Positions 1 to 64,000 of a DNA stretch of 64,000 nt are shown here, one piece after another. The notes below the pieces were generated by a model that was not told the origin of the DNA, did not search any database, and saw only the letters and a program-made list of their open reading frames with translations. A program made the translations under genes and the position numbers. The DNA comes from Desulfovibrionales bacterium (GTDB lineage: Bacteria > Desulfobacterota > Desulfovibrionia > Desulfovibrionales > JBKHAV01): the NCBI GenBank assembly GCA_046542715.1, contig JBKHAV010000001.1, positions 36,684-100,683 on the forward strand, in the 5' to 3' direction. Numbering within the stretch: the first letter of the stretch is position 1; every line of letters starts with the position of its first letter.

Positions 1-181
1 ATGGAAGAGATGGTGCTTGCCCACCGATGATCAGCAACCATGGACCCCTTGCAAGACCATCTGTTGACGGCCTCCTGGGCAAAACTTATGTTCCCCCATC
101 TGGAGCGGGGTACACGTAGGCTTGGGTGCAAAATGTGTCAAGCGCTCCTGTTCCGCCCAACCATTTTGCAGGAGGAAACCC

Positions 182-994
182 ATGGGTCAGGTCCGGGCGC
201 TCGTCATCACCGGATATGGAACGAACTGCGAACGGGAGACCGGTTTTGCCGTCAAAAAGGCCGGCGCAGACGAAACGGTCATCGCCCATTTCGCCGATCT
301 GGTGGCCGAGCGGATCAAACTTTCGGATTTCAATTTTCTGCTCTTTCCGGGCGGATTTCTGGACGCGGACGATCTTGGGGCCGCGCAGGCCGCAGCGCTG
401 CGATGGAAATACACGCTCACCGGTTCAGAAAACCCTTTGGAAAGGCAGCTCTGGAATTTTTTCGAATCCGGGGGGCTGATCCTCGGCATCTGCAATGGGT
501 TTCAGCTCCTGGTCAAGTTCGGCCTTCTGCCGGCAATTGACGGGCAGTACTTCCAGCGTCAGTGCAGTCTGAGCTACAACGATTCAGCCCGGTTCGAGGA
601 CCGGTGGGTCCACCTCAAAGCCAACCCGGCCTCCCCCTGCGTCTTCACCAGGGGCATCGACCGGCTCTATCTCCCGGTGCGCCACGGCGAAGGCAAACTC
701 ATCCCCATGAACGAGGCCACGCTCGCGGCCATGGTCAGACACAACCTGGTGGCCCTGCAGTACATCGACCCGGAAACCGGGGACCCTTCCCAGGAATACC
801 CCTTCAACCCCAACGGCTCCCCTCTGGCCATTGCGGCACTGACCGACCCGTCGGGTCGGATCATGGGGCTCATGCCTCACCCGGAGGCATACAACCATCC
901 CACCAACCACCCCTCCTGGACACGGGGTGCCGGCGACCAGCTGGGCCTGGTCCTGATGGAAAACGGGGTCCGCTATCTGAAGGAACAGGGCTAG
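182..994 (+). CDS. purQ: FGAM synthase-type glutamine amidotransferase (PurQ-like)
   Basis: Within ORF 122..994. AGGAGG lies upstream of the ATG at 182. Motifs LFPGGF, GICNGFQLL (nucleophile Cys) and MPHPE are typical of the FGAM-synthase GATase domain. Confidence 0.7.
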   Translation: MGQVRALVITGYGTNCERETGFAVKKAGADETVIAHFADLVAERIKLSDFNFLLFPGGFLDADDLGAAQAAALRWKYTLTGSENPLERQLWNFFESGGLILGICNGFQLLVKFGLLPAIDGQYFQRQCSLSYNDSARFEDRWVHLKANPASPCVFTRGIDRLYLPVRHGEGKLIPMNEATLAAMVRHNLVALQYIDPETGDPSQEYPFNPNGSPLAIAALTDPSGRIMGLMPHPEAYNHPTNHPSWTRGAGDQLGLVLMENGVRYLKEQG

Positions 995-1528
995 ATGGTC
1001 GAACTCCTTGGGCCTCCTGATCATCCCCCGGGGGCATTTTCCTCCTGGGAGGAGGTCATGGAGCTTGCACTTGTCGAGGCAAAGCTGGCTGCAACGCGCG
1101 GCGAGGTGCCGGTCGGAGCGGTCCTCTTGGATGCCGGTGGGGCGGTGGTGTCCGCGGCCTGCAACCAGCCCATAGGCAAAAACGACCCCACCGGCCATGC
1201 CGAAATCCGGGCCCTTCGCCGGGCAGCCCGGAGGATTGGCAACTATCGTCTCCCTGGAACGGTTCTGGTCGTGACCCTGGAGCCGTGTCTCATGTGCCTG
1301 GGGGCACTGATCCACGCCCGGGTGGCGGGACTGGTCTTTGCAGCCGCCGACCCGAAGTCCGGGGCTGTCCGCTCCAGATTGAACGGAGCAGAACTTCAGT
1401 GGACGAACCATACCTTCTGGACCCTGGAAGGCGTCCTGGCCGGTCGTTCGTCAGCCCTCCTGCAATCCTTTTTCCGCGCCCGTCGGCAGCGTCAAAACCT
1501 GCAACAACCCCTTGAAAACAAGGGTTGA
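995..1528 (+). CDS. tadA: tRNA-specific adenosine deaminase TadA
   Basis: Cytidine/deoxycytidylate deaminase zinc motifs HAEIRALR and TLEPCLMCLGAL. The ATG directly follows the purQ-like stop. Confidence 0.85.
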   Translation: MVELLGPPDHPPGAFSSWEEVMELALVEAKLAATRGEVPVGAVLLDAGGAVVSAACNQPIGKNDPTGHAEIRALRRAARRIGNYRLPGTVLVVTLEPCLMCLGALIHARVAGLVFAAADPKSGAVRSRLNGAELQWTNHTFWTLEGVLAGRSSALLQSFFRARRQRQNLQQPLENKG

Positions 1529-1569
1529 TCGAAGACTCCCTTCGACGTATACTCCCCCTTCCCAAACGC

Positions 1570-1665
1570 GGAGAGGTACCGAAGTCCGGTCGTAACGGCC
1601 CCGACTCGAAATCGGGTTACGGGCTAATCCCCCGTACGTGGGTTCAAATCCCACCCTCTCCGCCA
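1570..1665 (+). tRNA. tRNA-Ser (anticodon CGA), CCA encoded
   Basis: Folded by hand. Acceptor GGAGAGG pairs with CCTCTCC. Anticodon stem CCCGA/TCGGG has loop CTCGAAA. There is a long variable arm, a T-arm GTGGG-TTCAAAT-CCCAC, and a discriminator G followed by CCA. Confidence 0.9.
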
Positions 1666-1687
1666 TTTTTCCCAATGAACTCTCCCG

Positions 1688-1726
1688 AAAAAAAGGCTGA
1701 CCCATCTCCTGGGTCAGCCTTTTTTA
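1688..1726. terminator. Bidirectional rho-independent terminator
   Basis: An A-run precedes stem AGGCTGACCCA/TGGGTCAGCCT, which is followed by TTTTT. It serves tRNA-Ser (+) and the GspE-like gene (-). Confidence 0.8.
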
Positions 1727-1770
1727 TGGACGCTGTGATCCGTTTTTGAGCGGGACCCACGCCGTCCCGG

Positions 1771-1816
1771 TTCGGTTCTTTGTTTCGAATTTCGGGATTC
1801 GGTTTTCGAATTTTTT
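1771..1816. repeat. 8-nt-periodic TTCGAA/TTTCG low-complexity array (family member A)
   Basis: Sequence ttcggttctttgtttcgaatttcgggattcggttttcgaatttttt lies 10 nt downstream of the minus-strand stop at 1827-1829. Confidence 0.7.
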
Positions 1817-1826
1817 GCCTTCTTTC

Positions 1827-4223
1827 TCAGGACGCAGCCACCGCCCGGACCTGCCGAATGTCCGTCATGCCCATGAAAACCTTGAGAATGCCGTCCTGTT
1901 TCAAGGTGAGCATTCCGTCTTTAAGGGCTTCCTTTCGGATTTCCTCCGTGGGTTTTCGGGTCTTGATCATGAACTTTATGGGGTCGGTATTGAGCATGAG
2001 TTCGTGCACGCCGATCCGGCCCCGGTATCCCTGGTTGCACTGAGGGCATCCCTTGGCCCGAAAGAGCTTGGAATCATTTTTTTGGAAGATCGGGAGTACT
2101 CGTTCGTCAAATCCTGCACCGAACTCCTTTTTCAGGGTTTCCAGCTCCTCCTGGTCCGGGGTGTAGGGCTCTTTACAGCTGGAACACAGGGTCTTCATCA
2201 GCCGTTGGGCCAGGACGCAGATGAGCGAGTCCGCAAAATTGAAGGGATCGATTTTCATGTCCAAAAGACGGGTAATGGTCTCCGGGGCGGAGTTGGTGTG
2301 CAGGGTGGAAAAGACCAGATGGCCGGTCAGGGACGATTCCACGCCGATATGAGCCGTTTCCGAGTCGCGCATCTCCCCGATCATGATCACGTCCGGATCG
2401 GCCCGCAAAAACGAGCGCAAGGCCGAGGCAAAGGTCAGTCCAATTTTCGGGTTGATCTGGACCTGCCGCAGACCGTTCTGGGAAATTTCCACGGGATCCT
2501 CGGCCGTCCAGATCTTCCGCTCCGGGGTGTTGATATAGGAAAGGGCCGAGTGCAGGGTGGTGGTTTTCCCTGAACCCGTCGGGCCGACACACAGGATCAT
2601 GCCGTAAGGCTGGTAAATGCACTTCTTGAAATCTTCCATATTGTTTTCAAGAAGCCCGAGGCGCTCCAGGGGAAGCGGCTTGCCGGAAGCGAGCACGCGC
2701 AGGACCACGTCTTCCTGGCCCTCGATGGTGGGCAGGGTGGCGACGCGGTACTCCACCATCCGGTTGCGGTCCGGAAGCCTGATCTTGACCTTTCCGTCCT
2801 GGGGCAGTCTCCGTTCGGCAATGTCCAGGTGGGCCATGATCTTGATGCGGGAGACAATGGGCTTGGCCAGTCCGAGCCTGATCTTGCGGTACTCGTGGCA
2901 GGAGCCGTCCTCGCGGAACCGGATCAGACAGTACCGGTCCCTGGGGTTGGGCTCGATATGAATGTCTGAGACCCCTTTGCGCCACGCTTCCAGCAAAAGC
3001 GCGTTCACCAGCCTGACCACTTCGCTGTCTCCATGACTGAGGTGGTCTTCCTCATACTCGTACTCGAGATCCTGCCCTCCGTCCAAGGCCGCGTCGACAT
3101 CCAGGTCCTCGCCGAGCACGGAAAGTTCCTTGTCCGCGGACAAGGCCTTGTAGAAGTGCTCCACGAACTGGCTGATGTCTTCGGCCAAAGCGACCTTGAC
3201 ATCGATATTGCTGGTCTCGAACAGGAACTTGATCTCCCCCAGCTTGTCCAGGTCGTAGGGGTTGGCCATGAGGATCTCTATGGAGCGGCCGCCATGGGCA
3301 AAGGGCACCCATTGGGACCGCTTGAGAAAGTCGGGGTCGAGCTTCTTTTTTTCAAAAAGCTCAAACGGCGGCTCGATGGAACTCTGAAAGGGGACGTAGG
3401 GGACGTTGTAATATTCGCTCAAGGACTCGCCTAAATCCGCTTTGGAAATGCCGTAATCGCTGATCAGAAGATGATCCGGATCCTCCTGGCGCAGTTTGGC
3501 CTCGGCCAACACCTTCTTCAGCGTCTCCTGCGTGATTTTTCCTTCCCGGATCAGAAGGTCATAGCGACTCTTGGACTGGCCCTTGTCCTCCTCCAGGGGT
3601 TTGAGCTTATCTTCCAGCCCCGGGAAATCCTCGTCGATTCGCTTGACCTGCCACAGGGCCTGTCTGGCCTGGGTTTTCTTGTCCTGATGCAGATAGATGA
3701 TGCCCAACCTGTAATACAGCTTGGCTTGCTCCTCCTCCCGAAGCTCCGTCTCCTCCAGCACCTCCTTGATGAATCTGGCCTGCTCCTCCAGTCTGCCCTT
3801 CTTGTTCAGGCACTCGAGAATCAAATACGCCACCTTGTATTCCTTGAGCCCCTTCTCATAGGCCAGATTCAGATCATCCAGGGCCTTGTCGTATTCCCCC
3901 ACGTCCATGAGCGCTTCACCCCGAGAGCACAGCGCCTGGGGGGAAATCTCAGTTTTGACGACCTCTTCCACGACCTCCAGATCATCGTCTTCATACTTTT
4001 GTTGCAGTTCCCTGGCTCTGGACAGGTATCCCTTGAAAGTGCTTCTTCGTTCATCCCAGATTTTTTGGAATTCATGCGTACTGGCCAGGGAACCCGAATT
4101 TTCCAAATCATCCAGGGCATCCTGCGCCAGCTCAAGAGCTTCGCTCGAAAGCCCCTGCTCCAAATAGATCCGGATAGTCTTTTCATGTTTATCGAACTGC
4201 TGAATGAATTCTTCTCTGGTCAT
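1827..4223 (-). CDS. GspE/PilB-family secretion ATPase with N-terminal TPR region
   Basis: 798 aa. Walker A GPTGSGKTTT, Asp/His-box regions and a C-terminal tetracysteine (CSSCK...CPQCN). The central GspE_N-like segment is LLISDYGISKADLGESLSEYYNVPYV. The N-terminal ~230 aa are TPR-like helical repeats. Confidence 0.85.
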   Translation of the reverse strand: MTREEFIQQFDKHEKTIRIYLEQGLSSEALELAQDALDDLENSGSLASTHEFQKIWDERRSTFKGYLSRARELQQKYEDDDLEVVEEVVKTEISPQALCSRGEALMDVGEYDKALDDLNLAYEKGLKEYKVAYLILECLNKKGRLEEQARFIKEVLEETELREEEQAKLYYRLGIIYLHQDKKTQARQALWQVKRIDEDFPGLEDKLKPLEEDKGQSKSRYDLLIREGKITQETLKKVLAEAKLRQEDPDHLLISDYGISKADLGESLSEYYNVPYVPFQSSIEPPFELFEKKKLDPDFLKRSQWVPFAHGGRSIEILMANPYDLDKLGEIKFLFETSNIDVKVALAEDISQFVEHFYKALSADKELSVLGEDLDVDAALDGGQDLEYEYEEDHLSHGDSEVVRLVNALLLEAWRKGVSDIHIEPNPRDRYCLIRFREDGSCHEYRKIRLGLAKPIVSRIKIMAHLDIAERRLPQDGKVKIRLPDRNRMVEYRVATLPTIEGQEDVVLRVLASGKPLPLERLGLLENNMEDFKKCIYQPYGMILCVGPTGSGKTTTLHSALSYINTPERKIWTAEDPVEISQNGLRQVQINPKIGLTFASALRSFLRADPDVIMIGEMRDSETAHIGVESSLTGHLVFSTLHTNSAPETITRLLDMKIDPFNFADSLICVLAQRLMKTLCSSCKEPYTPDQEELETLKKEFGAGFDERVLPIFQKNDSKLFRAKGCPQCNQGYRGRIGVHELMLNTDPIKFMIKTRKPTEEIRKEALKDGMLTLKQDGILKVFMGMTDIRQVRAVAAS

Positions 4224-4250
4224 GAATTTTCCTGGACTTGCGGGGATTAT

Positions 4251-4278
4251 AAAAAAAAGGCCACCAAGACGTGGCCTT
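4251..4278 (-). terminator. Rho-independent terminator after ilvC
   Basis: The minus strand reads AAGGCCACGTCTTGGTGGCC followed by TTTTTTTT. Confidence 0.8.
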
Positions 4279-4288
4279 TCCCATGCGT

Positions 4289-5278
4289 TTACTTGTCGAG
4301 CCAGGCCATCATCTTTCGCAGTCTGGCGCCGACCTCTTCGATCTGATGCTCCCGTCCCTTGCGGCGAAGCGCTTCGAACGAGGGCTTGCCGGCCTGGTTT
4401 TCAAGAATCCAGTTGCGGGCAAACGTGCCATCCTGAATATCTGTGAGAATTTTCTTCATTTCGGCCTTGACCGCACTGTTGACCACTCTGGGGCCGGACA
4501 CATAATCGCCGTATTCGGCGGTGTCGCTGATGGAGTGGCGCATTTGGGCCATCCCCCCTTCATAGAGCAGGTCCACGATGAGCTTGAGTTCGTGCATGCA
4601 TTCGAAGTAGGCCACCTCCGGTTTATATCCGGCCTCAACCAGGGTTTCGAAGCCGGCCTTGATCAGAGCGGTGGCGCCGCCGCAGAGCACAGCCTGCTCG
4701 CCAAAAAGATCCGTCTCGGTCTCTTCGGAAAACGTGGTTTCGATGACTCCGGAACGGGTGCAGCCGATCCCCTTGGCGTAGGCCATGGCGGTCGCCATGG
4801 CCTTGCCGGTGTGATCCTGATGGATGGCCACGAGTCCGGGAACCCCGCCGCCGCGCTCATACTCGCGGCGAACCAGGTGGCCCGGCCCTTTGGGAGCCAC
4901 CATGACCACATCCAGGTCCTTGGGCGGGACGATCTGGTTGTAGTGGATATTGAAGCCATGGCTGAAGATCAGGGTTTTGCCTGCGGTGAGGTTCTCCCTG
5001 ACTTCTTTTTCGAACAACGTGGGCTGATATTGATCCTGGACAAGGATCTGGATGACATCCGCCTTCATGGCCGCTTCTGATGCGCTCACCGGAGTGAAGC
5101 CGTGCTCTTTGGCCAGCTGGTAGTTTGCTCCGCCGGGCCGCTGCCCCACAACGACGTTGACCCCGGAATCGCGCAGGTTCAACGCATGGGCGTGGCCCTG
5201 GCTTCCATATCCGATGATGGCCACGGTCTTGTCTTTCAAGACCCCCAGATCAGCGTCATTTTCGTAATACATCTTCAT
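4289..5278 (-). CDS. ilvC: Ketol-acid reductoisomerase
   Basis: 329 aa. The N-terminus [39 protein letters not shown] is the classic class I KARI signature. Confidence 0.95.
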
Positions 5279-5311
5279 GTGATTTTCCTTGTTTCATGCT
5301 TGGCTTAACTA

Positions 5312-5794
5312 TCAGATCTGCATGGACCGGCGCATGGCCACCGTGCCGGTGCGGGCGATTTCCTTGATCCCGAACCGCTGCAGAAGATTGATGAGAGCCA
5401 TGATCTTTCCCTGATCTCCCGTCGTTTCAATGATCAGGGTGTCAGGGCTCACGTCCACGACCTTGCAGCGGAAGATGTCCACGATACGGAGAATCTCCGC
5501 CCTGTTTCCGTCTTCCGCATTGACCTTGAGCAGAGCCATCTCCCGTTCCACACTCTTGAGGTCGGTGAGATCCACCACTTTGATCACCGTGACCACCTTG
5601 CGCAACTGCTTGATGATCTGCTCGATAATCTGGTCATCCCCTACAGTGGTGATGGTCATGTGGGAAACCCCTTTCTCCAGGGTGGAACCCACGTTCAGGT
5701 TCTCGATGTTGAACCCTCTGCCGCTGAACAGCCCTGCCACGCGGGAGAGTACACCAGGTTCGTTTTCAACAAGAACAGACAGGATGTGGCGCAT
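5312..5794 (-). CDS. ilvN: Acetolactate synthase small (regulatory) subunit
   Basis: Internal ATG at 5794 of ORF 5312..6055. MRHILSVLVENEPGVLSRVAGLFSGRGFNIENL matches the ACT domain of IlvH/IlvN. Confidence 0.9.
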   Translation of the reverse strand: MRHILSVLVENEPGVLSRVAGLFSGRGFNIENLNVGSTLEKGVSHMTITTVGDDQIIEQIIKQLRKVVTVIKVVDLTDLKSVEREMALLKVNAEDGNRAEILRIVDIFRCKVVDVSPDTLIIETTGDQGKIMALINLLQRFGIKEIARTGTVAMRRSMQI

Positions 5795-5802
5795 GGTCCC
5801 TC

Positions 5803-7494
5803 CTATACCAGCAGCATTTCGGAAAGCCCTGCCCCGGCCGGGACCATGGGATAGACATTCTCTTCCTGATCGACCCAGACGTCGATGAACGCCGGATTTG
5901 GTGAGGCCAGTGCCAGAGGAAGGATCTCCTCCAATTCCTGTTTGGTCTTGATCCGGTAGCCCTCGGCGCCATAGGCTCTGGCCACGGCCACAAAATCCGG
6001 ATTCTTGTGCAGACATGTGGAGCAGTAGTTCTTCTGGTAGAAGAGTTCCTGCCACTGCCGGACCATGCCGAGATATCCGTTGTTCAAAATGACCACTTTC
6101 ACCGGAAGCTCATAGCTGACCACAGTGGCCAGTTCCTGGATGTTCATCTGAATGGACCCGTCTCCGGCGATATCGATGACCGGCGTACCGGGAAACGCGA
6201 CCTGGGCCCCGATGGCTGCCGGAAATCCATAGCCCATGGTTCCCAGCCCCCCCGAGGTGAGCAGGGAGCGGGGGCGCTTGAACCGGTAGAATTGTGCGGC
6301 CCACATCTGGTTCTGACCAACCTCTGTGGTGATGATCGCTTCGCCTTTGGTGATCTCGTGGATCTTCTCCACCACCGCCTGGGGTTTGAGCACCTCAGAG
6401 GTCGTGTCGTAACTCAGGGGATGGGCCTGAGCCCACTTCCGGATTGTCTCCAGCCACGTTCCGTGTTCAACCGCCCAGTCCTTGTCCCTGACCTTGTCTT
6501 CCAGTTCACGGCGCAATCCGCTCAAAGCCTCCCTGCATCCCGCCACCATAGGCACGTCCACTGAGACGTTTTTTTGAATGGAGGTGGGATCGATATCGAT
6601 GTGCACCACCTTGGCGTTGGAGGCGAACGCGCTGATTTTTCCGGTTACCCGATCGTCGAACCTGGCTCCTATGGCCAGAAGCAGATCAGTATTGTGCACA
6701 GCCATGTTTGCAGCATACGTGCCGTGCATCCCGAGCATGCCCAGCCACAGGGGGTCGTCACTGGGAAAGGCCCCCAGTCCCATGAGGGTGGCCGTGATCG
6801 GAATCTGCAGGGTCCGGGCCAGCCAGATGAGATCCTCGTGGGCGTTGGAAAGGACGACCCCGCCCCCCGCATAGATGAGCGGGGACTTGGCGCTCAAGAG
6901 CAGCTCCACGACCCGTCTGAGCTGTTTGGTGTTGGGTTCGTAATGGGGATTGTAGCTGCGGATATGCACATCATCGGGGTAGGTGAATTCACAGACCGCC
7001 TGCATGACATCCTTGGGCAGATCCACGAGCACCGGGCCGGGGCGACCCGATCTGGCCAGATAGAAGGCCTGCTTGATGATTCCGGCAAGCTCGCGCACGT
7101 CCTTGACCAGGTAGTTGTGCTTGGTGCAGGGACGGCTGATCCCCACGATATCGACTTCCTGAAAGGCATCGTTGCCGATCAGGGGAGTGGGGACCTGTCC
7201 GGTAAGGACCACCATGGGAATGGAGTCCATGTACGCTGTGGCGATTCCGGTCACGGTGTTTGTGGCTCCCGGTCCGGACGTGACGAGGCAGACGCCGGGT
7301 TTGCCGGTGGCCCGGGCATACCCGTCTGCAGCGTGGACCGCACCCTGTTCATGACGGACAAGGATATGCCGTATCGGATATTGCGGCATCACATCATAGA
7401 TGTCGATGACGGCTCCCCCGGGAAAGCCGAAGAGGACATCCACCTCTTCCTTGCGCAGACATTCGAGAAGGATCTGAGCTCCCTTGAGCTCCAT
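5803..7494 (-). CDS. ilvB: Acetolactate synthase large subunit
   Basis: ThDP enzyme motifs ([28 protein letters not shown]). The ATG at 7494 ([13 protein letters not shown]) is preceded by a GGAGG RBS. Confidence 0.92.
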
Positions 7495-7495
7495 A

Positions 7496-7729
7496 TCATG
7501 CCTCCGATTGTTGTCGATACTTGTCAAGGATCTTCTGGATCTTCGTCTTTCCGGCCAGCTTCTTCTTTTTCATGTCCTTCACCTCCAGCTCTTCGCCGGG
7601 AGTGAGGTACGGTTTTGATTCGATCTTATCGAGCTCTCTTTCGAAGCGGAGGTGTTGTTCCCAGAGAGTATTGAGCTCTTCGTCGGAATCCCGATACTTG
7701 GCAATGAGATCGAGTTCATGCTGTTCCAT
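7496..7729 (-). CDS. DUF465 (YdcH-like) small coiled-coil protein
   Basis: 77 aa. The [20 protein letters not shown]...[17 protein letters not shown] pattern is typical of DUF465. Confidence 0.65.
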
Positions 7730-7753
7730 GGAATTCTCCTTTTTTTCTGTCTC

Positions 7754-8056
7754 TTACAGTGTTTCAGACAGACGAATCCATGCGGGTTCTTGTTCTGCCG
7801 TAATGCACAAAGTTTTCTGCCTGCCGGCATGACCACTCTCGAGTATGACCTGATGCGACTTGATACCGAGAATCTCGGCGATAAAGGCACAGACTGCGGA
7901 ATTGGCTTTGTCGTCCACGGGAGGGGAAGTGATGCGTACTTTCAAACACGCCTGGTACTCCCCTGCAAGCCCATTTCGTTTGGACCTCGGCTGGACCCAG
8001 AGTTTGAGTCGCCAAGTGTGGGGGTCGGCCTTTGATACGTACGCGGGATGCTGCAT
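7754..8056 (-). CDS. yggU: DUF167 (YggU) family protein
   Basis: The pattern LKLWVQPRSKRNGLAGEYQACLKVRITSPPVDDKANSAV...GHAGRQKTLCI matches YggU. The start at the 8056 ATG is assumed; an alternative TTG lies at 8086. Confidence 0.75.
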   Translation of the reverse strand: MQHPAYVSKADPHTWRLKLWVQPRSKRNGLAGEYQACLKVRITSPPVDDKANSAVCAFIAEILGIKSHQVILESGHAGRQKTLCITAEQEPAWIRLSETL

Positions 8057-8211
8057 TGACGGATGACCTCGGCAGGTTCGAGGCAATCATGGTCTTTGTT
8101 TCAAATCTTTGCAACCTCTTTTTCCCCAAGGGTTCGATATCTGTCCGGAAAACCTCCCTTAGGCACCCTGGGCCTGAGGGAAACTCAGCCTCCCCTTCAC
8201 GAGGAGATTGC

Positions 8212-8511
8212 TCACATTCGGTGCGCGAACTGGTAGAGCGATCCCACCACAAAAACTTTCAGGAACTGAATGGCCAGGATGACTATGATCGGCGAAAAGT
8301 CGATGCCGCTCACCGAGGTGAACGGAAGCCACCTTCGAACCCGATAGAAGACCGGCTCTGTCACGCCTCTGAGGAACCGGACAATGGGATTGTAAGGGTC
8401 TGGATTGACCCAGGAGAGAACGGCCGAAGCGATCACCACCCAGAAATAGATGGTCAGCACTGTATTCAGAATATAGGCGACGGCCTGAAGGAAGTTGGAA
8501 AGGACGAACAT
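8212..8511 (-). CDS. yggT: YggT family membrane protein
   Basis: 99 aa. The VLSWVNPDPYNPIVRFLRGVTEPV motif and two TM segments are present. Confidence 0.85.
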   Translation of the reverse strand: MFVLSNFLQAVAYILNTVLTIYFWVVIASAVLSWVNPDPYNPIVRFLRGVTEPVFYRVRRWLPFTSVSGIDFSPIIVILAIQFLKVFVVGSLYQFAHRM

Positions 8512-8539
8512 GTTGCCTCCAAATAAGGTATGAACTGTC

Positions 8540-9328
8540 TTAATTTTGCTGCTTGAGAATATACTGCCGCAGCGTCCAGAAATCCGAAATATGCATTTGT
8601 GCTTTCAAGACGGGATTCTTATAGGCCCAGAACTGCACCTCCGCCCTCTGGGCTGTTTGTTCGTCCACATCGGAGTCCCCGATATAGATGATCTCCCCGG
8701 GCGTGGCCTTCCAGTAGTCCAGGATCAGATGCAGGCTTTCAGGGTGGGGCTTGGCTCTGCTCACCTTGGCGGCTGTAATGACCGGCGAGAAATAGTGCTC
8801 CAGATCGAATCGGTCCAAAAGCATCTCCATGGTCGTTGTGCGATTGGTATTGATGGCCAGCCTGAAATCCAGATCGCGGATAGTGGAAAGCAGTTCGAAC
8901 AGGCCGGGCTCGGGTCGCAGAAAGGGGAGCATCTCCTCATAGGGGAGGGATTTTCTGACCCTGTCCGCGTCATCGAGAAGCTCAGGAGATACGATCCTGG
9001 CCACTGAATCGGTCACCGAATGGGAATGGACGTATTCCTCCTCCTCACCGTCCATGGGCGGGAGGCCGAGCCGCTCTCGAATGAGATTGTAGTACCGCCG
9101 ATTGGCATCCCTGGAATCGAAAAGCACCCCGTCACAGTCAAAGACAAATCCGCTGATTCCGTTGAGACTCCGAGGGGAAAGGGGATTGCAAACGACTGAA
9201 CCAAGCTGTTTCACGTTGTCTAACCGTTTTCCTGGATAAAATGTTCGTGCTGCCCATTTTTCAACCGATGACCCGTTCTTTGAGACTGCCTGAGGAAAAG
9301 GTCCTTCGGGCCGAAACAACTCCTTCAT
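8540..9328 (-). CDS. HAD-superfamily hydrolase (phosphatase-like)
   Basis: HAD motif I is FVFDCDGVLFDS, with motifs III/IV at IYIGDSDVDEQ. The start is uncertain: ATG at 9328 or ORF start at 9382. Confidence 0.75.
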   Translation of the reverse strand: MKELFRPEGPFPQAVSKNGSSVEKWAARTFYPGKRLDNVKQLGSVVCNPLSPRSLNGISGFVFDCDGVLFDSRDANRRYYNLIRERLGLPPMDGEEEEYVHSHSVTDSVARIVSPELLDDADRVRKSLPYEEMLPFLRPEPGLFELLSTIRDLDFRLAINTNRTTTMEMLLDRFDLEHYFSPVITAAKVSRAKPHPESLHLILDYWKATPGEIIYIGDSDVDEQTAQRAEVQFWAYKNPVLKAQMHISDFWTLRQYILKQQN

Positions 9329-9351
9329 CAGGCAGCGTGACCTTCGGCCTG

Positions 9352-10188
9352 CTACAGCCCTTCCGGAATGAGAATCCTGCATGTTCTGCCCAAAGAACTT
9401 TTGCCCGCATTGCCATCCCTGTCCGTTTTCAAAGGCAAGCTCACTCTGTATTCCACAAGCGCCGAAGGGGTCTCCAAAACCCCCTGTGGGGCCGAATGGC
9501 GTGTTCCTGCTTCTTCCAGGATCTTCGCAAAATCCGCATCACGGGAAAACAGCCACCACTGCTCCGGGAGAAACGTGCAAAAGCTCTCCAAAAGCCGCTC
9601 TTTTGCCCTTTCCAGCTCCCTGGACGGATCAAAAATGCCGCGCAGATTCTCCTTCAGCACGGATTGTTCCTGCAGGTCGTCCTCCGCATCCAGACCAAGG
9701 ATGGATGCGAACGTCGATTGGGAGGAATTCAGCTGCGCCTCCAGCTGCTGCATCTCCAAAAGCCGCTCCTCAAGCGTCCACCCCAGCAGCAGTACTTCCT
9801 GCGCATTGTAAAGGGATGCCGCGGGTTTTGAAGGGGTTGGACGGTTCCTCCGGGCAAGGTCCGAGCGGATGGCCATGGAGGAATCGGAATAAAAATCATT
9901 GATTTTGGCGGCGCTGAAATACTTAAGTTCCTCCGGGTCCCTGAACTGTTCTCCGAATCGGAGGGATTCCGCCACATACCGCTTTGCCGCCGCAGGGGAA
10001 ATGGGAAGGTTGTCAGGGCGCCAGAAGCCCTCCGGTACATCCCGGAGCAGACCAGGATCCAGAAATCGGACCGCTTCCGGCACCTCGCCTGAAACCAGCT
10101 CGGAATGCATGACTGGAAAATAAATCACGCCGGTCGGTTGGCTTCCCGTGACTCCGGCGGACCCTGTTTTTCTCGTGCTGTTCGGCAT
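9352..10188 (-). CDS. Hypothetical protein (no recognised domain)
   Basis: 278-aa ORF with a protein-like composition, tightly packed in a minus-strand operon (9-nt gap to the upstream gene). I recognise no motif. Confidence 0.55.
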   Translation of the reverse strand: MPNSTRKTGSAGVTGSQPTGVIYFPVMHSELVSGEVPEAVRFLDPGLLRDVPEGFWRPDNLPISPAAAKRYVAESLRFGEQFRDPEELKYFSAAKINDFYSDSSMAIRSDLARRNRPTPSKPAASLYNAQEVLLLGWTLEERLLEMQQLEAQLNSSQSTFASILGLDAEDDLQEQSVLKENLRGIFDPSRELERAKERLLESFCTFLPEQWWLFSRDADFAKILEEAGTRHSAPQGVLETPSALVEYRVSLPLKTDRDGNAGKSSLGRTCRILIPEGL

Positions 10189-10197
10189 CTGTGGTCG

Positions 10198-10575
10198 TTA
10201 CCCCTTTGAACGTACGGGACGGTAATGGGCGCATTGTCCCGTGCAGGACGGCAGCGCCAGAATACATATATCGAGATGAGCATGAAGGCAGCCGATTTCG
10301 CTTGCTTCACCTCCACGCTCAAAGGCTTGACAAATCGTGTTCTCCTCCTGGAAGGAGCGCATCCGGTCAGACCAGATTCTGCCTGCTGTCCCGGGGTCAA
10401 GATGAAACCGCTCCGCCCTGGTGATGAATTCCTCGAAGCGATCCTCCCAGAACACCAGCAGTCGACACCGGAACCGGAAATTGAACCCGGGATTGAGAGA
10501 CTCTTCGTAATGACAACGCCCGGATTTGTAAAACGCGCAATTGTCTCCTGGAAGAGCGTGTATCTTCGCCTTCAT
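10198..10575 (-). CDS. Cys/His-rich hypothetical protein
   Basis: ORF 10198..10659, with a likely ATG at 10575. It has eight Cys residues, several next to His ([20 protein letters not shown]), which suggests metal or Fe-S binding. Confidence 0.5.
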
Positions 10576-10754
10576 CCCCTGTCCTGTTTGCCCGTTCTTG
10601 AACACTGAAAGCCCGTGTTGCGTCTTCCCCAGAATTGTCTCTCTTGAAGCACCCGTCAAGACCTGTCTGGATTCCTTCGAAGCTGTCGTGCCCTTCCCCG
10701 TTTTTGTTCGATTTTCCCGCAGTCCTGATGGTTCCTGGCACCAGACTCAATTTC

Positions 10755-10783
10755 TTGACCTCATATCTCCAGCCGTGTATAGC
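10755..10783 (+). promoter_or_regulatory. Putative sigma70 promoter of tatA
   Basis: TTGACC, a 17-nt spacer, then TATAGC, about 28 nt upstream of the tatA RBS. Confidence 0.5.
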
Positions 10784-10810
10784 ACCACTTTAACACGCAG
10801 GAGGCCAAGA

Positions 10811-11014
10811 ATGATTGGAGGATTGGGCATAACTGAGCTGATCATCATCCTGGTCATTGTCCTGGTCATCTTCGGAGCGAACAAGCTCCCGGAGATCGGC
10901 TCCGGGATGGGACGGGCCATCAAGAACTTCAAAAAGGCCACAACCGAACCTGAAGAGATAGACGTCACCCCCGAAGAAAAGAAAAAACAATCTGAAGAAA
11001 ACCAGGACAAGTAG
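10811..11014 (+). CDS. tatA: Sec-independent protein translocase TatA/E
   Basis: 67 aa, [43 protein letters not shown]. An AGGAGG RBS is present. Confidence 0.92.
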
Positions 11015-11030
11015 ACAAGACCGATCTTCG

Positions 11031-11069
11031 CAAAAAACCCCGGAGAGGCAAACCTCTCCGGGGTTTTTC
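11031..11069. terminator. Bidirectional rho-independent terminator (tatA / livF)
   Basis: AAAAAA, stem CCCCGGAGAGG-caaa-CCTCTCCGGGG, then TTTTTC. Confidence 0.85.
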
Positions 11070-11087
11070 TTTGTCCGTTTTGGGACC

Positions 11088-11807
11088 CTATTCGCCGAGA
11101 TAGGCCTTCCTGATATCTGCGTTTCCCAGCAGGGTGTTTGCGTCGTCGTGCATGATGATGGTGCCCGTCTCGAGAACATATCCTCTCTTGGCGAGTTTGA
11201 GAGCGAGGTTTGCGTTCTGCTCCACAAGAAGAATGGTCGTCCCCTCCTGGTTGATCTCCTCGATAATGGAGAAAATCTTCTGCACGATCAGGGGCGCAAG
11301 ACCGAGCGAGGGCTCGTCGAGCAGCAGAAGCTGCGGTCTGCTCATGAGCGCCCTCCCGATGGCCAGCATCTGCTGCTCACCACCTGAAAGCGTCCCCCCA
11401 CGTTGCTTCTGCCGGTCCTTGAGCACCGGAAACAGGTCGAACACATGGTCCAGGTCGGCGGAAACCCTGGAGCGGTCCTTACGGAAAAAGGCCCCCATTT
11501 CCAGGTTTTCCTTCACGGTCAACCGGGGAAATATCCGCCGCCCTTCCGGCACCTGACAAAGCCCCATGGAGGGCAGGGTGTCTGGGGATTTTCCGTGAAT
11601 GGGTATCCCGTTGTAGACGATCTCCCCCTCGAGACAGCGCACGATACCGGAAATGGTCATGAGCGTCGTGGTTTTCCCCGCTCCGTTGGCCCCGATGATG
11701 GTGACGATCTCCCCCCTGTTCACCTCCAGAGAGATGGATTTGAGGGCCTTGATTCTGCCGTAGGCTGAACTGACGTTCGTCAGCTTGAGGATGGGTTCGT
11801 CCGCCAC
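11088..11807 (-). CDS. livF: Branched-chain amino acid ABC transporter ATP-binding protein LivF
   Basis: Walker A GANGAGKTT, signature LSGGEQQML, Walker B LLLLDEPS. A GTG start follows GGAGAG. Confidence 0.9.
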   Translation of the reverse strand: MADEPILKLTNVSSAYGRIKALKSISLEVNRGEIVTIIGANGAGKTTTLMTISGIVRCLEGEIVYNGIPIHGKSPDTLPSMGLCQVPEGRRIFPRLTVKENLEMGAFFRKDRSRVSADLDHVFDLFPVLKDRQKQRGGTLSGGEQQMLAIGRALMSRPQLLLLDEPSLGLAPLIVQKIFSIIEEINQEGTTILLVEQNANLALKLAKRGYVLETGTIIMHDDANTLLGNADIRKAYLGE

Positions 11808-11808
11808 G

Positions 11809-13032
11809 CTACTCTCTCTCCTCTGACCGTGATCCGACCCGGGTGGCTGGAATGAGCCCCTTCGGCCTGAACAGCATCATCAGCGTCATGGCCCCGCCAA
11901 AGGCCAGCATGCGGTAGAGTTCGAACTCCCGGAAAAGTTCAGGAAGAACGATCAGGGCCAGAGCACCCAGGATAATTCCTGGGATCGAACCCAGTCCCCC
12001 CAGGACCACCATGGAAAGGACCATGGCCGACTCGAGAAAGGTGAAGGACTCGGGACTGACAAATCGCATCCGCGCGGCAAAGAACGCTCCGGCGAGACCG
12101 CCGAAGACCGCTCCCATGGCATAGGCCAGAAGCTTGAGCAAAAAAGTGTTCACGCCCATGACTTCTGCTGCGGTCTCATCCTCCCGGATGGCTTCCCAGG
12201 CCCTGCCGATGCGGGAAAAATTCAGCCGCCGCACGCAAATGATGGTGAAGACGGCCAGAAAGAAGATGACATAATAGAGGTGGGGAAGTTTGCGAAGGGC
12301 CATGTGTTCAAAGGCCAGGCCGTTTTCCATGACCGGGACATAGATTCCCGGAGAAAGGATGCCCAAAATGCCATTGGGGCCGTTGGTCAATTCCATCCAG
12401 TTGTTCAAAATGATCCTGACGATCTCCCCGAATCCCAGAGTGACGATGGCCAGGTAATCCCCCCGCATGCGCAGGGTGGGATATCCGATGATGCACCCGG
12501 CAATGGCGGCAAACAGGGCGGCAAACGGAAGAGCGAGCCAGAAGGAGAGTTCATAATGGACTGAGAGCAGGGCGTAGGTATAGGCTCCCACCCCATAAAA
12601 CGCGATGTACCCCAGATCCAGGAGTCCGGCCAGGCCGACCACGATATTCAACCCTAGCCCCAGGCAGATGTACACCAGGACATTGATGGCCACGTCCTGG
12701 GCGTAGCGGCCGGTGAGGAGCGGAAAGACAAGTCCCGCTCCCAGTCCGATGAGAATCCAGACCGGGTTGGGAACAACGGTGAAAACCCGGACAACGGCAG
12801 CCTGAGCCATGTCCTTTGGTCGGTCAAGGAATGAAAAAAAACCGCTCTGTTTGACCTGGTACAGCCCGAGCAGGACGGCGCAGACCACTGTCACCTTGAT
12901 CCACACCGAAAAGGCGCTTTGAAAGTGCAGCCCGTCAGCCCTGATCCCCATCAGCGGCCAGAGCAGCGCAAAAAACCAGACCATCCCGAAGCCGAAATAG
13001 ATCCAGGCCTTCTTATACCCGCGTATCGTCAA
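11809..13032 (-). CDS. livM: Branched-chain amino acid ABC transporter permease LivM
   Basis: Polytopic permease with LDLGYIAFYGVGAYTYALL. A TTG start at 13032 follows GGGAGAG and overlaps the livH end by 20 nt. The ORF-track start at 13101 is rejected. Confidence 0.8.
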   Translation of the reverse strand: MTIRGYKKAWIYFGFGMVWFFALLWPLMGIRADGLHFQSAFSVWIKVTVVCAVLLGLYQVKQSGFFSFLDRPKDMAQAAVVRVFTVVPNPVWILIGLGAGLVFPLLTGRYAQDVAINVLVYICLGLGLNIVVGLAGLLDLGYIAFYGVGAYTYALLSVHYELSFWLALPFAALFAAIAGCIIGYPTLRMRGDYLAIVTLGFGEIVRIILNNWMELTNGPNGILGILSPGIYVPVMENGLAFEHMALRKLPHLYYVIFFLAVFTIICVRRLNFSRIGRAWEAIREDETAAEVMGVNTFLLKLLAYAMGAVFGGLAGAFFAARMRFVSPESFTFLESAMVLSMVVLGGLGSIPGIILGALALIVLPELFREFELYRMLAFGGAMTLMMLFRPKGLIPATRVGSRSEERE

Positions 13033-13915
13033 CGTTCTCTCCCATGATTCCGTTGGGCATGAAGTAGAGGACCGCGATGAGGATGATGAAGGCGAACACA
13101 TCCTTGTACTCGCTGGAGAGGTATCCGGCGGCGAAGATCTCCACCATCCCGATGATCAGCCCTCCGATCATCGCTCCGGTGATATTTCCGATCCCCCCGA
13201 GCACCGCTGCGGCAAAGGCCTTGATTCCGGGAACGAATCCCATGGTGAAGCGGACCGACCCGTAGTAGAACCCGACCATGATCCCGGCTGCAGCGGCAAG
13301 CCCTGCTCCGATGGCAAAGGTCAGGCTGATGACCCGGTTGGAATTGATTCCGACCAGGGCGGACATGACCTTGTCCTGGGCTGTGGCCCGCATGGCCGTG
13401 CCGATGCGGGTCCGAAATACCAGCAGATTCAGCGCCACCAGAAGGGTCACGGTCAGGCCGAAAATCATGACCTGCATGTAGGAGATGATCAGTCCGCCGA
13501 GCTCGAATCCGCCTGAAGTGAATTCGGTGGGATAGGCCTTGTCATAGGGTCCCTGGGTGAGCATCAGCCCATTTTGCAAAAAGATGGACATGCCCAGGGC
13601 AGCGAGCAGAACCGAAAGCCTGGAGGCATGCCGCAAGGGCTTGTAGGCCACTTTCTCAACAGCCATGGCCAGCATGGCGCAATAGAGCATGGCCAGAACC
13701 AGGCCGCTGAGAATGCAGATCACCGGAGGCACGCCCATGGCCGCCAGAAAGGTGAGCAGAATGACACCCATATAGCCGCCGGCGGCAAAAAATTCACCGT
13801 GGGCAAAATTGATGAGCTGAATGATGCCGTAAACCATGGTGTAGCCCAGGGCGATCAGGGCGTAGATCCCACCCAGGGTCAGGCCGTTTATCAACTGCTG
13901 GAGAAAATAGTCCAT
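13013..13915 (-). CDS. livH: Branched-chain amino acid ABC transporter permease LivH
   Basis: MDYFLQQLINGLTLGGIYALIALGYTMVYG is the typical LivH N-terminus. Confidence 0.9.
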   Translation of the reverse strand: MDYFLQQLINGLTLGGIYALIALGYTMVYGIIQLINFAHGEFFAAGGYMGVILLTFLAAMGVPPVICILSGLVLAMLYCAMLAMAVEKVAYKPLRHASRLSVLLAALGMSIFLQNGLMLTQGPYDKAYPTEFTSGGFELGGLIISYMQVMIFGLTVTLLVALNLLVFRTRIGTAMRATAQDKVMSALVGINSNRVISLTFAIGAGLAAAAGIMVGFYYGSVRFTMGFVPGIKAFAAAVLGGIGNITGAMIGGLIIGMVEIFAAGYLSSEYKDVFAFIILIAVLYFMPNGIMGENVDDTRV

Positions 13916-13976
13916 GGGGTTTCTTCTTTGGATAGAGGAACCAGGGCCTGGATATCAGGCCCTGGTAAAAATGGGC

Positions 13977-15113
13977 TTAGAACTTCTGACCGGTTTCCGG
14001 ATTCCAGAACCTCGTGAACTCTCCATCTTTGACCACAAAGATGATGTAGTTCGATCCGGAGTCGCCGTTTTCTTTATAGCTGATGCGTTTGGAAGCACCG
14101 TCGAAATCCAGATTGAGCAGCGCTTCCCGAACCTTTGCCGGGTCCGTGGTGCCTGCGGCCTTCACGGCCTTGAAATAGGCCATGGTGCTGTCATAGGCAT
14201 AGGCGGAGTATGCACCAGGCTTTCCATACTTTGCGCTGTACGCATCATAGAACTGCTGGTACGCGGGGGTCTCCGTATCGGTGTACCCAAAGGTCAGATA
14301 CGCACCCTCGACCGCATCCTTGCCGATTTCGATGAGCTGCGGATGATAGACCGCGTCCTGGGCCAGGAGTGCCGCATCGATTCTGAGCCGCTTGGCCTGG
14401 ATGAGCATGAGGGAACCGGTGGAGGAGTTCTGCATGCTGACGTAAAACACATCCGGGTTCAGGGAGCGAACCCTGGTGAGCACCGCGGAAAAATCCTTGT
14501 CCCCGGGATTGACGTGCTCGTGTCCCAGGACCTTCAGCCCGTTTTCCTTGGCCAGCTTCTCCACATTGTCCGCCAGCCCCTGAGAATAGGTGGTCTTGTC
14601 GTCCACGATGAATACGGTCTTGGCGTCGAGAAGGTCCTTCATGAACTTCACGGCCGCCTTGGACTGGTCGTCGTCACGGCCGCAGGTACGAAACATGTAC
14701 TCCAGCCCGCGCTCCGTGACCTTCTCGTTGGTGGAGGCCGGGGTGATCATGACGATGTCCTCTTCGGCCAGAACTTCGGAAGCGGGTATCGTCGAACTGG
14801 AGCAGTATGCCCCGATGACCGCGGTCACTCCGCTGTTGATGAGCTTGTTGGCGGCGGCAACCGCCTGCCTGGGATCGCATGCCGTATCCTGGGGGGAAAC
14901 ATCGATTGTGTCGTACCCCGGAATGCCGCCCTCGGCCTCGATCACCTCAACAGCCGTGAGCACACCCTGCTTGATGTCGTTGCCATCGGCATTGTAGTCC
15001 CCGGTCAAGGGACTCATGGTCCCGATCTTGAGCGTTTTGGCGTTGCACTCGCCCGCCCCGGCCAGCATCACTGCCAGACCGAGAAAGAGAATTGCCGTGA
15101 AGAGTCGTTTCAT
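13977..15113 (-). CDS. livK: Branched-chain amino acid ABC transporter substrate-binding protein (LivK/LivJ type)
   Basis: Signal peptide MKRLFTAILFLGLAVMLAGA. Type I periplasmic binding-protein fold motifs are present. An AGGAGG RBS precedes the ATG at 15113. Confidence 0.85.
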   Translation of the reverse strand: MKRLFTAILFLGLAVMLAGAGECNAKTLKIGTMSPLTGDYNADGNDIKQGVLTAVEVIEAEGGIPGYDTIDVSPQDTACDPRQAVAAANKLINSGVTAVIGAYCSSSTIPASEVLAEEDIVMITPASTNEKVTERGLEYMFRTCGRDDDQSKAAVKFMKDLLDAKTVFIVDDKTTYSQGLADNVEKLAKENGLKVLGHEHVNPGDKDFSAVLTRVRSLNPDVFYVSMQNSSTGSLMLIQAKRLRIDAALLAQDAVYHPQLIEIGKDAVEGAYLTFGYTDTETPAYQQFYDAYSAKYGKPGAYSAYAYDSTMAYFKAVKAAGTTDPAKVREALLNLDFDGASKRISYKENGDSGSNYIIFVVKDGEFTRFWNPETGQKF

Positions 15114-15134
15114 AAATTCCTCCTGCAACATTCG

Positions 15135-15890
15135 TTAGTTCCCAAGGTACGCCTCGATCACCTTGGGATCGCGCTGGATCTGTTCCGGCGCGCCTTCGGC
15201 GATCATCACCCCATGATCCAAAACTATGATTCTCTGGCAGACGCCCATGACCACTTTCATGTCGTGCTCCACCATGAGAATATTGATGCCCAACTCGGCG
15301 ATACGGGAAATATCCTTGACCAGCGCCATGCTCTCGGCCGGGTTCATGCCGGCTGCCGGCTCGTCAAGGAGGATGGTCTTGGGTTGCGAAGCAAGAGCCC
15401 GGGCGATTTCGAGGCGGCGCTGCAGGCCGTAGGGCAGATTCATGGAGATCTCGTCCCTGTATTGATCGATGCCCATGAACGCGAGCGCTTCCCTGGCTTT
15501 GTCCTTGATCTCCTTCTCCTCTCGTTTTTGAGCCTTACTGCGCAGGATTGCTCCCAAAACGCCCTGTTTTGAACGGGAATGCATGGCTATCATGGCATTT
15601 TCCAAGGCGGTCATATGGGTGAAAAGCCGAATGTTCTGGAAAGTCCGGGCGATGCCGCTGGCAAGTATGGCGTAAGGGCGTTTGCCGGTGAGCCGTCTGC
15701 CCTCATAGGTCACATCCCCGGCAGTCGGCTGGTACACCCCGGTAACGACGTTGAAAACCGTGGTTTTCCCGGCTCCATTGGGACCTATCAAACCAACGAT
15801 TTCCCCTGCCCGGATATCGAAGTTGATTCCCGAGAGGGCCTGCAATCCGCCGAACCGGACGCTGATCTCCTTGAGTTCCAAATGAGCCAT
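15135..15890 (-). CDS. livG: Branched-chain amino acid ABC transporter ATP-binding protein LivG
   Basis: Walker A GPNGAGKTT, signature LPYGLQRRLEIARAL, Walker B ILLDEPAAG. Confidence 0.9.
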   Translation of the reverse strand: MAHLELKEISVRFGGLQALSGINFDIRAGEIVGLIGPNGAGKTTVFNVVTGVYQPTAGDVTYEGRRLTGKRPYAILASGIARTFQNIRLFTHMTALENAMIAMHSRSKQGVLGAILRSKAQKREEKEIKDKAREALAFMGIDQYRDEISMNLPYGLQRRLEIARALASQPKTILLDEPAAGMNPAESMALVKDISRIAELGINILMVEHDMKVVMGVCQRIIVLDHGVMIAEGAPEQIQRDPKVIEAYLGN

Positions 15891-15957
15891 GGTGCGCTAG
15901 ATGTAAGGCCAATTACCTTTGGAAATCAAGCATTTTCTGGGTTGTGCTCACCCAAAC

Positions 15958-15990
15958 GAAAAAACCCGGCATCCTCAGGAGGACACCGGG
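15958..15990 (-). terminator. Rho-independent terminator ending the apr-qmo transcription unit
   Basis: The minus strand reads CCCGGTGTCC-tcctga-GGATGCCGGG followed by TTTTTT. Confidence 0.75.
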
Positions 15991-16014
15991 TTTTCAATGA
16001 ACAGAAGAAACCCG

Positions 16015-16668
16015 CTAGAAACCGAAATCGTCGTCGGACTTGACCGTTCCAAACCCGAAATCATCGGCCACTTCGCCGCCTTCCTTGGCTTCGGGTTCGG
16101 CAGCTCCGGCGGCAGCTCCGCCACCCGCTACTGTGACGACGCCGTGCTTTTTCACTTCCTCGATCTTGGCCAGGAGATCGTCGACCTTCCCGAGATACTC
16201 GTCGATTTTCTTTTTGGAAGCCTCGATCTTCTCTTCTCCGGCCTTGTTCTTCTTCTCGTAATCTTTCACCTTGCCTTCGAGAACGGCCAAATTCTTCTGA
16301 TCGGCGCTTGTCTTGGCTTCCAGCTCTTCGATCTTCGCGGACTGCTCGGCAATGGTCGAGCGATACTCTTCCAGCTTCGCGAAAACAGCATTGGAAAGCT
16401 CCATCACATCATCGGGCAGAGGGGTGACGGACACATTTTCCCCGTACCCGGTGAGTTCGTGCCCGGCCACTTTGGTCAGCTCGGGATGCTGCTCATAGAT
16501 GTACCCCTTGGCCAGCGCCCCGGCAAAGAGCTGGAACTCGTCATCCACATCCTGTTGCGTGAGATGGGAAAGGAGATCCCGGACTTTCTTGTTATAGCCC
16601 TTGGTGACATTGCCTTTCATAAATGCGGCGAATGTTTCCATTGGGTAGACTTTTCTTGCTTCGGCCAT
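16015..16668 (-). CDS. Qmo-associated conserved protein (DVU0851-like), coiled coil with acidic DDDFGF tail
   Basis: 217 aa, immediately downstream of qmoC. Lys/Glu-rich heptad region, an Ala/Gly hinge, and the C-terminus DDFGFGTVKSDDDFGF. The position matches the promoter-distal gene of the D. vulgaris qmo operon, as I recall it. Confidence 0.8.
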   Translation of the reverse strand: MAEARKVYPMETFAAFMKGNVTKGYNKKVRDLLSHLTQQDVDDEFQLFAGALAKGYIYEQHPELTKVAGHELTGYGENVSVTPLPDDVMELSNAVFAKLEEYRSTIAEQSAKIEELEAKTSADQKNLAVLEGKVKDYEKKNKAGEEKIEASKKKIDEYLGKVDDLLAKIEEVKKHGVVTVAGGGAAAGAAEPEAKEGGEVADDFGFGTVKSDDDFGF

Positions 16669-16707
16669 GATGCCCTCCTCGTATTCGGAAAATGATTGAA
16701 TTATTTT

Positions 16708-17895
16708 CTATTTCCCCATGGGAAGTCTTCCGGAATGGCGGGCGTATGCCAGCGCCACCGTCCTGTACACCAGATGGCCCAGCTTGGACCAGGGCAGATA
16801 TGCTATCAGCATGAACACGGTTATGAGATGGACGTAGTAGGTAATGTAGGCTGCGGCAGGCAACTGGGCCAAACGCAGGACCTGAGCTCCGATGCCGGTA
16901 ATGGTCACGGCCCAGATCACCCCGAGCAGAAACCAGTCATAATAGCTGGAACCGTGTTTGGACGGATTCTGATTCATGCGCCGCTTGGTCAGGAAGGTCA
17001 AACCCACCAGGAGCAGGATGGAACCCACGTTGGCCAGGATCTTGACCGGGCTCCACAGCGGCATGGGCGTATGGCCGATGGGTTCGATAAAGGGGACCAC
17101 CTTGCCCCCCCAGTGCCCCAGGGCCACAATGGAGGTGACGATGAACAGGGCCACGAACCCGTAGAACAGCGCGAGGTGTCCCTGGAATTTTTTCTGGTCG
17201 CTCTCGCTTTCACCGCAATCTTTCCATTTTTTGTGGGTGGCGATCTCATCCTTGACCACCTCCAGGAACGCTTGGGCAAGTCCGGGACGCTTGTACCCGA
17301 TGACAAAGGTCTTAGGCTGGTCCTTGAAGGCGTTCAGGAGATTGGTGACCCCCTTGTAAAAGCAGAAGGCAACGAACAGCGCCACCAGGCCGAAGATCGG
17401 GTCAATGGTGAAATCGCCAGGGAACAGGGCTCCGTAAATGACTTTTCCGTCCACCAGCGGAAGCCAGGTTCCGAGTTGCCCGGCCCTGATGGCCCAGACA
17501 ATCAGAAAGAGCACGGCCGGGATGGCCACAAGAATGGGCAGGTACTTGATGGAACTCATCCAGGTGCCCACGATCTTCAGCGGGGCCAGGTTCTTGTAGG
17601 CCATGTTCCGCAGCGCTGCCAAAAGGTCCCCGGGGTTCGCCCCTCTGGGACACAGATCTGAGCAGGTGCCGCAGTTGTGGCACAGCCAGATATCGATATC
17701 ATTGACCAGCCGATCCTTCAGCCCCCATTGTGCCCAGACCATCTCTTTTCTGGGGTAGGGATTGGCGCCCGGTGAAAGCGGGCAGACAACACTGCAGGTT
17801 GCGCATTGATAACACTTTTTGAGGGACTCCCCCCCCACAGCCTGCAGTTCCTTGACAAAGCCAAGATCAGGCTCGATTCTTACTGCGTTAGCCAT
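16708..17895 (-). CDS. qmoC: Quinone-interacting membrane-bound oxidoreductase subunit QmoC
   Basis: Two ferredoxin-type motifs (CYQCATCSVVCP, CHNCGTCSDLCP) followed by a six-TM heme-b type domain. The ATG at 17895 follows GGAGGG. Confidence 0.9.
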   Translation of the reverse strand: MANAVRIEPDLGFVKELQAVGGESLKKCYQCATCSVVCPLSPGANPYPRKEMVWAQWGLKDRLVNDIDIWLCHNCGTCSDLCPRGANPGDLLAALRNMAYKNLAPLKIVGTWMSSIKYLPILVAIPAVLFLIVWAIRAGQLGTWLPLVDGKVIYGALFPGDFTIDPIFGLVALFVAFCFYKGVTNLLNAFKDQPKTFVIGYKRPGLAQAFLEVVKDEIATHKKWKDCGESESDQKKFQGHLALFYGFVALFIVTSIVALGHWGGKVVPFIEPIGHTPMPLWSPVKILANVGSILLLVGLTFLTKRRMNQNPSKHGSSYYDWFLLGVIWAVTITGIGAQVLRLAQLPAAAYITYYVHLITVFMLIAYLPWSKLGHLVYRTVALAYARHSGRLPMGK

Positions 17896-17909
17896 ATTCT
17901 CCAACCCTC

Positions 17910-20174
17910 CTAGTAGCCCTTGTAGGGGTTCGGACCCAGCGAAATGAGATGATCCATGAATTTATCGATCTTCTCCGAAACTGTATCGTACTCGTCGATG
18001 GCGACCTGGTCCTGGACAACGCGCTCTTTTTCAACGCCGAGTCGTTCCAGGGTCTCGCCCACATTGTTCATTCTGCGACTACAGAGTTCTGACCCCTTGA
18101 CGAAGTGGCACTGGTAGTCTTCACCGTACTTGCACCCGAGCAGCATCACGCCGTCCACACCCTTGCCCAGGGCATCGGCAATCCAGATGGTGTTCACGGA
18201 TCCAAGACAGCGGACCGGGATGAACCGGACGTATGGTGACCATTTCTTTCCCCGCAGAGCGGCCATGTCAAGCGCCGGATAGGCATCGTTCTCACAGGCC
18301 AGGATAATGGCCCTGGGACCGTCCTTTTCCATGTCGCCGGGAACCACGATCTGGCGGATCATCGATCCGATGATGTCGACACTGTAATTGTCAAAGGAGA
18401 TGACCCGCTCAGGGCAGGCACCCATGCAGGTTCCGCAGCGTCTGCACCGTGAAGGATTCGGCTGCGGCGTCCCCTTCTCGTCTTCGTCCAGAACGCCGAA
18501 GGGACACTCTTCCGTACACCGCTTGCACTGGGTGCAGCGGATGAAGTTGAACTTGGGATAGGTCATGTCACCTGACCGGGGATGAACCGACATGCCTCTG
18601 TTCACGGACTCGATGCACTGGATGGCTTTGAGTGCGGCGCCGGCAGCATCCTCTTCGGCCAGATGCAGGGACATGGGCTGGCGAACGCAACCCGCCGCGT
18701 AGATGCCGGTTCTGCGGGTCTCATACGGGAAGCAGATGTAGTTGGAATCTGCAAAGCCGTCAAAGAGATCCAGATCGGGAAGAGCAGGGCCCTGGCGGTA
18801 CTTGAGGTCCAAAATGGGCTTGAGGGCCGTGGTCGGCACCATGCCGGTCGGCAGGACCAGCATGTCGGTTTTGACCTCGATGTTCTCACCAAGCAGGGTG
18901 TCCTTGAAGGTGACCAGCACGCCGCCGTCATTGGCTTGTTCGATGTTCACCACCTCGCCCTTGCTCATCATGATGCCCGGATCGTTCTGGGCGGCCTTGT
19001 AGTACAGCTCGTTGATCCCGGGGACCATCATGTGCTCATAGATGATATACGCCTTTGCATCGGGATTGGCTTCCCGAACATAACCGGCCTGCTTCAGGGC
19101 GTTCAGGGATGCGGATTCCGAACTGTACGGGAGATGCCGGTAGGTCGTCTGCTTCTTGAAGACGAACTTTTCCTCTTCGCCCTCTTCACCTCCCTCAGCT
19201 TCTGCTTCTTCGGCCTCGGCTTCAGATTCCAAAGCAGCGGCTTCGTCTCTGGCGATCTCGTCAAGCATCTGTCCGGCTGTGAGCATGAACAGGACGCTCT
19301 CCGGCTTTTTACTGTCGCTCGGTCGCTTGATGCCTCCGTTTTTGGCCATCTCCTCGACTTCCAGGGTGGTGACCACGTTGGTCAGCGCGCCGTAGCCGAA
19401 GGGTTCCAGATACTTGCTGTCCTGCGGCACCCAACCGGTGGCCATGACAATGGCCCCGACCTGAACCGTCTCCTCTCCCGAGGAGGTCTTGACCGTGGCT
19501 TCGAACATACCGGGTGCCCCGGAGACCTTTTTCAAGGCAGCGCCGGTATATACCGTAATCTTCTCGTTGTTCTCCACCGCAGCGATCTTCTGGTCGACGC
19601 CGGTGTCCTGGACTCGGTCGTAAGGCGGACCAAGAGGGATGGTCTTGTACATCTTTGCAGCGAACCCGCCGAGCGCGGATTCTTTTTCGATCAGCACGAC
19701 CTCATACCCGGCCTTGGCCGCATGCAGAGCCGCAGTCAGTCCCGTCCACCCGCCGCCGAGGACCATGACCCGTTTCACACTCTCCAGCGCCTCTGGATCC
19801 GGAATGGTGGACTTTTGCAGCTTGGCAATGCCCATGTTCACGTAATCCTTGGCCACATTCATGATCTCGGCAGGATCTTTCACTCCAAGAACCGTATGCT
19901 CCCGGAGGTTGACCCGCTCCACCATGGTCGTTCCGAAGGTGTAAAGATTGACGTCCAGGCGGGGTGACGTTCCGGCAATGACCACACCATCCAGTCCGGC
20001 TTCTTCAATATCGGTCCGAATCGTGGACAAGCCGTCTTCGCTGGTCAGGTTTGCGTGGGTCTTCACCACCGGAGTGGCATCGGCCCACTTATTCTGTATC
20101 GCCTCGGACAATTCCTGCAAGTCGAGATCTCCGACGCTCGATTCGTCGAAATAGACACCGATTTTCTCGGCCAT
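17910..20174 (-). CDS. qmoB: QmoB (HdrA-like flavoprotein with Fe-S and MvhD-like domain)
   Basis: 754 aa. FAD motif VLGGGWTGLTAALHAAKAG, ferredoxin motifs CTQCKRCTEECP and CRRCGTCMGACP, and an MvhD-like C-terminus. Confidence 0.9.
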   Translation of the reverse strand: MAEKIGVYFDESSVGDLDLQELSEAIQNKWADATPVVKTHANLTSEDGLSTIRTDIEEAGLDGVVIAGTSPRLDVNLYTFGTTMVERVNLREHTVLGVKDPAEIMNVAKDYVNMGIAKLQKSTIPDPEALESVKRVMVLGGGWTGLTAALHAAKAGYEVVLIEKESALGGFAAKMYKTIPLGPPYDRVQDTGVDQKIAAVENNEKITVYTGAALKKVSGAPGMFEATVKTSSGEETVQVGAIVMATGWVPQDSKYLEPFGYGALTNVVTTLEVEEMAKNGGIKRPSDSKKPESVLFMLTAGQMLDEIARDEAAALESEAEAEEAEAEGGEEGEEEKFVFKKQTTYRHLPYSSESASLNALKQAGYVREANPDAKAYIIYEHMMVPGINELYYKAAQNDPGIMMSKGEVVNIEQANDGGVLVTFKDTLLGENIEVKTDMLVLPTGMVPTTALKPILDLKYRQGPALPDLDLFDGFADSNYICFPYETRRTGIYAAGCVRQPMSLHLAEEDAAGAALKAIQCIESVNRGMSVHPRSGDMTYPKFNFIRCTQCKRCTEECPFGVLDEDEKGTPQPNPSRCRRCGTCMGACPERVISFDNYSVDIIGSMIRQIVVPGDMEKDGPRAIILACENDAYPALDMAALRGKKWSPYVRFIPVRCLGSVNTIWIADALGKGVDGVMLLGCKYGEDYQCHFVKGSELCSRRMNNVGETLERLGVEKERVVQDQVAIDEYDTVSEKIDKFMDHLISLGPNPYKGY

Positions 20175-20178
20175 TGTA

Positions 20179-21417
20179 TTACCTCCCTCTCACCGTTTGA
20201 ATCGCTTTCAACGCAGCGCCGGTTGCGGACTGGGCTGACTTCATGACATCCAGGGGCTCTTTGGCGCAGCCGGCAACGAAAATGCCGGCGCTCTCGTTGT
20301 CCATGAGGAAATCGTTCTCGGTCTGGATCACTTCAAAGGGAAGTCCGCTCTGGGCAACACTCGGCTGCATGCCGGTGGCCAGCACGACCATGTCGAACCG
20401 CTCCTGGGATTTGTTGCCGCTGACCGCATCTTCCACGGTCACCCACACATCCCCGGTCTTGGGATCTTCTTCCGCTCCGGCGACTTTGCCTTTGACCGTT
20501 TTGATCTTGTCGTCGGCAAGGACCTTTTTCGCAAACTTGTCGTAGCGGCCGGGGGTGCGCAAGTCGATATAGTAGATGGTGACTTCGCTTTTGGGGTACT
20601 GCTCCCGCAGATAGACCGCCTGCTTGAGGGAAGCCATGCAGCAGATGTACGAGCAGAACGTGAGATGATTTTCGTCCCGGGAGCCGGCACACTGGACAAA
20701 GGCGACCTTTTTGGGCGCCTTCGAATCGGAAGGACGGAGAATTGCGCCGTTCGTGGGACCATTGGCCGAGGCCAACCGCTCCATCTGCATGTTGGAAATG
20801 CAGTTCGAAATGGTGCCCGCGCCCAGAGTGGTCAGGTTGGTCACATCGTACGGCTTCCACCCTGTGGCGATGATGATGCTGCCGACGTCAAGAGTAATGG
20901 ACTTGGGCTGCTCGTCCAGGTTGATGTTCGGATTGTCGGCTAGAACGCTTTTTTCATCCTCGGTGATGTTTTCCGCATCGAGGACGAACCGGCTCGGGTA
21001 GGAGAACGGAGCATCCATGTACAAAGCCTTGCGCACGCCCATCCCGAAATCAAAATCCTTGGGAACTTCCTGGGAAAGTTCCGCGGCCAGCCCGTTCATG
21101 TCGATGCTGCCCGGGCCGGTGTGCCGAGGATTGATCTGAACCGTGACTTCGTAATTTCCGGCTGTTCCGGACACTGCGGTCACCTCGGCCATGGTCAGGA
21201 TCTTCACCTTGGGGTTTTTCTTGATCCGCTGGAACTGGATCTCCAGTCCGCAGGAGGGAGGACACAGTTTGGGGAAATACTTATTGAGCTGCGCCACGCG
21301 TCCACCCAGGAAGGGCTGTTTTTCTACAAGATACACCTCGTAGCCCACTTCAGCGGCTTCAAGGGCGGCCGTAATTCCGGCAAAACCGCCCCCGACCACA
21401 AGTATACTTTCAGACAT
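20179..21417 (-). CDS. qmoA: QmoA (HdrA-like flavoprotein)
   Basis: 412 aa, MSESILVVGGGFAGITAALEAAEVGYEVYLVEK...FPKLCPPSCGLE. Confidence 0.9.
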   Translation of the reverse strand: MSESILVVGGGFAGITAALEAAEVGYEVYLVEKQPFLGGRVAQLNKYFPKLCPPSCGLEIQFQRIKKNPKVKILTMAEVTAVSGTAGNYEVTVQINPRHTGPGSIDMNGLAAELSQEVPKDFDFGMGVRKALYMDAPFSYPSRFVLDAENITEDEKSVLADNPNINLDEQPKSITLDVGSIIIATGWKPYDVTNLTTLGAGTISNCISNMQMERLASANGPTNGAILRPSDSKAPKKVAFVQCAGSRDENHLTFCSYICCMASLKQAVYLREQYPKSEVTIYYIDLRTPGRYDKFAKKVLADDKIKTVKGKVAGAEEDPKTGDVWVTVEDAVSGNKSQERFDMVVLATGMQPSVAQSGLPFEVIQTENDFLMDNESAGIFVAGCAKEPLDVMKSAQSATGAALKAIQTVRGR

Positions 21418-21457
21418 TTGAAATCCTCCCTAAAGTTTTTGATCAGGACCACGTGAA

Positions 21458-21514
21458 TAAAATGGTCTAAGTCTGAACTGCAGACCTCTCTGCAGTGCAG
21501 ACTTAGACCATTTT
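21458..21514 (-). other. Long composite hairpin in the aprA-qmoA spacer
   Basis: 17-bp arms AAAATGGTCTAAGTCTG / CAGACTTAGACCATTTT enclose an inner 7-bp stem CTGCAGA/TCTGCAG. Confidence 0.7.
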
Positions 21515-21547
21515 AAAAACGGCTGCGGGCGTTTACGCCCGCAGCCG
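21515..21547 (-). terminator. Intra-operon rho-independent terminator/attenuator after aprA
   Basis: The minus strand reads CGGCTGCGGGCG-taaa-CGCCCGCAGCCG followed by TTTTT, 12 nt after the aprA stop. Confidence 0.7.
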
Positions 21548-21559
21548 TAGTGATCCTTC

Positions 21560-23551
21560 CTAGTCAGGAATGATCTGGATGTAGGGTTTCTTGAAGATAG
21601 CGGTCTCACCCTTTTCCGGATCGTATTTGGAGTTGACGAAGCACTTCCACTTGGAATCATCCAAGCCCATGAAGTCTCCACGGTAGTAGAAGCCGGGGTA
21701 GCGGGACTCCTCACGGAAGTGGATGTGCTGCATGTGCAGCCGCACGGTCCACAGCCGGTGGAACTGCTCCCAGCAACGCATGAGTTCATGCAGGTCACGG
21801 GCGGCCAGCTTCTTGGAGTCCTCTTCCAGCATGTCGAGCAGCTTGAAGCCGGTCTCGAGCAGCGCCTTGGAAGTGGTGTAGTAGGTGCTGACGCCTCCGC
21901 CGTACTCGTCCGTCGCCTTGACCAGCCGCATCATGAAGTTCTTGGGGCTGATGAAGTTCGGGTTGATGACGGGGTCGGTGGAGATGGCCTTGCCCTCTTC
22001 GTAGTTGTACCAGGGCTGGTAGATCTCTTTCTTGAGCTCGTCAGCGGACTGCTTCAGCGTGGGCTTGAAATCCTTGTGGTCCACGCACCAGCGCACCATC
22101 TGCTTGCCGCAGATACGACCCTCGGCGTGGGAGCCGGAGGAGAACTTGTGACCGGAAGCGCCAACGCCGTCAGCGCAGGTGAACAGGCCGTTGACCGTAG
22201 TCATGCGGTTGTACACTTTGCCGTTGTCGGCCTTGATCTTGTACTCGTCAGGTACCCAGTCCAGATCCGGACCACTGACCCAGATGCCGCAGCAACCGGA
22301 GTGGGATCCGAGCAGGTAGGGCTCGGTGGGCATGATCTCGGAGCCGGTTTCCTCGGGCGCGATGTTCATGGCGGCCCACAGGTTGGCCTGCCCGACGCAC
22401 ATGTCGAGGAAGTCTTCCCATGCCTCGGACTCGAGGTGCTTCTGCTCCTGGGGAGAGAGCTCCTTGAAGGTGGTCTGCAGAGCGGTGGCGGTGTCCATGT
22501 AGATGGGGCCGCGACCTTCGCGCATTTCCCTGAGCATCATGTGGTTGCGCAGGCAGGTGGGAATGATGTTGCCCTTGGCGTAACCGCGATCCTCGTAAGG
22601 CTTCAACATGGCGCGGTTGGTTGCGCAGTAGTCTTCACCCTTGTAGTTCGTGGCCTTGGCCTTGAAGAGCAGGAACCAGGCGCCGACCGGGCCGTATCCG
22701 TCCTTGAAGCGGGCGGGGACGAACCGGTTCTCCATCATGGTCATCTCAGCGCCGACCTGGGCACACATGGTGTAGGTGGAACCGGCGTTCCATACGGGAT
22801 ACCAGGCGCGACCCATGCCCTCACCGGTGGACCGGGGGCGGTACACGTTCACAGCGCCGCCGCAGGCGACCAGAGCGGTGTTGCACTTGAAGATGTAAAC
22901 CTTGTTCTCGCGGGTGGAGAAGCCAACGGCACCGGCGATACGGTTGGGCTCGTTGGCATCCAGGAGCATCTTCACGATGAAGATGCGCTCCAGGTAACGG
23001 TCTTCGCCCAGGGCGTTCTTGGCCGCTTCGGCCACGATCACCTTGTAGGACTCACCGTTGATCATCATCTGCCAGCGACCGGAACGGACAGGCTGTGCGC
23101 CGGAGCGCAGGGACAGGCCGGCGGCCTTGGCCTGGGCGCCGTCGAGGTTCTTGCCGTCCTTCTTGACCCAGCAGGGAAGTCCCCACTCCTCAAAGAGGTG
23201 CACGGAATCGTCGACATGGGTTCCCAGGTCGAAGATGAGGTCTTCGCGGACGAGGCCCATCAGGTCGGTGCGGACCATGCGGACGTAGTCGTCCGGATCG
23301 TTTTCACCGAGATAGGTGTTGATGGCGGACAGACCCTGAGCCACAGCACCGGAGCGCTCCAGAGCAGCTTTGTCCACCAGCATGATCTTGAGGTCGCCGC
23401 CGACCTTGTCGGCCCAGCGGACAGCTTCGAAAGCTGCACCGCAGGTGCCCATGCCGCCACCCACCATGAGGATGTCAACGTCCTGTTCAACTATTTCTGG
23501 CTCAGCCAGAGCGAGCCCTTTGGGCTCTTCTTTCATGGGAATCCGAGGCAT
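21560..23551 (-). CDS. aprA: Adenylylsulfate (APS) reductase alpha subunit
   Basis: 663 aa. N-terminus MPRIPMKEEPKGLALAEPEIVEQDVDILMVGGGMGTCGAA, a flavoprotein of the fumarate reductase family. It sits next to aprB. Confidence 0.95.
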   Translation of the reverse strand: MPRIPMKEEPKGLALAEPEIVEQDVDILMVGGGMGTCGAAFEAVRWADKVGGDLKIMLVDKAALERSGAVAQGLSAINTYLGENDPDDYVRMVRTDLMGLVREDLIFDLGTHVDDSVHLFEEWGLPCWVKKDGKNLDGAQAKAAGLSLRSGAQPVRSGRWQMMINGESYKVIVAEAAKNALGEDRYLERIFIVKMLLDANEPNRIAGAVGFSTRENKVYIFKCNTALVACGGAVNVYRPRSTGEGMGRAWYPVWNAGSTYTMCAQVGAEMTMMENRFVPARFKDGYGPVGAWFLLFKAKATNYKGEDYCATNRAMLKPYEDRGYAKGNIIPTCLRNHMMLREMREGRGPIYMDTATALQTTFKELSPQEQKHLESEAWEDFLDMCVGQANLWAAMNIAPEETGSEIMPTEPYLLGSHSGCCGIWVSGPDLDWVPDEYKIKADNGKVYNRMTTVNGLFTCADGVGASGHKFSSGSHAEGRICGKQMVRWCVDHKDFKPTLKQSADELKKEIYQPWYNYEEGKAISTDPVINPNFISPKNFMMRLVKATDEYGGGVSTYYTTSKALLETGFKLLDMLEEDSKKLAARDLHELMRCWEQFHRLWTVRLHMQHIHFREESRYPGFYYRGDFMGLDDSKWKCFVNSKYDPEKGETAIFKKPYIQIIPD

Positions 23552-23599
23552 AATTTCCCCTCCTTACTCTCAATAATTATCGGTTGATTCGAGATTCAA

Positions 23600-24106
23600 C
23601 TACCGGTTTGCGCCTTCTTCACAAGGAATATCGGCCCAGCACTGCGTCTTGTCGGTTTCAGTCATGTCGAACTTCTTGTTCAGTGCTTCCTTGGGAGTCT
23701 TGAGCTCGGTTTCGGTGAAGAGGAGCTCATTGTCCAGATCGCTGGGCTCGGGCTTGCCTTCGAAAGGCTTGATGGAACCTTCAGCAGTGGTCCGAATGGG
23801 GAACTTGAACCGCTTCACATTGCCGTTGCGGAACTTGACAGTCCACATGATGTCCTCTGCGGAGCGCAGCGGAATGCTGGTCCCGCCCATGGGGGCGAAG
23901 TCAGCGTAAGGACGGGCTTCGATTGCGCCCTGGGGGCAGATCTTTACGCAGGAGTAACACTCCCAGCATGCCTCGGGCTCCTGGTTGAAAGCCTTCATCT
24001 CTTCGGGGTCCAAAATCATCAGGTCATTGGGGCAGATGTACATGCAAGCGGTCCGATCACCACCCTTGCAGCCATCGCATTTGTCAGGATTGACAAAGGT
24101 CGGCAT
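23600..24106 (-). CDS. aprB: Adenylylsulfate (APS) reductase beta subunit
   Basis: 168 aa. MPTFVNPDKCDGCKGGDRTACMYICPNDLM...CWECYSCVKICPQGAI carries two [4Fe-4S] motifs. Confidence 0.95.
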   Translation of the reverse strand: MPTFVNPDKCDGCKGGDRTACMYICPNDLMILDPEEMKAFNQEPEACWECYSCVKICPQGAIEARPYADFAPMGGTSIPLRSAEDIMWTVKFRNGNVKRFKFPIRTTAEGSIKPFEGKPEPSDLDNELLFTETELKTPKEALNKKFDMTETDKTQCWADIPCEEGANR

Positions 24107-24257
24107 AGCGTCCTCCTACCAATTAGTAAGGTTTATAAGGTTACCAACTCGCCACGTTTGCAGGGCACTCCGCCACGAGACGCACGGAGCAACGGAGGAA
24201 ATGTTCCACCGTTTTTCCAAAGGCTTGCCACAACCAAACATTTTGTTGAAAAGGCTG

Positions 24258-24285
24258 ATTATCAAAGCCCTTCAACGGGTGTCAA
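24258..24285 (-). promoter_or_regulatory. Putative sigma70 promoter of aprBA
   Basis: The minus strand reads TTGACA (24285-24280), 16 nt, then GATAAT (24263-24258). This implies a ~145-nt 5' UTR. Confidence 0.45.
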
Positions 24286-24535
24286 GGAGAAAGTGAAATT
24301 TATCCCAAGCACCCTGCGTAAAGCCTGTCCGCACCCAAGCAGTGCGGAAAAAATGAGCGGCGGGCCCTTGAAAATCGAATGCGTAACTATTTGCTAAAAA
24401 CAGCATTTTGGCAATACCATCATCATCTTCCCTGGGGCCGAATCACGCGCTTTGGATTTGCAGCTTTATCATCATTATTATAAACAGCCAATTCAAACCG
24501 CACTGCCCGGCTCCAATAAAATTGCGCTTGACTTT

Positions 24536-24553
24536 TGGTGATTTTTTTCACAA
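24536..24553. promoter_or_regulatory. Candidate Rex operator upstream of sat
   Basis: TGGTGATTTTTTTCACAA compared with the Rex consensus TTGTGAA-N4-TTCACAA. GTGA-N6-TCAC spacing is preserved and the right half is perfect. The site lies 80 nt upstream of the sat ATG, next to a TTGACT hexamer. Confidence 0.45.
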
Positions 24554-24632
24554 GAAAACAACTTTGTTTCGCTATCGGACCTAAGGTAATGAGGCATATC
24601 CTTCAACTTTCAAAATCGAGGAGCAAAATCCC

Positions 24633-25919
24633 ATGAGTAAACTGGTTCCCCCCCATGGCGGTAAAGGCCTTGTCGAATGCCTGCTCAAAGGCGCCGACCT
24701 GGAAGCCGAAAAGAAAAAGGCCCAGGGCCTGAAGAAGATCACGATTTCCAATCGGGTCAAAGGCGATGTCATCATGCTCGGCATCGGCGGATTCTCCCCC
24801 CTGAACGGATTCATGGGCAAGGAAGACTGGAAGGGCGTCTGTGAAAAGTTCCTCTTGGCGGACGGCACCTTCTGGCCTGTGCCGGTGGTCTGCGACACCG
24901 ATGACGAAGACGTCAAGGTCGGCGACGAAATCGCCCTGGCCGACAAGAATGGCGACATTTACGCCACAATGAAGGTTGAGGAAAAGTACGCCCTGACCCA
25001 TGGCGAGAAAAAATGGGAATGCGAAATGGTCTTCAAGGGCGACGGCGAAGACTCCAAGAACTTCTGGGACGTAGCACTGGAAGATCATCCCGGCGTCCAG
25101 ATGGTCATGAGCCAGGGCAAGTACAACCTGGCCGGCCCGGTCAAGGTCCTCTCCGAGGGCGACTACCGCGAGAAGTTTCCCGGTGTGTACATGACCCCGG
25201 CCGAGATCCGCGCTGAGATGGAAAAGCGCGGCTGGTCCAAAGTTGCCGCCCTGCAGCTCAGGAATCCCATGCACCGCTCCCACGAGTACCTGGCCAAGAT
25301 CGCGGCCGAGGTATGCGACGGCGTGGTCATCCACTCCCTGATCGGCAACCTGAAACCCGGCGACATCCCGGCTGACGTGCGCATCAAGTGCATTCAGACC
25401 CTGATCGACGGCTACTTCGTCAATGACAACGTGATCAACTCCGGGTACCCCCTGGACATGCGCTATGCCGGTCCCCGCGAGGCCCTGCTCCACGCCACCT
25501 TCCGGCAGAACTACGGCATCAGCCACATGCTGATCGGCCGTGATCATGCCGGCGTGGGTGACTTCTACACCCTGTTCGAGGCCCAGGAGATTTTTGACCG
25601 CATCCCCTACAGCAAGCTCGAAGATGCCTGCGAGGATCCCGGCAAGGCGCTCCTGACCGAGCCCATGAAGATCGACTGGACCTTCTACTGCTACAAGTGC
25701 GACGGCATGGCCTCCATGCGCACCTGCCCGCACACCAAGGAAGACCGGGTCATCCTGTCCGGTACCAAGCTGCGTAAGGCTCTGTCCGACGGCGCCCCCG
25801 TGCCCGACCATTTCGGTCGCGACGAGGTTCTGGCACTTCTGCGCGAATACTACGAAGGTCTGACCGACAAGGTCGAGATCAAGATGCAGAAGGCCGCCAG
25901 CGGTCAGGACATGAAATAA
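24633..25919 (+). CDS. sat: Sulfate adenylyltransferase (ATP sulfurylase)
   Basis: 428 aa. Contains [11 protein letters not shown], the HxxH-type motif IGRDHAGVG and a GAGGAG RBS. Confidence 0.95.
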
Positions 25920-25944
25920 GTCTTCATTTTCTTCTGCACCTGCA

Positions 25945-25975
25945 AGGGAGATGCTTCGGCATCTCCCTTTTTTTG
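25945..25975 (+). terminator. Rho-independent terminator after sat
   Basis: AGGGAGATGC-ttcg-GCATCTCCCT followed by TTTTTTT. Confidence 0.85.
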
Positions 25976-26057
25976 TCTCCTGTGCACCGGGACTTCTCGA
26001 ACTGTCGATATTGCCCATCGGAGCGGTTCAAGGTATGTAACCTCTTTTGCACACATC

Positions 26058-27692
26058 ATGACGGACACAAGAATGCCCAATACAAAAGAAAAGCCCCATC
26101 CACCCCGGGGATCCATTTATGACGAGATCAAAGAGCTGGATAAAAAGATTACCGGACTGCTCGGCCGCCGGACCGAACTCCTGGCAAAAGCCGCCTCCGG
26201 ACGAAGAAGCAGAAAGGGAAAACTCGCTGATCCCCGGCAGGAAAAAGAACTCTGGGCGATATGGAAGGATGTTCGCGAAAGCCAGAACCTCGACAATGCC
26301 ATCTGGGAACGAATCTTCAGTCTGACCAACTCCCTGGCCTATGCCCGTACAGAACAGACACGCCCGGAAAAAGGGTTCAACCTCTTTCCCAAACCCGCCC
26401 CCCTGCAACTCACGTTTGCCGGTCCGCCCCACCTTCCGGCCACCAGGGGGGGACTCGCCCTGGCCGCAATGCTCGGAGGGTCCCTGCGTATTCCCGGGGC
26501 GGTGCTCAATGATCCCCTGATTGAACTTGCCAAACTCCTCAACCAGGTCGAAGGGAAAGTGTCCTGGGATTCTGAGGGAATCACTTCAGAGTCCGACGGG
26601 GCTCTTGCTTTTGACAATCGGACCATCTTCTGTGGCCAGGACCCTTTCAACCTCTTTCTCGCCCTGGCCATGACACTGCCCGTGTTCGGCATTGTCAAGC
26701 TCACCGGCGGGACCAGTTTGAGAAATTTTGACCTTAGCGTGTTGCAACGGTTTTTGCCGGCAATCGGAGCACGGATGGTCCATCTGGATCCACACAGCGC
26801 CGGCCTTCCGGTCCGCATCGAATCCAGCGGCGTTCTTCCGGATGAGGTTCACCTCCCCGATTGGGTCCCCCCCTCTTTTGTGCATGCCATGCTCATCGGA
26901 TGGACCGGGCACCGGAAGAAGACCCGTTTTTTTTGGGACGGTTCCCGTGACGAGGAACTTTTTCCCGGCTGGCTCAAGGACCTGCTCTCCAGGTTCGGGT
27001 CCCGAATGCACACCAGGGGCGGACACCTGGAGATTTCCGGCTTTGATCTTCACGCTCCAAAACTCCTGAGCCTGCCCATGGATCCTGTTGCGACCGGGTA
27101 TGCTCTGGGACTTCCCGCCGGTCGGGGAGGTTTTGTCAAAGCTGAGGGGATTTGGCCCGATACAGACGAAGGCGCTAAAATCCTGGAAAAGCTGCGGGCC
27201 TTTCTCACGGTTGAAGCCTCCCCGGAGGGTATCCAAGCCCGCTTCAGGAACATGGTCGCCTCCAACAGCGTTGCATTCACTCCCTTGAGCTTTGCCCTGG
27301 CCGTGATTTCAGGCCGGGAAACCCTGCTCGAAATCACAGGTGACGACCAGGATCTTGAATTCGCTCTTGAAACCGGGGAAGTTCTTGGACTCGATCTCGC
27401 CCGGCTTCCTGGAGAGTTCAAGGTAGGCCGCACTTCCCGATCACAGCCGGCAGGCACGCCCCCGACGATTCACGCTCCCACTCCGGAGTGGGCCATGGCC
27501 CTGGCGCTCATTTCGACGTTCCGTCCGGGCTTCACCTTGTCCAACCCGGGAATCGTATCCAGCCTCTGGCCTCAGTTCTGGAATATTTACAACGAGACCC
27601 CGCTGATCCCCGGCGGGACGCAAAAACGAGAGACCAACGATACACCCCATGTCCCAAAACAACGTAAACGGATCGAATCCAAAGACCATTGA
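26058..27692 (+). CDS. Chorismate-mutase-like N-terminal helix fused to a degenerate EPSP-synthase (AroA) fold
   Basis: 544 aa. Residues ~20-95 fit the CM_2 pattern (IYDEIKELDKKITGLLGRRTELLAKAA...DPRQEKELW). The rest aligns by eye to AroA, with LPGSKS replaced by HLPATR, GNAGTAMR by GQDPFNLF, and DHRMAM by TPEWAM. Confidence 0.6.
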   Translation: MTDTRMPNTKEKPHPPRGSIYDEIKELDKKITGLLGRRTELLAKAASGRRSRKGKLADPRQEKELWAIWKDVRESQNLDNAIWERIFSLTNSLAYARTEQTRPEKGFNLFPKPAPLQLTFAGPPHLPATRGGLALAAMLGGSLRIPGAVLNDPLIELAKLLNQVEGKVSWDSEGITSESDGALAFDNRTIFCGQDPFNLFLALAMTLPVFGIVKLTGGTSLRNFDLSVLQRFLPAIGARMVHLDPHSAGLPVRIESSGVLPDEVHLPDWVPPSFVHAMLIGWTGHRKKTRFFWDGSRDEELFPGWLKDLLSRFGSRMHTRGGHLEISGFDLHAPKLLSLPMDPVATGYALGLPAGRGGFVKAEGIWPDTDEGAKILEKLRAFLTVEASPEGIQARFRNMVASNSVAFTPLSFALAVISGRETLLEITGDDQDLEFALETGEVLGLDLARLPGEFKVGRTSRSQPAGTPPTIHAPTPEWAMALALISTFRPGFTLSNPGIVSSLWPQFWNIYNETPLIPGGTQKRETNDTPHVPKQRKRIESKDH

Positions 27693-27900
27693 GCAATTAG
27701 AGGCTGAAATCGCCCTTCTCCTTGAGGAGGAAAAGCGGATCGAACAACAGGTCAGGCGCCTGCGCAGTGAAGAGGACACGGCACGCGGAATCGTGCACGC
27801 CGGGGAGATCTTCAAGCTCCAGCAGCAAAAACTGCAGGTGAAGGTCCAAGTGCAGTATCTGCAGAACATGGTTAAACGGCTTGTGTACGCAACTAAGTGA
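27649..27900 (+). CDS. Small coiled-coil hypothetical protein
   Basis: 83 aa with heptad-rich sequence (IEQLEAEIALLLEEEKRIEQQVRRLR). It overlaps the upstream gene by 44 nt and has no clear SD. Confidence 0.4.
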   Translation: MSQNNVNGSNPKTIEQLEAEIALLLEEEKRIEQQVRRLRSEEDTARGIVHAGEIFKLQQQKLQVKVQVQYLQNMVKRLVYATK

Positions 27901-27917
27901 GGTCTTGAGCGGAGTTC

Positions 27918-29384
27918 ATGGTGAAATTTTCCGTTGCCCTCCTGGGAAGTGAAAAAGCGGTAGCCCGCACCCACAGGATACTCACCAGATCCGGAGGATC
28001 TCAGGCCTCCTCCCTGGTCCCTGTCGCCCTGGTCGTCACCGGCGATCAGACCGTGGATCATGATCTTCCCGTGTACAGGGACTGGCGCAGCATGCTCGAC
28101 AACCACACAGTGGACATTCTGTATTCTTTCGAAAACGAGCAGGAGATAAAGGCTGACTTGCGGAGGAATCTTCCTTTGGAGATCGATCTTATCGAGTACC
28201 ACCCTGGGCAAATCCTGAATGCATCCATTCTCAACCAGCAGGTCTTTGTCAAAAAGTCGGAAAATCGCCAGCAGGTTTTGGAAAGCTTTTTGGAAGCACT
28301 CCCCGTCGCCGCCGTCATCTTCGACCGCTTTGGTCACGTGCTGTTCTGGAACGAAGCCTGCTCCAAGCTGACCCATTCCCCTGTGAGCCGGGCTGTTCCC
28401 AGGGAAAGCAAGACCTCGCCCTTTGGTTCTGATGCCCCCATGCTCGGCCAACTCATCCTGGAGACACTGGATCCCAAATCCCTGCTCACGCACTTCGAGG
28501 GACCGGATATCGAGATCAACCCTCTCCACGAAGGCGTCCAGGTTCTTGGATATTTCAGCATCTACGGCTCTCTTCAAGGATATTACCAGATTATTGCCCA
28601 ACGCATTTTCTCAGGAGACGAACTCATTGGTTCGGTGCAGCTCATTCAGGACCTCACCTCCTGGCATCTGCTTCAGGAACAGCTCAAAAATCAGCAGGAA
28701 CAGCTCAAGACCATCATCAGCCATCTGCCCTTTCCGCTTATCCACACCGACGAGCAGGGGCGCGTTCTCTTTGCCAACCAGGCGGCCCGACAATCGGCCC
28801 TGTTTGCGCGGCTGAAGGGAAAAGACACGGCAGAGCCCAAAAATTTCCTCCTTTCCTTTCCTGAACTGAAACGGGAATTCACTCCTCATTTCTTGAGCGA
28901 CATCACCTCCACACCTCCGGAGTTCACACCGCATCTGTCCAAGACTCTGAACATCCACTTGAGCGATCAGGAGTGGGCAGTGACCTGCCTCGCGCTTCCG
29001 GTTCAGGGCAATTCATGGAATCTGATCTGGATTCTGAACAACATCAGTTCCAAAGAGGAGCAGGACAGGCTCAATGCCGCCGTGGCCATTGCCGGAGCCA
29101 TCAGCCACGAGCTTTCCCAGCCGCTGACCGCCATCATCAATTCCGCCCAGTTGCTTGGCAATACCGGATTGGACGACCGGGATCGGATCAAGAGACATGT
29201 TCAGATCATTACTGCAGAAGGAGAGCGGGTTTTGGGCCTGTATCAGAAGCTGCACAACATTTCTCGATTCAAGCTCACGAATTATCTGGACATGCAGATA
29301 TTCGACCTCGAAGAGTCCACCGATCTGAATCTGACCATCCCCCCTTCAACAAGGAGTGAAGACAATGGCCATGAATCTGACTGA
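27918..29384 (+). CDS. PAS-domain sensor with a HisKA (DHp) domain but no HATPase domain
   Basis: 488 aa. The H-box AGAISHELSQPLTAIINSAQLL lies ~85 aa from the C-terminus. No N/G1/G2 boxes follow it. PAS-like segments lie upstream. Confidence 0.7.
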   Translation: MVKFSVALLGSEKAVARTHRILTRSGGSQASSLVPVALVVTGDQTVDHDLPVYRDWRSMLDNHTVDILYSFENEQEIKADLRRNLPLEIDLIEYHPGQILNASILNQQVFVKKSENRQQVLESFLEALPVAAVIFDRFGHVLFWNEACSKLTHSPVSRAVPRESKTSPFGSDAPMLGQLILETLDPKSLLTHFEGPDIEINPLHEGVQVLGYFSIYGSLQGYYQIIAQRIFSGDELIGSVQLIQDLTSWHLLQEQLKNQQEQLKTIISHLPFPLIHTDEQGRVLFANQAARQSALFARLKGKDTAEPKNFLLSFPELKREFTPHFLSDITSTPPEFTPHLSKTLNIHLSDQEWAVTCLALPVQGNSWNLIWILNNISSKEEQDRLNAAVAIAGAISHELSQPLTAIINSAQLLGNTGLDDRDRIKRHVQIITAEGERVLGLYQKLHNISRFKLTNYLDMQIFDLEESTDLNLTIPPSTRSEDNGHESD

Positions 29385-31287
29385 AAAGATCATCACATCC
29401 CACGCCTTGAGCGGAAAGCTCAGCCCCGGCGAAAAAATAGACCTCAGGATCGATCAGACGTTGACCCAGGACGCTACAGGCACCATGGCCTGTCTCCAGT
29501 TCGAGGCGCTCGGCAGGGACCGGGTCCAGACCGAACTTTCCGTCAGCTACGTGGATCACAACACCCTGCAGATGGGGTTTCGCAACCCCGACGACCACCG
29601 CTATCTCCGTTCCCTGGCAAAACGATACGGGATCGTGTTCTCTCCTCCTGGAACCGGGATCTGCCATCAGCTCCACCTGGAAAACTTTGCCAAACCGGGA
29701 ACGACCCTGATCGGTTCCGACAGCCACACCCCGACGGCAGGCGGCGTGGGCTCCTTGGCCATGGGCGCCGGCGGGCTTTCCGTGGCCCTGGCCATGGCCG
29801 GTGAGCCCTACACCATTACCATGCCGGCAGTGGTTCGGGTCTGGCTTGAGGGTGAACTGACCGGTTGGGCCACGGCCAAGGACGTCATCTTGCACCTGCT
29901 CGGCACGCTCACTGTCAAGGGTGGGGTGGGCAAGGTCATGGAGTACGCTGGTCCCGGGGTAAAATCCCTGACCGTGCCCGAACGGGCCATCATCACCAAC
30001 ATGGGTGCGGAACTCGGCGCCACGACATCGATTTTTCCAAGCGATGAACAGACCCGCGAGTTTTTCAGCGCCATGGGCAGGGAACAGGACTATGTCCCCC
30101 TGGCTGCCGACGAAAATGCCTCCTACGCAGACGAGATCCGCATCGACCTGAGTTCTCTGGTTCCCCTGGCTGCCCGGCCGCACATGCCGGACCAGGTCGT
30201 CCCGGTGGCGGAACTTGCCGGCCTCAAGGTCGACCAGGTGGCCATCGGGTCGTGCACGAATTCCTCCTACGCAGACATGAAGAGTGTAGCCATGATCCTG
30301 GCGGGAAAACAGATCGCCCCGCTCACCGACCTGCTCATCTCTCCGGGGTCCAAGCAGGTGCTCCAGCTCCTGGCCCGCGAGGATCTGATCGTCCCCCTCC
30401 TGGATGCCGGGGCCAGACTGCTCGAATGCTCCTGCGGACCCTGCATCGGCATGGGGGGCTCTCCAGTGAGCACAGGAGTCAGTGCCCGGACCTTTAATCG
30501 GAATTTCGAGGGCCGTTCCGGGACCCAGGATGCCCAGGTCTATCTGGTCAGCCCGGTCACTGCAGCCCAGGCGGCACTTGCAGGGGAGTTCACCGACCCG
30601 TCCTCCTGGGGTGAACCGTTTCCCAAACCGGTTCTGCCCGCTTCCGTCCCGGACATCCGGCACCTGTTCGTCTATCCTGCCGAGAATGATGCAGACACTG
30701 TGATCTCCCGGGGACCAAACATCGTCCCTCTGGAACAGTTCGCCCCTCTTCCTGAGGTTCTTGACCTCCCCGTGCTGATCAAGCTGGGGGACAATGTCAC
30801 CACGGATCACATTCTTCCGGGCGGGGCTCAGGTTACGGCTCTGCGCTCCAATGTCCCTGCTATCTCCGAGCACGTTTTCAGCCGGGTGGACACGGAATTT
30901 GTAGCCAGAGCCAGAGCGGCCGGCGAAGGCGTCATCCTGGGCGGCGACAATTACGGCCAAGGCTCGAGCCGGGAGCACGCCGCACTGGCCCCGAGGCATC
31001 TCGGCGTGCGCGCTGTCATCAGCAAGTCTTTTGCCCGGATCCACAGGGACAATTTGGTCAATTTCGGCATTCTCCCCCTGACCCTGGTGGATCCTTCGGT
31101 TTACGACCGGCTGGAACAGGGCATGAGGGTCCAACTCCCGGCCGGCGCGATCCGCTCCAAGCAGCCGGTAACAATAACGGCCGAGTCTGGTGTCTCCTTT
31201 GAGGTGACCAACGATTTGACGGAACTTGAACTGGGAATTATTCATGCGGGCGGACTGCTCAATTTTGTCCGCGAGAAAAACTCGTAA
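29365..31287 (+). CDS. Aconitate hydratase (short, ~640-aa type)
   Basis: Aconitase-family Fe-S ligand motifs IGSCTNSSYADM and CGPCIGMG, plus the swivel-domain motif GDNYGQGSSREHAA. An AAGGAG RBS precedes the ATG at 29365. Confidence 0.88.
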   Translation: MAMNLTEKIITSHALSGKLSPGEKIDLRIDQTLTQDATGTMACLQFEALGRDRVQTELSVSYVDHNTLQMGFRNPDDHRYLRSLAKRYGIVFSPPGTGICHQLHLENFAKPGTTLIGSDSHTPTAGGVGSLAMGAGGLSVALAMAGEPYTITMPAVVRVWLEGELTGWATAKDVILHLLGTLTVKGGVGKVMEYAGPGVKSLTVPERAIITNMGAELGATTSIFPSDEQTREFFSAMGREQDYVPLAADENASYADEIRIDLSSLVPLAARPHMPDQVVPVAELAGLKVDQVAIGSCTNSSYADMKSVAMILAGKQIAPLTDLLISPGSKQVLQLLAREDLIVPLLDAGARLLECSCGPCIGMGGSPVSTGVSARTFNRNFEGRSGTQDAQVYLVSPVTAAQAALAGEFTDPSSWGEPFPKPVLPASVPDIRHLFVYPAENDADTVISRGPNIVPLEQFAPLPEVLDLPVLIKLGDNVTTDHILPGGAQVTALRSNVPAISEHVFSRVDTEFVARARAAGEGVILGGDNYGQGSSREHAALAPRHLGVRAVISKSFARIHRDNLVNFGILPLTLVDPSVYDRLEQGMRVQLPAGAIRSKQPVTITAESGVSFEVTNDLTELELGIIHAGGLLNFVREKNS

Positions 31288-31340
31288 CAACAACCAAGCG
31301 GGACGCGTAAGCGCGTCCTGATCAATCCATCGGAGTGACA

Positions 31341-33227
31341 ATGCTCGATGTTATTCGTCAAAATGCCCAATCCTGGATGGTGAAAGTGCTCTTTGCGCTC
31401 ATTGTCATCGTGTTTGTCTTCTGGGGTGTTGGAAGCTTTCGCAGCGACCCTTCCAAAGTTGTGGCCACGGTGAACGGTTCCAATATTCCCGCCCGGGAAT
31501 TCATGCGGGCGTATGAACGCACACTTGAGGCCATGCGGGATGAAAATCCCGAGCTCTCGACAGCGGACATCCAGCGGTTCAGTGTCAAGCAGAGGGTTTT
31601 GGACCAGATGATCAACTCCATGCTTCTGAAGCAGGTCGCTGCTGAATGGAATATCACGGTCTCCCCTGCCGAACTCACCGCAGCCATCCGAGAAATCCCG
31701 GCATTTCATAACGAGGACAGGGGGTTTGACCCGAACGTCTACGTCTCCGTTCTGCAAGCCAACCAACTCAGCCCCGGACAATTCGAGACGGATTTCCAGC
31801 AGAATATGCTCATGGAAAAGATCAGTGAGTATGTCGAGCTGCCTGCGGCTATCAGTGAGGAGCAGGCCAGAGACTTCTTCGGCTTCGCCCGGGAAGAAGT
31901 GCGCATGGAGTACGCCCTCTTTTCTCTGGACGAGTACACGGACCGGATCACGCCCACCCAGGAACAGATCAAAACCTATTACGACCAGAATCCCGACCAG
32001 TTTGCCGTGCCGGAGCGGATCCGCATCAGCTATCTGACCTTCTCGCCTTCCTCACTGGCCAGACCCGAAGCAGTTTCCCCGGCAGAGGTCGAGAGTTATT
32101 ATGAGCAGAACAAGGAGCTGTTTCGCCGGGAAGAGGAGGTCAAGGCCAGGCACATTCTGATCCAGCTCGACCGGGATGCATCCGAGAAGGAAGCCGAGAC
32201 CGCGCTGGACAAGATCACCAAGCTGAAACTGCAAATCGAAGGCGGCGCCGATTTTGCCGAGGTCGCCAGGGAACATTCCGAGGGACCCAGCAACGTTCAA
32301 GGGGGCGATCTGGGCTGGTTCGGCCGGGGACAGATGGTCAGCGAGTTCGAAGAGGTTGCCTTTTCGCTCCAGACGGACAAGGTGAGCGATCCTGTGCGGA
32401 CCGATTTCGGCTACCACCTCATCCTGGTGGAGGAACGTCGCACCGAAGGCATTCAGAGCCTGGAAGAGGCAGAGGAGCGGATCAGAACGAGGATCGCTGA
32501 AGACAAGGCTTCAGACCGGGTAGCCGATCTCCTTGACCAGGTCCTGGAAAGCGTTGTTTCCGGTCAGAGTCTGGAAACCGCTGCTCAGGCCGCGGACCTT
32601 GAGGTGAGCCGGACCGGATATTTCAATCGAAACGACGGCCCCAGGGAACTGCAACTGCCCTCCGAGACCCTGCAAAACCTTTTCGAGCTTCCCGAAAATA
32701 CAGCCCTGGAGGCCCCGGTACTTCTCGACGAAGGGTATCTGCTGGCCCAGAAGTTGGATACAAAGCCTCGCACCATCCGTCCCCTCGAGGAGGTCACGGC
32801 CAGGATCAGGACCATCTTGAAACAGGACGGTGCCCGGGCCCTGGCCAGAGAAGAGGCCGCAAAAGCCCTTGCTGCACTGAAGTCGGGGGAAACACCCCAG
32901 GAAATTACAGACCAGCTGACGATCAGCGAACCGTTCGGCCGCACCGGTGTTGTCCCGGGTTTGGGCCTCAATCCTGAACTCATCAGTGAACTCTTCGCTG
33001 CTCCCGAGGGCACCTGGCTGAACAACACCTATGAGGTCGATGCCGGATACGTGACCGCCCGGCTTTCAGAGCGGATCGCTCCTTCTGAAGAGGAATGGGA
33101 GCAGCAAAAATCCTTCTGGATTGCAAACCTGCGCCAGGTCAGAGCTCAGGAGCTTTTCAGCTCTTTTATGGAAAACCTGCGCAACAAGGCTGACATTGTC
33201 CTCGTCAATCCGGACATTCTCTCCTGA
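31341..33227 (+). CDS. PpiD-like periplasmic chaperone / parvulin-type peptidyl-prolyl isomerase
   Basis: N-terminal TM anchor, SurA_N-like region, and a parvulin domain (ARHILIQ...GGDLGWFGRGQMVSEFEEVAFSL). Confidence 0.8.
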   Translation: MLDVIRQNAQSWMVKVLFALIVIVFVFWGVGSFRSDPSKVVATVNGSNIPAREFMRAYERTLEAMRDENPELSTADIQRFSVKQRVLDQMINSMLLKQVAAEWNITVSPAELTAAIREIPAFHNEDRGFDPNVYVSVLQANQLSPGQFETDFQQNMLMEKISEYVELPAAISEEQARDFFGFAREEVRMEYALFSLDEYTDRITPTQEQIKTYYDQNPDQFAVPERIRISYLTFSPSSLARPEAVSPAEVESYYEQNKELFRREEEVKARHILIQLDRDASEKEAETALDKITKLKLQIEGGADFAEVAREHSEGPSNVQGGDLGWFGRGQMVSEFEEVAFSLQTDKVSDPVRTDFGYHLILVEERRTEGIQSLEEAEERIRTRIAEDKASDRVADLLDQVLESVVSGQSLETAAQAADLEVSRTGYFNRNDGPRELQLPSETLQNLFELPENTALEAPVLLDEGYLLAQKLDTKPRTIRPLEEVTARIRTILKQDGARALAREEAAKALAALKSGETPQEITDQLTISEPFGRTGVVPGLGLNPELISELFAAPEGTWLNNTYEVDAGYVTARLSERIAPSEEEWEQQKSFWIANLRQVRAQELFSSFMENLRNKADIVLVNPDILS

Positions 33228-33250
33228 CACACACGACACCGCATAACGTA

Positions 33251-33284
33251 GAGCCCCGCCGAACAACCGGTGGGGCTTTTTTTG
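33251..33284 (+). terminator. Rho-independent terminator after the ppiD-like gene
   Basis: AGCCCCGCC-gaacaacc-GGTGGGGCT followed by TTTTTTT. Confidence 0.75.
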
Positions 33285-33323
33285 CCTTTTCCCAACCGTA
33301 CAACTTCCAGAGCAACAACGGGA

Positions 33324-33812
33324 TCAGAGATCCTGCCACTCCACTTGCGGAGGACCGCCCCGGTGCAGATGAAGCCAGGCAAACCCAGGACGATCGTCCC
33401 TGGGAAGGGATAACGACCCGGGATTGATCAGCATCAGCCCCTGGGCGGAAACGCGGTGGCACCGGCGGTGGGTGTGGCCGAAGCAGACCAGATCCGCCTG
33501 ACCATGAAAGATGTCCGCAAGCCGGGATGCCGGATCCGGTCCCATGCCCCAGCCGTGAGCCATGCCGATTGTAACCCCCTCAATCCTCACGGTCCTGCTG
33601 AACGGGAGTATTGAACGGACATTTTGCGGATCCATGTTTCCGGATACCCCGAAAAATCTGGGGTGGGTCATAAACAAGGCAAGCGTCTCCTCACCGGTCA
33701 CATCCCCCAGATGCAGGAGCATTTCCGCTTCCAGCAGGTATCTGTCGAACACATGCAAAAGCGTTTCAGAAGGGCTGGAAAGATGAGTGTCCGAAATGAT
33801 GGCGATGCGCAC
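33324..33812 (-). CDS. YfcE/MJ0936-family metallophosphoesterase
   Basis: Motifs IAIISDTHL, HLGDV, GNMD and GHTH. The start is uncertain: GTG at 33812 or TTG at 33878. Confidence 0.8.
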   Translation of the reverse strand: MRIAIISDTHLSSPSETLLHVFDRYLLEAEMLLHLGDVTGEETLALFMTHPRFFGVSGNMDPQNVRSILPFSRTVRIEGVTIGMAHGWGMGPDPASRLADIFHGQADLVCFGHTHRRCHRVSAQGLMLINPGSLSLPRDDRPGFAWLHLHRGGPPQVEWQDL

Positions 33813-33908
33813 GGCAAGCTCTCTGCGTGAAGGAACCGATCTTTGGGCCTGCAAGCTCCGGATCCAAACCCGGTTCAACCATTGTCCGTGCCGAGACGAG
33901 CAAAAGCT

Positions 33909-34529
33909 TTATCCCAGCCCGTCGGCTCCAACAGCCTCCACTGCAAATTCACATTCGATCCAGAGCGGCTCGCTCCTGCCCTGCATGGCGCTCTCAAAGG
34001 GAGCGGCATGCTTGACCAGGTTGAACACGAAACTCTCGAGCCCCTGGGGACCTGAAACCCGGTTGATGCCGACATTGAGGATCGCGCCTTGAGGGCTCAC
34101 CTCCATGACGAGGAGGACCTTGCCCCAGGAGGGTGGAGAAGCTCCTTCCCACACCCGCTCGATTTCCTCGCGCACCGCCCTGAGAGATTGGTCCAGGGAA
34201 GGATCTGAAATACCTACCCGGACCTTGTCAAAGAGGGGGCGGGCCGCTTCCCCCGTCACAAACGTCAGGGTTGCTGACTGGGGTGTGTTCTCCGGTCCGG
34301 CGATCTTGCGGCGGATTTCATTCAAGTAGGGGGACAGATCCGAAAGCAACTCTATGGACAAGGCCTCTTCTTCCCCTGCTTTTTGATCTCCGGACCAGGC
34401 GTGTACAGTGATATACAAAAAACAGGTATTGAGAATAAACGAAAACACAAGGGCCCAGGCCAAGGGCGCATTCCTGCATTCATTCAAATTCTTGAGAAAA
34501 AACTGACAGTGATTGACCATGGCGCGCAT
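33909..34529 (-). CDS. Membrane-anchored hypothetical protein with a possible TonB-C-like C-terminal domain
   Basis: 206 aa with one N-terminal TM. The C-terminal pattern GKVLLVMEVSPQGAILNVGINRVSGPQGLESFVFNLVKHAAPFE resembles the TonB_C fold signature. This is tentative. Confidence 0.5.
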   Translation of the reverse strand: MRAMVNHCQFFLKNLNECRNAPLAWALVFSFILNTCFLYITVHAWSGDQKAGEEEALSIELLSDLSPYLNEIRRKIAGPENTPQSATLTFVTGEAARPLFDKVRVGISDPSLDQSLRAVREEIERVWEGASPPSWGKVLLVMEVSPQGAILNVGINRVSGPQGLESFVFNLVKHAAPFESAMQGRSEPLWIECEFAVEAVGADGLG

Positions 34530-34660
34530 TGTTCAGATCCTCTCTCGGACAGTGCATGTTCCTTCATCCACCCCGCGGACTCCTGGAACAAAGCCTTAAC
34601 CAATTCCATCCCAAACACCGGAATCAGCGGGTCCTTCATCCTTTCAAGAATAATGCCTGC

Positions 34661-35278
34661 TTACTCGGCCTGCTTGTCCTTGCCGTTCTTCCTGGCCCAC
34701 CAGCAACGGTCCTTTCCCAGAAACCACCAGTCTGTGTGATCGGTACGGGCGATCTGTCTGGCCAGATCCTTTCCGAAATCCGTTCGCAGCCGCTCCAGAG
34801 CGCAGTCCATCCACTTGGCTGCGTAGCGGTTCCCAAGATCGAACTGTTCTTTGAGGTTCAATATGAGGTCGATCTGGTCGGCGTCCTGGGCCAGGGCCGC
34901 TTCCACGCTTTCGACAGCTTCGAGTTCGTGGTGCAGGGCCACGATCCCGTCCAGCCCCGTGCCCTCCACCGCATCCTTCAAAGCGGCTTCACCATCCCCT
35001 GTGTTGTAGATCTTGTTGACGTAATTGAAATCTCCGACCCGGCTCTCGTGCAAATCGTGAAACAGACAGAGCATCACGGTTCGGGCCACGTCCGCGCCGG
35101 TCTTTTCCGCCAGGACATACCCGATGACCGCTGTGCGGAAGGAATGCTCGGCTACGTTCTCCTGCCCGGTTCCCAGAAATTGATATCCCGTGCGGGGCGT
35201 TTTTCTGAGCATGCCGACTTCAAACAGAAAATCAGCCAACCGCTTCCAGTTGATACTTTTTGATTGGTCATCCGTCAT
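34661..35278 (-). CDS. HD-domain phosphohydrolase (YfbR-like)
   Basis: Metal-binding pattern NVAEHSF...LFHDLHESRVGD (H...HD...D). Confidence 0.8.
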   Translation of the reverse strand: MTDDQSKSINWKRLADFLFEVGMLRKTPRTGYQFLGTGQENVAEHSFRTAVIGYVLAEKTGADVARTVMLCLFHDLHESRVGDFNYVNKIYNTGDGEAALKDAVEGTGLDGIVALHHELEAVESVEAALAQDADQIDLILNLKEQFDLGNRYAAKWMDCALERLRTDFGKDLARQIARTDHTDWWFLGKDRCWWARKNGKDKQAE

Positions 35279-35322
35279 GTTTTCCCGTCCTTAAAGCAAA
35301 CGATTACAAGCTTGTGCGATTA

Positions 35323-35351
35323 GAGCAAGCAGGAAACAGCAAGCAACAGGC
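35323..35351. repeat. Left arm of the inverted low-complexity repeat (GCAAGCAGGAAACAGCA...)
   Basis: 35325-35341 is the perfect reverse complement of 35589-35605. Confidence 0.8.
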
Positions 35352-35560
35352 TGGCAGAGAAGAACCGCGAATCTAATGCAGACTCAACGTCGTCTCCTGG
35401 TCTTTCTCTTGCTTCCCATTGCTCAAGAACTGCCGGCTCCTATTATCGTGGTGTGTTTTTATTTGTCCCTGGACCAGCACGCAACAGGCAAGAAAAAACA
35501 TAGCGTGCAGATATGCACTCCCCAGGCATTTTCATCGCGACCACGCGGACGCTCCACTCC

Positions 35561-35610
35561 GCCTGCTTGCTGTTTCCTGTTTCCTGTTTGCTGTTTCCTG
35601 CTTGCGTGCT
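35561..35610. repeat. 7-nt-periodic GTTTCCT/GTTTGCT array (right arm), abutting the argJ stop
   Basis: Sequence gcctgcttgctgtttcctgtttcctgtttgctgtttcctgcttgcgtgct ends at 35610. The argJ stop codon is 35611-35613. Confidence 0.8.
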
Positions 35611-36792
35611 TTACGTCCTGTACTCCGCGTTGATGCGCACGTATTCGTGGGTCAAATCAGAGGTAAGCAGGGTGTAGTGGCCTGTTCCCTCCCGCAGGTC
35701 CACATGGATTTCGATATCCTTGCGGGAGAGATAGACGGCGAAAACCGCATCTCTGTCCATGGCAACGGGGCGGCCATGGCTGAATATCAAAATATTTGCC
35801 AGCCGGATTTGTACCCGGTCCGGATCAAAAGCCGCTCCGCTTCGTCCCAGGGCGGCCACGATTCGGCCCCAGTTCGGGTCCTGACCGAACATTGCCGTCT
35901 TGACCAGGGGTGAGTGGCCGATGGTCCGGGCCGCTCTTTCCGCATCCCGGTCGTCAACGCCACCGGTGACCCTGATGGTCACCACTTTGGTTCCACCCTC
36001 GGCATCCTGGACGATACGATAGGAAAGCTCCCGGCACACCGCGACGAGACCGTGTCTGAGAGACTCCCGGCTCTCCCCTGTGGCGTTCACCCTTGAGGCG
36101 CTGTTTGCCAGCCCGATCACACAGTCGTTCGTGCTGGTGTCGCCGTCAACGGTCACGGCATTGAAGCTTTTGTCCACGGCCTGTGCAATCGTTTCCTGCC
36201 ACCAGGAACGGTCCACATCTGCATCGCACAGCACGAACCCGAGCATGGTCGCCATATTCGGGCAGATCATGCCCGCCCCTTTGGCCATGCCCAGGATGGT
36301 GATCTCGCCATCGACCGTTTGGACCGTGCGCCAGACCATCTTCGGGAATGAGTCCGTGGTCATGATCGCCTTGGCTGCGTCCATGGGTGTTTTTTGCCCG
36401 AGGTTTTGGATCAGTGCCGGAACCGCCCGTTCCCACAGTTCCATCTTGAGGTGATCGCCGATGACACCTGTCGACGCCGGAAGGAGGGAACCCGGCTCAA
36501 CACCTAAAGCTTCCGCTGTCATTTGCAGTGTCCTGCGGCAGTCAGCAATACCTTGCGCCCCGGTGCAGGCATTGGCCTGTCCCGCATTGACGAGAATCCC
36601 CCTGAGTCCGGCACCTTCGGACAGAAGTTCCTTGGCCACGATAACCGGCGCGGCCTGAAACCTGTTGGTAGTGAAAACCGCTGCCCCGGCCGCCTCAACA
36701 TCACTGAACAGGAGGGCAAGATCGTCCCTGTTTGTGTATTTGAAACCCGCTTGCGCTGTGGAAAACCGGTAGCCCTTTGGAATCGCGATCAC
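35611..36792 (-). CDS. argJ: Bifunctional glutamate N-acetyltransferase / amino-acid acetyltransferase ArgJ
   Basis: ArgJ signatures include the autoprocessing region ATMLGFVLCDA. A GTG start at 36792 (VIAIPKGYRF) follows AGGAGA. The ORF-track start at 37035 is rejected. Confidence 0.88.
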   Translation of the reverse strand: MIAIPKGYRFSTAQAGFKYTNRDDLALLFSDVEAAGAAVFTTNRFQAAPVIVAKELLSEGAGLRGILVNAGQANACTGAQGIADCRRTLQMTAEALGVEPGSLLPASTGVIGDHLKMELWERAVPALIQNLGQKTPMDAAKAIMTTDSFPKMVWRTVQTVDGEITILGMAKGAGMICPNMATMLGFVLCDADVDRSWWQETIAQAVDKSFNAVTVDGDTSTNDCVIGLANSASRVNATGESRESLRHGLVAVCRELSYRIVQDAEGGTKVVTIRVTGGVDDRDAERAARTIGHSPLVKTAMFGQDPNWGRIVAALGRSGAAFDPDRVQIRLANILIFSHGRPVAMDRDAVFAVYLSRKDIEIHVDLREGTGHYTLLTSDLTHEYVRINAEYRT

Positions 36793-36866
36793 TTCCGTCT
36801 CCTGCGTATGAAATTGAGGGTGCGCCGGCCGGCTTGCAAACGATCCGGCTGAGGAAGGTTTTTCAT
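36789..36866 (-). CDS. Candidate 25-codon upstream ORF (MKNLPQPDRLQAGRRTLNFIRRRRK) coupled to argJ
   Basis: The ATG is preceded by GAAGGAGAT. The stop TGA overlaps the argJ GTG (GTGA). It ends in four consecutive Arg codons. Confidence 0.25.
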   Translation of the reverse strand: MKNLPQPDRLQAGRRTLNFIRRRRK

Positions 36867-37222
36867 ATCTCCTTCGCTCTGCGCGTGCAATGCACTTCTC
36901 ACGTTGCAGGGCGCTGCTGCCTTGTTCAAGAGCCAAAACAGCGGCATGTCCCTTAAAGGGATGAAATGGTGGGATCGGTCGCTGAAGATCAAAGGCTGAG
37001 AACTCGGCAATTGAACACAGCCGGCAGAAAGGCAAAACGATCCAGGAGAACCCGCAAGACCCGTTTCCACGGCACCGGTCATGATTTCAGCAACGCAACA
37101 CGTCGTCCAAGAATGAGTCCTGCAGGCCTATGGTGATGAGAGCCTCCGGCATTTGCTGGAGATTTCAACGAGCAAATCGTTTTCAACCCTGAACCGCTCT
37201 TCCCGCGGTCGGATCGATCAGC

Positions 37223-37246
37223 GGCGGGCCGAACCTTCGGCCCGCC
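37223..37246. other. GC-rich palindromic stem-loop downstream of the MTH1187-like gene
   Basis: GGCGGGCCG-aacctt-CGGCCCGCC. There is no flanking U-tract. Confidence 0.5.
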
Positions 37247-37287
37247 TTGGAAAGCACAGGGTGCACACCTCTGCCCAGACAGCGGGG

Positions 37288-37605
37288 TTACGATTCCTTG
37301 GGCGGAACCCAGTCCTGGCGCTTTTCCACGGACGCGACCTTTTCCTCCAACCGTGGTTCATCCCCTTTCCTGGCATCAACCTTCAAGGTCATATATACCC
37401 GGTCGCAGTCACGTTGCATGTCGTTGAGGCAGCGGGAAACCACATTCATAACCTGATCCCAATCCCCTTCCATACTCGTTCCCATGGGCCCGACCTTGTA
37501 CTTGACCCCGCTGGAGGTGATCAGTTCCACGGATCTGGCCACGTACTTGCTCACGCTCATCCCCTTGTCCATGGGAAAGATGGAAAGATCGACAATAACA
37601 CTCAT
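37288..37605 (-). CDS. MTH1187/YkoF-family (UPF0045) thiamine-binding-like protein
   Basis: 105 aa. The pattern MSVIVDLSIFPMDKGMSVSKYVARSVELI...GPMGTSMEGDWDQV is typical of the family. Confidence 0.7.
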   Translation of the reverse strand: MSVIVDLSIFPMDKGMSVSKYVARSVELITSSGVKYKVGPMGTSMEGDWDQVMNVVSRCLNDMQRDCDRVYMTLKVDARKGDEPRLEEKVASVEKRQDWVPPKES

Positions 37606-37628
37606 CGTTTACTCCTTGGTTTTGTCCC

Positions 37629-37656
37629 ATACTACCTTTTGACAGGTGAAATGCAA
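37629..37656 (-). promoter_or_regulatory. Putative sigma70 promoter of the MTH1187-like gene
   Basis: The minus strand reads TTGCAT, 16 nt, then TAGTAT, about 20 nt upstream of the AAGGAG RBS. Confidence 0.5.
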
Positions 37657-37702
37657 AACCAAAATGAAATCAAAACAGCGTTTCCCATGCACCATTCCCA
37701 CT

Positions 37703-37733
37703 AAAAAAGCCCGGAGATCTTCCGGGCTTTTTC
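37703..37733 (-). terminator. Rho-independent terminator of secA
   Basis: The minus strand reads GCCCGGA-agatc-TCCGGGC followed by TTTTTT. Confidence 0.8.
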
Positions 37734-37735
37734 AA

Positions 37736-37811
37736 CGATTCAAAATTCGTTGATTCGTTGATTCGTCAATCCCCCAATTCGGAATTCGCCAATTCACAAC
37801 TCCCCAATTCC
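37736..37811. repeat. Low-complexity GAAT/CAATTC periodic array (family member B) in the secA 3' UTR
   Basis: Sequence cgattcaaaattcgttgattcgttgattcgtcaatcccccaattcggaattcgccaattcacaactccccaattcc directly abuts the secA stop (37812-37814). Confidence 0.7.
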
Positions 37812-40316
37812 TCAATTCCCACAACATTTCTTATGCTTTTTCCCTGAGCCGCAGGGGCAGGGTTCGTTGCGTCCCACCTTGGGGGCGGCTCTCTTGACGG
37901 TCTTGGGTGCCGACGCTTCCGCACTTGCCGAATAGTTGAGCTGTTTGGGCTGATCGTCGTGCTTGAATTCCTCTTCCTCCACCTTCTGGAGTTTCAACCG
38001 GGACAGGGAGCGCAGCGTGTTTTCCTTGATTCTAAAGAGCATGTCCTGGAAAAGTTCGAACCCCTCGCGCTTGTACTCCTGCTTGGGATCCTTTTGCCCG
38101 TACCCCCGCAGCCCGATGCCCTCTTTGAGGTGGTCCATGTTCAGCAGGTGTTCCTTCCAGTTGCGGTCCAGGCTTTCCAGCATGAAAAACCGCAAAATCT
38201 CCGGGTAATGGTCCTGGCTTTCGGATTTGAGGCGGGACAGCGTGGCCTTGATCCGCTCCTGCGCTTCCTCCCGATCCGGCAGGGGGTCGTCCCCATCCTG
38301 GGAAAATCCAAAAGCGAATATTTCGTCGAGCTTGCTCTTGACCATATCTGTCATTTCCGGATCGACTTTGCCCTTGCCGTCTTCGATCGGGGCATAGACC
38401 TCGTCCAGGAGATCGCCGACAAATTCGAGCACCAGATCCTCGAGATTGTCAGATCCCATGACCTCCCGCCGCTGGGAGTAGATGACAGTACGCTGCTGAT
38501 TCATGACGTCGTCATACTCGAGCAGCTGTTTTCTGATTTCGAAGTTGTGTCCTTCCACCCGGCGCTGGGCGTTTTCAATGGCCCGGGAAACCATCTTGTT
38601 TTCAATGGCCTGACCTTCCTCCATGCCCAGTTTTTCCATGAGCCCTGACATACGGTCCGAACCGAAGAGGCGGAGCAGATCGTCATCCATGGCCAGGTAG
38701 AACCGCGAACTCCCCGGATCCCCCTGGCGGCCGGACCGGCCCCGGAGCTGATTGTCGATGCGCCGACTCTCGTGCCGCTCCGTGCCCAGAATATGCAGCC
38801 CCCCTGCCTCCCGCACGCCGTCGCCGAGCACGATGTCCGTACCCCGGCCGGCCATGTTCGTGGCGATGGTCACTTTGCCCTTTTTCCCGGCATCTGCCAC
38901 GATTTCAGCCTCTCGCTCATGGTGCTTGGCGTTGAGCACGTCGTGGGGAACCTTGAGCTTTTTGAGATGCCTGGAGATGAGTTCGGACTTGTCGATGGAG
39001 GTGGTTCCGACCAGAACCGGCTGCCCTTTTTTGTGCAACTCGGTGATGTCCTGGCTGATGGACTCATATTTTTCAGCCTGGGTTCGAAACACGAGATCCG
39101 GATAGTCCTGCCGAATCATGGTCTTGTGCGTGGGGATCACCAGGACGTCGAGATCGTAGATCTGCTTGAATTCCACCGACTCCGTATCAGCGGTACCGGT
39201 CATGCCGGCGAGTTTTTCGTACATGCGAAAATAGTTCTGAAAGGTGATGGAGGCCAGAGTCTGGTTTTCCGCCTCCACCTTGACCCCCTCCTTCGCCTCC
39301 AGGGCCTGGTGCAGACCGTCTGAATACCGCCGTCCCGGCATGAGCCGGCCCGTGAACTCATCCACGATGACCACCTGACCTTCCGTGACGATGTAGTCCA
39401 CATCCACATTGAACAGCTGATGCGCCTTGAGGGCCTGCAGGATATGGTGCTGGACCGTGATATTGCGCGGGTCGAAAAGGTTGTCCACGCCCAGAATTTC
39501 CTCGCACCGGACCACACCGTCGTCGGTCAGGGCCACGGCCTTGGCCTTTTCGTCTACTGTGAAGTCCCGCTCCTTTTTCAAACGGGGGATGATGGAGTTG
39601 ATCTGCACGTAAAGCGACGTGGATTTTTCCCCGGGTCCGGAAATGATAAGTGGCGTTCGAGCTTCGTCGATAAGAATGGAGTCCACTTCGTCCACTATGG
39701 CGAAGTGAAGATCGCGCTGTACGAGCTGCTCGATATAAAATTTCATGTTGTCCCGGAGATAATCGAACCCGAACTCGTTGTTCGTTCCGTAGGTAACGTC
39801 CGAACGGTACGCCTCCTGCCGCTGCTTGTCGTTCAGCCCGTGGACGATCGTGCCCACGGAAAGCCCCAGAAATTGATACAACTGGCCCATCCATTCGGCA
39901 TCTCGACGGGCCAGATAATCGTTGACCGTAATCAGGTGCACCCCTTTGCCGGTCAAGGCATTGAGGACCACGGGCAGGGTGGCCACCAGGGTTTTCCCCT
40001 CGCCGGTTTTCATTTCCGCGATCTTGCCCTGGTGCAGGACCATGCCGCCGATGAGCTGAACGTCGAAATGGCGCATCTGCAACCGGCGCAGGGACGCCTC
40101 CCGAACCAGGGCAAAAACCTCTGGTGCCAGTGAGTCCAGGTTGCGGCCATTGGCCACTTCCTGCTTCCATTGCACAATTTTCGAGGGAAACTCCTCGTCC
40201 TTCAACGCCTTCATCTGTGGTTCGAGGCCGTTGACCTGGTCCACAAAAGGTTGAATGGCCTTGATTTGCCGATCATTTTTCGATCCAAATATTTTTTTCG
40301 CCAGTGCGTTAATCAT
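37812..40316 (-). CDS. secA: Preprotein translocase ATPase SecA
   Basis: 834 aa. Walker [14 protein letters not shown]-like [11 protein letters not shown], and a C-terminal zinc finger [14 protein letters not shown]. Confidence 0.97.
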
Positions 40317-40422
40317 CCGCTTCCCGATGTTTTCGTTCTCGTCGCTTCACGTCCCCAGGAAGGAACAGTGAACAATCATTCCCGATGCGACTGCATACAG
40401 GTTTTCCCCCCCAATCGCCACA

Positions 40423-41520
40423 TCAAATAGACAGGCTCTCCAGCCAATGCCCCACACTGAACCCTTCCGGGGCATGCCTTTTGAGCTGCAGAACACAACC
40501 GCTGCATCCCGTGATCACGTGCGCCGGTGCCGGCAAGGGCAGGCAGTCCCAGAAACGGCCGGTGACCATGCGGCTGAGTCCAGGAGATAGAAGCTGCAAC
40601 TGCCCCCCGAACCCACAGCAGTGCGCGGTGGAACGTATTGGCCCCCAGCTTCCAGCATGCTCGAGCCAGTGCAGGGGCTCGATTTCATGACAGGACCGAT
40701 GGTATATGACCCCTTGAGAAGGGGCAAGGTTCACAGAAGACACCTGAGCCCCTTTCATCAGTGACCCCAAACTGTAGAGGGATGCATGCCACTGCTCCCG
40801 TTCACCTTGCTCCCAGGTAAGGTCCAGTTCGACATACTCCCCGAGCCCCTTCAGACACGTGGCGCAGAACAGGATTATTGGCTGACGCCCTGCATCCCGC
40901 CACAAGGCGATATTTTCTCTGGCGGCGTCCATCTGTTCCCCCAACAACCCGCTTCGTCCCATGGAAAAGCCGCAGCACTTCCATTTCAAAATCGTGGCGG
41001 TTACCCCCATTGCTTCCAAAAGACCACAGGCCGTATCGGTCCAACAGCCCATCACGTGGGAGGCCATACATCCCGGAAAGAGCATTGCCTGCGAAAACAA
41101 TGGCGGGTCCATGCCCCTGTCCAGATGCATAAGGGGGCGGAGCGGTTGGAAAAGATTTCGGCCACCGGACACCTGAAGCAGCAGGGACCACGCCGGGGCA
41201 GTTGCAAGCCCCATCTTCCACGCCCATTCCCTCCAGCCCGGACTTTTTGCCTTGACCGCAGCCAGAAGAGCCGGGACGTCCAGTCCCTGAGGGCAAACAG
41301 CTGAGCAGCGGCCGCAACCGACACACAAGGATGCAAGCTCCTGTACCCGTTTCAACGAGACCGATCCGGGTCGCTCCGCCAGAACTCTGGTGAGAAACCC
41401 CTTGGCCCTCGGGCTCAACTCCTCTTTGTTCGTCGCGGCGAACACCGGACAAGCCTCTAGACATCGACCGCAGAGAACACAGTCGTTTTTCAGGGTGGGA
41501 AAGCGGTTCGGTTGCACCAT
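40423..41520 (-). CDS. GlcF/HdrD-like Fe-S oxidoreductase subunit (two 4Fe-4S motifs plus two CCG domains)
   Basis: CVLCGRCLEACP, CVGCGRCSAVCP, and CCG motifs KCCGFSMG and HCCGFGGQ. Confidence 0.8.
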   Translation of the reverse strand: MVQPNRFPTLKNDCVLCGRCLEACPVFAATNKEELSPRAKGFLTRVLAERPGSVSLKRVQELASLCVGCGRCSAVCPQGLDVPALLAAVKAKSPGWREWAWKMGLATAPAWSLLLQVSGGRNLFQPLRPLMHLDRGMDPPLFSQAMLFPGCMASHVMGCWTDTACGLLEAMGVTATILKWKCCGFSMGRSGLLGEQMDAARENIALWRDAGRQPIILFCATCLKGLGEYVELDLTWEQGEREQWHASLYSLGSLMKGAQVSSVNLAPSQGVIYHRSCHEIEPLHWLEHAGSWGPIRSTAHCCGFGGQLQLLSPGLSRMVTGRFWDCLPLPAPAHVITGCSGCVLQLKRHAPEGFSVGHWLESLSI

Positions 41521-41734
41521 CAGAAGAAGAGCCGTGCTCCGTATTTCGTTGGGCCCCCTGCCGGACAGGCCCGGTCAAATCGAGACAAACCCATGTAACC
41601 ACACCTGGGACCGCTGTCCAGAGACTCCCCCTCAGGCAGCCCGGAGTCTTCCCGACCGAATTTGAAGGACTTGAAACCAAATCGATTCATACCTAGATAG
41701 TTGGGAGATGGAGTGACGAAAACGAGGAGAGAGT

Positions 41735-42352
41735 ATGCCGGGCGCACGCATCATACACATAGACCAGCCCCGGACCACCAAACAGCAGCTCTTTGCCGCG
41801 GTGGGACGTCTCCTTGCGGCAAAAGGGTTCCGGAACATCGCCATAGAGGATATCGTCTTTGAATCAGGCGTGGACAGAGCGGTCATCTTCCGCGCCTTTG
41901 GCGGCCTGGAGGGGCTGGTGGCCGCCTTTGGTCGATCAGAAGGGTTCTGGCCCGACAGTGGCGAACTCCTTCCCAAAGGGCCGGAGGAACTCCAAGGGAT
42001 GGAGCCCAAGGAGCAGATCGGCCTCTGCTTCAAGAGACTTCTCAAGGCGCTGTTGCGAAGACCCCAGACCCTGGACATCCTGGCCTGGGAAGTTCTTGAA
42101 CGCACCCCTCTTTCCAGGCGGTTGGAAGAGGTCCGGGTCAGGACCTCGCTTGAATTTTTCGAACACCTTCAAGGGGATATCCCTGACGATGTCGATCTTT
42201 CGGCCGTGGTCCTGGTCCTTGCCGCAGCCGTCATGCACCTGGCGATAAGCTCGCGTGTCCGCAGGACTCTGGGCGGGGTGGACCTTCAATCCGGGGAAGG
42301 ATGGCAGCGGATCGACGAGGCCATCGACCTTCTCGTATCAGGGATCTTCTGA
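41735..42352 (+). CDS. TetR/AcrR-family transcriptional regulator
   Basis: N-terminal HTH QLFAAVGRLLAAKGFRNIAIEDIVFESGVDRAVIFRAFGG, with a GAGGAG RBS. Confidence 0.8.
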   Translation: MPGARIIHIDQPRTTKQQLFAAVGRLLAAKGFRNIAIEDIVFESGVDRAVIFRAFGGLEGLVAAFGRSEGFWPDSGELLPKGPEELQGMEPKEQIGLCFKRLLKALLRRPQTLDILAWEVLERTPLSRRLEEVRVRTSLEFFEHLQGDIPDDVDLSAVVLVLAAAVMHLAISSRVRRTLGGVDLQSGEGWQRIDEAIDLLVSGIF

Positions 42353-42507
42353 TCCGGCATCCGCAGGCACTCCCCGCTTCCAGACCCGGACTTTACCAGG
42401 ATGCCGGACTTTTCTCACAGTTCCCCCAGTCCTCCCTTGATTCCCTTCAAAAATTCATGAAGAGTTTTTCTTCTGTCTAACCATCACGGTGAACAAGGAG
42501 GTAAGAA

Positions 42508-42990
42508 ATGGAACTCAAGGTGGTCCCCATTGAAAACCCTGATTCCCTGAACCTGATTCTCGGACATTCCCACTTCATCAAAACCGTGGAGGACATCCAC
42601 GAGGCCATGGTCAATACCGTCCCCTCTGCCGCGTTCGGCTTGGCATTTTGTGAAGCATCGGAAAAACGGCTGGTTCGGTGGTCGGGGACTGATGAGGGGT
42701 TGATCGACCTTGCCCGGATAAACGCTCTAGCGCTTTCCGCCGGGCACACGTTTATCCTCTTCATGAAGGACATGTTTCCCATCAATGTCCTGAATGCGAT
42801 CAAACGTGTTCCAGAGGTGGCGAGAATCCATTGCGCCACAGCCAATCCCCTGCAGGTCATCATTGCAGAGACTGAACAGGGCCGGGGCATTCTGGGCGTG
42901 ATCGACGGTTTTGCCTCAGCCGGCGTCGAAACCGAGGAGGACATCGCCGACCGCAAAAGATTTTTGCGCACCATCGGGTACAAGCTCTAA
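42508..42990 (+). CDS. Adenosine-specific kinase family protein (PF04008-like)
   Basis: 160 aa. HFIKTVEDIHEAMV...FPINVLNAIKRVPEV..HCATANPLQVIIAETEQGRGILGVIDG closely matches the family as I remember it. Confidence 0.6.
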   Translation: MELKVVPIENPDSLNLILGHSHFIKTVEDIHEAMVNTVPSAAFGLAFCEASEKRLVRWSGTDEGLIDLARINALALSAGHTFILFMKDMFPINVLNAIKRVPEVARIHCATANPLQVIIAETEQGRGILGVIDGFASAGVETEEDIADRKRFLRTIGYKL

Positions 42991-43137
42991 ATTACGAGCA
43001 GGGACCAAAGGCAGGACATTTCAGGTTCACAGGTGACCGTGTATGCATCTCGCCCGAATTTCTGTTATGGTGAGGTATTTCGTCCTTGGGGATAGACTGT
43101 CCCTGGGGTTCTCACACTGTAAAACGAGGAGCACAAC

Positions 43138-43389
43138 ATGGGAATTCTTGCATGGATCATCTTCGGCCTGATTGCCGGGGTTATTGCCAAACTCATCATG
43201 CCGGGCAAGGACCCCGGGGGATTTATCGTCACCATCTTGATCGGTATTGCCGGTGCGCTTGTGGGCGGATTCATCGCCTCGCTGCTTGGAATCGGCGATG
43301 TTTCCGGGTTCAACTTCGGCAGCTTTGTCATTGCCATCCTCGGGGCGATTCTGCTCCTTTGGATCTACCGCATGGTCAAAAGCAGATGA
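43138..43389 (+). CDS. GlsB/YeaQ/YmgE-family stress membrane protein
   Basis: 83 aa, MGILAWIIFGLIAGVIAKLIMPGKDPGGFIVTILIGIAGALVGGF. Confidence 0.85.
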   Translation: MGILAWIIFGLIAGVIAKLIMPGKDPGGFIVTILIGIAGALVGGFIASLLGIGDVSGFNFGSFVIAILGAILLLWIYRMVKSR

Positions 43390-43461
43390 ACCCAAAGCGG
43401 GGAGTCGAAAAACACCGGCCATTGTGTGATTTCACCCCCAAGACGAATCCGCGGATTTCTT

Positions 43462-43490
43462 GAACAACACCCCTCAGGGGTGTTGTTTTT
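43462..43490 (+). terminator. Rho-independent terminator
   Basis: AACAACACCCC-tca-GGGGTGTTGTT followed by TTT. Confidence 0.75.
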
Positions 43491-43617
43491 GAGAGCCGCA
43501 GCAACGACCGACTGCACAACAACTTCCAGCCTGCATCCCCTGGACTCCTGCTTGATCGGTCCGTGAAACACTGGTACTGCGCCTCTTGTTCCAAGATCCT
43601 AAAAAAATGAGTTCAAA

Positions 43618-44235
43618 ATGAAAGCGCATTTCCAGAGAATTGTTGCCGTCTGGCTGTTTTTCGCCGTCGTTGTGGCGGCCTTTGCCCTCTCAGGCATCAA
43701 GATGGCCCATATTTCACGCGATCCGCAGCAATTGGCCGATTTTCCCCTCTACTATGGATTGCTCTCCAATATGGGGATTTTGGTCTGGGCCGCCGGCGCT
43801 TTTGTCCCGCTTTTTGCGGCAACACTCCTGAAACGAGGTTTTGAACGGTCCCTGTTTTTCTGGATCGGCGTACTGACGTTTCTTCTCCTTGCTGATGATT
43901 TCTTTCTCCTGCACGATGCAGTCTTTCCAAACGTTTTTCACCTTCCTGAAATCCTTGTGTACCTGGTCTACGCTGCCGCATTCGTGCTCTTCTTTCTCAA
44001 ATATTGGAAATTTCTCGTTCATAACACCCCGATTCGCCTCTTGTATCTGGCTTTTTTTCTTCTCGGGGTCGCTGTCCTCATCGATATGGACTTCCTCCCC
44101 GGCGGTATCGACGTCGAAGACAGCTTCAAGCTGTACGGGATGGTCGTCTACTCCTACTACTGGATCGTTTCGGCCCGGGGGATGATTCTCCGGTCCTTCA
44201 CCTCCGCGTCTCCGCCCTGCTCTGAACCCTCCTGA
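43618..44235 (+). CDS. Polytopic membrane protein, unknown function
   Basis: 205 aa with about six hydrophobic segments. GC content appears lower than in the neighbours. Confidence 0.6.
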   Translation: MKAHFQRIVAVWLFFAVVVAAFALSGIKMAHISRDPQQLADFPLYYGLLSNMGILVWAAGAFVPLFAATLLKRGFERSLFFWIGVLTFLLLADDFFLLHDAVFPNVFHLPEILVYLVYAAAFVLFFLKYWKFLVHNTPIRLLYLAFFLLGVAVLIDMDFLPGGIDVEDSFKLYGMVVYSYYWIVSARGMILRSFTSASPPCSEPS

Positions 44236-44322
44236 TCTCCAGTCTGCGGTTTGGGATCGATTGAATATCAGGCGCGAACTGGGCTATACTCCTTTTACGA
44301 TGTGATGCAAAAGGAGGATCCC

Positions 44323-44727
44323 ATGCGATACGAGAATTTTCTCGAAAAGGTGCAGGAACGCACCGAACTTGCCCCGGACCAGGCCGAAACAGTTGTCAGG
44401 GCAACGCTTGAAACCCTTGGTGAGCGGCTTCATTCCACAGAGCGCGACCTGCTCGGAGCCCAGCTTCCCAAAGAAATGCAGGGGATGCTCGCCCGTCGGA
44501 AACAGACGGACCGCTACAATCTTGAGGAGTTCTACAATCGTGTCAGCGCCCGGGCTGATCTTGGATATCCCGATGCCGTAAACTCTGCCCGGGCTGTTGC
44601 CATGGTTTTGCAGGAGGCGGTCTCTGAAGGCGAAATACGCAACATGCTCTCCAGACTTCCGGCCGAGTACGAGGAACTCTTCGGCAGAGCATTTCAGGAG
44701 ACTCTCTCTCCCTCCAGCGAATACTGA
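44323..44727 (+). CDS. DUF2267 domain protein
   Basis: AAGGAGG RBS. YENFLEKVQERTELAPDQAETVVRATLETLGERL...EEFYNRV matches the tandem DUF2267 pattern. Confidence 0.7.
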   Translation: MRYENFLEKVQERTELAPDQAETVVRATLETLGERLHSTERDLLGAQLPKEMQGMLARRKQTDRYNLEEFYNRVSARADLGYPDAVNSARAVAMVLQEAVSEGEIRNMLSRLPAEYEELFGRAFQETLSPSSEY

Positions 44728-44907
44728 CTGGAAACCCGGGAAACCGAGGAGAAGTCTGCCAGAGCTTCTTCTGCTCTTCACCCGGTCTTCTGAATGTCTC
44801 CCGGAGCCCCGGCGATTTCTCCACCCACTTTCTTTCCTCCCCATATGTGGTAGACTGCTGTAAAAAATGGCTGAATTACCGCTGAAGATGCCAACGCGGG
44901 AGGGATT

Positions 44908-45132
44908 ATGCAACGCATTACGGTTTATCTCCTCGGAGTGATCACGGCTGTCGGGATCATGCTGCTCATGGGCGCAGCTCCCCAGGGGCTCGTAAACAAG
45001 TACCAGCTGGCCCAGGACAAGGACACTGCCTTTGTTCTGGACACCACTTCCGGAGTGGTCAAGATGGTCTGGCAGAGGGATGCCGGGGCGCAGCTGGGTG
45101 TTCCCTTTGAAGAAATGGAAAACCAGCCCTGA
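44908..45132 (+). CDS. Small membrane-anchored hypothetical protein
   Basis: 74 aa with one N-terminal TM and a GGGAGGG RBS. Confidence 0.5.
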   Translation: MQRITVYLLGVITAVGIMLLMGAAPQGLVNKYQLAQDKDTAFVLDTTSGVVKMVWQRDAGAQLGVPFEEMENQP

Positions 45133-45172
45133 TAGCGATGAGCCATACCGTCTCTGAGAACAGGAAAGAACC

Positions 45173-45775
45173 ATGAATTCGATCCAGGACGTTCTCCTGA
45201 TCTTTCTGCTCGCACTTCCCCTTGTCCTGCTCATCATTCGAGCGAACATCCGGCCTATGGACCGGTTGCGGCATCTCTTCTCCCATCCAAGGGATTTTTG
45301 CGGTGAATCCGGGATGCGCACCGTGATGGGAGACTGGAACGGAGTGACGGTCAAGCTGACAATGAGTTCCATGCCGCCCCGTTTTTTTTCCCTCACGTAT
45401 TTCAAAGGGATCGGCGTTACGCCTGAAGGTAAGGGCGGCGGGAAAGGACTGCGTATCCGCAAGCGCGACATGCACCAGCTTCTTGCCGGAACCGGAGAAC
45501 AGACGAAGACGACCACCTGGGACGAGCTGCGAGCAAAAGTTCAAACGATCTATGACCACACCGGTTTTGACGAATTGCTTCTGAAACCGGACCGCATAGT
45601 CCTCAGGGTGGAAGATCATCGCTCCCGGGTTTTCAAGCGCGACCGCACCAGGCGCTGGACCCGGAAAACGTTGGAGCTGTTGACGGAATTGACAAGTACC
45701 TCCTCCCAGGTCACTCCCGAAAAGACGCTTCACCCATCCCCGAACGTTCAGACACTGGAAAGGAGAAGATTATGA
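45173..45775 (+). CDS. Membrane-anchored hypothetical protein
   Basis: 200 aa with one N-terminal TM. I recognise no motif. Confidence 0.5.
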   Translation: MNSIQDVLLIFLLALPLVLLIIRANIRPMDRLRHLFSHPRDFCGESGMRTVMGDWNGVTVKLTMSSMPPRFFSLTYFKGIGVTPEGKGGGKGLRIRKRDMHQLLAGTGEQTKTTTWDELRAKVQTIYDHTGFDELLLKPDRIVLRVEDHRSRVFKRDRTRRWTRKTLELLTELTSTSSQVTPEKTLHPSPNVQTLERRRL

Positions 45776-45906
45776 CTCTTCATCTCGATCTGCAGCCGCT
45801 GCTCGCTCTGGTCACCGGCATCCTCATCCTTGTCGTTCCCAGACTGCTCAACTACATCATTGCATCTTATCTCATTGTCGTCGGGATCCTGGGCCTGATT
45901 CGGTGA
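45772..45906 (+). CDS. DUF3096-like 44-aa membrane protein (absent from the supplied ORF track)
   Basis: An ATG follows GGAAAGGAG and overlaps the upstream stop (ATGA). MTLHLDLQPLLALVTGILILVVPRLLNYIIASYLIVVGILGLIR fits the DUF3096 pattern. Confidence 0.55.
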   Translation: MTLHLDLQPLLALVTGILILVVPRLLNYIIASYLIVVGILGLIR

Positions 45907-45992
45907 TGGCTTTTCGAATTTGAGTGTTGCCCAAACACCGTGGGGTCGTGGTATCGTAATTGCCTGTCCCAACGATTTGCAAAGGAGGATCC

Positions 45993-46151
45993 ATGAATCA
46001 CTGCATCCGTCTCCTGATTGCCTGCATCATTCTTTTCAGTCTTGCCGCCTGCGGGGAGGAAGAACAACTTCCAAGCGAGCACCTGACCAACCAGTCCATT
46101 GAGCAGGGTCTGGACAGAAACGAAACCGAGGACCAGGCGCCACAACAATAG
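45993..46151 (+). CDS. Small acidic lipoprotein
   Basis: AAAGGAGG RBS. Signal peptide with lipobox MNHCIRLLIACIILFSLAAC. Confidence 0.55.
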   Translation: MNHCIRLLIACIILFSLAACGEEEQLPSEHLTNQSIEQGLDRNETEDQAPQQ

Positions 46152-46425
46152 CAAATGCCGGACCCGGGATGCTCAAACCCTCCCTTGCCGGGCTTTCCCG
46201 GGTCATGGTAACAGTCTGTTGAAAAGTTCTTTCAGCAGGCCGTTCAAAAACCACGCTGACAAGGCGCGAAAAAAGTCCAAGACCGAAGAGTATCTATCAT
46301 ACGTGAGGGTTTGGGCTTTTTGAAGCAACGCAGTCAGCGGGGATTTTTCAACGGCCTGGTAAGGGAGGGCTCCATCCGACCGACCACCTGGTCCACCGAA
46401 AAACTCAGAGCAAAAGGGCTTTTCA

Positions 46426-46824
46426 TTGCATACCCCCGGCAACACCCATAGCATTCTGTTTGGCTACATCCTCTGGATTTTCGGGTTCACCGGCGCGCAC
46501 CGGTTCTATTACGGCAAGCCACTGAGCGGGACCCTGTACTTCTTCACTCTGGGGCTGTTCCTTATCGGATGGCTCATCGACCTTTTCCTCATTCCCTCCA
46601 TGGACAGGGAGGCAGACCTTCGCTTTTCCAAGGGGAAAGTGGATTACAACATCGCTTGGATTCTGCTCACATTTCTGGGTCTCTTCGGCATCCACCGATT
46701 CTATATGGGCAAATGGGTGACCGCGATTTTGTATCTTCTGACCGGCGGACTGATCGGAGTGGGGGTGATCTACGATTTTTGGACTCTCAACGACCAGATC
46801 ACGATCATCAACAGAAAGGGCTGA
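46426..46824 (+). CDS. TM2-domain membrane protein (two TM2 repeats)
   Basis: GFTGAHRFYYGK and GLFGIHRFYMGKW motifs, with a TTG start. Confidence 0.75.
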   Translation: MHTPGNTHSILFGYILWIFGFTGAHRFYYGKPLSGTLYFFTLGLFLIGWLIDLFLIPSMDREADLRFSKGKVDYNIAWILLTFLGLFGIHRFYMGKWVTAILYLLTGGLIGVGVIYDFWTLNDQITIINRKG

Positions 46825-46961
46825 CCCTGCAGCCTCATCCGAGCCTGATCCCCGGGGATCGTGCCGATATCCCACCGAACAGCCTTGGAAATTGCAAATT
46901 CCAGGGAGTTACGTATATTCAAGATGAACGTTTCAGCAACGCGCATCAGAGTGGGGGCTTT

Positions 46962-47231
46962 ATGGAATGCAATGTGGGAAAGTCAGAACGGATCATCCGG
47001 ACTGCGCTGGGCCTGATCATCCTCGTGATCGGATTGTACTACGAGTCGTGGTGGGGGCTGATCGGATTGATCCCCCTGGTGACGGCCGTCATCGGCTGGT
47101 GTCCTATAAGTGCCGCACTTGGCCTGTCCACCTGCAAAGACAAGGAGAGCACCCTCCAGGACACTTCCACCTATGATTCACCACGCCCCCTGCGAATCAG
47201 AGACAAGGACGATCCACGGAGGAAATCATGA
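46962..47231 (+). CDS. DUF2892 (YgaP-like) membrane protein
   Basis: MECNVGKSERIIRTALGLIILVIGLYY...LVTAVIGWCPISAALGLSTC is the classic DUF2892 pattern. It lies within ORF 46569..47231. Confidence 0.7.
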   Translation: MECNVGKSERIIRTALGLIILVIGLYYESWWGLIGLIPLVTAVIGWCPISAALGLSTCKDKESTLQDTSTYDSPRPLRIRDKDDPRRKS

Positions 47232-47509
47232 ACACTGACCCCGGACATCACCGAAAGAGTTCCAATCCCATGAAACACAAGATTGTCATCGCCATCGTCC
47301 TGCTCATCATCGTGGTCATATTCACCCTTCTCAACACCGAACCGGTGGACATCACGTTTTTTTTCTGGCGGTTTGAAATCTCCAAGGCCCTGCTCATGTT
47401 TATTCTTCTGGGCATAGGCACCCTCATTGGGTTTTTCCTTGGGAGTTATTCCACAAAGCACACCAAAAAAGAGCCTGACACCGGGTTCAAGTCCACCCGG
47501 TCCATCTGA
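47228..47509 (+). CDS. LapA/DUF1049-family membrane protein
   Basis: GGAGG RBS and ATGA overlap with the upstream gene. The LLNTEPVDITFFFWRFEISKALLMFILLGIG pattern is present. Confidence 0.65.
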   Translation: MNTDPGHHRKSSNPMKHKIVIAIVLLIIVVIFTLLNTEPVDITFFFWRFEISKALLMFILLGIGTLIGFFLGSYSTKHTKKEPDTGFKSTRSI

Positions 47510-47553
47510 CCATCACAAACTGCGCCGGCTCACCCCGGCGAGAAGAGGTATGC

Positions 47554-47844
47554 ATGTCCGCAACAATTGACGATCTGACAGTGGAGTATGAAGAGGACGG
47601 CGAAGTTCTGGTTCAGGAGGTCGACAAGGAGGTTCTCTCCCGCGGCGCCTGGACCACCATTCTCTTCCGCTTCAAGGAACTGGACCGGAACACCGGAGAG
47701 TTCGGACCGGACAAGTTCACCATCCGCCGGTACCAGAAGGTCCGTGGAGAATTCCGTCAAAAATCCAAGTTCAATATATCAAGCCGTGATCAGGCCAAGA
47801 AGATTGTCGAGGCCTTGAGCCGGTGGGTGCAGGACGAAACCTGA
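47554..47844 (+). CDS. Small acidic hypothetical protein
   Basis: 96 aa of protein-like composition. I recognise no motif. Confidence 0.5.
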   Translation: MSATIDDLTVEYEEDGEVLVQEVDKEVLSRGAWTTILFRFKELDRNTGEFGPDKFTIRRYQKVRGEFRQKSKFNISSRDQAKKIVEALSRWVQDET

Positions 47845-47930
47845 GACGGCCCTGCCCGGGTCGATCTGGTGAGGCATCAACCATGCCGGGTGGAGCACCC
47901 TAAACCGATTGGATGGGGCTAAACCCCCGG

Positions 47931-49304
47931 CTAGAACCCTTTCCCCGGGTTCATGATGGCGTGAGGATCAAACACCGTTTTGATGCGGTGCATGATTTCG
48001 GTTTGGGCTGATCCAAGCTGCTTGCCGGCCCACCTCTGTTTGATCAGGCCGATCCCATGCTCGCCGGACAGTGTCCCCTCGAGGGACAGGACCAGGTCCA
48101 TGATTCGCTCCTTGGCCGCCGACGCCCTGGTCGCTTCCTCCGCTTGCAAACGATCGTACATGATATTGGTGTGAATGTTGCCGTCCCCGAGGTGGCCGAA
48201 CGTCAAAATGGGCAGCCCGGACTCCCCGGCAATCACCCGGATACCGCGGATGAGTTCGCCGACCCTTCCCCTGGGGACCGTGATGTCCTCGCTCATCTTG
48301 TCCGGCCTGACCCGAAACGATGCCGGGCTGATGAGCCGCCTTATCTCCCAGAGTTCCTCCTCCCGGGCACCCGACCCTGACCGCCGAAAGAGCGGTTTGG
48401 TCCCCGCCAGGACCATATCCAGCCGTTTCTGTTCCTCCAGGAGTTCCTCTTGGCTGCCGTCCTGTTTGAGAAGCAACACCGCACCGGTTTTTTCTGGCCA
48501 CTGGGCCGGGGCGAGTTCCGAAACAGCCGCCAAAACCTCCCTGGTCATGAGTTCCATGGCCACGGGGAGAATACCGGCCCGGAAGACCGCCTCCGCTCCT
48601 TCCAGGGCCTTATCCAGTGTCTCGTAAGCCACAAGAATGGAAGCAGTGGCTTGCGGCAGGGGCAGCAGCTTGAGCGTCACCCTGGTCACCAGGGCCAATG
48701 TCCCTTCGGAACCGACCAGGAGCCGGGTCAGGTCCAGGCCGACCACGTTTTTGTGGCACCGTCCCCCGGTACGGATCACCTCCCCCCCGGGGAGCACCGC
48801 CTCCAGTCCCAGGACATAGTCCCGGGTCACGCCGTACTTGACCGCGCGCATGCCTCCGGCATTGGTCATCACATTGCCGCCGATGGTGGAAAATTTCCCG
48901 CTGGCCGGGTCCGGTGGATAGAAAAGCGATTTTTCAGCCGCCTCCTTCTGGAGCCTGGCCGTAACCACCCCGGGCTCGACAACGGCGATAAAATCGCTGG
49001 CACTGATCTCCACGATCCTGTCCATGTCCAGCATGGAAACCACGACCCCCCCGGAATCCGGCACGCAGCCGCCCACCATGTTCGTGCCCCGCGATCTGGG
49101 GATGATGGGTATCCGCTCCTGATGCGCCCAGGACAGGAGTGAGACGACCTGTTCCAGAGTTTTCGGCCGGACCACGGCCCAGGGCGGGGCAAACCCCCGG
49201 CTGGAATCCGCCCCGAAAACCAGCGTCTCCTCTGTTGAGGTAAGGAAGTCCTTTCCGGGAAAGAGGTCTCTGAGAAATTTCTTTTGGCTTCGGGTCAGAG
49301 TCAA
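47931..49304 (-). CDS. FAD-binding oxidoreductase, GlcD / D-lactate dehydrogenase family
   Basis: FAD_binding_4 motifs (PRSRGTNMVGG, GGMRAVKYGVTRD) and a C-terminal GEHGIG motif. A TTG start at 49304 follows GGAG. The ORF-track N-terminus translates the repeat array and is rejected. Confidence 0.85.
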   Translation of the reverse strand: MTLTRSQKKFLRDLFPGKDFLTSTEETLVFGADSSRGFAPPWAVVRPKTLEQVVSLLSWAHQERIPIIPRSRGTNMVGGCVPDSGGVVVSMLDMDRIVEISASDFIAVVEPGVVTARLQKEAAEKSLFYPPDPASGKFSTIGGNVMTNAGGMRAVKYGVTRDYVLGLEAVLPGGEVIRTGGRCHKNVVGLDLTRLLVGSEGTLALVTRVTLKLLPLPQATASILVAYETLDKALEGAEAVFRAGILPVAMELMTREVLAAVSELAPAQWPEKTGAVLLLKQDGSQEELLEEQKRLDMVLAGTKPLFRRSGSGAREEELWEIRRLISPASFRVRPDKMSEDITVPRGRVGELIRGIRVIAGESGLPILTFGHLGDGNIHTNIMYDRLQAEEATRASAAKERIMDLVLSLEGTLSGEHGIGLIKQRWAGKQLGSAQTEIMHRIKTVFDPHAIMNPGKGF

Positions 49305-49320
49305 ATGAACGCTCCGGGAA

Positions 49321-49377
49321 TCAGAAATCCGAAATTCAAAATTCAAAATCCGAAGCTCGAAATCCGAAATTCGAAAC
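49321..49377. repeat. Left arm: 8-nt-periodic array (CGAAATYC units)
   Basis: Sequence tcagaaatccgaaattcaaaattcaaaatccgaagctcgaaatccgaaattcgaaac is an imperfect reverse complement of the right arm. Confidence 0.8.
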
Positions 49378-49490
49378 AAATGCAGAAGAGACGAAGACTT
49401 CCGACCGAATCAGGTATCAACGAACATCAGCCAGAACATCACCGAAGCCGAATCGGAACTTCTGCCTTTCGGATTTCTGCCTTTCTGTTT

Positions 49491-49581
49491 TGTTTCGAAT
49501 TTCGAATTTCGAATTTCGGATTTCAGATTTCGGATTTCGAATTTCGAATTTCTCTTTTCATTTTGAATTTCGAATTTCTCT
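49491..49581. repeat. Right arm: 8-nt-periodic TTCGAA array abutting the smpB stop
   Basis: Sequence tgtttcgaatttcgaatttcgaatttcggatttcagatttcggatttcgaatttcgaatttc... carries six TTCGAA palindromes in 8-bp phase. The smpB stop is 49582-49584. Confidence 0.85.
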
Positions 49582-50040
49582 TCATTTGTACCTGGCTATC
49601 TCTCTGGCAGTATCCCGTTCCACGGCACGTCGCTTGAGTTCTTCGCGGCGGTCATGGACCTTCATGCCTTTGGCCAGGGCAATCTCGACCTTGATGCGCC
49701 CGCCCTTGAGGTAGATCTTTGTAGGGACAACGGTCAGCCCCTTTTGCTCCACCCTGCTCATCAGTCTTTCGATTTCCCGGCCGTGCAGCAGGAGCTTTTT
49801 GTCCCGGTCCGGATCATGCCCGCTGGGGCCGGCCTGCTCGTACGGGGAAATATGCACCCCCGAAAGATAGGCCTCCCCCCCTGTGAAGCGGACATGGCTG
49901 TCCTGGAAACTCACTTTGCCGGCTCTGGCCGATTTGACTTCCGACCCTTTGAGAACGAGGCCGGCTTCCAAAAATTCCAGAAACTCGTACTGGGCCCTGG
50001 CTTTTTTGTTCTGCGCGATGATCTTGATGCCTGTGGACAT
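49582..50040 (-). CDS. smpB: SsrA-binding protein SmpB
   Basis: 152 aa, [30 protein letters not shown]...KLLLHGREI. Confidence 0.95.
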
Positions 50041-50043
50041 AGG

Positions 50044-51822
50044 CTACTCGTGATCCGCGTCGATCATGGAGGCGTAAAACATGAGCTCCTCTGGAAAGCG
50101 TTTGAAAATCATGTCCTTGACCAGGGCGTTGATGGTGGCCACGGAGCTGCAGGCCAGGACCTGCGAAAGCAGAACCTTGCATTCCTCCATGGTGGTCTGA
50201 CGAATGATGTGTTTGATCCCGGGAATGGATTGCGGGTTGAGGCTGATGGAATCCACCTCCATGCCCATGAGAATGGGGATGCAAAACGGGTCCGAGGCAA
50301 CTTCCCCGCAGATGCTCACTTCGATGCCCGCTTGGTGCCCGGCGTCGACGACCCGCTTGATGGAACGGACAATGGCAGGGTGCAGCGGCTGATAGAGGTA
50401 GGAGACGTGCCGGTTGGTTCGGTCTATCCCCAGGGAGTACTGGATGAGGTCATTGGTGCCGATGCTGAAAAAATCCACCTCCTGGGCCAGGAGGTCGGCC
50501 GTGAGCACTGCTGAAGGGACCTCGATCATGATTCCGGTCGGCATGTCCGGATTGAACTCCCTGCCTTCGCGGGTCAGTTCCTCCCTGGCCTCCTGCATGA
50601 CCTTCTTGACCTCCTGCAACTCGTGCAGTCCAGAGATCATGGGAAACATGATGGACACGTTTCCGGTTGCTCCGGCCCGGAGGATGGCTTTGACCTGAAC
50701 CTTGAAAAATTCGGGATGACGCAGGCAATAGCGCACTGCCCGCAGCCCCATGGCCGGATTGGACTCCTCCAGCAAACCGTCTTCGAGCCGGAATTTGTCC
50801 CCGCCCAGATCAAAGGTGCGGATCACGAGTTTGGCGGGCGCGATAATGGATGCCAAATCCCGGTACTCTTCGAAAAGCTCTTCTTCCGCAGGGAGCCCGG
50901 TCCTGTTCATGAAGGAAAATTCGGTCCGGTAGAGCCCGACCCCCTCGCCGCCGTTGTCGATCACTGCGGCGACCTCCTCGAAGAGTTCGATATTGGCCAT
51001 GACCTTGATCCGGTACCCGTCAATGGTTTCCCCGGGAAGGTGACAGCAGCGAATGGTTTTGCCCTGGTAATTCTCGAACTGATATTTGAGATCAGCAAAC
51101 TGGGAGAGTTCTTCTTCGTCAGGTTCCAGGATGACCCTGCCGTGCAGTCCGTCGATGACGATGAGTTGACCGTCTTCGATTTCCTCCTCCAGACCTTCCA
51201 CTCCGACCACCGCCGGAATCTGCAGAGACCGGGCAAGAATGCCGATGTGGGAGGTTTTTCCACCCAGGGCGGTCACAAACCCCATGATCTTGTCCACTTG
51301 AAGCACGATGGTGTCTGCCGGGGAGAGATCATGGGCCACCAGATTGACACGGCTGGTGATCGGCTTGATTTCGTCATCAAGGCCGATGAGGTGACTCTTG
51401 ACCCGCTCCACCACGAGCCGCACGTCCTGGATCCGGTCCCGAATGTATTCGTCCTCGATGGCGCTGAAAGCCTTTTCCAGGTCGCTCACCGCCTTGTCCA
51501 GAGCCCATTCCGCATTGATCTGCAGGGAGTTGATGAATTCGATGGAAGCCCCTTTCAACTTGGGGTCCTTGACGATCATCAGGTGAGAATCGATGATCGA
51601 GGCATGCTCCCTGAGCTGCAGGGGCACCTTTTCCCGTATGTCTTCGAGTTCCTGACCGGCCTGGCCAAAGGCCTCTTCGAGCCGTTCGATCTCCCGGGGC
51701 AGCAGGGACTTGGAAATGGTCTGCCGCGGGGTCAGCTTGTCGCGCCCTCTGTTCAAAAACAGCGCCTTTCCAATGGAGATACCCGCGGAAACAGGAATAC
51801 CCGTAAGGATTTTTTTCGGCAC
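50044..51822 (-). CDS. ptsI: Phosphoenolpyruvate-protein phosphotransferase (PTS Enzyme I)
   Basis: 592 aa. Active-site region GGKTSHIGILARSLQIPAV and C-terminal PEP-utilising motifs. A GTG start overlaps the ptsH stop. Confidence 0.95.
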   Translation of the reverse strand: MPKKILTGIPVSAGISIGKALFLNRGRDKLTPRQTISKSLLPREIERLEEAFGQAGQELEDIREKVPLQLREHASIIDSHLMIVKDPKLKGASIEFINSLQINAEWALDKAVSDLEKAFSAIEDEYIRDRIQDVRLVVERVKSHLIGLDDEIKPITSRVNLVAHDLSPADTIVLQVDKIMGFVTALGGKTSHIGILARSLQIPAVVGVEGLEEEIEDGQLIVIDGLHGRVILEPDEEELSQFADLKYQFENYQGKTIRCCHLPGETIDGYRIKVMANIELFEEVAAVIDNGGEGVGLYRTEFSFMNRTGLPAEEELFEEYRDLASIIAPAKLVIRTFDLGGDKFRLEDGLLEESNPAMGLRAVRYCLRHPEFFKVQVKAILRAGATGNVSIMFPMISGLHELQEVKKVMQEAREELTREGREFNPDMPTGIMIEVPSAVLTADLLAQEVDFFSIGTNDLIQYSLGIDRTNRHVSYLYQPLHPAIVRSIKRVVDAGHQAGIEVSICGEVASDPFCIPILMGMEVDSISLNPQSIPGIKHIIRQTTMEECKVLLSQVLACSSVATINALVKDMIFKRFPEELMFYASMIDADHE

Positions 51823-52103
51823 TAGCGATCTTCCCCGAATCGATCGTTGAACAAGCGTTCCAGCCGCTCCACAGCCGTATCTGCGTCAGGTCCCTGAGCC
51901 TCGATCCTGATGGAGGACCCCTTGGACAGAGCCAGGGTCAAAATGTCAAGAATACTCTTGGCGTCCACCTTCTGACCGTTATGGACGAGAAAGACTGATG
52001 AGGAAAACTTTTGGGCTTCCTGGGCCAGGCGGCCCGCAGGCCGGGCGTGCATGCCCAGCTCATTGAGCACTCGGACTTCTTTGGTCAGAATTCCCTCCCC
52101 CAT
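51822..52103 (-). CDS. ptsH: Phosphocarrier protein HPr
   Basis: His15 region LNELGMHARPAG and a Ser46-like region DAKSILDIL. The start is the ATG at 52103; an alternative TTG lies at 52124. Confidence 0.85.
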   Translation of the reverse strand: MGEGILTKEVRVLNELGMHARPAGRLAQEAQKFSSSVFLVHNGQKVDAKSILDILTLALSKGSSIRIEAQGPDADTAVERLERLFNDRFGEDR

Positions 52104-52148
52104 TGCATCTCTCTTATGTATCAAAATCCGTTGTTTTTTCCAATTGGA

Positions 52149-52880
52149 TCAAAACACCCAGGCAAAAACCATACTCGACGCCGCAAAGATGATGATCAAA
52201 ATCTCCCGCGCCCAGTAGAGCTTTGCCGCCAGCCAGGCCAAGGCGCAGATCGAAAGCGCCATGGGCAACCAGTACAGCGGGTCGGAAAGGGGAAAAACGT
52301 GCATCCAGAGCACGACGATCAAAAAACCGTTCACCACCTTGAGCCGCTGTCCCCAATTGATCAAATTCCAGTGCTTGAGCCGCTGCAGAAAGATCAGACC
52401 CTCCCGGACCCCTCCGAAGAAAGTGTACATCTTGAACACCTGCAGCGCGAAAAACCAGAGACCGGTCCAGGCCAAAGCCCAGTGGACACTGCCCTGTAGC
52501 AGGACGAAGACCGTCGTCAGGGACCAGAAGACCAGGACCGCTCCGCCGAAGAAGGAATCTCCAATGGCCGATAAGGTGTACACCGTCGTGGTCCTGACGT
52601 CGGCCACACTTTTTTCCGGAAGAAGTCCCCTGGTGATTTTTCGTTCGAGAAAGAGAAAAAACCCCACCAGAAGCGGAGTCCAGAACGGATGCGTGTTATA
52701 GTGCTGAAGATATCGCTTCCGGGCTCTGCGCAGCGGTCTTCCACTCTGATAGAGTGCCTTCAGCCCGGGATCTATTGCATAAGACAGGCCGATATTCTGC
52801 ATCCCCCTGGTATTGAAATTCGCTCCTACCAGGTAGGTTCGCAAAAAACAGGACAGCAGCACCCTGTATTCCGGGGTCAA
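52149..52880 (-). CDS. PTS mannose/fructose/sorbose-family IID component homologue
   Basis: FLRTYLVGANFNTRGMQNIGLSYAIDPGL...HYNTHPFWTPLLVG aligns by eye with the E. coli ManZ N-terminus. It is polytopic. Confidence 0.8.
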   Translation of the reverse strand: MTPEYRVLLSCFLRTYLVGANFNTRGMQNIGLSYAIDPGLKALYQSGRPLRRARKRYLQHYNTHPFWTPLLVGFFLFLERKITRGLLPEKSVADVRTTTVYTLSAIGDSFFGGAVLVFWSLTTVFVLLQGSVHWALAWTGLWFFALQVFKMYTFFGGVREGLIFLQRLKHWNLINWGQRLKVVNGFLIVVLWMHVFPLSDPLYWLPMALSICALAWLAAKLYWAREILIIIFAASSMVFAWVF

Positions 52881-52908
52881 CTGTGCTTCCTCTTTCTCGG
52901 TCCTGATC

Positions 52909-53754
52909 TCATTTCGATCTGTCCTGAAGTTCGGTCAATACCGCGTATATCTCCCTGGAACTCCACCCAATGGATTTGTCCCGTACGCGTCGTGAGACCT
53001 CCTTTGGTGTGCCTCCGCGGCTCATTTCCTTTTCCAGCAGGACGAGAAGCTCGCTTTTGTCCGTAGGCAGCATCTGTTCAGGCGGTCCGACAACAATTGT
53101 GATTTCACCTTTGAGGCCGGACAAATCCTTTGGGTCGTCACCAAGCCGGCCATAGATAAACTGCTCATGTTTTTTGGTCAATTCCCTGGCCAAACAGAAC
53201 TCTCTCTTCCCGAGGATTTCATGAGCCGTTTGCAGCGTCTGTTCCACTCTGCTCTTGCGCTCGAATAAAACCAGGGTCGCCCCAAGGAGGGCATAGGGTT
53301 CCAGAGCGCTTTTCTGATCGCCGGACTTGCGGGGTAAAAATCCCAGAAATACAAAGGGATATGGGGGGATACCGCTGACTGAGAGGGCGGCCATGATCGC
53401 AGAGGGACCGGGAACCGGGGAGACAGGTATTCCTGCTTTGCGGCAAGCCCGGACCAGCCGGTACCCGGGATCTGCAATCAGCGGTGTGCCTGCGTCCGAG
53501 ATCAACGCCACTTCACGGTCCTGGGTGAGCAGGGTGAGCACATGGGTGATGCGTTGCTCCTCGTTGTGCTCGAACAGGCTGAGCATGTTTTGGGGAACAA
53601 TTCCGCACCGTTTCAGAAGAAGTCCCGCCCGCCTGGTGTCCTCGGCAAGGATCAGGTCCGCCCGTTCGAGAACTTCCCGGGCGCGGGGGGCAAGGTCACC
53701 AAGGTTGCCAAGGGGCGTTGCCACGACCCAGAGTCTCTGACCAGTCGAATGCAT
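52909..53754 (-). CDS. rsmI: 16S rRNA (cytidine1402-2'-O)-methyltransferase RsmI
   Basis: LWVVATPLGNLGDLAPRAREVLERADLILAEDTR matches the tetrapyrrole-methylase-fold RsmI N-terminus. Confidence 0.85.
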   Translation of the reverse strand: MHSTGQRLWVVATPLGNLGDLAPRAREVLERADLILAEDTRRAGLLLKRCGIVPQNMLSLFEHNEEQRITHVLTLLTQDREVALISDAGTPLIADPGYRLVRACRKAGIPVSPVPGPSAIMAALSVSGIPPYPFVFLGFLPRKSGDQKSALEPYALLGATLVLFERKSRVEQTLQTAHEILGKREFCLARELTKKHEQFIYGRLGDDPKDLSGLKGEITIVVGPPEQMLPTDKSELLVLLEKEMSRGGTPKEVSRRVRDKSIGWSSREIYAVLTELQDRSK

Positions 53755-54100
53755 TGATGATGTGCTCCAGCGTGACTCGATCTCCAGTGCAGAGAACGAC
53801 CATGAGATCGAACCGGCAGGGACGATCCCACAGCTGATATGTGGAAAGGTATTGCGCTGCGGCCCGGGCCACCCGTTCCTGTTTTTTCGCGTTCAGGGAT
53901 TCCACCGGACCGACCATGCCTTCGCTGTCCCTGGTTTTGACCTCGACGAAGACGATGGTTCCCTTCAGGTCACAGACAATGTCAAGCTCCCCCTGTCTGC
54001 AGGACCAGTTCCGGTCCAAAATCCGGTAGCGCTTCCGGCGCAGGTAGTCGGCGGCTGCCGTTTCCCCCAATTCACCGCGTTTCAGATGCCCGGAAGCCAC
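53696..54100 (-). CDS. yraN: YraN-family endonuclease (UPF0102)
   Basis: GELGETAAADYLRRKRYRILDRNWSCRQGELDIV...VFVEVKTR. Confidence 0.8.
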   Translation of the reverse strand: MASGHLKRGELGETAAADYLRRKRYRILDRNWSCRQGELDIVCDLKGTIVFVEVKTRDSEGMVGPVESLNAKKQERVARAAAQYLSTYQLWDRPCRFDLMVVLCTGDRVTLEHIINAFDWSETLGRGNAPWQPW

Positions 54101-54723
54101 ACCCGTTTCTCCCGCAGGGGCAGCACCCCTTTGAACGACCGTCTGTGGATGGGTGAAGGACCAAGCGTTGCCAGCGCCCTCAGGTGAACCCGGGTTCCAT
54201 ACCCCTTATGCTCGGAAAGGGCGTACCCGGGGTAGCGGTTGTGCAAAACGTCCATCAGCCGGTCGCGATAGGTTTTGGCAATGATGGAGGCGGCGGAAAT
54301 GGCCGGGATGAGCCCGTCACCGCCGACAATACATCGCTGCGGCAGAGCCATGGGCATTTTTTGGTTTCCGTCGACGATGACGGAACGCGGCGAAATTTTG
54401 AGCCGTTGGACAGCTCTGCACATGGCCAGGAGACTGGCCTGCAGGATATCCAGCCGGTCGATCTCCCGGGGCCAGGAAATGCCGACGGCCCAGGACTCGG
54501 CCTGGGCCTTGACGGCTTTTTCCAGCTTCAGCCGCTGCAGCGGGGTAAGTTTCTTGGAGTCGTCGAGGAAGGGAAGATCAAAGGTTTGGGGCAGAACAAC
54601 TGCCGCAGCAACGACCGGCCCGGCAAGACAGCCGCGGCCGGTCTCGTCAACCCCGGCAAACGGAAGGGGAAGCCCGGCTGTACCCTGTTTTGTTCCGGAG
54701 TTTTGCAGGGGTCTCAGCAGCAC
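54082..54723 (-). CDS. rnhB: Ribonuclease HII
   Basis: GVDETGRGCLAGPVVAAAV and DDSKKL catalytic motifs. Confidence 0.9.
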   Translation of the reverse strand: MLLRPLQNSGTKQGTAGLPLPFAGVDETGRGCLAGPVVAAAVVLPQTFDLPFLDDSKKLTPLQRLKLEKAVKAQAESWAVGISWPREIDRLDILQASLLAMCRAVQRLKISPRSVIVDGNQKMPMALPQRCIVGGDGLIPAISAASIIAKTYRDRLMDVLHNRYPGYALSEHKGYGTRVHLRALATLGPSPIHRRSFKGVLPLREKRVWLPGI

Positions 54724-54743
54724 GGCCTTTCCAGCACCGGACG

Positions 54744-55094
54744 TTACCGCCAGGCGTTCTTGGTCTTGATCCGGCTTGCCTTGCCCTTGAGCTTGCGCAG
54801 ATAGTAGATCCGGCTCTGCCTGACCTTGCCTTCGCTCAGCACCTCGACCCTCTCGAGAAAGGGGGAATGCAGGGGAAAAACCCGCTCCACGCCGATGCCG
54901 TCGGAAACCTTGCGCACGGTAAACGTCGCGTTGGTGGTGCCGCGGTTGACCTTGATCACCGCACCCTGGAAAACCTGGATGCGCTCCTTCTCCCCTTCGA
55001 TGATGCGCACGTGGACCTTGACGGTATCCCCGGCCTTGAACCTGGGCAGATCCATGCGCAGTTGCTCTCGTTCGTACTTCTGCAAAATATTCAT
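54744..55094 (-). CDS. rplS: 50S ribosomal protein L19
   Basis: 116 aa from the internal ATG at 55094, MNILQKYEREQLRMDLPRFKAGDTVKVHVRIIEGEKERIQVFQG. Confidence 0.95.
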   Translation of the reverse strand: MNILQKYEREQLRMDLPRFKAGDTVKVHVRIIEGEKERIQVFQGAVIKVNRGTTNATFTVRKVSDGIGVERVFPLHSPFLERVEVLSEGKVRQSRIYYLRKLKGKASRIKTKNAWR

Positions 55095-55152
55095 TGTTGA
55101 CTCCTCAATAGGGTGCCCTCCTGATCCCTGCCGGCGGAGGGCACTACGGTCA

Positions 55153-56439
55153 TTACATGTCGCCCAATATCCTGTCGATCTGGATGGCTGCCGCCGATCG
55201 GACCGAGAGGTGGTTGTATTCGTCAAGATAACGCATGGGGCGAAGAACCCCGTCACACCGTTCATAGACTTCCCCGGCCAGACCCGACCCTGTGCCGAAG
55301 AGCAGGAGGACCGCTTCCGTGCGCAGACGGTTCTTGATCTCGCCAGGGGTGATGCTCCCCCGGGGCCGGGCGCTGGTCGCGTACACTCTGGGCCGTTGCC
55401 CGCACCGTTTTCCGATGGCATCGATGACCTGGCTCAGGTCATCTGCAGTTCGTACCAGGGAAAGCGCCTCGCACCGGTCCGGAATGGCCTCCTTTCCGCT
55501 GCCTTCAGTCCAATGTCCGATGATACGCCTGGCCAGTTCCTGCTGATCCTTCAGGGGGGTGACCAGAAAGTAGCCCCCAAGTCCGTAGGAACGGGAAACG
55601 CGTGCAATATCGTGAATGTCCAGGTTTGTCAAAGAAACTGTGCCGATTTCACCTTTTTTATTCAAAACAGGGTGATGGATCAAGGCGATATAGAGGTTTT
55701 TCCCTAAGGATCTCGGCATCTCCTCCTGCACGATACTGCGCAGCACCTTCAGGTCACCGGCATCTATCTCCGCTTCGGCAAGAAGGTCTGGCCGGCAAGC
55801 CAGCGTGGCCTTGAGCGACTGTTCGCGCCGCCACCTTTCAATGACGGCATGGTTGCCAGAGAGGAGAACCTCCGGCACCCTTTTGCCTTCGAACTCCTCA
55901 GGCCTGGTGTAATGCGGGTACTCCAGAACCCCGCTGCTGAAACTCTCCTCGCTGGTCGATTCCTCCTTGCCCATGAACTGCGGAAGGAGCCGTGAGACCG
56001 ACTCCATAAGACACAGGAGTGCGGATTCCCCGCCGTTCAGCACGAAATCACCCACGGAAACCGGCTCGATGGGGAAAAGCTCCCCGAGCCGGTCGTCAAT
56101 GCCTTCGTAGCGCCCGCAAAGGGTCGTGAGCACCGGTTCGGCAGCGAGTTCCACAGCCAGTTTCTGATCCAGCCTGCGGCCCTTGGGGGTGAGCAATACA
56201 ATCCTGCCCGGGTCGGGGATGCTGCGCAGCGCGGCAACAAGCGGCTCCAGTTTCATGACCATGCCCGGCCCCCCGCCGTAGGGCCGGTCATCAACGGTTC
56301 TGTGTTTGTCCGTGGCGAAATCTCGCGGGTTGACCAGTGCGACGTCCAAGACCCCGCTCTCCCTGGCCTTTCCCAGCAGGCCGCAGGACAACGAGGATTC
56401 AAAAAATTCCGGAAAAATGGAAATGATATTGAAACGCAC
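55153..56439 (-). CDS. trmD: tRNA (guanine37-N1)-methyltransferase TrmD fused to a second, C-terminal SPOUT-like domain
   Basis: 428 aa, compared with ~250 for canonical TrmD. The N-terminal ~240 aa is TrmD (DDRPYGGGPGMVMK, SVGDFVLNGGE). The C-terminal ~188 aa (IALIHHPVLNKKGEIGTVSLTNLDIHDIARVSRSYG...) resembles the TM1570-type predicted RNA methyltransferase. Confidence 0.85.
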   Translation of the reverse strand: MRFNIISIFPEFFESSLSCGLLGKARESGVLDVALVNPRDFATDKHRTVDDRPYGGGPGMVMKLEPLVAALRSIPDPGRIVLLTPKGRRLDQKLAVELAAEPVLTTLCGRYEGIDDRLGELFPIEPVSVGDFVLNGGESALLCLMESVSRLLPQFMGKEESTSEESFSSGVLEYPHYTRPEEFEGKRVPEVLLSGNHAVIERWRREQSLKATLACRPDLLAEAEIDAGDLKVLRSIVQEEMPRSLGKNLYIALIHHPVLNKKGEIGTVSLTNLDIHDIARVSRSYGLGGYFLVTPLKDQQELARRIIGHWTEGSGKEAIPDRCEALSLVRTADDLSQVIDAIGKRCGQRPRVYATSARPRGSITPGEIKNRLRTEAVLLLFGTGSGLAGEVYERCDGVLRPMRYLDEYNHLSVRSAAAIQIDRILGDM

Positions 56440-56499
56440 CGGTTTTTACTCTGAAAGGGATTAAAGGTCGCGGTCCTGCCGAAAGGAGACGCCGCCGCG

Positions 56500-57054
56500 T
56501 TACTCCCTTTCCGGAGTGGGACCGGAAGGTATATAGAGTTCAAGGAGGCCGGGAGGGGGATCGATACGGACTTCGCCCTCGTCTTTTTCGCACCGGAGGA
56601 TGAACGATTCCACCGCAGGAAACAAGATTTCATCGCCCCCACTGCCCCTGATCGTCCAGACCTCCTGCCCGGCGTTGTCCTGGATCTGTTCGATCACTCC
56701 AAGAAGCGAGCCGTCTTCAAGAAAGACGCGCCGGCCGATGAGGTCCACGTACAAGATGTCCTCCGGGTCGAGGGCCGGGAGGTCCCTGTACCGGGCCATG
56801 ATCATGCTTCCCCGCCAGGTCTCGGCCTGATCCAGCCCCTGAATCTCCTCGAACTTCAGCAGGAGACCTCTGTGATGGTGCCGCATGGAAACGAGGTGGA
56901 CCCGTTTGGGCCGCGCCCCTTCCTTCTGCAGGAAAAGCGCAGGCACTTCTTCAAAAACAAAAGGGGAGTCTGCATAGGAGTGAATGCGGACTTCCCCTTT
57001 GAGCCCGTGTGGTCGAACCACCCGTCCCAAGGCCATCATCCGAGCCTTGTTCAT
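56500..57054 (-). CDS. rimM: 16S rRNA processing protein RimM
   Basis: MALGRVVRPHGLKGEVRIHSYADSP plus a PRC-barrel C-terminus. The ATG lies at 57054. Confidence 0.88.
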   Translation of the reverse strand: MNKARMMALGRVVRPHGLKGEVRIHSYADSPFVFEEVPALFLQKEGARPKRVHLVSMRHHHRGLLLKFEEIQGLDQAETWRGSMIMARYRDLPALDPEDILYVDLIGRRVFLEDGSLLGVIEQIQDNAGQEVWTIRGSGGDEILFPAVESFILRCEKDEGEVRIDPPPGLLELYIPSGPTPERE

Positions 57055-57070
57055 CGACGTCGAGAATCCT

Positions 57071-57304
57071 TTATTCGATGATCTCCAGAACGGAACGCTT
57101 CCGAGCCTTGGTGGATGCGGCACCGAGTATGGTCCGCATCGCCCGCGCGGTCCGTCCCTGCTTTCCGATCACTTTCCCAAGATCTTCCTTTGCCACCTTG
57201 AGTTCGATCACTGAGGTCTGTTCCCCCTCGATCTCGGAAACGTGCACCTCATCAGGATTATCCACCAACGATTTGGCCATGTACTCTATCAGTTCCTTGA
57301 GCAT
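57071..57304 (-). CDS. KH-domain RNA-binding protein (YlqC/UPF0109)
   Basis: [26 protein letters not shown] contains the GxxG KH motif. A GGTGGAGG RBS precedes the ATG at 57304. Confidence 0.85.
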
Positions 57305-57435
57305 TGCGAACCTCCACCCAATATTGAAATAGCTCCCGTCAATCGCCTCGAGAATGATCTGATACGACAATGGGGATTCTAATTATTATTGGGTTCTACA
57401 GCCTTTCGTCAAGTGGTTTTCCTTTTTCCTGACTT

Positions 57436-57681
57436 CTATTTCGTTGCCCCGGCTTTTTTCACGAGGGAGCGCACCGTGTCAGTGGGTTTGGCTCCCCTGT
57501 CCATCCAGTACTTGAGCTTGTCCTCGTCAATCTTGATCTCCGGGGTGGAAAGCATGGGGTTGTAATACCCCAGATAATCCAGAGCCCGCCCGTCACGTCT
57601 GGTTTCACTGTCCATGGCCACAATGCGGTAAAAAGGACGTTTCTTCGATCCCAGCCGGGTCAATCTGATTCGTACAGCCAT
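57436..57681 (-). CDS. rpsP: 30S ribosomal protein S16
   Basis: [32 protein letters not shown]. Confidence 0.95.
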
Positions 57682-57700
57682 TGATTCATACCCCCACGAG

Positions 57701-59149
57701 TTATTTTTTCTTTTTTTTCTTTTTGCTCAATTTCCGTTTCTTCTTCAATGCGGCCATGCCCCCGTTGAGCTTCCGGGTGCTCTGTCCGAGCGTCTTCTTG
57801 CCCTGGCCGGGAACCGGCATGGTCCCCCCACCGGGAAGGGGCATGCCCCCGCCCCCTTTGGACACTTTTTTCAGCATTTTTTGCATGTGGCTGAAATTTT
57901 TCAAGAGTTGATTCACTTCCGCAACCGTGGTTCCGCTGCCTCCGGCAATCCGGTTGCGCCGGCTCGGGTTGATCATGGACGGGGCCGACCGCTCCTGCGG
58001 GGTCATCGAATTGATGATGGCCTCGACCCTGTCCAGCTCTTTTTCAGGCATCTTGATATTGTTCATCTGCTCCTTGAGCTGTCCCATTCCCGGAATCATC
58101 TTGAGAATGCCTTCAAGGGAGCCCAGCTTCTTGAGCCGTCGCATCTGCTTGCGAAAATCCTCGAGGTCGAACTCCGCCTTCTTGATCTTTTTTTCGAGTT
58201 CCTGGGCTTCGCTCTCGTCGATTTCAGACTGCGCCTTCTCGATCAGGGTGAGGATATCGCCCATACCGAGTATCCGAGACGCCATCCTGTCGGGATGAAA
58301 GGCTTCCAGCTCGTTCAGCTTTTCACCCACCCCGATGAACTTGATGGGCTTGTCCGTGATGGACTTGATGGACAGGGCCGCCCCGCCCCGGGCATCACCC
58401 TCCATCTTGGTCAAAACGATGCCGGTGACGTCCAAAAGCTCATTGAAGCGCTGCGCAACGTTCACCGCATCCTGCCCGGTCATGGCATCGGCCACGAACA
58501 AAATTTCCTGCGGATTGCACTGCTCTTTGATGTTGACCAGCTCCTGCATGAGCTGTTCGTCCACATGCAGCCGTCCGGCAGTATCAAGAAGGACCACATC
58601 CCTGCCCTGGCGGGTCGCTTCCTCCACCGCGCGGACGCTGATGTCGACTGGGTTCATCTCCGGCGTGGACGCATACGCCGGAACCGAGAGTTCCGAGGCC
58701 AGCTTGTGCAACTGATCGATGGCCGCGGGGCGGTAGACGTCGGCCGGGACCAGGTACGGCTTGTGTTTCTCCCGCCGGAGAAAGAGCGAGAGCTTGGCGG
58801 CCGTCGTGGTCTTCCCCGAGCCCTGCAGCCCCACCATCATGATGACGTAGGGCGGTTTCCCCTTGAGGTTCAGCCCTTCGAACTCCCCCCCGAGAAGCTC
58901 CACCAGCTCCTCGTTGACGATCTTGACCACCTGCTGTCCGGGAGTCAGGCTGCGCAGAACGTCCTGGCCCATGGCCCGCTCCTGCACCCGTCCGATGAAC
59001 TCCTTGACCACCTTGAAGTTCACGTCGGCTTCGAGCAGGGCCAGGCGGACCTCGCGCAAACCGTCCTTGACGTTCTGTTCATCCAGCCGGCCATGGCCGC
59101 GGATCTTTTTAAAGACGTCGTTCAGTCTGTCTGAAAGGCTGTCAAACAT
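57701..59149 (-). CDS. ffh: Signal recognition particle protein Ffh
   Basis: NG domain ([15 protein letters not shown]), a Met-rich M domain and a Lys-rich C-terminal tail. Confidence 0.97.
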
Positions 59150-59196
59150 AGAATCCCGTTGACCCCCAAAAGGTTAAGCAGTCCTGCATAAATGAA

Positions 59197-59224
59197 GAAA
59201 AACCCCACGTCAAGCGACGTGGGG
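59197..59224 (-). terminator. Rho-independent terminator after the aminotransferase gene
   Basis: The minus strand reads CCCCACGTCG-ctt-GACGTGGGG followed by TTTTT. Confidence 0.75.
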
Positions 59225-59257
59225 AGGAAGAAGAACACCTTGACCCGGTTCGAACCG

Positions 59258-60439
59258 TTACCCCAGCGCTCGTTGAAACCCCTCGGCCGAGCGTTCGATA
59301 GTCTGCGTGCCCACGCAAAAGGTCAGGCGGAAGTACCCGGGACAGCCAAAGCCGACCCCGGGGACGGCGAGCACCCGCTCCTCCTGCAGGCGGCTGACGA
59401 ACGCCACATCGTCCCCGCCAGGGGCCCGGGGAAAAAAGTAGAACCCGCCCTGGGGCATGAAAAAGTCATATCCCGCGCCCTGGAGCATTGCGGCCATTTT
59501 CTCTCGGCGTTCGGCATATACTTCCGTATCCACCTGAGCGCCGAGCGCGCCCAGAAGAATTTTCTGGCCGATGGCCGGAGCATTGACATACCCCAGGATG
59601 CGATTGGTCAGGACCAGCCCGTTGATCAACTCGTCCTTGCCCTGCATTGCCGGGTTGGGGAGCACGTACCCGATCCGCTCTCCGGCCAGGGAAAGGCTCT
59701 TGGAAAAGGAGTTGATCACCACGCTGTATTCATACAGGGGAAGAACCGGCGGAACCTGCACCCCGTCGTAGACCAGAAAACGGTACGGTTCGTCCGAAAG
59801 GAGAAAAATCGGCCTGCCGAACTCCCGGGTTTTGCGGTTCAGAATATCCGCCAGCCCGGAAAGCTCTTCCCTGGTGTACACCCGCCCGGAAGGGTTGTTC
59901 GGGGAGTTGATCAGCACGATCCTGGTCTTCGGTCCGATCGCAGCCTCGATGGCGGCCAGGTCCAGCCCGAAATCAGGAAGGCTGGCAGGAACCAGCCGGA
60001 ACTCGCCGCCATGATTTTGGGCATAAAACCCGTATTCCACGAAGTAGGGGGCCTGGCAGACCACCTCTTCCCCCGGCTCCAGCACGGCCCGGAAAAAAGC
60101 GTTCAAGCCACCCGCGGCTCCGCATGAGAGGACCAGGTCGCCTGCTGCGACCTGCACGCCCTGCTCTTTGCTCAAAAATCCGGCCAGCTTCTCCCGAACA
60201 TCCGCATATCCGGCATTGGGCATGTACCCGAGGGCAAAGGGCGAGCCCAGATCCCGTGCAACTTGGGCCAATGACTCGCTCACTTCCCTGGGCGGCGGAA
60301 GATCGGGATTTCCCAGGCTGAAGTCAAAGACATTCTCGGCTCCATACCGGTCTCTGAGACTGGCCCCGGCCTCGAACATCTTCCTGATCCAGGAGGACCG
60401 CTCAAGATATCCTGCAACCTGATCGGACAATATTTTCAT
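59258..60439 (-). CDS. Class I/II PLP-dependent aminotransferase (aspartate/alanine aminotransferase-like)
   Basis: The PLP-lysine region is INSFSKSLSLAGERIGY. A GAGGTGG RBS precedes the ATG at 60439. Confidence 0.85.
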   Translation of the reverse strand: MKILSDQVAGYLERSSWIRKMFEAGASLRDRYGAENVFDFSLGNPDLPPPREVSESLAQVARDLGSPFALGYMPNAGYADVREKLAGFLSKEQGVQVAAGDLVLSCGAAGGLNAFFRAVLEPGEEVVCQAPYFVEYGFYAQNHGGEFRLVPASLPDFGLDLAAIEAAIGPKTRIVLINSPNNPSGRVYTREELSGLADILNRKTREFGRPIFLLSDEPYRFLVYDGVQVPPVLPLYEYSVVINSFSKSLSLAGERIGYVLPNPAMQGKDELINGLVLTNRILGYVNAPAIGQKILLGALGAQVDTEVYAERREKMAAMLQGAGYDFFMPQGGFYFFPRAPGGDDVAFVSRLQEERVLAVPGVGFGCPGYFRLTFCVGTQTIERSAEGFQRALG

Positions 60440-60487
60440 AACCACCTCTTAATCCGAGTCAAACCAAGATTTAAACTTCTTCTCTTC

Positions 60488-60523
60488 GTTTCGAATTTCG
60501 TATTTCGAGTTTCGAATTTCGTT
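60488..60523. repeat. 8-nt-periodic TTCGAA array (family member D)
   Basis: Sequence gtttcgaatttcgtatttcgagtttcgaatttcgtt lies 2 nt from the stop (60526-60528) of the bEBP gene. Confidence 0.75.
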
Positions 60524-60525
60524 CC

Positions 60526-61926
60526 TCAAGGAATATCCATCCCCTGTTTCCGATACTCGTTGAGCTTGTTGCGGAGGGTGCGCACGGATATCCCCAGGAG
60601 CTGCGATGCCTGTGTCCTGTTGCCTTCGGTATGGTCCAGGCTTTTCATGATCATTTTCTGTTCCATGACATGCAAGGGAACAAGCTCCATGGCATCCTCG
60701 GCGGCAACAGCGATTCCCTGCCCCCCATTGCCGGTCCCTTCCACCCCGAGTTCACCTTCCGGAAGCCATTGTCCATCCTCGATCAAAAAATGCCTCGGCT
60801 GCACAGGACCCTTTCCGGCGAGGAGCACGGCGCGCTCCATGAGGTTTTGCAGCTCCCGGACATTTCCAGGCCATGAATACTCAAGCAGCCACTGTCTCGC
60901 GTCTGCGCCAAGCTCCAGAGGTGCAAGCCCGTACTCCCGGCAGTATCGCCGAATAAAAAAACCGGCCAGGGGAAGGATGTCCTCTTTGCGCTCCCGAAGC
61001 GGGGGCAGCTTGATGGGGATCACGTTCAACCTGTAATAGAGGTCCTGCCGGAAGTTGCCCTGTTCCACGGACTCTTCCAGATTGCGGTTCGTGGTGGCCA
61101 GCACCCTGACGTCCACGGGAATGGTCTCTGTTCCGCCAACCCGGTCGATCTCCCCTTCCTGCAGGACCCGCAGGAGCTTGGCCTGCAGCCCGATATCCAT
61201 CTCTGAAATTTCGTCCAGGAGAATCGTTCCCCTGGCGGCGAGTTCGAATCGTCCCGGCTTTCTGCTGACAGCTCCGGTAAAAGCCCCTTTTTCATGACCG
61301 AAAAGCTCGCTCTCCAGCAGATGCTCTGGAAGCGCGGCGCAGTTGATGGCGATGAAGGGACCCTTTTCTCTGGGGCTGTGGCCGTGGACATAGCGGGCGA
61401 TCATTTCCTTCCCGGTGCCGGACTCTCCGGAAATGAGCACCGTGGCCTTGGACGGGGCGATCTGCCGGGCCAGGGCAAGCACCCGCTGCATGACGGGATG
61501 CTCGGCAATGATGGTGTGATCTTTCTTCGGGGGGGTGGTTTGCCGGGGGGGTGCAGGCTCGGCCCGGCTCGGGAGCACGGTCGCCATTTTTTCCCAGGTG
61601 AGCGGAGTGAGCCAGTAATCCTTGGCGCCCATTTCCATCAGCCGCTGTGCTTCACTGGCCGAACCCTGCCGGGTGCATACCACGACAGGCGGAAATGCCT
61701 CGGTTCCGTTCGCCTCCTTGAGCAGGGAGTCGACTCTGTACCCCGGAAGCGCCGCCTGGGAGAAGACGAGCGCAGGCCTGCTCTTCTGAATGTAGTGGAG
61801 GGCTCCCTGCAGACTGTCTGCTAGTCCCACATCGATCTGCTCCTCCCTGAACCGGGTGATGAGATCGGTGATTTCCTCCGACCGGCCCACAAAGAGGATG
61901 GTCAATCGTGACATAGCCCTGCTCAT
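60526..61926 (-). CDS. Sigma54-dependent transcriptional activator (NtrC family) with a degenerate receiver domain
   Basis: AAA+ Walker A GESGTGKE, the GAFTGA loop, and a C-terminal Fis-type HTH NRTQASQLLGISVRTLRNKL. The N-terminal REC-like domain lacks the conserved acidic residues. Start options are 61926, 61914 and 61992. Confidence 0.85.
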   Translation of the reverse strand: MSRAMSRLTILFVGRSEEITDLITRFREEQIDVGLADSLQGALHYIQKSRPALVFSQAALPGYRVDSLLKEANGTEAFPPVVVCTRQGSASEAQRLMEMGAKDYWLTPLTWEKMATVLPSRAEPAPPRQTTPPKKDHTIIAEHPVMQRVLALARQIAPSKATVLISGESGTGKEMIARYVHGHSPREKGPFIAINCAALPEHLLESELFGHEKGAFTGAVSRKPGRFELAARGTILLDEISEMDIGLQAKLLRVLQEGEIDRVGGTETIPVDVRVLATTNRNLEESVEQGNFRQDLYYRLNVIPIKLPPLRERKEDILPLAGFFIRRYCREYGLAPLELGADARQWLLEYSWPGNVRELQNLMERAVLLAGKGPVQPRHFLIEDGQWLPEGELGVEGTGNGGQGIAVAAEDAMELVPLHVMEQKMIMKSLDHTEGNRTQASQLLGISVRTLRNKLNEYRKQGMDIP

Positions 61927-62011
61927 ACTCTCAAGTTCAGGAATTATCAATTCTCGCCCCATGCTGCCACCCTTGCCCTGTTGTGGCACCATCTGATAGG
62001 AGGAGCATGCT

Positions 62012-62803
62012 TTGATCAGGAATCACGACCCTGTCAAGCGCAACTCCGTGATAATCGCAATAACGGTGAGAAAGTTGATCACGTTTGATAGCGTTCACAA
62101 ATGGTTCGGAGATCTCCACGTCCTGCAAAACATCTCCCTGCACATCGACCGGGGGGAGGTGGTCGTTATCTGCGGCCCCAGCGGGTCCGGGAAATCCACC
62201 CTCATCAGGTGCATCAACAGGCTGGAACCTGTCCAGCGGGGCACCATCACGGTGGACGGGATCAACCTCGATGCCCAGGACCTGAACCTGACCCAGCTCC
62301 GGGCGGAAATCGGCTTCGTTTTCCAGCATTTCAACCTCTATCCGCACATGACTGTTTTGGAAAACATCACCCTTGCTCCCCAGCTGGTCCGCAAAATGGG
62401 TTCCCGTGAGGTCAGAAAAATGGCCCTGGACCTTCTGACGAAAGTCGATATTCCGGACAAGGCCGACGCATACCCGGCACAGCTCTCCGGAGGGCAGCAG
62501 CAGCGGGTGGCCATTGCCCGCGGCCTGGCCATGCAGCCAAAAATCATGCTCTTTGACGAACCAACCTCCGCCCTGGACCCGGAGATGATCAACGAAGTGC
62601 TCGAGGTCATGAAAAAACTGGCCCGGGAAGGCATGACCATGGTCTGCGTCACCCATGAGATGGGGTTTGCCCGGGAAGTGGCCGACCGCGTCATCTTCAT
62701 GGACGGCGGTGTGCTCATCGAGGAGAACACCCCGGACTTATTTTTTACCAACCCACAGCATGAGCGCACCAGGCTGTTTTTGAGCAAAATTCTGTCCCAC
62801 TAA
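62012..62803 (+). CDS. Polar amino acid ABC transporter ATP-binding protein (GlnQ-like)
   Basis: Walker [10 protein letters not shown], signature [15 protein letters not shown], Walker [13 protein letters not shown]. The true start is probably internal, near 62070-62084. Confidence 0.88.
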
Positions 62804-62856
62804 GCGTGACCAGGGGATGGACCCCATATTTCCATTAACCCTTGAGGAGGTTTACT

Positions 62857-63681
62857 ATGCGCAAAGTGTCTGTTTTTGGATTTCTGGTTCTATGCCTTTG
62901 CATCGCCCAGACCGCAGTGGCCGGACCGACCTACGACAAGGTCATGAAGGACAAGGTCATCCGGGCCGGTATCATGACCGACTCCATTCCAGGTGCGTTC
63001 TACAACGAAAACCAGGAATGGGTCGGTTTTGACGTGGACATCGCCGAAGAGATCGCCCGCCGGCTCGGCGTCAAGCTGGAGCGGGTGCCTGTGACGAACA
63101 AGACACGGATCGCCTTTGTCCAGCAGGGCCGGATCGACATGTCCGTGGCCAACATGACCCACAAGCGCGAACGGGACAAATCCATCGATTTTTCCATCAC
63201 CTACTTTTTCGACGGCCAGAAGATCCTGGCCAAGAAAGGGCAGTTCACCAAGCATGAGGATTTTGTCGGCAAGAAAATTGCCACCATGCAGGGCACCACG
63301 TCCGAGATCAACATCAAAAACCTCCTCAAGGAACTCGGCGACCCAGATTACGAGAAGAACGTCATCTCCTTTCAGAAGGAATCTGAGTGTTTCCAGGCCC
63401 TGCAGATGGGCCGTGTTGAGGGCTGGTCTACCGATTCCACGATTCTGCTGGGCTATGCCGCGCAGGTCCCCGGCCAGTTCGAGCTGGTGGGCGACTTCTT
63501 CTCCAACGAGCCTTATGGCATCGGTCTGCCTGAAGACGATTCCAAGTGGAGGGACACCATCAACTTCACCCTCCAGGACATGTGGGCGGACGGAACCTAT
63601 ATGAAGATCTACGACAAGTGGTACGGTCCTGACACGCCTTACTACTTCCCGCTGACCGAAGAAATCGAGATGTGGCCCTAA
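62857..63681 (+). CDS. Polar amino acid ABC transporter substrate-binding protein
   Basis: GAGGAGG RBS, signal peptide MRKVSVFGFLVLCLCIAQTAVAG, and an SBP_bac_3-like body (GFDVDIAEEIARRLG). Confidence 0.85.
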   Translation: MRKVSVFGFLVLCLCIAQTAVAGPTYDKVMKDKVIRAGIMTDSIPGAFYNENQEWVGFDVDIAEEIARRLGVKLERVPVTNKTRIAFVQQGRIDMSVANMTHKRERDKSIDFSITYFFDGQKILAKKGQFTKHEDFVGKKIATMQGTTSEINIKNLLKELGDPDYEKNVISFQKESECFQALQMGRVEGWSTDSTILLGYAAQVPGQFELVGDFFSNEPYGIGLPEDDSKWRDTINFTLQDMWADGTYMKIYDKWYGPDTPYYFPLTEEIEMWP

Positions 63682-63699
63682 CCGCCTGTGAGACGAGCA

Positions 63700-63733
63700 C
63701 ATTGCAAGCCCGGATTCGTCCGGGCTTGCAATG
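63700..63733 (+). other. 14-bp stem-loop between the binding-protein and permease genes
   Basis: CATTGCAAGCCCGG-attcgt-CCGGGCTTGCAATG. There is no strong U-tract, so it is probably an intra-operon stabiliser or attenuator. Confidence 0.55.
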
Positions 63734-63757
63734 TTGTACCATCCATCGGCCTGTGAC

Positions 63758-64000
63758 ATGACCATGATACGCACCTGGTTCGAAAAACCCTGGGTCCAGA
63801 ACATGACGCTCCTGACCATCGTCGGAGCGGCCGTGTACTTTTGGGGCTTTATTTTCGATTTCGGCTACAACTTCGAATGGTCGGTCCTGTACACCGAGAA
63901 CCAGACCTACGGAGAAGTCCTGGGGTTCAACCTTCTCAAGGGGTTGAAGCTGACCATTGTTATCTCCCTGATCAGCTCTGCCATTGCCCTGGCCCTTGGG
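63758..64000 (+). CDS. Amino acid ABC transporter permease (5' partial, runs off the window)
   Basis: The ATG at 63758 opens an unbroken hydrophobic frame to the window edge. The position after the SBP gene supports the call. Confidence 0.6.
   Translation, partial: MTMIRTWFEKPWVQNMTLLTIVGAAVYFWGFIFDFGYNFEWSVLYTENQTYGEVLGFNLLKGLKLTIVISLISSAIALALG

Follow-up and report, generated by a model that had tools for sequence, protein, structure and literature searches.

What might a protein be doing in a genome of the Desulfovibrionales if it joins two folds of the shikimate pathway and carries replacements at the catalytic motifs of one of them? The question is raised by a gene lying downstream of sat in the window (i.e. 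the whole stretch of 64,000 nucleotides that was analysed), which a first-pass annotation, made from the sequence letters only, had described as an N-terminal AroQ/CM_2-like helical region followed by an AroA-like remainder. This layout was borne out by a PF01817 match, by the family profile and by an AF2 model compared through Foldseek, and it resolves into the following features:

26058..27692, plus strand: CM-like/EPSPS-like fusion gene, 544 aa, with an alternative start at 26073 (open reading frame, Pfam, family profile, AF2, Foldseek)
26118..26360, plus strand: AroQ/CM_2-like three-helix domain, aa 21-101 (Pfam, profile alignment to PDB 1ecm, AF2 helices)
26400..27599, plus strand: enolpyruvyl-transferase (EPSPS) fold body, aa 115-514 (family profile against PDB, Foldseek, site columns)
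27657..27674, plus strand: C-terminal basic motif KQRKRI (family consensus [KR]RRRI), preceded by a disordered polar linker

The identical NCBI MAG protein (P0001) is 539 aa long, which is consistent with the second Met (26073) as the start. As single-sequence searches failed on the EPSPS part (PF00275 without a Pfam match in the window protein at E<=1 and its gathering score not reached; no match in NCBIfam and Pfam for this part; phmmer against the PDB returning noise only), a family profile was required for its recognition. Among the five closest relatives PF00275 was matched by four, and the matches were weak among some relatives. The profile of these five relatives matched AroA structures in the PDB over their full length (3nvs, E=1.4e-12; E. 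coli 1g6s, E=7e-10), while the AF2 model of the window protein (pLDDT 90.3, pTM 0.83), when compared by Foldseek (a check that had been proposed from the sequence), confirmed the EPSPS fold with TMt values of 0.76-0.80 (7tm4 0.80, 1g6s 0.79, 2o0b 0.78). The two-lobed enolpyruvyl-transferase fold is thereby shared along its whole length with EPSP synthase (AroA, EC 2.5.1.19; PF00275); it is shared with MurA (UDP-GlcNAc enolpyruvyl transferase) as well, but as a poorer match (TMt 0.70-0.74), and the family sequence profile matches AroA only.

The likeness to AroA does not extend to its active site. The motif replacements that had been read by eye were reproduced by alignment: HLPATR (aa 125-130) occupies the position of LPGSKS, GQDPFNLF (193-200) corresponds column for column to GNAGTAMR, and TPEWAM (475-480) stands in place of DHRMAM. 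All 21 substrate and catalytic residues of E. coli AroA are replaced (0/21 conserved), both in the window protein and across 136 family representatives (including K22, S23, R27, G96/T97, R100, R124, S169-Q171, D313, K340, E341, R344, H385, R386 and K411), and the alignment of these representatives revealed no intact catalytic residue that the by-eye reading could have overlooked. Hydrophobic residues, prolines or acidic residues now fill most of the cleft positions. The 18 site columns that could be aligned hold 1.44 bits, compared with 1.83 bits for the background (bottom ~4% of random sets), and none of them is found among the 40 most conserved columns of the family. Highly conserved positions belong mostly to the structural motifs held in common with canonical AroA (G93, G117, G137 of LGA(137-139), P150, R152, D242, P406 of DP(405-406), and P414). 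Judged from the alignment and the predicted model, the AroA cleft lacks the residues that served catalysis and anion binding and has ceased to be specially constrained, in a fold that is predicted to be intact. The bit scores of the site columns, and their absence from the top 40, lend no support, as far as the AroA cleft goes, to the earlier and avowedly speculative suggestion of a neofunctionalised ligand-binding scaffold that senses a phospho- or sulfo-metabolite. Against a fully dead cleft, basic side chains remain close to it at R130 (one position away from R27; 68% conserved) and at K/R222 (two positions away from R124; 95%), where an anion could still be bound.

By exhaustive search of representatives (clusters at 50% identity, E<1e-30), we delineated a family of at least 219 clusters with common length and architecture, all named members of which belong to the Desulfovibrionales (at least 10 genera) and whose full-length homologues show 24-41% identity. 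Word-index searches recovered far less than the true family (5 proteins with a single query, 9 with a 50-sequence alignment), and a scan of a genome collection with a narrow alignment retrieved 4 loci. The label of pseudo-enzyme given by the first-pass annotation is a fair one, as the catalytic residues are gone and yet the clusters and full-length homologues show selection; under an operational definition (a homologue of an enzyme, with catalytic residues missing, kept under selection) the family qualifies, and resembles in this respect bacterial pseudoenzymes in general. We found no publication on the CM-like/EPSPS-like fusion family in the literature, including under presumed locus tags beside aprB.

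Unlike AroA, the family combines its EPSPS-like body with an N-terminal CM-like domain, a basic C-terminal tail and a small partner gene (12/13 loci), and its gene is not sited in an aro cluster. The surroundings of the fusion gene in the window are these:

24633..25919, plus strand: sat (ATP sulfurylase; PUA_2 and ATP-sulfurylase domains, E=5.8e-83), outside the unit of the fusion gene
25944..25969, plus strand: intrinsic terminator of sat (11-bp stem, TTCG loop, T7 tail)
27649..27900, plus strand: coiled-coil partner ORF, 83 aa, sharing 44 nt with the end of the fusion gene, with likely translational coupling
27918..29384, plus strand: PAS-PAS-HisKA protein without ATPase domain (Pfam PAS_8, PAS, HisKA), a subclade-specific accessory
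29356..31287, plus strand: aconitase (~640-aa type), a frequent downstream neighbour
31335..33227, plus strand: PpiD-like periplasmic chaperone, closing the putative unit
33250..33279, plus strand: intrinsic terminator after ppiD (12-bp stem)

The neighbours listed by the first-pass annotation (sat upstream, a coiled-coil ORF and an ATPase-less sensor downstream) were all recovered in the window. Of the 'tight cluster' that it had proposed, the coiled-coil ORF proved general: a homologue of ~85 aa, with the conserved core LRxxEDxxxGIxxAQEIFxLQQDKLRL, overlaps the 3' end of the fusion gene in 12 of 13 loci and is its sole constant neighbour. The sensor, on the other hand, holds for the window and not as a general feature, its gene being present only there and in loci L001 and L004 (homologues within L001-L004) and missing from eight other lineages. 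The partner ORF matched no family in Pfam or the PDB (generic coiled-coil noise only), and no riboswitch or leader was matched in Rfam near the fusion gene. The overlap makes translational coupling of the two genes likely, and together with their co-occurrence it suggests that the fusion protein may form a complex with the small ORF product. The conserved blocks of the fusion protein (aa 152-170, 217-258 and 494-512) would be candidate surfaces for such an interface.

Taken together, these observations lead us to propose, with moderate confidence and from sequence and modelled structure, that the fusion protein is a Desulfovibrionales-specific, non-catalytic pseudoenzyme built from two shikimate-pathway folds, which would form a complex with its co-translated small partner and act there as scaffold or regulatory subunit. 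The AroQ-like domain would dimerise the fusion protein, by analogy with the intertwined dimers of canonical AroQ; a small-molecule pocket, if any remains, would be that of the AroQ-like domain around R38 and E62; and the flexible basic C-terminal tail, along with the long, disordered, R/D/G-rich N-termini of some members, may dock onto a polyanion or an acidic partner.

The N-terminal domain bears on an alternative in which the protein is a metabolite sensor, its AroQ-like pocket or remodelled cleft binding a chorismate/prephenate-like or other carboxylate and relaying the signal. The domain was recognised by PF01817 (CM_2; aa 21-89, E=3.1e-8, 34.1 bits against a cutoff of 27), its AF2 helices (20-51, 59-76 and 80-101) reproduce the three-helix AroQ topology, and the domain profile matched 1ecm in the PDB (E=1.6e-4). 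As in AroQ chorismate mutase (PF01817), the equivalents of EcCM R28 (R38, kept in 135/136) and E52 (E62, kept in 134/136) are present, and the fact that no other residue of the N-terminal domain is conserved as strongly as these two argues for a sensor. So do the CM domains fused to DAH7PS found among the PDB matches of the domain profile (5j6f, 5gmu, 3nvt, 2d8d), since a sensor would parallel the regulatory CM domains of DAH7P synthases; proteins of this kind (5j6f, 5gmu, 3nvt) likewise fuse a CM domain to a second shikimate-pathway fold, although there the fusion partner is an active enzyme and here it is an inactive EPSPS fold. However, the complete EcCM site (R11', R28, K39, D48, R51, E52, S84, Q88) is absent from the family: half of the chorismate-binding residues are missing (the R11 equivalent is Arg in only 13%, that of R51 is never basic among the residues listed, S84 is kept in 13% and Q88 is lost), while the K39 equivalent is usually Arg (56%) and that of D48 is D/E in 69%, so that, by sequence, only part of the chorismate site remains in the CM-like pocket. 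The relaxed constraint on the AroA cleft columns weighs against a sensor as well. In the subclade of the window the signal would be received by the PAS-HisKA protein, encoded two genes downstream, past the small ORF, in the window, L001 and L004; its sensor-kinase domain set is incomplete in all three (no HATPase_c found by Pfam), and, being missing from most lineages, it cannot be the general output of a sensor. We consider this alternative unlikely.

A second alternative holds that the family is a neofunctionalised enzyme catalysing a Desulfovibrionales-specific reaction at a new site (e.g. a block of R239, E255, R253 and K222, or the R38/E62 pocket). It draws on the strong conservation of the family as a whole and on charged residues that are not part of the former active site (R239 and E255 each in 136/136, R253 in 117/136, and K/R222 in 129/136), and the invariant R239/E255 pair could mark a new catalytic site instead of a structural salt bridge. 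Most of the top-conserved positions are nevertheless structurally conserved in canonical AroA too, a cofactor motif is lacking, and the tails and coiled-coil partner resemble interaction modules rather than parts of an enzyme, which together leave a new enzymatic function quite unlikely in our view.

With regard to the process that a scaffold or regulatory pseudoenzyme might serve, its chromosomal position points weakly to sulfate activation and APS reduction (sat, aprBA-qmoABC) or to aconitase-ppiD, one or another of which (sat, aprBA-qmo or aconitase-ppiD) is found nearby at most loci. The fusion gene and its partner are immediate neighbours of sat and/or aprBA in 8 of 13 lineages (in the model genera Nitratidesulfovibrio and Oleidesulfovibrio, which are among them, it is aprBA and not sat that adjoins the fusion gene), and on this ground one may ask whether the pair, built on a recycled and catalytically dead shikimate-pathway scaffold, forms a complex confined to the Desulfovibrionales with an accessory or regulatory part in the Sat, AprBA, QmoABC module, a more specific claim that we regard as distinctly improbable. 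In D. vulgaris Hildenborough and O. alaskensis G20 the apparent orthologue is placed upstream of aprB in divergent orientation, with an ORF of ~88 aa after it. All of this synteny is contained within one order, and may reflect shared ancestry instead of shared function. Moreover, frequent as adjacency to sat is, co-transcription with it finds no support, for a strong terminator lies within the 138 nt that separate the two genes, and the fusion gene thus opens a unit of its own instead of prolonging the transcript of sat.

The terminal tails suggest a further alternative, a scaffold whose folded part is anchored to RNA, or to a different polyanion, by disordered R/D/G-rich extensions and by the basic tail at the C-terminus. 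RD/RGG-like N-terminal repeats of ~140-480 aa (charged, R/D/G-rich) occur in P0058, P0075, P0096, P0148 and P0209, the [KR]RRRI C-terminus is conserved in 114 of the 136 representatives (in the window protein this tail has low pLDDT in the AF2 model), and the enolpyruvyl-transferase fold belongs to one superfamily with that of RtcA (RNA 3'-phosphate cyclase). Against this stand the restriction of the extensions to a minority of members (the window protein has none), the lack of a detectable RNA-binding domain, and a folded body that is net acidic (median charge -9); an RNA or polyanion scaffold seems very doubtful to us. Two other explanations of these tails were discarded. The long members are not Sat fusions of the Rosetta-stone type, their extensions being low-complexity R/D/G repeats free of Pfam domains, and the RRRI motif is not a by-product of a Shine-Dalgarno sequence for the small ORF in the window, where its codons (CGT AAA CGG) lie downstream of the ATG of that ORF.

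It is hardly credible that the protein unites active chorismate mutase and active EPSP synthase, as the database names of members imply, given that the AroA catalytic residues are missing family-wide and that related genomes have canonical aroA and CM (PMC5701242, PMC4162548); that it is instead a decaying pseudogene is excluded by the intact ORF, which is common to at least 219 clusters. Canonical aroA was found neither in the 64-kb window nor in the retrieved loci; in other Desulfovibrio it is located in aro/trp clusters (Ddes_0335 with 0336, PMC5701242; DESAMv2_21551 within DESAMv2_21550-21551, PMC4162548), and DVU0462 is a chorismate mutase (bioRxiv 10.1101/2024.09.27.615472). We consider that the source annotations of the family ('chorismate mutase', '3-phosphoshikimate 1-carboxyvinyltransferase' and 'chorismate mutase/EPSP synthase') are misnomers, and that, given these labels, a dead enzyme may be entered as functional when the metabolism of sulfate reducers is reconstructed.

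As we found no described pseudoenzyme with an enolpyruvyl-transferase fold in the literature, the family would be, as far as this search shows, the first of its kind to be described, and it presents the unusual case of two folds of one pathway that were fused, with catalysis then lost in both. The gene pair is conserved throughout an order whose sulfate and sulfite reducers matter both in the environment and in medicine, adjoins core energy genes in most of the genomes examined, and has orthologues that are apparently present in the genetically tractable genera Nitratidesulfovibrio and Oleidesulfovibrio.

The reading frame at 26058-27692 (+) is real and encodes a fusion protein of 544 aa; an identical protein from a Desulfovibrionales MAG (P0001, 539 aa) was deposited as 'chorismate mutase', its length agreeing with initiation at the second Met (26073). 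The first-pass annotation had proposed a chorismate mutase (CM)-like N-terminus followed by an EPSP synthase (AroA)-like body, and this layout was recovered by profile as well as by structural comparisons. Pfam placed CM_2 (AroQ chorismate mutase) at aa 21-89 (E=3.1e-8, 34.1 bits; gathering score 27); the remainder, used as a single query, matched nothing in Pfam or NCBIfam, and a single-sequence phmmer search of the fusion protein against the PDB was empty. Four of the five closest homologues reached PF00275, and a profile built from all five aligned to AroA structures over their full length (V. cholerae 3nvs, E=1.4e-12; E. coli 1g6s, E=7e-10). The AlphaFold2 model (64-sequence alignment) was confident (mean pLDDT 90.3, pTM 0.83) and had EPSP synthases as its top PDB matches (TMt 0.76-0.80, rmsd 3.4-4 Å, 15-18% identity), followed by MurA (TMt 0.70-0.74). 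By these scores the predicted conformation may lie nearer to the ligand-closed EPSP synthase (1g6s, 0.79) than to the open plant structures (0.61-0.63). Both the EPT fold and the AroQ-like fold are intact.

The catalytic site of AroA, on the other hand, is lost. The proposed motif replacements were all found in place (HLPATR in the LPGSKS region, GQDPFNLF aligned to GNAGTAMR and TPEWAM to DHRMAM), and a search for overlooked catalytic residues, in which 136 family representatives were aligned to E. coli AroA, found none of the 21 inspected active-site residues (K22, S23, R27, N94, G96, T97, R100, R124, S169, S170, Q171, S197, Y200, D313, N336, K340, E341, R344, H385, R386 and K411) conserved, the usual substitutes being Leu, Phe, Tyr, Pro, Ala or Asp/Glu. 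Constraint on the site is relaxed: its 18 alignable columns carry 1.44 bits against 1.83 for an average column, a score within the lowest ~4% of randomly drawn column sets, and none of them ranks among the 40 best-conserved columns. Residues shared with AroA are conserved for structural reasons (G93, G117, L-G-A 136-138, P150, R152, D242, D/N405-P406 and P414). Since R130 (68% conserved) lies one register off R27, and Lys/Arg at position 222 (95%) two residues off R124, some residual anion binding may persist.

The CM-like domain retains more of its pocket. A profile of 29 N-terminal domains matched AroQ structures (2gtv, 2d8d, 1ecm) and DAH7PS-CM fusions (5j6f, 5gmu, 3nvt) in the PDB (E=6e-5 to 9e-3), and the site residues of E. 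coli chorismate mutase (EcCM) correspond to the following family residues:

EcCM site residues and their state in the family
R28: R38, in 135/136
E52: E62, in 134/136
K39: usually Arg (56%)
D48: Asp or Glu in 69%
R11': Arg in 13% only
R51: none of the six commonest residues is basic
S84: Ser kept in 13%
Q88: lost

Half of the CM site is thus kept and half is gone, and the kept half is under the strongest constraint within the N-terminal domain. From EcCM mutagenesis, loss of R11 and Q88 is expected to abolish efficient catalysis. Binding of a carboxylate ligand by this partially retained pocket is still conceivable, and if a ligand exists, the pocket is a better candidate site than the AroA-type cleft.

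When 1.84 billion representatives were searched exhaustively with a profile, at least 219 clusters, defined at 50% identity, scored E<1e-30; among the matches listed, nearly all have 530-640 aa and span both domains. The family is conserved across the Desulfovibrionales, to which all members named below phylum level belong (Desulfoplanes, Desulfohalobium, Desulfovulcanus, Desulfobaculum, Megalodesulfovibrio, Nitratidesulfovibrio, Oleidesulfovibrio, Bilophila, Humidesulfovibrio, Desulfocurvibacter and Desulfovibrio spp.), one MAG being named only Thermodesulfobacteriota. Catalytic degeneracy is a property of the whole family, and a decaying gene is ruled out with high confidence, as is a functional bifunctional CM/EPSP synthase. 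In other Desulfovibrio, canonical aroA and CM genes reside in an aro/trp cluster (Ddes_0334-0337, PMC5701242; DESAMv2_21549-21552, PMC4162548), and DVU0462 is listed among them (bioRxiv 10.1101/2024.09.27.615472). The source names 'chorismate mutase' and '3-phosphoshikimate 1-carboxyvinyltransferase', which occur beside 'hypothetical protein' (P0001, P0022, P0077, P0192, P0228 and others), are very likely wrong for the entire family.

In the window, five genes (fusion gene, small ORF, PAS-HisKA, aconitase and ppiD) are tightly packed between two terminators:

16708-24106 (-): complete aprBA-qmoABC cluster, divergent from sat
25944-25969 (+): strong intrinsic terminator after the sat stop (11-bp stem, TTCG loop, T7 tail)
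27649-27900 (+): small ORF, 83 aa, overlapping the fusion gene by 44 nt
27918-29384 (+): PAS-PAS-HisKA gene, beginning 17 nt past the small ORF and overlapped by the aconitase gene (ppiD begins 47 nt after the aconitase gene)
33250-33279 (+): strong intrinsic terminator after ppiD

The first terminator places the fusion gene at the head of its own probable operon, outside the sat transcript, and sat appears to be monocistronic. Elsewhere in the window we observed a tRNA match (1570-1662 (+), 93 nt, 51.9 bits, Rfam), long enough for class II (Ser, Leu or Sec), and a 410-aa ORF (44284-45516 (-)) without a Pfam match at E<=1e-5.

Among 13 independent loci (all from one order), the obligate small partner gene was found in 12, lying directly after or overlapping the fusion gene (e.g. 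L001 11547-11825, L009 9853-10119); the sole exception is a short Bilophila contig. It encodes a helix-turn-helix-like coiled coil of 83-100 aa (conserved core LRxxEDxxxGIxxAQEIFxLQQDKLRL) that gave only coiled-coil noise and no family in Pfam and PDB. The sat and/or aprBA-qmoABC genes adjoin the fusion gene in 8/13 loci; Nitratidesulfovibrio and Oleidesulfovibrio have the pair divergent beside aprB, without adjoining sat or aconitase, and aconitase-ppiD lies downstream in most remaining loci. The order qmoCBA-aprAB <-> sat-fusion-small-acn-ppiD (window, L001 and L014; rearranged in L011) appears to be ancestral in Desulfovibrionales. As all genomes come from this single order, synteny with the genes for sulfate reduction is a hint and not strong functional evidence. 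The proposed tight cluster with a coiled-coil ORF and an ATPase-less sensor holds for the packing in the window, but the sensor is restricted to its subclade (window, L001 and L004; 50-58% identity, all lacking the ATPase); it has a normal H-box (SHELSQPL) and no HATPase_c domain and may serve only in phosphotransfer or as a phosphatase. In one lineage a 383-aa ORF (L008 2238-3389 (+)) lies between small partner and aconitase, the position of PAS-HisKA in the window, so the block tolerates insertions there. On a Desulfovibrionaceae chromosome, an AAA_21/AAA_15 ATPase-DUF4276 pair (L006 5941-7754 (+)), a typical anti-phage-type module, directly precedes the fusion gene in the usual position of sat.

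Most members (114/136) end in a disordered polar linker and a basic [KR]RRRI motif (KQRKRI, aa 534-539, in the window). A Shine-Dalgarno role was rejected for the window, as the codons there are not purine-rich and lie downstream of the small ORF start; codon usage and position mark the motif as a protein feature. Several members, Bilophila included (P0058, P0075, P0096, P0148, P0060 and P0209), are extended at the N-terminus by ~140-480 aa of tandem repeats rich in R, D, G and P (e.g. 'RPDRGERPDRG', 'DRERRPYGQ') in which Pfam found no domain; these are probably disordered polyampholyte or RGG-like tails.

We consider that the fusion protein, for which the label of pseudo-enzyme is borne out, may act as a scaffold or regulatory subunit together with the small coiled-coil protein, the AroQ-like domain probably mediating dimerisation and the tails serving as putative docking elements. 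A sensor, with the CM-like pocket as possible ligand site, seems unlikely; the suggestion that the scaffold binds a phospho- or sulfo-metabolite is unsupported, since the cleft has lost its anion-binding residues and lacks conservation. It is quite improbable that the protein is a new enzyme using the block around R239 and E255 (each invariant in 136/136); the other family-specific conserved residues are K/R222, K159, N162, P409, W478 and W508. An RNA- or polyanion-associated scaffold, to which the basic or RGG-like tails would point, is very doubtful; the folded body is net acidic (median charge -9). Both folds and the pseudoenzyme concept are already known, and our literature search found no publication on the fusion family. 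The family itself, its architecture (CM-like domain, dead EPT fold and basic tail), the small partner gene and the position beside dissimilatory sulfate-reduction genes appear to be undescribed, and model organisms allow the family to be tested directly.

Follow-up and report, generated by a model that had tools for sequence, protein, structure and literature searches.

A heptamer-array foldback element in the argJ-HD gene spacer of an uncultured Desulfovibrio-like bacterium

Aklujkar et al. (2009, PMC2700814) described 'predicted global regulator binding sites' of classes 1-3 in Geobacter metallireducens. A minority of the Geobacter sites lie between convergent genes, and insertions of IS elements are found at a constant distance from class 1 sites (PMC2700814). 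Other heptamer arrays are known from Nostoc PCC 7120 (TTTTGAA/TTCAAAA) and from Beggiatoaceae (TAACTGA), where a regulatory role is suspected and CsrA, Csp and S1 have been proposed as binders (PMC4679880; bioRxiv 10.1101/2022.06.06.494920). In E. coli assays, deletion of the Nostoc heptamer repeat increased the activation of the recO promoter by NtcA and allowed its repression by LexA (10.1101/2022.06.06.494920). The paired arrays of Geobacter have thus been annotated since 2009, and the data presented below extend their layout to Desulfovibrio-like bacteria and to many environmental contigs. They also show that the layout does not depend on a particular unit sequence and that, in the host genome, it is tied to stop codons.

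The window analysed here is a stretch of 64,000 nt from an uncultured, Desulfovibrio-like bacterium. In this window argJ and an HD_3-domain gene are co-directional and separated by a spacer of 332 nt, the whole of which is occupied by an array and its inverted copy, an intercistronic 'foldback' element around a unique core of about 200 nt (Table 1). The argJ gene is called with the same end in L081-L086, and the N-terminus of the HD_3 protein agrees with the orthologues in L087, L088 and L090. Five further assemblies, each independent, contain the same spacer and a sixth contains the 96 nt of it nearest the HD gene, which excludes an assembly artefact. MAGs carrying the locus include GCA_046541335.1, GCA_046538995.1 and GCA_964507985.1.

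The first-pass annotation had placed a 7-nt array next to the argJ stop codon, and this is borne out (array, 35562-35605; stop, 35611-35613). TRF reports a period-7 array at 35562-35600 (5.6 copies, 84% matches, score 57, unit CCTGTTT) and a period-14 version at 35577-35605; in the repeat scan the same array is also a 21-nt tandem duplication, its copies at 35562-35582 and 35583-35603 being 90% identical. As a tandem array in non-coding DNA with a unit of 5-11 nt and a length above expectation for the genome, it is a heptanucleotide long simple-sequence repeat in the sense of Mrazek et al. 2007. Its mRNA-sense sequence is GCAAGCAGGAAACAGCAAACAGGAAACAGGAAACAGCAAGCAGG, with units GCAAGCA/GGAAACA/GCAAACA, and contains three copies of CAGGAAAC (ACAGGAAAC twice) and one CAGGCGG, so the original count of three to four sense-strand units was roughly right. 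A degenerate 3-unit heptamer pattern matches the argJ spacer and two other spacers, while 0.00 matches are expected from 100 shuffles.

The inverted partner, previously described as a 17-bp match about 45 nt from the HD gene start, does exist and lies 46 nt upstream of the HD ATG, but the perfect repeat turned out to be 18 bp long (35325-35342 vs. 35588-35605, exact-seed scan). The chance expectation for 18-mer inverted repeats in the window is about 7e-4 (64000 x 800 / 4^18). A second register of 16 bp joins 35330-35345 with 35564-35579, and the distal arm can pair with the duplicated array in either of the two registers; the extended arms measure 36 nt with 81% complementarity (35324-35359 vs. 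35557-35592). The anatomy of the element is established and is far above chance.

Table 1. Coordinates of the argJ-HD element, its flanking genes and the sister arrays of the window.
Feature	Position	Strand	Basis or remark
ArgJ gene	35611-36792	minus	Pfam
argJ stop codon UAA	35611-35613	minus	ORF 35611-37035(-); Pfam ArgJ domain runs to the last residue
Stop-proximal arm, 7-nt-period array	35557-35610	minus	TRF, direct-repeat scan, pattern match
Unique core	35360-35556	minus	197 nt between extended arms; 245 nt between perfect 18-mers
Weak terminator-like hairpin in core, GUGCA-UAUC-UGCAC	35495-35518	minus	consensus scan and reading of the sequence
Sigma-70-like promoter match in core, GGGACA-16-GATAAT, 9/12	35442-35469	minus	consensus match only
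Distal inverted arm	35324-35359	minus	inverted repeats; exact 18-mer and 16-mer
Outer 7-bp helix, 3' half UGCUUUA	35292-35298	minus	predicted; pairs with UAAAGCA 35607-35613
HD_3-domain gene	34661-35278	minus	Pfam HD_3; AUG at 35276-35278
smpB sister element	49319-49578	minus	repeat scans; smpB stop 49582
secA sister array, 8-nt units (GGAATTGG, ACGAATCA)	37745-37821	minus	starts at secA stop 37812-37814
Sister array (CGAAATT)n	60489-60521	minus	adjoins stop 60526-60528 of sigma-54 activator gene
Degenerate sister array (AAATTCGAAAA / CCGAAATTCGAAAC)	1770-1826	minus	period-7 autocorrelation 0.55

With other units, this architecture is met again elsewhere in the host genome and in a sister lineage, as well as in Geobacter and metagenomes. 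In the window, five spacers, that between argJ and the HD gene included, hold stop-adjacent arrays of 7-8-nt units that differ from one another; all five arrays begin 0-14 nt past a stop codon, and two have inverted partners. The second paired locus, the existence of which had been claimed from the start, is the smpB element. In mRNA order it consists of the smpB stop, a (GAAATYC)n array (49493-49578), a core of about 100 nt and an inverted array (49319-49376) that adjoins the RBS of a GlcD-like gene. The search for a core common to the argJ and smpB elements gave local alignment scores equal to the shuffled ones. The secA array is followed by an intrinsic terminator at 37704-37732; the secA 3' flank of L088 carries a GAAATTC array with an inverted partner and a terminator, and that of L087 a terminator only. 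The degenerate array follows the stop of a T2SSE-type ATPase gene (1827-4223) and is itself followed by an intrinsic terminator at 1689-1725 (inverted repeat 1689-1704 / 1710-1725), whereas the (CGAAATT)n array has no distant partner. Three of the arrays, and that of L088, lie in a 3' UTR between stop and intrinsic terminator. TTCGAAA-type arms are present at three to four loci of the window, as arrays and not as a fixed palindrome. An additional 8 kb of the host genome is a tight operon without arrays. The idea that these loci form a structural class, and not a mobile element of fixed sequence, is strengthened by the five stop-adjacent arrays, the unrelated cores and the lack of a second core copy in the window, and further by the like layout in G. 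metallireducens (PMC2700814) and on unrelated metagenome contigs.

Comparison with relatives shows that the element is a lineage-specific gain. The first-pass annotation had named beforehand the conservation of the inverted-repeat geometry in relatives as a point on which its proposal depended; in the nearest available relatives, which keep the argJ-to-HD synteny, the geometry is not conserved: their spacers measure 9 nt in L087, a sister lineage, 125 nt in one further relative and 186 nt in another. These lengths make the element a dispensable gain of recent date within what is probably an operon. Operon context is read from the gap of only 9 nt in L087, and argJ and the HD gene presumably are, or were, co-transcribed. 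A scan of genome contigs with ArgJ gave nothing closer than 56% identity, and in the protein search identity falls from 100% straight to 67%. The assemblies that share an identical HD protein agree in DNA to 99.6-99.9%; five of them cover the whole spacer, in which only two SNPs were found. The copy number of the arrays is constant among six strains differing by up to 19 SNPs in 6 kb, which argues against a phase-variation switch.

Our preferred reading, which we put forward tentatively, is that the element serves as a REP/BIME-like intercistronic RNA stem and not as a CsrA decoy. In the argJ-HD transcript the arms would pair, at about -60 kcal/mol, into a long stem beginning at the stop codon, and the entire spacer would be looped out. 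In the manner of E. coli REP/BIME, this stem could block 3'-to-5' exonucleases and so stabilise the argJ message upstream; it could also be an obstacle beside the terminating ribosome, and it may set the expression of the downstream HD cistron via read-through or a weak internal promoter. The arrays would most likely have been built by replication slippage, and the likeness of the two arms may be maintained by intramolecular template switching. REP/BIME stem-loops stabilise upstream cistrons. Liang, Rudd and Deutscher reportedly found in 2015 that termination is perturbed by REPs lying no more than about 15 nt from a stop codon.

Folding of the minus-strand RNA 35279-35613, as had been proposed, is consistent with the RNA stem: in both the MFE and the centroid structure of this 335-nt mRNA-sense spacer, the arm stem and an outer 7-bp helix close the spacer. 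Array and outer helix both start at the argJ stop codon; UAAAGCA is this codon plus 4 nt, and the 3' half of the helix covers the first base of the HD Shine-Dalgarno AAGGA (35288-35292). Both at argJ (-60.2 vs. -57.4 kcal/mol on the plus strand) and at smpB (-72.0 vs. -67.1 kcal/mol) the mRNA strand gives the slightly more stable arm duplex, and the sole strain SNP in the predicted outer helix, C35296 to U (mRNA sense) in L083, turns G-C into G-U on the mRNA strand. This advantage is small, however, and the z-score of the whole-spacer fold is better on the plus strand (-4.33 vs. -2.67). A comparison of the strands by G-U pairs and duplex energy was too close for a decision, with G-U counts favouring neither strand.

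The genomic context also argues for an RNA stem. The synteny and the short spacers in relatives point to an operon, all five window arrays are stop-adjacent with several in a 3' UTR before a terminator, and class 2/3 pairs of Geobacter lie between operon partners such as proB/proA and hdrB/hdrA. In L090 a hairpin that is not an array begins 2 nt past the argJ stop. The core of the smpB element has no promoter- or terminator-like site, as is expected of a co-transcribed hairpin. At argJ, on the other hand, the arms would fall on different transcripts if the terminator-like and promoter-like sites of the core were used. The former is non-canonical, with a 5-bp stem (35505-35518) and a U-run 6 nt away; the latter, one match against 0.4 expected in the sigma-70-like consensus scan, is a possible internal promoter for the HD gene. 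Furthermore, the relatives that differ are too distant for covariation (66% ArgJ identity) and lack the element, and the argJ spacer of L088 has no significant fold (z = +0.7). Paired (TYCGAAA)n arrays of a similar kind occur on many metagenome contigs, yet in a broad sample of these both arm orders and both orientations relative to genes are seen, and stop-adjacency is only 2-3x enriched. If the RNA stem is real, the host lineage and Geobacter would tune operon expression in a REP-like way with slippage-prone heptamer arrays, the stem easily becoming longer, shorter or register-shifted, and thus an evolvable dial between neighbouring genes.

Several other assignments were considered and rejected. 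As coding sequence the core offers ORFs of 42 and 85 aa that have no Pfam match, and a strain SNP destroys the stop codon of the 42-aa ORF. The element is no intrinsic (Rho-independent) terminator, with arms at least 197 nt apart and no U-tract after them. The best candidate by eye for a sigma-54 promoter in the core, TGCCAG-N5-TGCT, lacks the GG. A fixed orientation of the A-rich array relative to the upstream gene holds for all window loci and L088 but fails in metagenomes, where among 129 arrays an ORF stop lies upstream in the TYCGAAA sense in 19 cases and in the opposite sense in 31.

It is rather unlikely, although it deserves to be taken seriously, that the element is a neutral by-product, that is, slippage arrays and template-switched inverted copies tolerated in non-coding spacers with no selected function. 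According to Mrazek et al. 2007, as summarised in PMC4679880, 7-nt units are the size class most prone to slippage. Mutation commonly produces heptamer arrays in some genomes, and array density is a property of the lineage: 7.8 arrays per 100 kb were counted here, about 10x the 0.76 per 100 kb of the control genomes, whose 795 kb hold zero period-7 arrays. No available relative has the element, which must be dispensable, since one of them has a spacer of only 9 nt; moreover, units vary by locus, cores are unrelated, and the 21-nt tandem duplication in the proximal arm is visibly recent. Slippage alone, however, accounts neither for a unique core of about 200 nt nor for the stop-anchoring of five arrays, and it leaves unexplained the partners at the far end of the spacer beside the RBS. 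The unchanged copy number in six strains and the like bracket layout in Geobacter and metagenomes also speak against a neutral origin. Should the element nevertheless be a mere mutational by-product, it would mark a lineage that forms short-period arrays at about 10x the usual rate.

We consider it unlikely that the arrays are DNA-level sites, on which an array-recognising protein (a nucleoid-associated protein or global regulator) loops or insulates the spacer as double-stranded DNA. The element is strand-symmetric, each strand presenting a purine-rich arm, the core and a pyrimidine-rich arm, fold energies are alike on both strands, and the arms enclose a promoter-like site. For the class 1-3 sites of Geobacter, Aklujkar et al. 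suggested IHF/HU (PMC2700814), and the effect of the heptamer-repeat deletion on the Nostoc recO promoter (bioRxiv 10.1101/2022.06.06.494920) is of the same tenor; the IHF/HU idea, though, is itself a proposal only. No single protein could read all the arrays, the units being entirely different from locus to locus (CAGGAAA, CGAAATT, GGAATTGG). A 7-bp period would put successive sites on different faces of the helix, and adjacency to stop codons has no obvious rationale at the level of DNA.

A wider and distinctly speculative proposition, to which we give little credence, is that stop-anchored heptamer foldbacks are used widely, though so far unrecognised, to punctuate operons in Desulfobacterota and in environmental bacteria beyond them. 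Either a dedicated protein or the terminating ribosome would read them, and they would set the relative expression of neighbouring cistrons. If so, the class 1-3 pairs of Geobacter, the five window loci and the (TYCGAAA)n pairs of metagenomes would be examples of it, and the unit sequence would be free to vary since only a periodic, slippable stem would matter.

An insertion between argJ and the HD gene of a non-autonomous mobile element of the foldback, MITE or REPIN type, with terminal inverted repeats made of short tandem units, seems very doubtful. It would fit the terminal inverted arms and a unique core filling a spacer that is 9 nt long in one relative. The metagenome contigs L181, L213 and L279 have near-identical arms (GAATTTCGAATTTCGAATGAAGAAT...), as multicopy elements would, and TTCGAAA-type arms recur in the window. 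Nonetheless, no target-site duplication is seen, since ...GATTAG|A on one flank and C|GTGCTTTA on the other do not form a direct repeat; the two paired elements have unrelated cores; and no second copy of arms or core exists in 64 kb plus 8 kb of the host genome, nor of the core in the window or the fetched loci (blastn). No phage similarity of the element was found, and a degenerate heptamer scan of viral contigs gave 77 unrelated matches. In the plasmid search the sole match covers 38 nt of the array; its counterpart, a (TTTCCTG)n array on Vibrio parahaemolyticus plasmids, lies where nothing is annotated and has no partner, and the match is convergent, not homologous.

Finally, it is most improbable that CsrA/RsmA is bound or titrated by the (ACAGGAAAC)n array acting as a cluster of A(N)GGA sites, an idea that goes back to the first-pass annotation. 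Three CAGGAAAC motifs and one CAGGCGG do lie within 45 nt and resemble the CAGGA(U/A/C)G repeats of CsrB, and two of the three GGA motifs of the array are about half unpaired in the ensemble (P(unpaired) 0.08, 0.51 and 0.49 in the full-length fold). CsrA-like proteins are among the candidates suggested for the TAACTGA arrays of Beggiatoaceae (PMC4679880). Yet Rfam 15 gives no family for the window at gathering thresholds or for 35150-35750 at E<=10, the latter search returning only two chance-level matches to unrelated families and none to a Csr/Rsm RNA. The GGA enrichment over composition is mild (12 in the 335-nt spacer vs. 7.2 +/- 2.3 in shuffles, i.e., one per 28 nt, about 2 sd), and a spacing of 7 nt is shorter than the distance a CsrA dimer bridges. 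The array starts 5 nt past the argJ stop with no promoter-like site upstream, the only such match being downstream of it, inside the core; GGA does not recur regularly in the sister arrays built alike (TTCGAAA, GAATTGG units); and tblastn with E. coli and B. subtilis CsrA finds no csrA in the 64-kb window.

Among the known systems, CsrB/RsmY/RsmZ share with the argJ array repeated CAGGA motifs in an A-rich context; unlike them, the argJ element has no family match, few motifs and no transcription unit of its own, and its motifs are largely in or beside the long stem. With a MITE or foldback transposon it shares the terminal inverted repeats, but not the target-site duplication or the multiple copies. 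The cyanobacterial and Beggiatoaceae arrays are alike in having a 7-nt unit in a few to a dozen copies, an intergenic position by gene ends and a lineage-specific abundance. They lie mostly just upstream of starts or promoters, however, with one unit genome-wide, whereas the arrays described here are stop-anchored; and for the BOGUAY TAACTGA sets only one indirect repeat is reported, whereas two of the five arrays here have a distant inverted partner. The REP/BIME elements of E. coli and the REPINs of Pseudomonas (compare Bertels and Rainey 2011, PMC3116915) are, like the argJ element, extragenic, often intercistronic or in 3' UTRs near stops, lineage-specific and dispensable at any one locus, and their inverted pairs with a spacer fold into a long hairpin, as is predicted for argJ. 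REPs are nevertheless single imperfect palindromes with one genome-wide consensus, hundreds of copies and a link to RAYTs, while the argJ arms are locus-specific tandem heptamer arrays that lack such a multicopy consensus, with no second copy in 72 kb.

The class 1-3 sites of Geobacter come closest. They consist of 4-5 tandem units of 7-8 nt, to which the 5.6 copies of period 7 at argJ correspond, and mostly form opposite-strand pairs at a variable distance, as the argJ arms do. One site of a pair lies 3' of a gene and its partner 5' of the next, often an operon partner, which is the situation between argJ and the HD gene, and one Geobacter B site adjoins the RBS of the next gene, like the smpB element. 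The differences lie in the sequences and the spacing. Each Geobacter class is a multicopy family with one consensus (GTTGCTYN; MTYCTGA), whereas the argJ unit, GTTTCCT / GYTTGCT, is locus-specific, with no further copy in the window and the extra 8 kb; the two bear a loose resemblance only (GTTGCTTG in the distal arm), and the host order differs. Geobacter pairs are 75-115 nt apart, and the argJ core of 197-245 nt is about twice as large. In general, the kind of element found between argJ and the HD gene is already on record in Geobacter, from which this one differs by its locus-specific unit and its larger core.

The spacer between argJ and the HD gene, 332 nt with both genes on the minus strand, is organised as the first-pass annotation described it, with a short-period array at the argJ stop codon and an inverted partner upstream of the HD start. 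By TRF, 35562-35600 is an array of period 7 (5.6 copies, 84% matches), with a period-14 reading at 35577-35605, and a repeat search also shows it to be a tandem duplication of 21 nt (35562-35582, 35583-35603; 90% identity). The array begins 5 nt past the argJ stop, or 0 nt if the degenerate unit AGCACGC is included. In an exact-seed scan, 35325-35342 and 35588-35605 form an inverted repeat that is perfect over 18 bp, and there is a second pairing register of 16 bp (35330-35345 with 35564-35579); the extended arms from the repeat search are 36 nt long with 81% complementarity, and the distal arm ends 46 nt from the HD start codon. An 18-mer inverted repeat no more than 800 nt apart is expected by chance about 7e-4 times per 64 kb, and a degenerate three-unit heptamer pattern has 7 matches in three spacers vs. 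0.00 expected from shuffles. The G+C content of the window is 56.8%.

Features of the argJ-HD, secA and smpB loci (window numbering)
Feature	Coordinates	Strand or sense	Remarks
ArgJ gene	35611-36792	minus	Pfam; stop 35611-35613
HD_3-domain phosphohydrolase gene	34661-35278	minus	Pfam
Unique core	35360-35556	minus	between extended arms
Weak terminator-like hairpin	35505-35518	mRNA sense	U-run 6 nt away
Sigma-70-like match	35442-35469	mRNA sense	9/12; inside core
secA array	37704-37821, terminator included		8-mer units GGAATTGG / ACGAATCA, then intrinsic terminator
smpB array	within 49319-49578		86-nt (GAAATYC)n, starts 4 nt past smpB stop
smpB inverted partner array	49319-49376		adjoins GGAG RBS of GlcD-like FAD oxidase gene

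The locus is carried by six independent assemblies with 99.6-99.9% identity to the window (five cover the spacer at full length, L084 its last 96 nt only), so an assembly artefact is excluded. An identical ArgJ protein occurs in NCBI MAGs labelled 'Desulfovibri...', and the next relatives share 66-67% identity. In strain locus L083, 10 of the 19 SNPs relative to the window and the sole indel, out of 6.1 kb compared, fall within ~110 nt (37142-37251) of the 495-nt spacer between a thiamine-binding-protein gene and argJ, a case of local hypervariability.

Folded in the mRNA sense, as had been proposed, the 335-nt spacer has a minimum free energy of -116.8 kcal/mol (z = -2.67), with the arm stem enclosing the entire region. 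In the predicted fold, UAAAGCA, made up of the stop codon and the next 4 nt, forms an outer 7-bp helix with UGCUUUA, a stretch that takes in the first base of the HD Shine-Dalgarno AAGGA. The plus strand gives a similar fold (-110.7 kcal/mol, z = -4.33). The duplex energy of the arms by themselves is -60.2 kcal/mol for the mRNA strand vs. -57.4 for the plus strand, and the structure is strand-symmetric, a purine-rich arm leading on both strands. The sole SNP within a predicted helix, C35296 to U (mRNA sense) in L083, turns G-C into G-U; this single event may weakly hint at RNA pairing, with which it is compatible on the mRNA strand only.

REP/BIME stems protect the upstream message from 3' exonucleases and set downstream expression, and such a stem within ~15 nt of a stop codon can hinder the terminating ribosome. 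By this analogy, we tentatively favour a REP/BIME-like RNA element. In an argJ-HD transcript the arms would pair into a stem of about -60 kcal/mol, running from the argJ stop codon to the vicinity of the HD ribosome-binding region. The stem would shield the upstream message from 3' exonucleases, may impede the terminating ribosome, and could set downstream expression.

The sister clade (ArgJ 66-67% identity) keeps the argJ-HD gene order with spacers of 9 nt (L087), 125 nt (L088) and 186 nt (L090), from which we infer that the two genes very probably form an operon pair. The L088 spacer contains a TCCATTCCG 9-mer array, and that of L090 a hairpin from 2 nt past the stop. The inverted-repeat geometry is not conserved in these available relatives, an outcome that the first-pass annotation had named as counting against its reading. 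Judged by this comparison, the 332-nt element is a recent, lineage-specific gain, dispensable for argJ and the HD gene alike.

A survey of the 90 nt past every plausible stop codon in the window gave five period 7-8 arrays, those of argJ, secA, smpB, a sigma-54 activator gene and a T2SSE-type ATPase gene, each starting 0-14 nt past a stop. Array density is 7.8 per 100 kb in the window. A control of 795 kb, drawn from the ArgJ neighbourhoods of 80 other genomes, has 0.76 per 100 kb and no period-7 array. The second locus claimed earlier is the smpB element, whose arms have a predicted duplex energy of -72.0 / -67.1 kcal/mol; its core is unrelated to that of argJ and has no promoter or terminator match. 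Together with the differing units of the five arrays, this supports a class rather than a fixed-sequence mobile element. At secA, the 66%-identity relative L088 (4111-4300) has, in order after the stop, a GAAATTC array, a core of 50 nt, the array's inverted partner and a canonical terminator, whereas L087 has the terminator alone; the insertion site of the arrays is thus the 3' UTR, past the stop codon and ahead of the terminator. The array position recurs in the window lineage and L088, but the sequence is not conserved.

SmpB is the tmRNA partner, its element is the largest of the class, and no tmRNA gene was detected near it; a small second 8-mer array, TTCTGCCT, lies in its core (49460-49487). 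Elsewhere in the window, a bidirectional terminator hairpin (1689-1725) separates a tRNA-Ser (CGA) gene (1570-1665, plus strand) from the convergent ATPase gene (1827-4223). A GC-rich hairpin of the terminator type (21519-21532 / 21535-21548) lies downstream of a minus-strand gene ending at 21560, and past it a second inverted repeat, perfect over 18 bp (21458-21475 / 21498-21515, 22-nt loop).

A metagenome scan for (TYCGAAA)3 returned at least 120 contigs from many habitats. Among the matches listed, about 15 of 129 arrays face an inverse array at a distance of 37-150 nt, 18% have the stop of an ORF of 80 or more codons within 6 nt (6% under random placement), and in this mixed sample orientation to the gene and arm order both vary. 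Several whole-spacer brackets are visible, for example between convergent stops (L217), between co-directional genes (L175) and adjoining start codons (L181, L213, L279). The last three, unrelated contigs, carry a nearly identical hairpin element beside start codons (1010-1090, 3007-3107 and 199-306, respectively), (GAATTTC)n-GAATGAAGAAT...ATTCTTCATTC-(GAAATTC)n, which looks like a multicopy family derived from one heptamer.

A neutral product of slippage and template switching would fit the dispensability of the element and the visible 21-nt duplication; it leaves the consistent stop anchoring and the bracket geometry unexplained, the copy number is stable across strains, and we consider this origin rather unlikely. 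Somewhat less likely still is protein binding at the DNA level, which agrees with the strand symmetry and with the proposal made for Geobacter, but for which the units are too locus-specific and the stop-codon anchoring is a misfit.

The core matches no Rfam family, none of its ORFs matches Pfam, and its sole ATG ORF loses the stop codon through a strain SNP. Neither the window nor any fetched locus holds a second copy. If the element arose as a mobile foldback, MITE or REPIN-like unit, a unique core within a 9-nt gap would be accounted for; with neither a target-site duplication nor a second copy, such an origin is improbable. Phage or plasmid similarity of the core is absent except for one array-to-array match. 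This lies in an unannotated ~950-nt intergenic region of the Vibrio parahaemolyticus plasmid pva2 (NZ_CP097872.1). There, at ~36816-37016 (L292 1040-1240), a (TTCTGG)n hexamer array is followed 120 nt on by a (TTTCCTG)n heptamer array that shares 89.5% identity with the argJ array across 38 nt; an inverted partner was not seen, and the likeness is probably convergent. A 15-nt direct repeat links the distal arm's inner edge (35337-35351, CAGCAAGCAACAGGC) with mid-core (35475-35489, CAGCACGCAACAGGC), and its reverse complement includes GTTGCTTG, in agreement with GTTGCTYN, the octamer consensus of Geobacter class 1.

The CsrA/RsmA suggestion for the argJ array, which rests on three CAGGAAAC motifs, is unsupported and highly improbable. 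No Csr/Rsm model matched, the array lacks its own promoter, and the sister elements have no regular GGA. GGA is enriched by only ~2 sd (12 vs. 7.2 ± 2.3 expected). Of the three array GGA, one is buried in the predicted stem, the other two being half-exposed.

As a class, heptamer arrays are already known but unexplained. Heptanucleotides were found to be the commonest long simple-sequence repeat, with polymerase slippage suggested (Mrazek et al. 2007, as cited by MacGregor 2015, PMC4679880). TAACTGA arrays of Beggiatoaceae precede start codons, and S1, Csp and CsrA have been proposed as their binders (PMC4679880). Deletion of the TTTTGAA/TTCAAAA arrays in Nostoc 7120 alters the recO promoter response to NtcA and LexA (bioRxiv 10.1101/2022.06.06.494920). 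Aklujkar et al. (PMC2700814) described Geobacter metallireducens sites built from tandem units, either four GTTGCTYN octamers or five MTYCTGA heptamers; the sites are 'mostly found in pairs', one on each strand, a variable distance apart. Their IHF/HU assignment is speculative, and IS elements are inserted at a constant distance from the sites of class 1. Class 3 pairs are spaced 75-115 nt (Figure S5, Table S4), six of eight lying 3' of gene N and 5' of gene N+1 (among them moaA/mosC, cbiG/cobQ and proB/proA) and the other two where genes converge; for class 2, the pairs listed, including hdrB/hdrA, are similar in placement. The layout of these class 2 and 3 pairs is the same as that of the argJ-HD element, which adds a variant to the known, functionally uncharacterised kind of paired short-period arrays bracketing intergenic spacers.

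Follow-up and report, generated by a model that had tools for sequence, protein, structure and literature searches.

Inverted heptanucleotide arrays in the smpB-glcD spacer of a Desulfovibrionales genome: a candidate transcribed hairpin element

The window, by which is meant the whole 64-kb stretch of DNA from an uncultured Desulfovibrionales bacterium analysed here, carries on its minus strand smpB (49582–50040; 152 aa according to the ORF list), whose TGA stop codon lies at plus-strand positions 49582–49584, followed by a glcD-like gene for an FAD-linked oxidase (47931–49316; minus strand), which has a GGAG Shine-Dalgarno sequence at 49315–49312 and a TTG start codon at 49304–49302. The smpB product of a near-identical MAG contig is assigned to PF01668, homologues bear the name SsrA-binding protein, and the glcD-like gene is called from the equivalent start in two such contigs (L001 and L009) as a protein of 457 aa with PF01565 and PF02913. 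From the smpB stop codon to the TTG start codon the spacer measures 277 nt and is taken up almost wholly by an array, a core and a second array. The smpB-proximal (5′) arm (49491–49581; minus strand) reads (GAAAUUC/GAAAUCC)n in the mRNA sense and comprises eight in-phase heptamers (49494–49549), an 8-nt interruption and a further 2.7 units (49560–49578). The core (49378–49490; minus strand; 113–115 nt), which would be the loop region of a hairpin, is unique. The glcD-proximal (3′) arm (49319–49377; minus strand) reads (UUUCGAA/UUUCGGA)n in the mRNA sense, contains 8.3 units and opens with the shared module TTTG-TTTCGAA-TTTCGGA-TTTCGAG.

The two arms are imperfect reverse complements of each other, and the right one begins on the base immediately after the smpB stop codon, both as described in a first-pass annotation of this DNA. 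Over 54–62 nt the arms are 82–83% complementary. The inverted repeat extends inward into the core through AAATGCAGAAG / CTTCTGCCTTT, and the core contains the direct repeat reported there earlier, namely TTCTGCCTTTC at 49460–49470 and again at 49476–49486. The left arm, said to end 17 nt before the RBS and start codon, ends 16 nt short of the TTG and 5 nt short of the GGAG Shine-Dalgarno sequence. The six TTCGAA palindromes attributed to the right arm are present (49494, 49501, 49508, 49536, 49543 and 49569), but their supposedly strict 8-bp phase is a miscount, as the spacings are 7, 7, 28, 7 and 26 nt and the sixth palindrome is out of phase. TRF reports the right array at 49493–49578 (period 7, TTTCGAA, 12.6 copies, 82% matches) and the left array at 49319–49376 (period 7, AATCCGA, 8.3 copies). 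These heptamer arrays are real and far above chance: TTCGRATTTCGRA at no more than one mismatch occurs 21 times in the window, where 0.67 matches would be expected, and 0 of 100 shuffles reached 21. No second copy of the core was found by blastn in the window and about 270 loci, same-species assemblies excepted, and between the flanks (…AAATGAAGAG / TCTGATTCCCGGAG…) there is no direct repeat of the kind left by target-site duplication.

Arrays of the TTTCGRA type are found at three loci in the 64 kb, all of them intergenic. The prospect that they might be unique to the smpB-glcD spacer, raised by the first-pass annotation, is at odds with the same heptamer forming arrays at 1783–1816 and 60489–60521. 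The latter (minus strand) is a single four-unit module, TTTCGAA TTTCGTA TTTCGAG TTTCGAA TTTCG on the plus strand, lying 4 nt past the stop codon (60526–60528) of a minus-strand gene within a co-directional spacer of 80 nt (60446–60525). The former (minus strand) is a degenerate single copy situated about 10 nt past the stop codon (1827–1829) of a minus-strand gene encoding 798 aa, upstream of a terminator-like site composed of a hairpin plus a T run (about 1695–1725). The module consensus, about 32 nt and about four heptamers long, is TTTG-TTTCGAA-TTTCGGA-TTTCGAG-TTTCGAA-TTTT, and the GAG variant in its third unit is common to the 60489 array, the glcD-proximal arm of the window and the orthologous arms of two other species. 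As the order of units is shared, beyond the unit itself, the arrays of the window are copies of one ~32-nt module rather than products of independent slippage. Lone four-unit modules fold weakly (−7 to −10 kcal/mol; z between −1 and −2.6).

Two further short-period arrays lie at 35562–35605 (CCTGTTT) and 37745–37821 (8-mers), and each of the five short-period arrays of the window follows a minus-strand gene, starting 0–10 nt past its stop codon. In the set drawn from many phyla, 37 of 203 arrays in the T-rich sense and 18 of 203 in the A-rich sense lie within 10 nt of a stop codon, against 181 of 4860 random positions drawn from all DNA and not from intergenic DNA alone; these stop-distance counts are further limited by called ORFs running through arrays that lack stop codons. 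Stop-codon adjacency is therefore discounted here as functional evidence, since the control is not confined to intergenic DNA and the ancestral spacers measure 16–38 nt, so that any insert would adjoin a stop codon.

A scan with the pattern TTCGRATTTCGRATTTCGRA, using one genome per species, found TTTCGRA arrays in at least 120 genome contigs from many phyla, with Verrucomicrobiota, Acidobacteriota, Planctomycetota, Chloroflexota, Bacteroidota, candidate phyla, Thermodesulfovibrionales and others among the matches listed. The tandem repeats at the matches listed are dominated by period 7, TTTCGGA being accompanied by many other heptamers, and their length has a sharp peak, with 120 of 201 arrays among the matches listed containing exactly four units (~32 nt with partial units). 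Flanking sequence among the same matches has no conservation outside the arrays. Inverted complementary pairs number at least 86, or at least 83 without the pair of the window and its two same-species copies, and the gaps within them, among the matches listed, are mostly 12–120 nt. A ribosomal-protein operon of Chloroflexia has an array pair in four consecutive spacers as read directly, each starting a few bases past a stop codon and finishing shortly ahead of the next start codon, and TRF reports pairs in further spacers. Hairpin pairs are thus compatible with co-transcription. In an array-unbiased control of 1.08 Mb of metagenome loci picked by SmpB alone, long heptamer arrays are limited to a few lineages, mostly cyanobacteria-like, in agreement with published accounts; the scan retrieved no close relatives of the window, the best SmpB identity being 67%. 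The array copy number at one orthologous cyanobacterial site ranges from 2.6 to 13.6. The pattern is also carried by 44 viral contigs, in none of which is a four-helix-bundle gene adjacent to it.

Heptanucleotide repeats of bacteria have been known since 1990, and their function is still not established. In a 2007 study, heptanucleotides were reportedly the commonest long simple repeats of prokaryotes. Published descriptions put them first in abundance among long simple repeats of prokaryotes and call them lineage-specific and without known function (PMC4679880, PMC4692102, PMC2700814). The smpB-glcD element is a lineage-specific member of this known class of prokaryotic long simple-sequence repeats (STRR-like). 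The earlier view that no described repeat family has this composition is thus incorrect, as intergenic heptanucleotide tandem repeats, inverted pairs included, are already on record (PMC4692102, PMC4679880, PMC2700814); no paper describing the TTTCGAA/TTTCGGA unit itself was found in the literature searched. Like the arrays of the window, the cyanobacterial STRRs, the Xanthomonas GGGAATC and Nostoc GGGGAYT repeats (PMC4692102) and the Beggiatoaceae TAACTGA repeats (PMC4679880) are built of 7-nt units repeated in tandem from a few times up to about twelve, and STRR-type repeats are likewise intergenic, lineage-specific, present at many loci per genome and at times arranged as inverted pairs. 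However, the window arrays all derive from a module whose units follow a fixed order, which sets them apart from STRR-type repeats. They also do not match the TAACTGA repeats, which precede start codons and include stop codons, and the formation of G-quadruplexes by GGGAATC-type repeats is not applicable to them.

The element also resembles the "class 3 global regulator binding sites" of Geobacter metallireducens, which are made of 5 × MTYCTGA on opposite strands and are accompanied by 4 × GGACCGG elements (PMC2700814). Both have four to five tandem heptamers, opposite-strand pairs at a variable distance and positions between operon genes (e.g. proB-proA), and G. metallireducens belongs to a related sulfate/metal-reducing "delta" lineage. 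The unit sequence differs, and the arms in the window have been expanded to 8 and 12 units. The Geobacter sites were read by their authors as putative protein-binding DNA (PMC2700814).

Other classes of bacterial repeats agree less well, in line with the first-pass opinion that the element is not a REP/BIME, a MITE or a CRISPR. A CRISPR array is ruled out by contiguous 7-mers without spacers and by the inverted orientation of the two arrays. MITEs (Correia, ERIC and RUP), some of which are RNase III substrates, resemble the element in being 100–300 bp long, intergenic and co-transcribed with terminal inverted repeats, but the element has no target-site duplication, its core is unique in the window and the fetched loci rather than repeated, and its termini are tandem repeats, so it is not a classical MITE. 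REP, BIME and REPIN sequences of Enterobacteria and Pseudomonas are also dispersed modules of about 30–35 nt, occurring singly or as inverted pairs just past stop codons or between co-transcribed genes; the REP unit, however, is a GC-rich imperfect palindrome and that of the window a tandem heptamer array. REP mobility depends on RAYT transposases. REP RNA hairpins can stabilise upstream mRNA, as in malE-malF and the REPIN literature. CsrA GGA sites, the tRNA T-loop (TTCGAAT) and heat-shock-element-like GAAnnTTC motifs were rejected, as the unit variants and spacing do not fit. At the Rfam gathering threshold the sole match in the window is a tRNA elsewhere, and a permissive search returned just far sub-threshold matches to miRNA-precursor-like hairpins, so none of the known Rfam RNAs is relevant to the spacer.

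The comparison of orthologous smpB-glcD spacers proposed with the first-pass annotation identified the paired element in two related species. The same spacer occurs in the two near-identical MAG contigs, with two substitutions in L001 and, in L009, also one base fewer just after the stop codon; the number of array units is unchanged among the three near-identical assemblies, and between species the arms vary from 4 to 12 units. Among the orthologous ptsI-smpB-glcD loci of relatives, L003 and L131 carry the paired element, with arms of about 4–5 units and the same polarity as in the window, i.e. A-rich beside smpB and T-rich beside glcD in the mRNA sense. Core sequence is not shared among the three, and core length varies as well (113 nt in the window, about 150 nt in L003 and about 48 nt in L131). 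The spacers of L006 (16 nt), L134 (38 nt) and L135 (22 nt) have no element, and that of L133 contains non-complementary arrays, with AGGATGA right after the stop codon and CAATCAAC ahead of the next gene. The arms can still be aligned between species, the 3′ arm above all, and the core cannot. The GAATATC variant in the 5′ arm of L003 and L131 has its counterpart in the 3′ arm, GGTATTC / GATATTC; in L003 variant and counterpart lie in the same register, so both sides of that pair have changed. The idea that the core is inverted between the window and L003, suggested by CTGCCTTT motifs, was abandoned, as the same orientation scores 103 against 82 and the 3′ arms align well.

A concatenated PtsI and SmpB tree has the topology (window,(L131,(L003,L006))), with about 81–88% identity within the clade. 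As L006 is nested inside the element-bearing clade, the element is ancestral to it and was cleanly lost in L006, which shows that it is dispensable. Comparison of the empty L006 site with the filled sites reveals no target-site duplication. The arrangement points to two expanded inverted modules and a unique core having been inserted into a spacer of ~16–40 nt before this small clade of Desulfovibrionales diversified. The non-complementary arrays of L133 indicate that a hairpin is not needed for arrays to occupy this spacer.

These observations bear on the main alternative, that the arrays are neutral or selfish DNA without RNA function. Replication slippage, known to favour 7-nt units, would then create and spread the arrays, template switching would copy the arms of a quasi-palindrome into each other, and arrays would persist only where a handful of dispensable bases separate a stop codon from the following RBS or terminator. 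The clean loss in L006, the different and non-complementary array pair in the same spacer of L133, the tiny ancestral spacers and the range of 2.6–13.6 copies at the orthologous cyanobacterial site are all in its favour, as is the position of the five window arrays just past stop codons, expected if only tiny neutral zones exist, and slippage is the explanation cited for other heptamer repeats (PMC4679880 and PMC4692102). Pure slippage, however, explains neither the unit order shared by modules at separate loci nor the sharp four-unit peak across phyla, and recognisable arms have been kept across about 81% protein identity while the core has decayed, although this conservation could also result from slippage and palindrome-templated homogenisation instead of selection. 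This explanation is accordingly regarded as possible, if rather unlikely.

In the mRNA sense the spacer RNA is predicted to form the long imperfect hairpin anticipated by the first-pass annotation: a single structure of −106.2 kcal/mol (z = −5.67), which no shuffled sequence equalled in stability, with 107 base pairs across the 291-nt spacer region. The L003 orthologue has 34 consecutive arm pairs (z = −3.4), and in L131 a hairpin forms with a stability no better than that of shuffled sequences (z = −0.9). The sense strand folds more stably than the antisense strand in the window (−106.2 vs −94.5 kcal/mol) and in L003 (−72.2 vs −55.0 kcal/mol), which is a weak hint of constraint at the RNA level and could be an effect of composition. 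Neither a sigma-70-like promoter nor, on either strand, an intrinsic terminator-like site was found in 49200–49700; the element itself is hence not an intrinsic terminator. Since the genes are only 16–38 nt apart in the relatives without the element, co-transcription of smpB and glcD can be soundly deduced, in agreement with the earlier proposal that this co-directional spacer is transcribed.

The arms begin 0–8 nt past the stop codon and finish 5–10 nt ahead of the Shine-Dalgarno sequence in the window, L003 and L131, and the predicted MFE structure of the window pairs the end of smpB, CAAAUGAA (UGA stop codon included), with UUCAUUUG over the glcD UUG start codon. Such close positions in all three species, together with the pairing of the two octamers, would suit translational coupling or attenuation, in which glcD would be translated only once the ribosome finishing smpB melts the CAAAUGAA/UUCAUUUG stem. 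This is nevertheless highly improbable, as the pairing of stop and start codons is kept in neither L003 nor L131, the predicted fold leaves the glcD Shine-Dalgarno sequence free of pairing, and relatives function with a plain spacer of 16–38 nt.

The reading favoured here, with a probability of roughly 0.5, is that the element is a transcribed hairpin of the smpB-glcD mRNA, one that folds the 260-nt insertion away and probably serves as an RNase III or mRNA-stability site. The element would be transcribed within the ptsI-smpB-glcD message, its arms would pair into an imperfect hairpin that loops out the insertion, and the hairpin would bring the smpB stop codon back beside the glcD Shine-Dalgarno sequence and start codon. 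Restored proximity of stop codon and RBS would account for the tolerance of such insertions, ribosomal-protein operons included. By analogy with rRNA intervening sequences (IVS) and the intercistronic hairpins of phage T7, the long double-stranded stem, whose length makes it a natural substrate of RNase III, would most likely be cut by this enzyme, and cleavage would leave a protective 3′ stem on the smpB mRNA and uncouple the stabilities of the smpB and glcD mRNAs. Even so, the element may be largely selfish or neutral, and any fitness effect is conjectural.

Among architectures studied by experiment, the rRNA IVS comes nearest to the element. The rRNA IVS of Coxiella, Leptospira, Salmonella and others are transcribed inside their host RNA, tolerated through hairpin fold-out (PMC4990558), sporadically present or absent in related species, and found in forms with and without an ORF for an S23p/four-helix-bundle protein. 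In Coxiella the IVS has a terminal stem of 28 bp, which RNase III cuts in the middle (PMC4990558). The window element resembles an IVS in having an inverted-repeat stem of at least ~28 bp (arms of 54–62 nt, 82–83% complementary) around a dispensable core; it differs in lying in the smpB-glcD mRNA spacer and not in a helix of 23S or 16S rRNA, and RNase III cleavage, demonstrated for the IVS, is proposed for this element by analogy. We know of no IVS whose stem is made of heptamer arrays.

Four-helix-bundle genes of the PF05635 family are also found together with such arrays. Two of the longer cores between inverted arrays of the TTTCGGA type encode PF05635 proteins (E = 1.9e-13 and 2.5e-17), and tblastn of one of these proteins against 72,556 plasmids matched 30 records. 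The named plasmid matches come from Cyanobacteria, Chloroflexota and Bacteroidota, which recur among the heptamer-rich lineages, plus one Treponema. At 11–12 of 12 loci, short-period arrays, mostly of 7 nt and complementary between the two sides, stand on either side of the PF05635 gene. No paper linking PF05635 genes to heptamer arrays was found in the literature. The window and L001–L010 contain no PF05635 gene, and the suggestion of a decayed four-helix-bundle gene in the core was dropped, as an HMM built from eight proteins does not rise above noise (E > 1) in any of the four cores searched, those of the window, L003, L131 and L133. With neither gene nor remnant in the window, the link between PF05635 and the window element rests on shared architecture and the heptamer.

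An array that binds protein, as DNA or RNA, has to be weighed at this point: the heptamer would be the binding unit for a multimeric protein, either a nucleoid protein such as IHF/HU, as has been proposed for Geobacter, or a PF05635 pentamer, with the inverted pair possibly forming a bipartite site or a cruciform. The identical TTTCGGA heptamer in a fixed number of four to five units in unrelated phyla, among the matches listed, is consistent with this, as are the reading of the paired 5× heptamers of Geobacter as global-regulator binding sites (PMC2700814), the specific bracketing of PF05635 genes by such arrays and the inclusion in that family of Avd, a nucleic-acid-associated protein of diversity-generating retroelements (PMC10053308). 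Against it, a single genome holds many unrelated heptamers with the same architecture, a 7-bp period turns successive sites to different faces of the DNA helix, and neither the window nor about 60 kb of related loci yielded a PF05635 gene. Protein binding thus appears improbable.

The element might be the cargo-less form of undescribed, cross-phylum IVS-like cassettes bounded by inverted ~32-nt arrays. Cassettes with cargo would carry a PF05635 (S23p/Avd) gene, whose pentameric product would recognise arrays of 4–5 units and mediate spread, maintenance or RNA processing of the cassettes. This proposal is doubtful. The relation it supposes between PF05635 and the arrays, with full and empty cassettes alike, is comparable to that of RAYT transposases and REPINs. 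The smpB-glcD locus alone is one more case of bacterial heptanucleotide repeats. Possible handles on the class are the fixed four-unit, ~32-nt TTTCGGA/TTTCGAA format across unrelated phyla, the array hairpin pairs common in operon spacers, the ribosomal-protein operon included, and the bracketing by arrays of a family, PF05635, known inside rRNA intervening sequences and diversity-generating retroelements. If they are connected, three old puzzles would be joined, namely the heptamer repeats, the rRNA intervening sequences and an orphan four-helix-bundle family.

Inserts with PF05635 genes sit between operon genes, such as those for a methyltransferase and a HEPN protein, cas2 and cas1, and an RND adaptor and an RND permease. 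A 50-kb stretch of the Nostoc punctiforme plasmid pNPUN01 encodes 34 genes, two of them of the four-helix-bundle type, and contains seven heptamer-array sites. Six of the seven sites lie at or beside the two four-helix-bundle genes and bracket both, and one site is inside a gene. Only one other gene in this stretch is flanked on both sides, through an array shared with its four-helix-bundle neighbour.

The length of the TTTCGGA/TTTCGAA arrays is sharply fixed across unrelated phyla among the matches listed from the heptamer-pattern scan (loci L011-L130), where exactly four units (~32 nt) are present in 60% of about 201 arrays and no conserved sequence was found outside them. Such a fixed four-unit length would not be predicted by simple slippage. 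Arrays of TCAGTTA, which correspond to the TAACTGA repeats named in the literature for Beggiatoaceae, range from 2.6 to 13.6 copies at one orthologous site in the related contigs compared (cyanobacteria-like SmpB loci L140-L148, e.g. L145 11978-12072), a spread which is classical slippage behaviour and is absent from the TTTCGRA (TTTCGAA/TTTCGGA) arrays.

Two short-read Logan contigs assembled from the same organism as the window, L002 (998 nt) and L010 (997 nt), end within the smpB-proximal array, and these breaks fit a repeat with multiple genomic copies. In a relative whose SmpB is 72% identical (L133, a ptsI-smpB-glcD locus), the equivalent smpB-downstream spacer (3475-3803) also contains arrays: the stop codon is followed directly by (AGGATGA)x5-6, the opposite end carries (CAATCAAC)x6, and the two show no mutual complementarity.

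The heptamer of this spacer, GGATGAA, also brackets a four-helix-bundle gene on a Chlorohelix plasmid (L221). Complementary heptamer arrays are located at both ends of genes from the four-helix-bundle family PF05635 (the 23S rRNA intervening-sequence protein/Avd family), as in L067 (2668-3134), L020 (3446-3897), L216-L227 and L228 (21566-25112). When 12 plasmid loci were selected by protein similarity alone, 11-12 of them carried such arrays at both ends of the gene. A 50-kb stretch of Nostoc punctiforme pNPUN01 has six of its seven heptamer-array sites at or beside its two PF05635 genes. These genes are inserts, with operon genes on either side.

The ribosomal-protein operon of a Chloroflexia MAG (L059 2560-4030; genes L29, S17, L14, L24 and those following) contains near-perfect hairpins in four successive spacers, each starting 0-5 nt past the stop and comprising two arrays of ~3-5 heptamers (AATTCTT/AATTAAG, GAATTTA, TTTTAGG) around a loop of 11-19 nt. 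Four-unit UCCGAAA arrays fill stop-to-start spacers in the (pro)viral contigs L229, L235, L243 and L245, extending up to the next ATG, in some cases without a Shine-Dalgarno sequence. Folding prediction gives the A-rich sense of these viral arrays no structure (0 kcal/mol), so it might act as an open translation-initiation leader.

Within the window, the array at 1783-1816 is situated in the 3' UTR of a 798-aa gene convergent with a plus-strand, long-variable-arm tRNA (1570-1662; 93 nt, Rfam 51.9 bits). Downstream of this tRNA, a stem-loop at 1690-1725, bordered by runs of A and T, looks like a bidirectional terminator and appears to be common to the tRNA and the 798-aa gene. This genome also has a second heptamer family: 5.6 copies of CCTGTTT form an array at 35562-35605, and 5 nt separate its end from the stop codon (35611-35613) of a minus-strand gene encoding 474 aa. 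Arrays of 8-nt units at 37745-37821, ATTCGTTG x2.8 followed by CAATTCCC-like x7, share bases with the stop codon (37812-37814) of a minus-strand gene encoding 834 aa and adjoin a terminator-like site (hairpin and T-run) at ~37700-37740.
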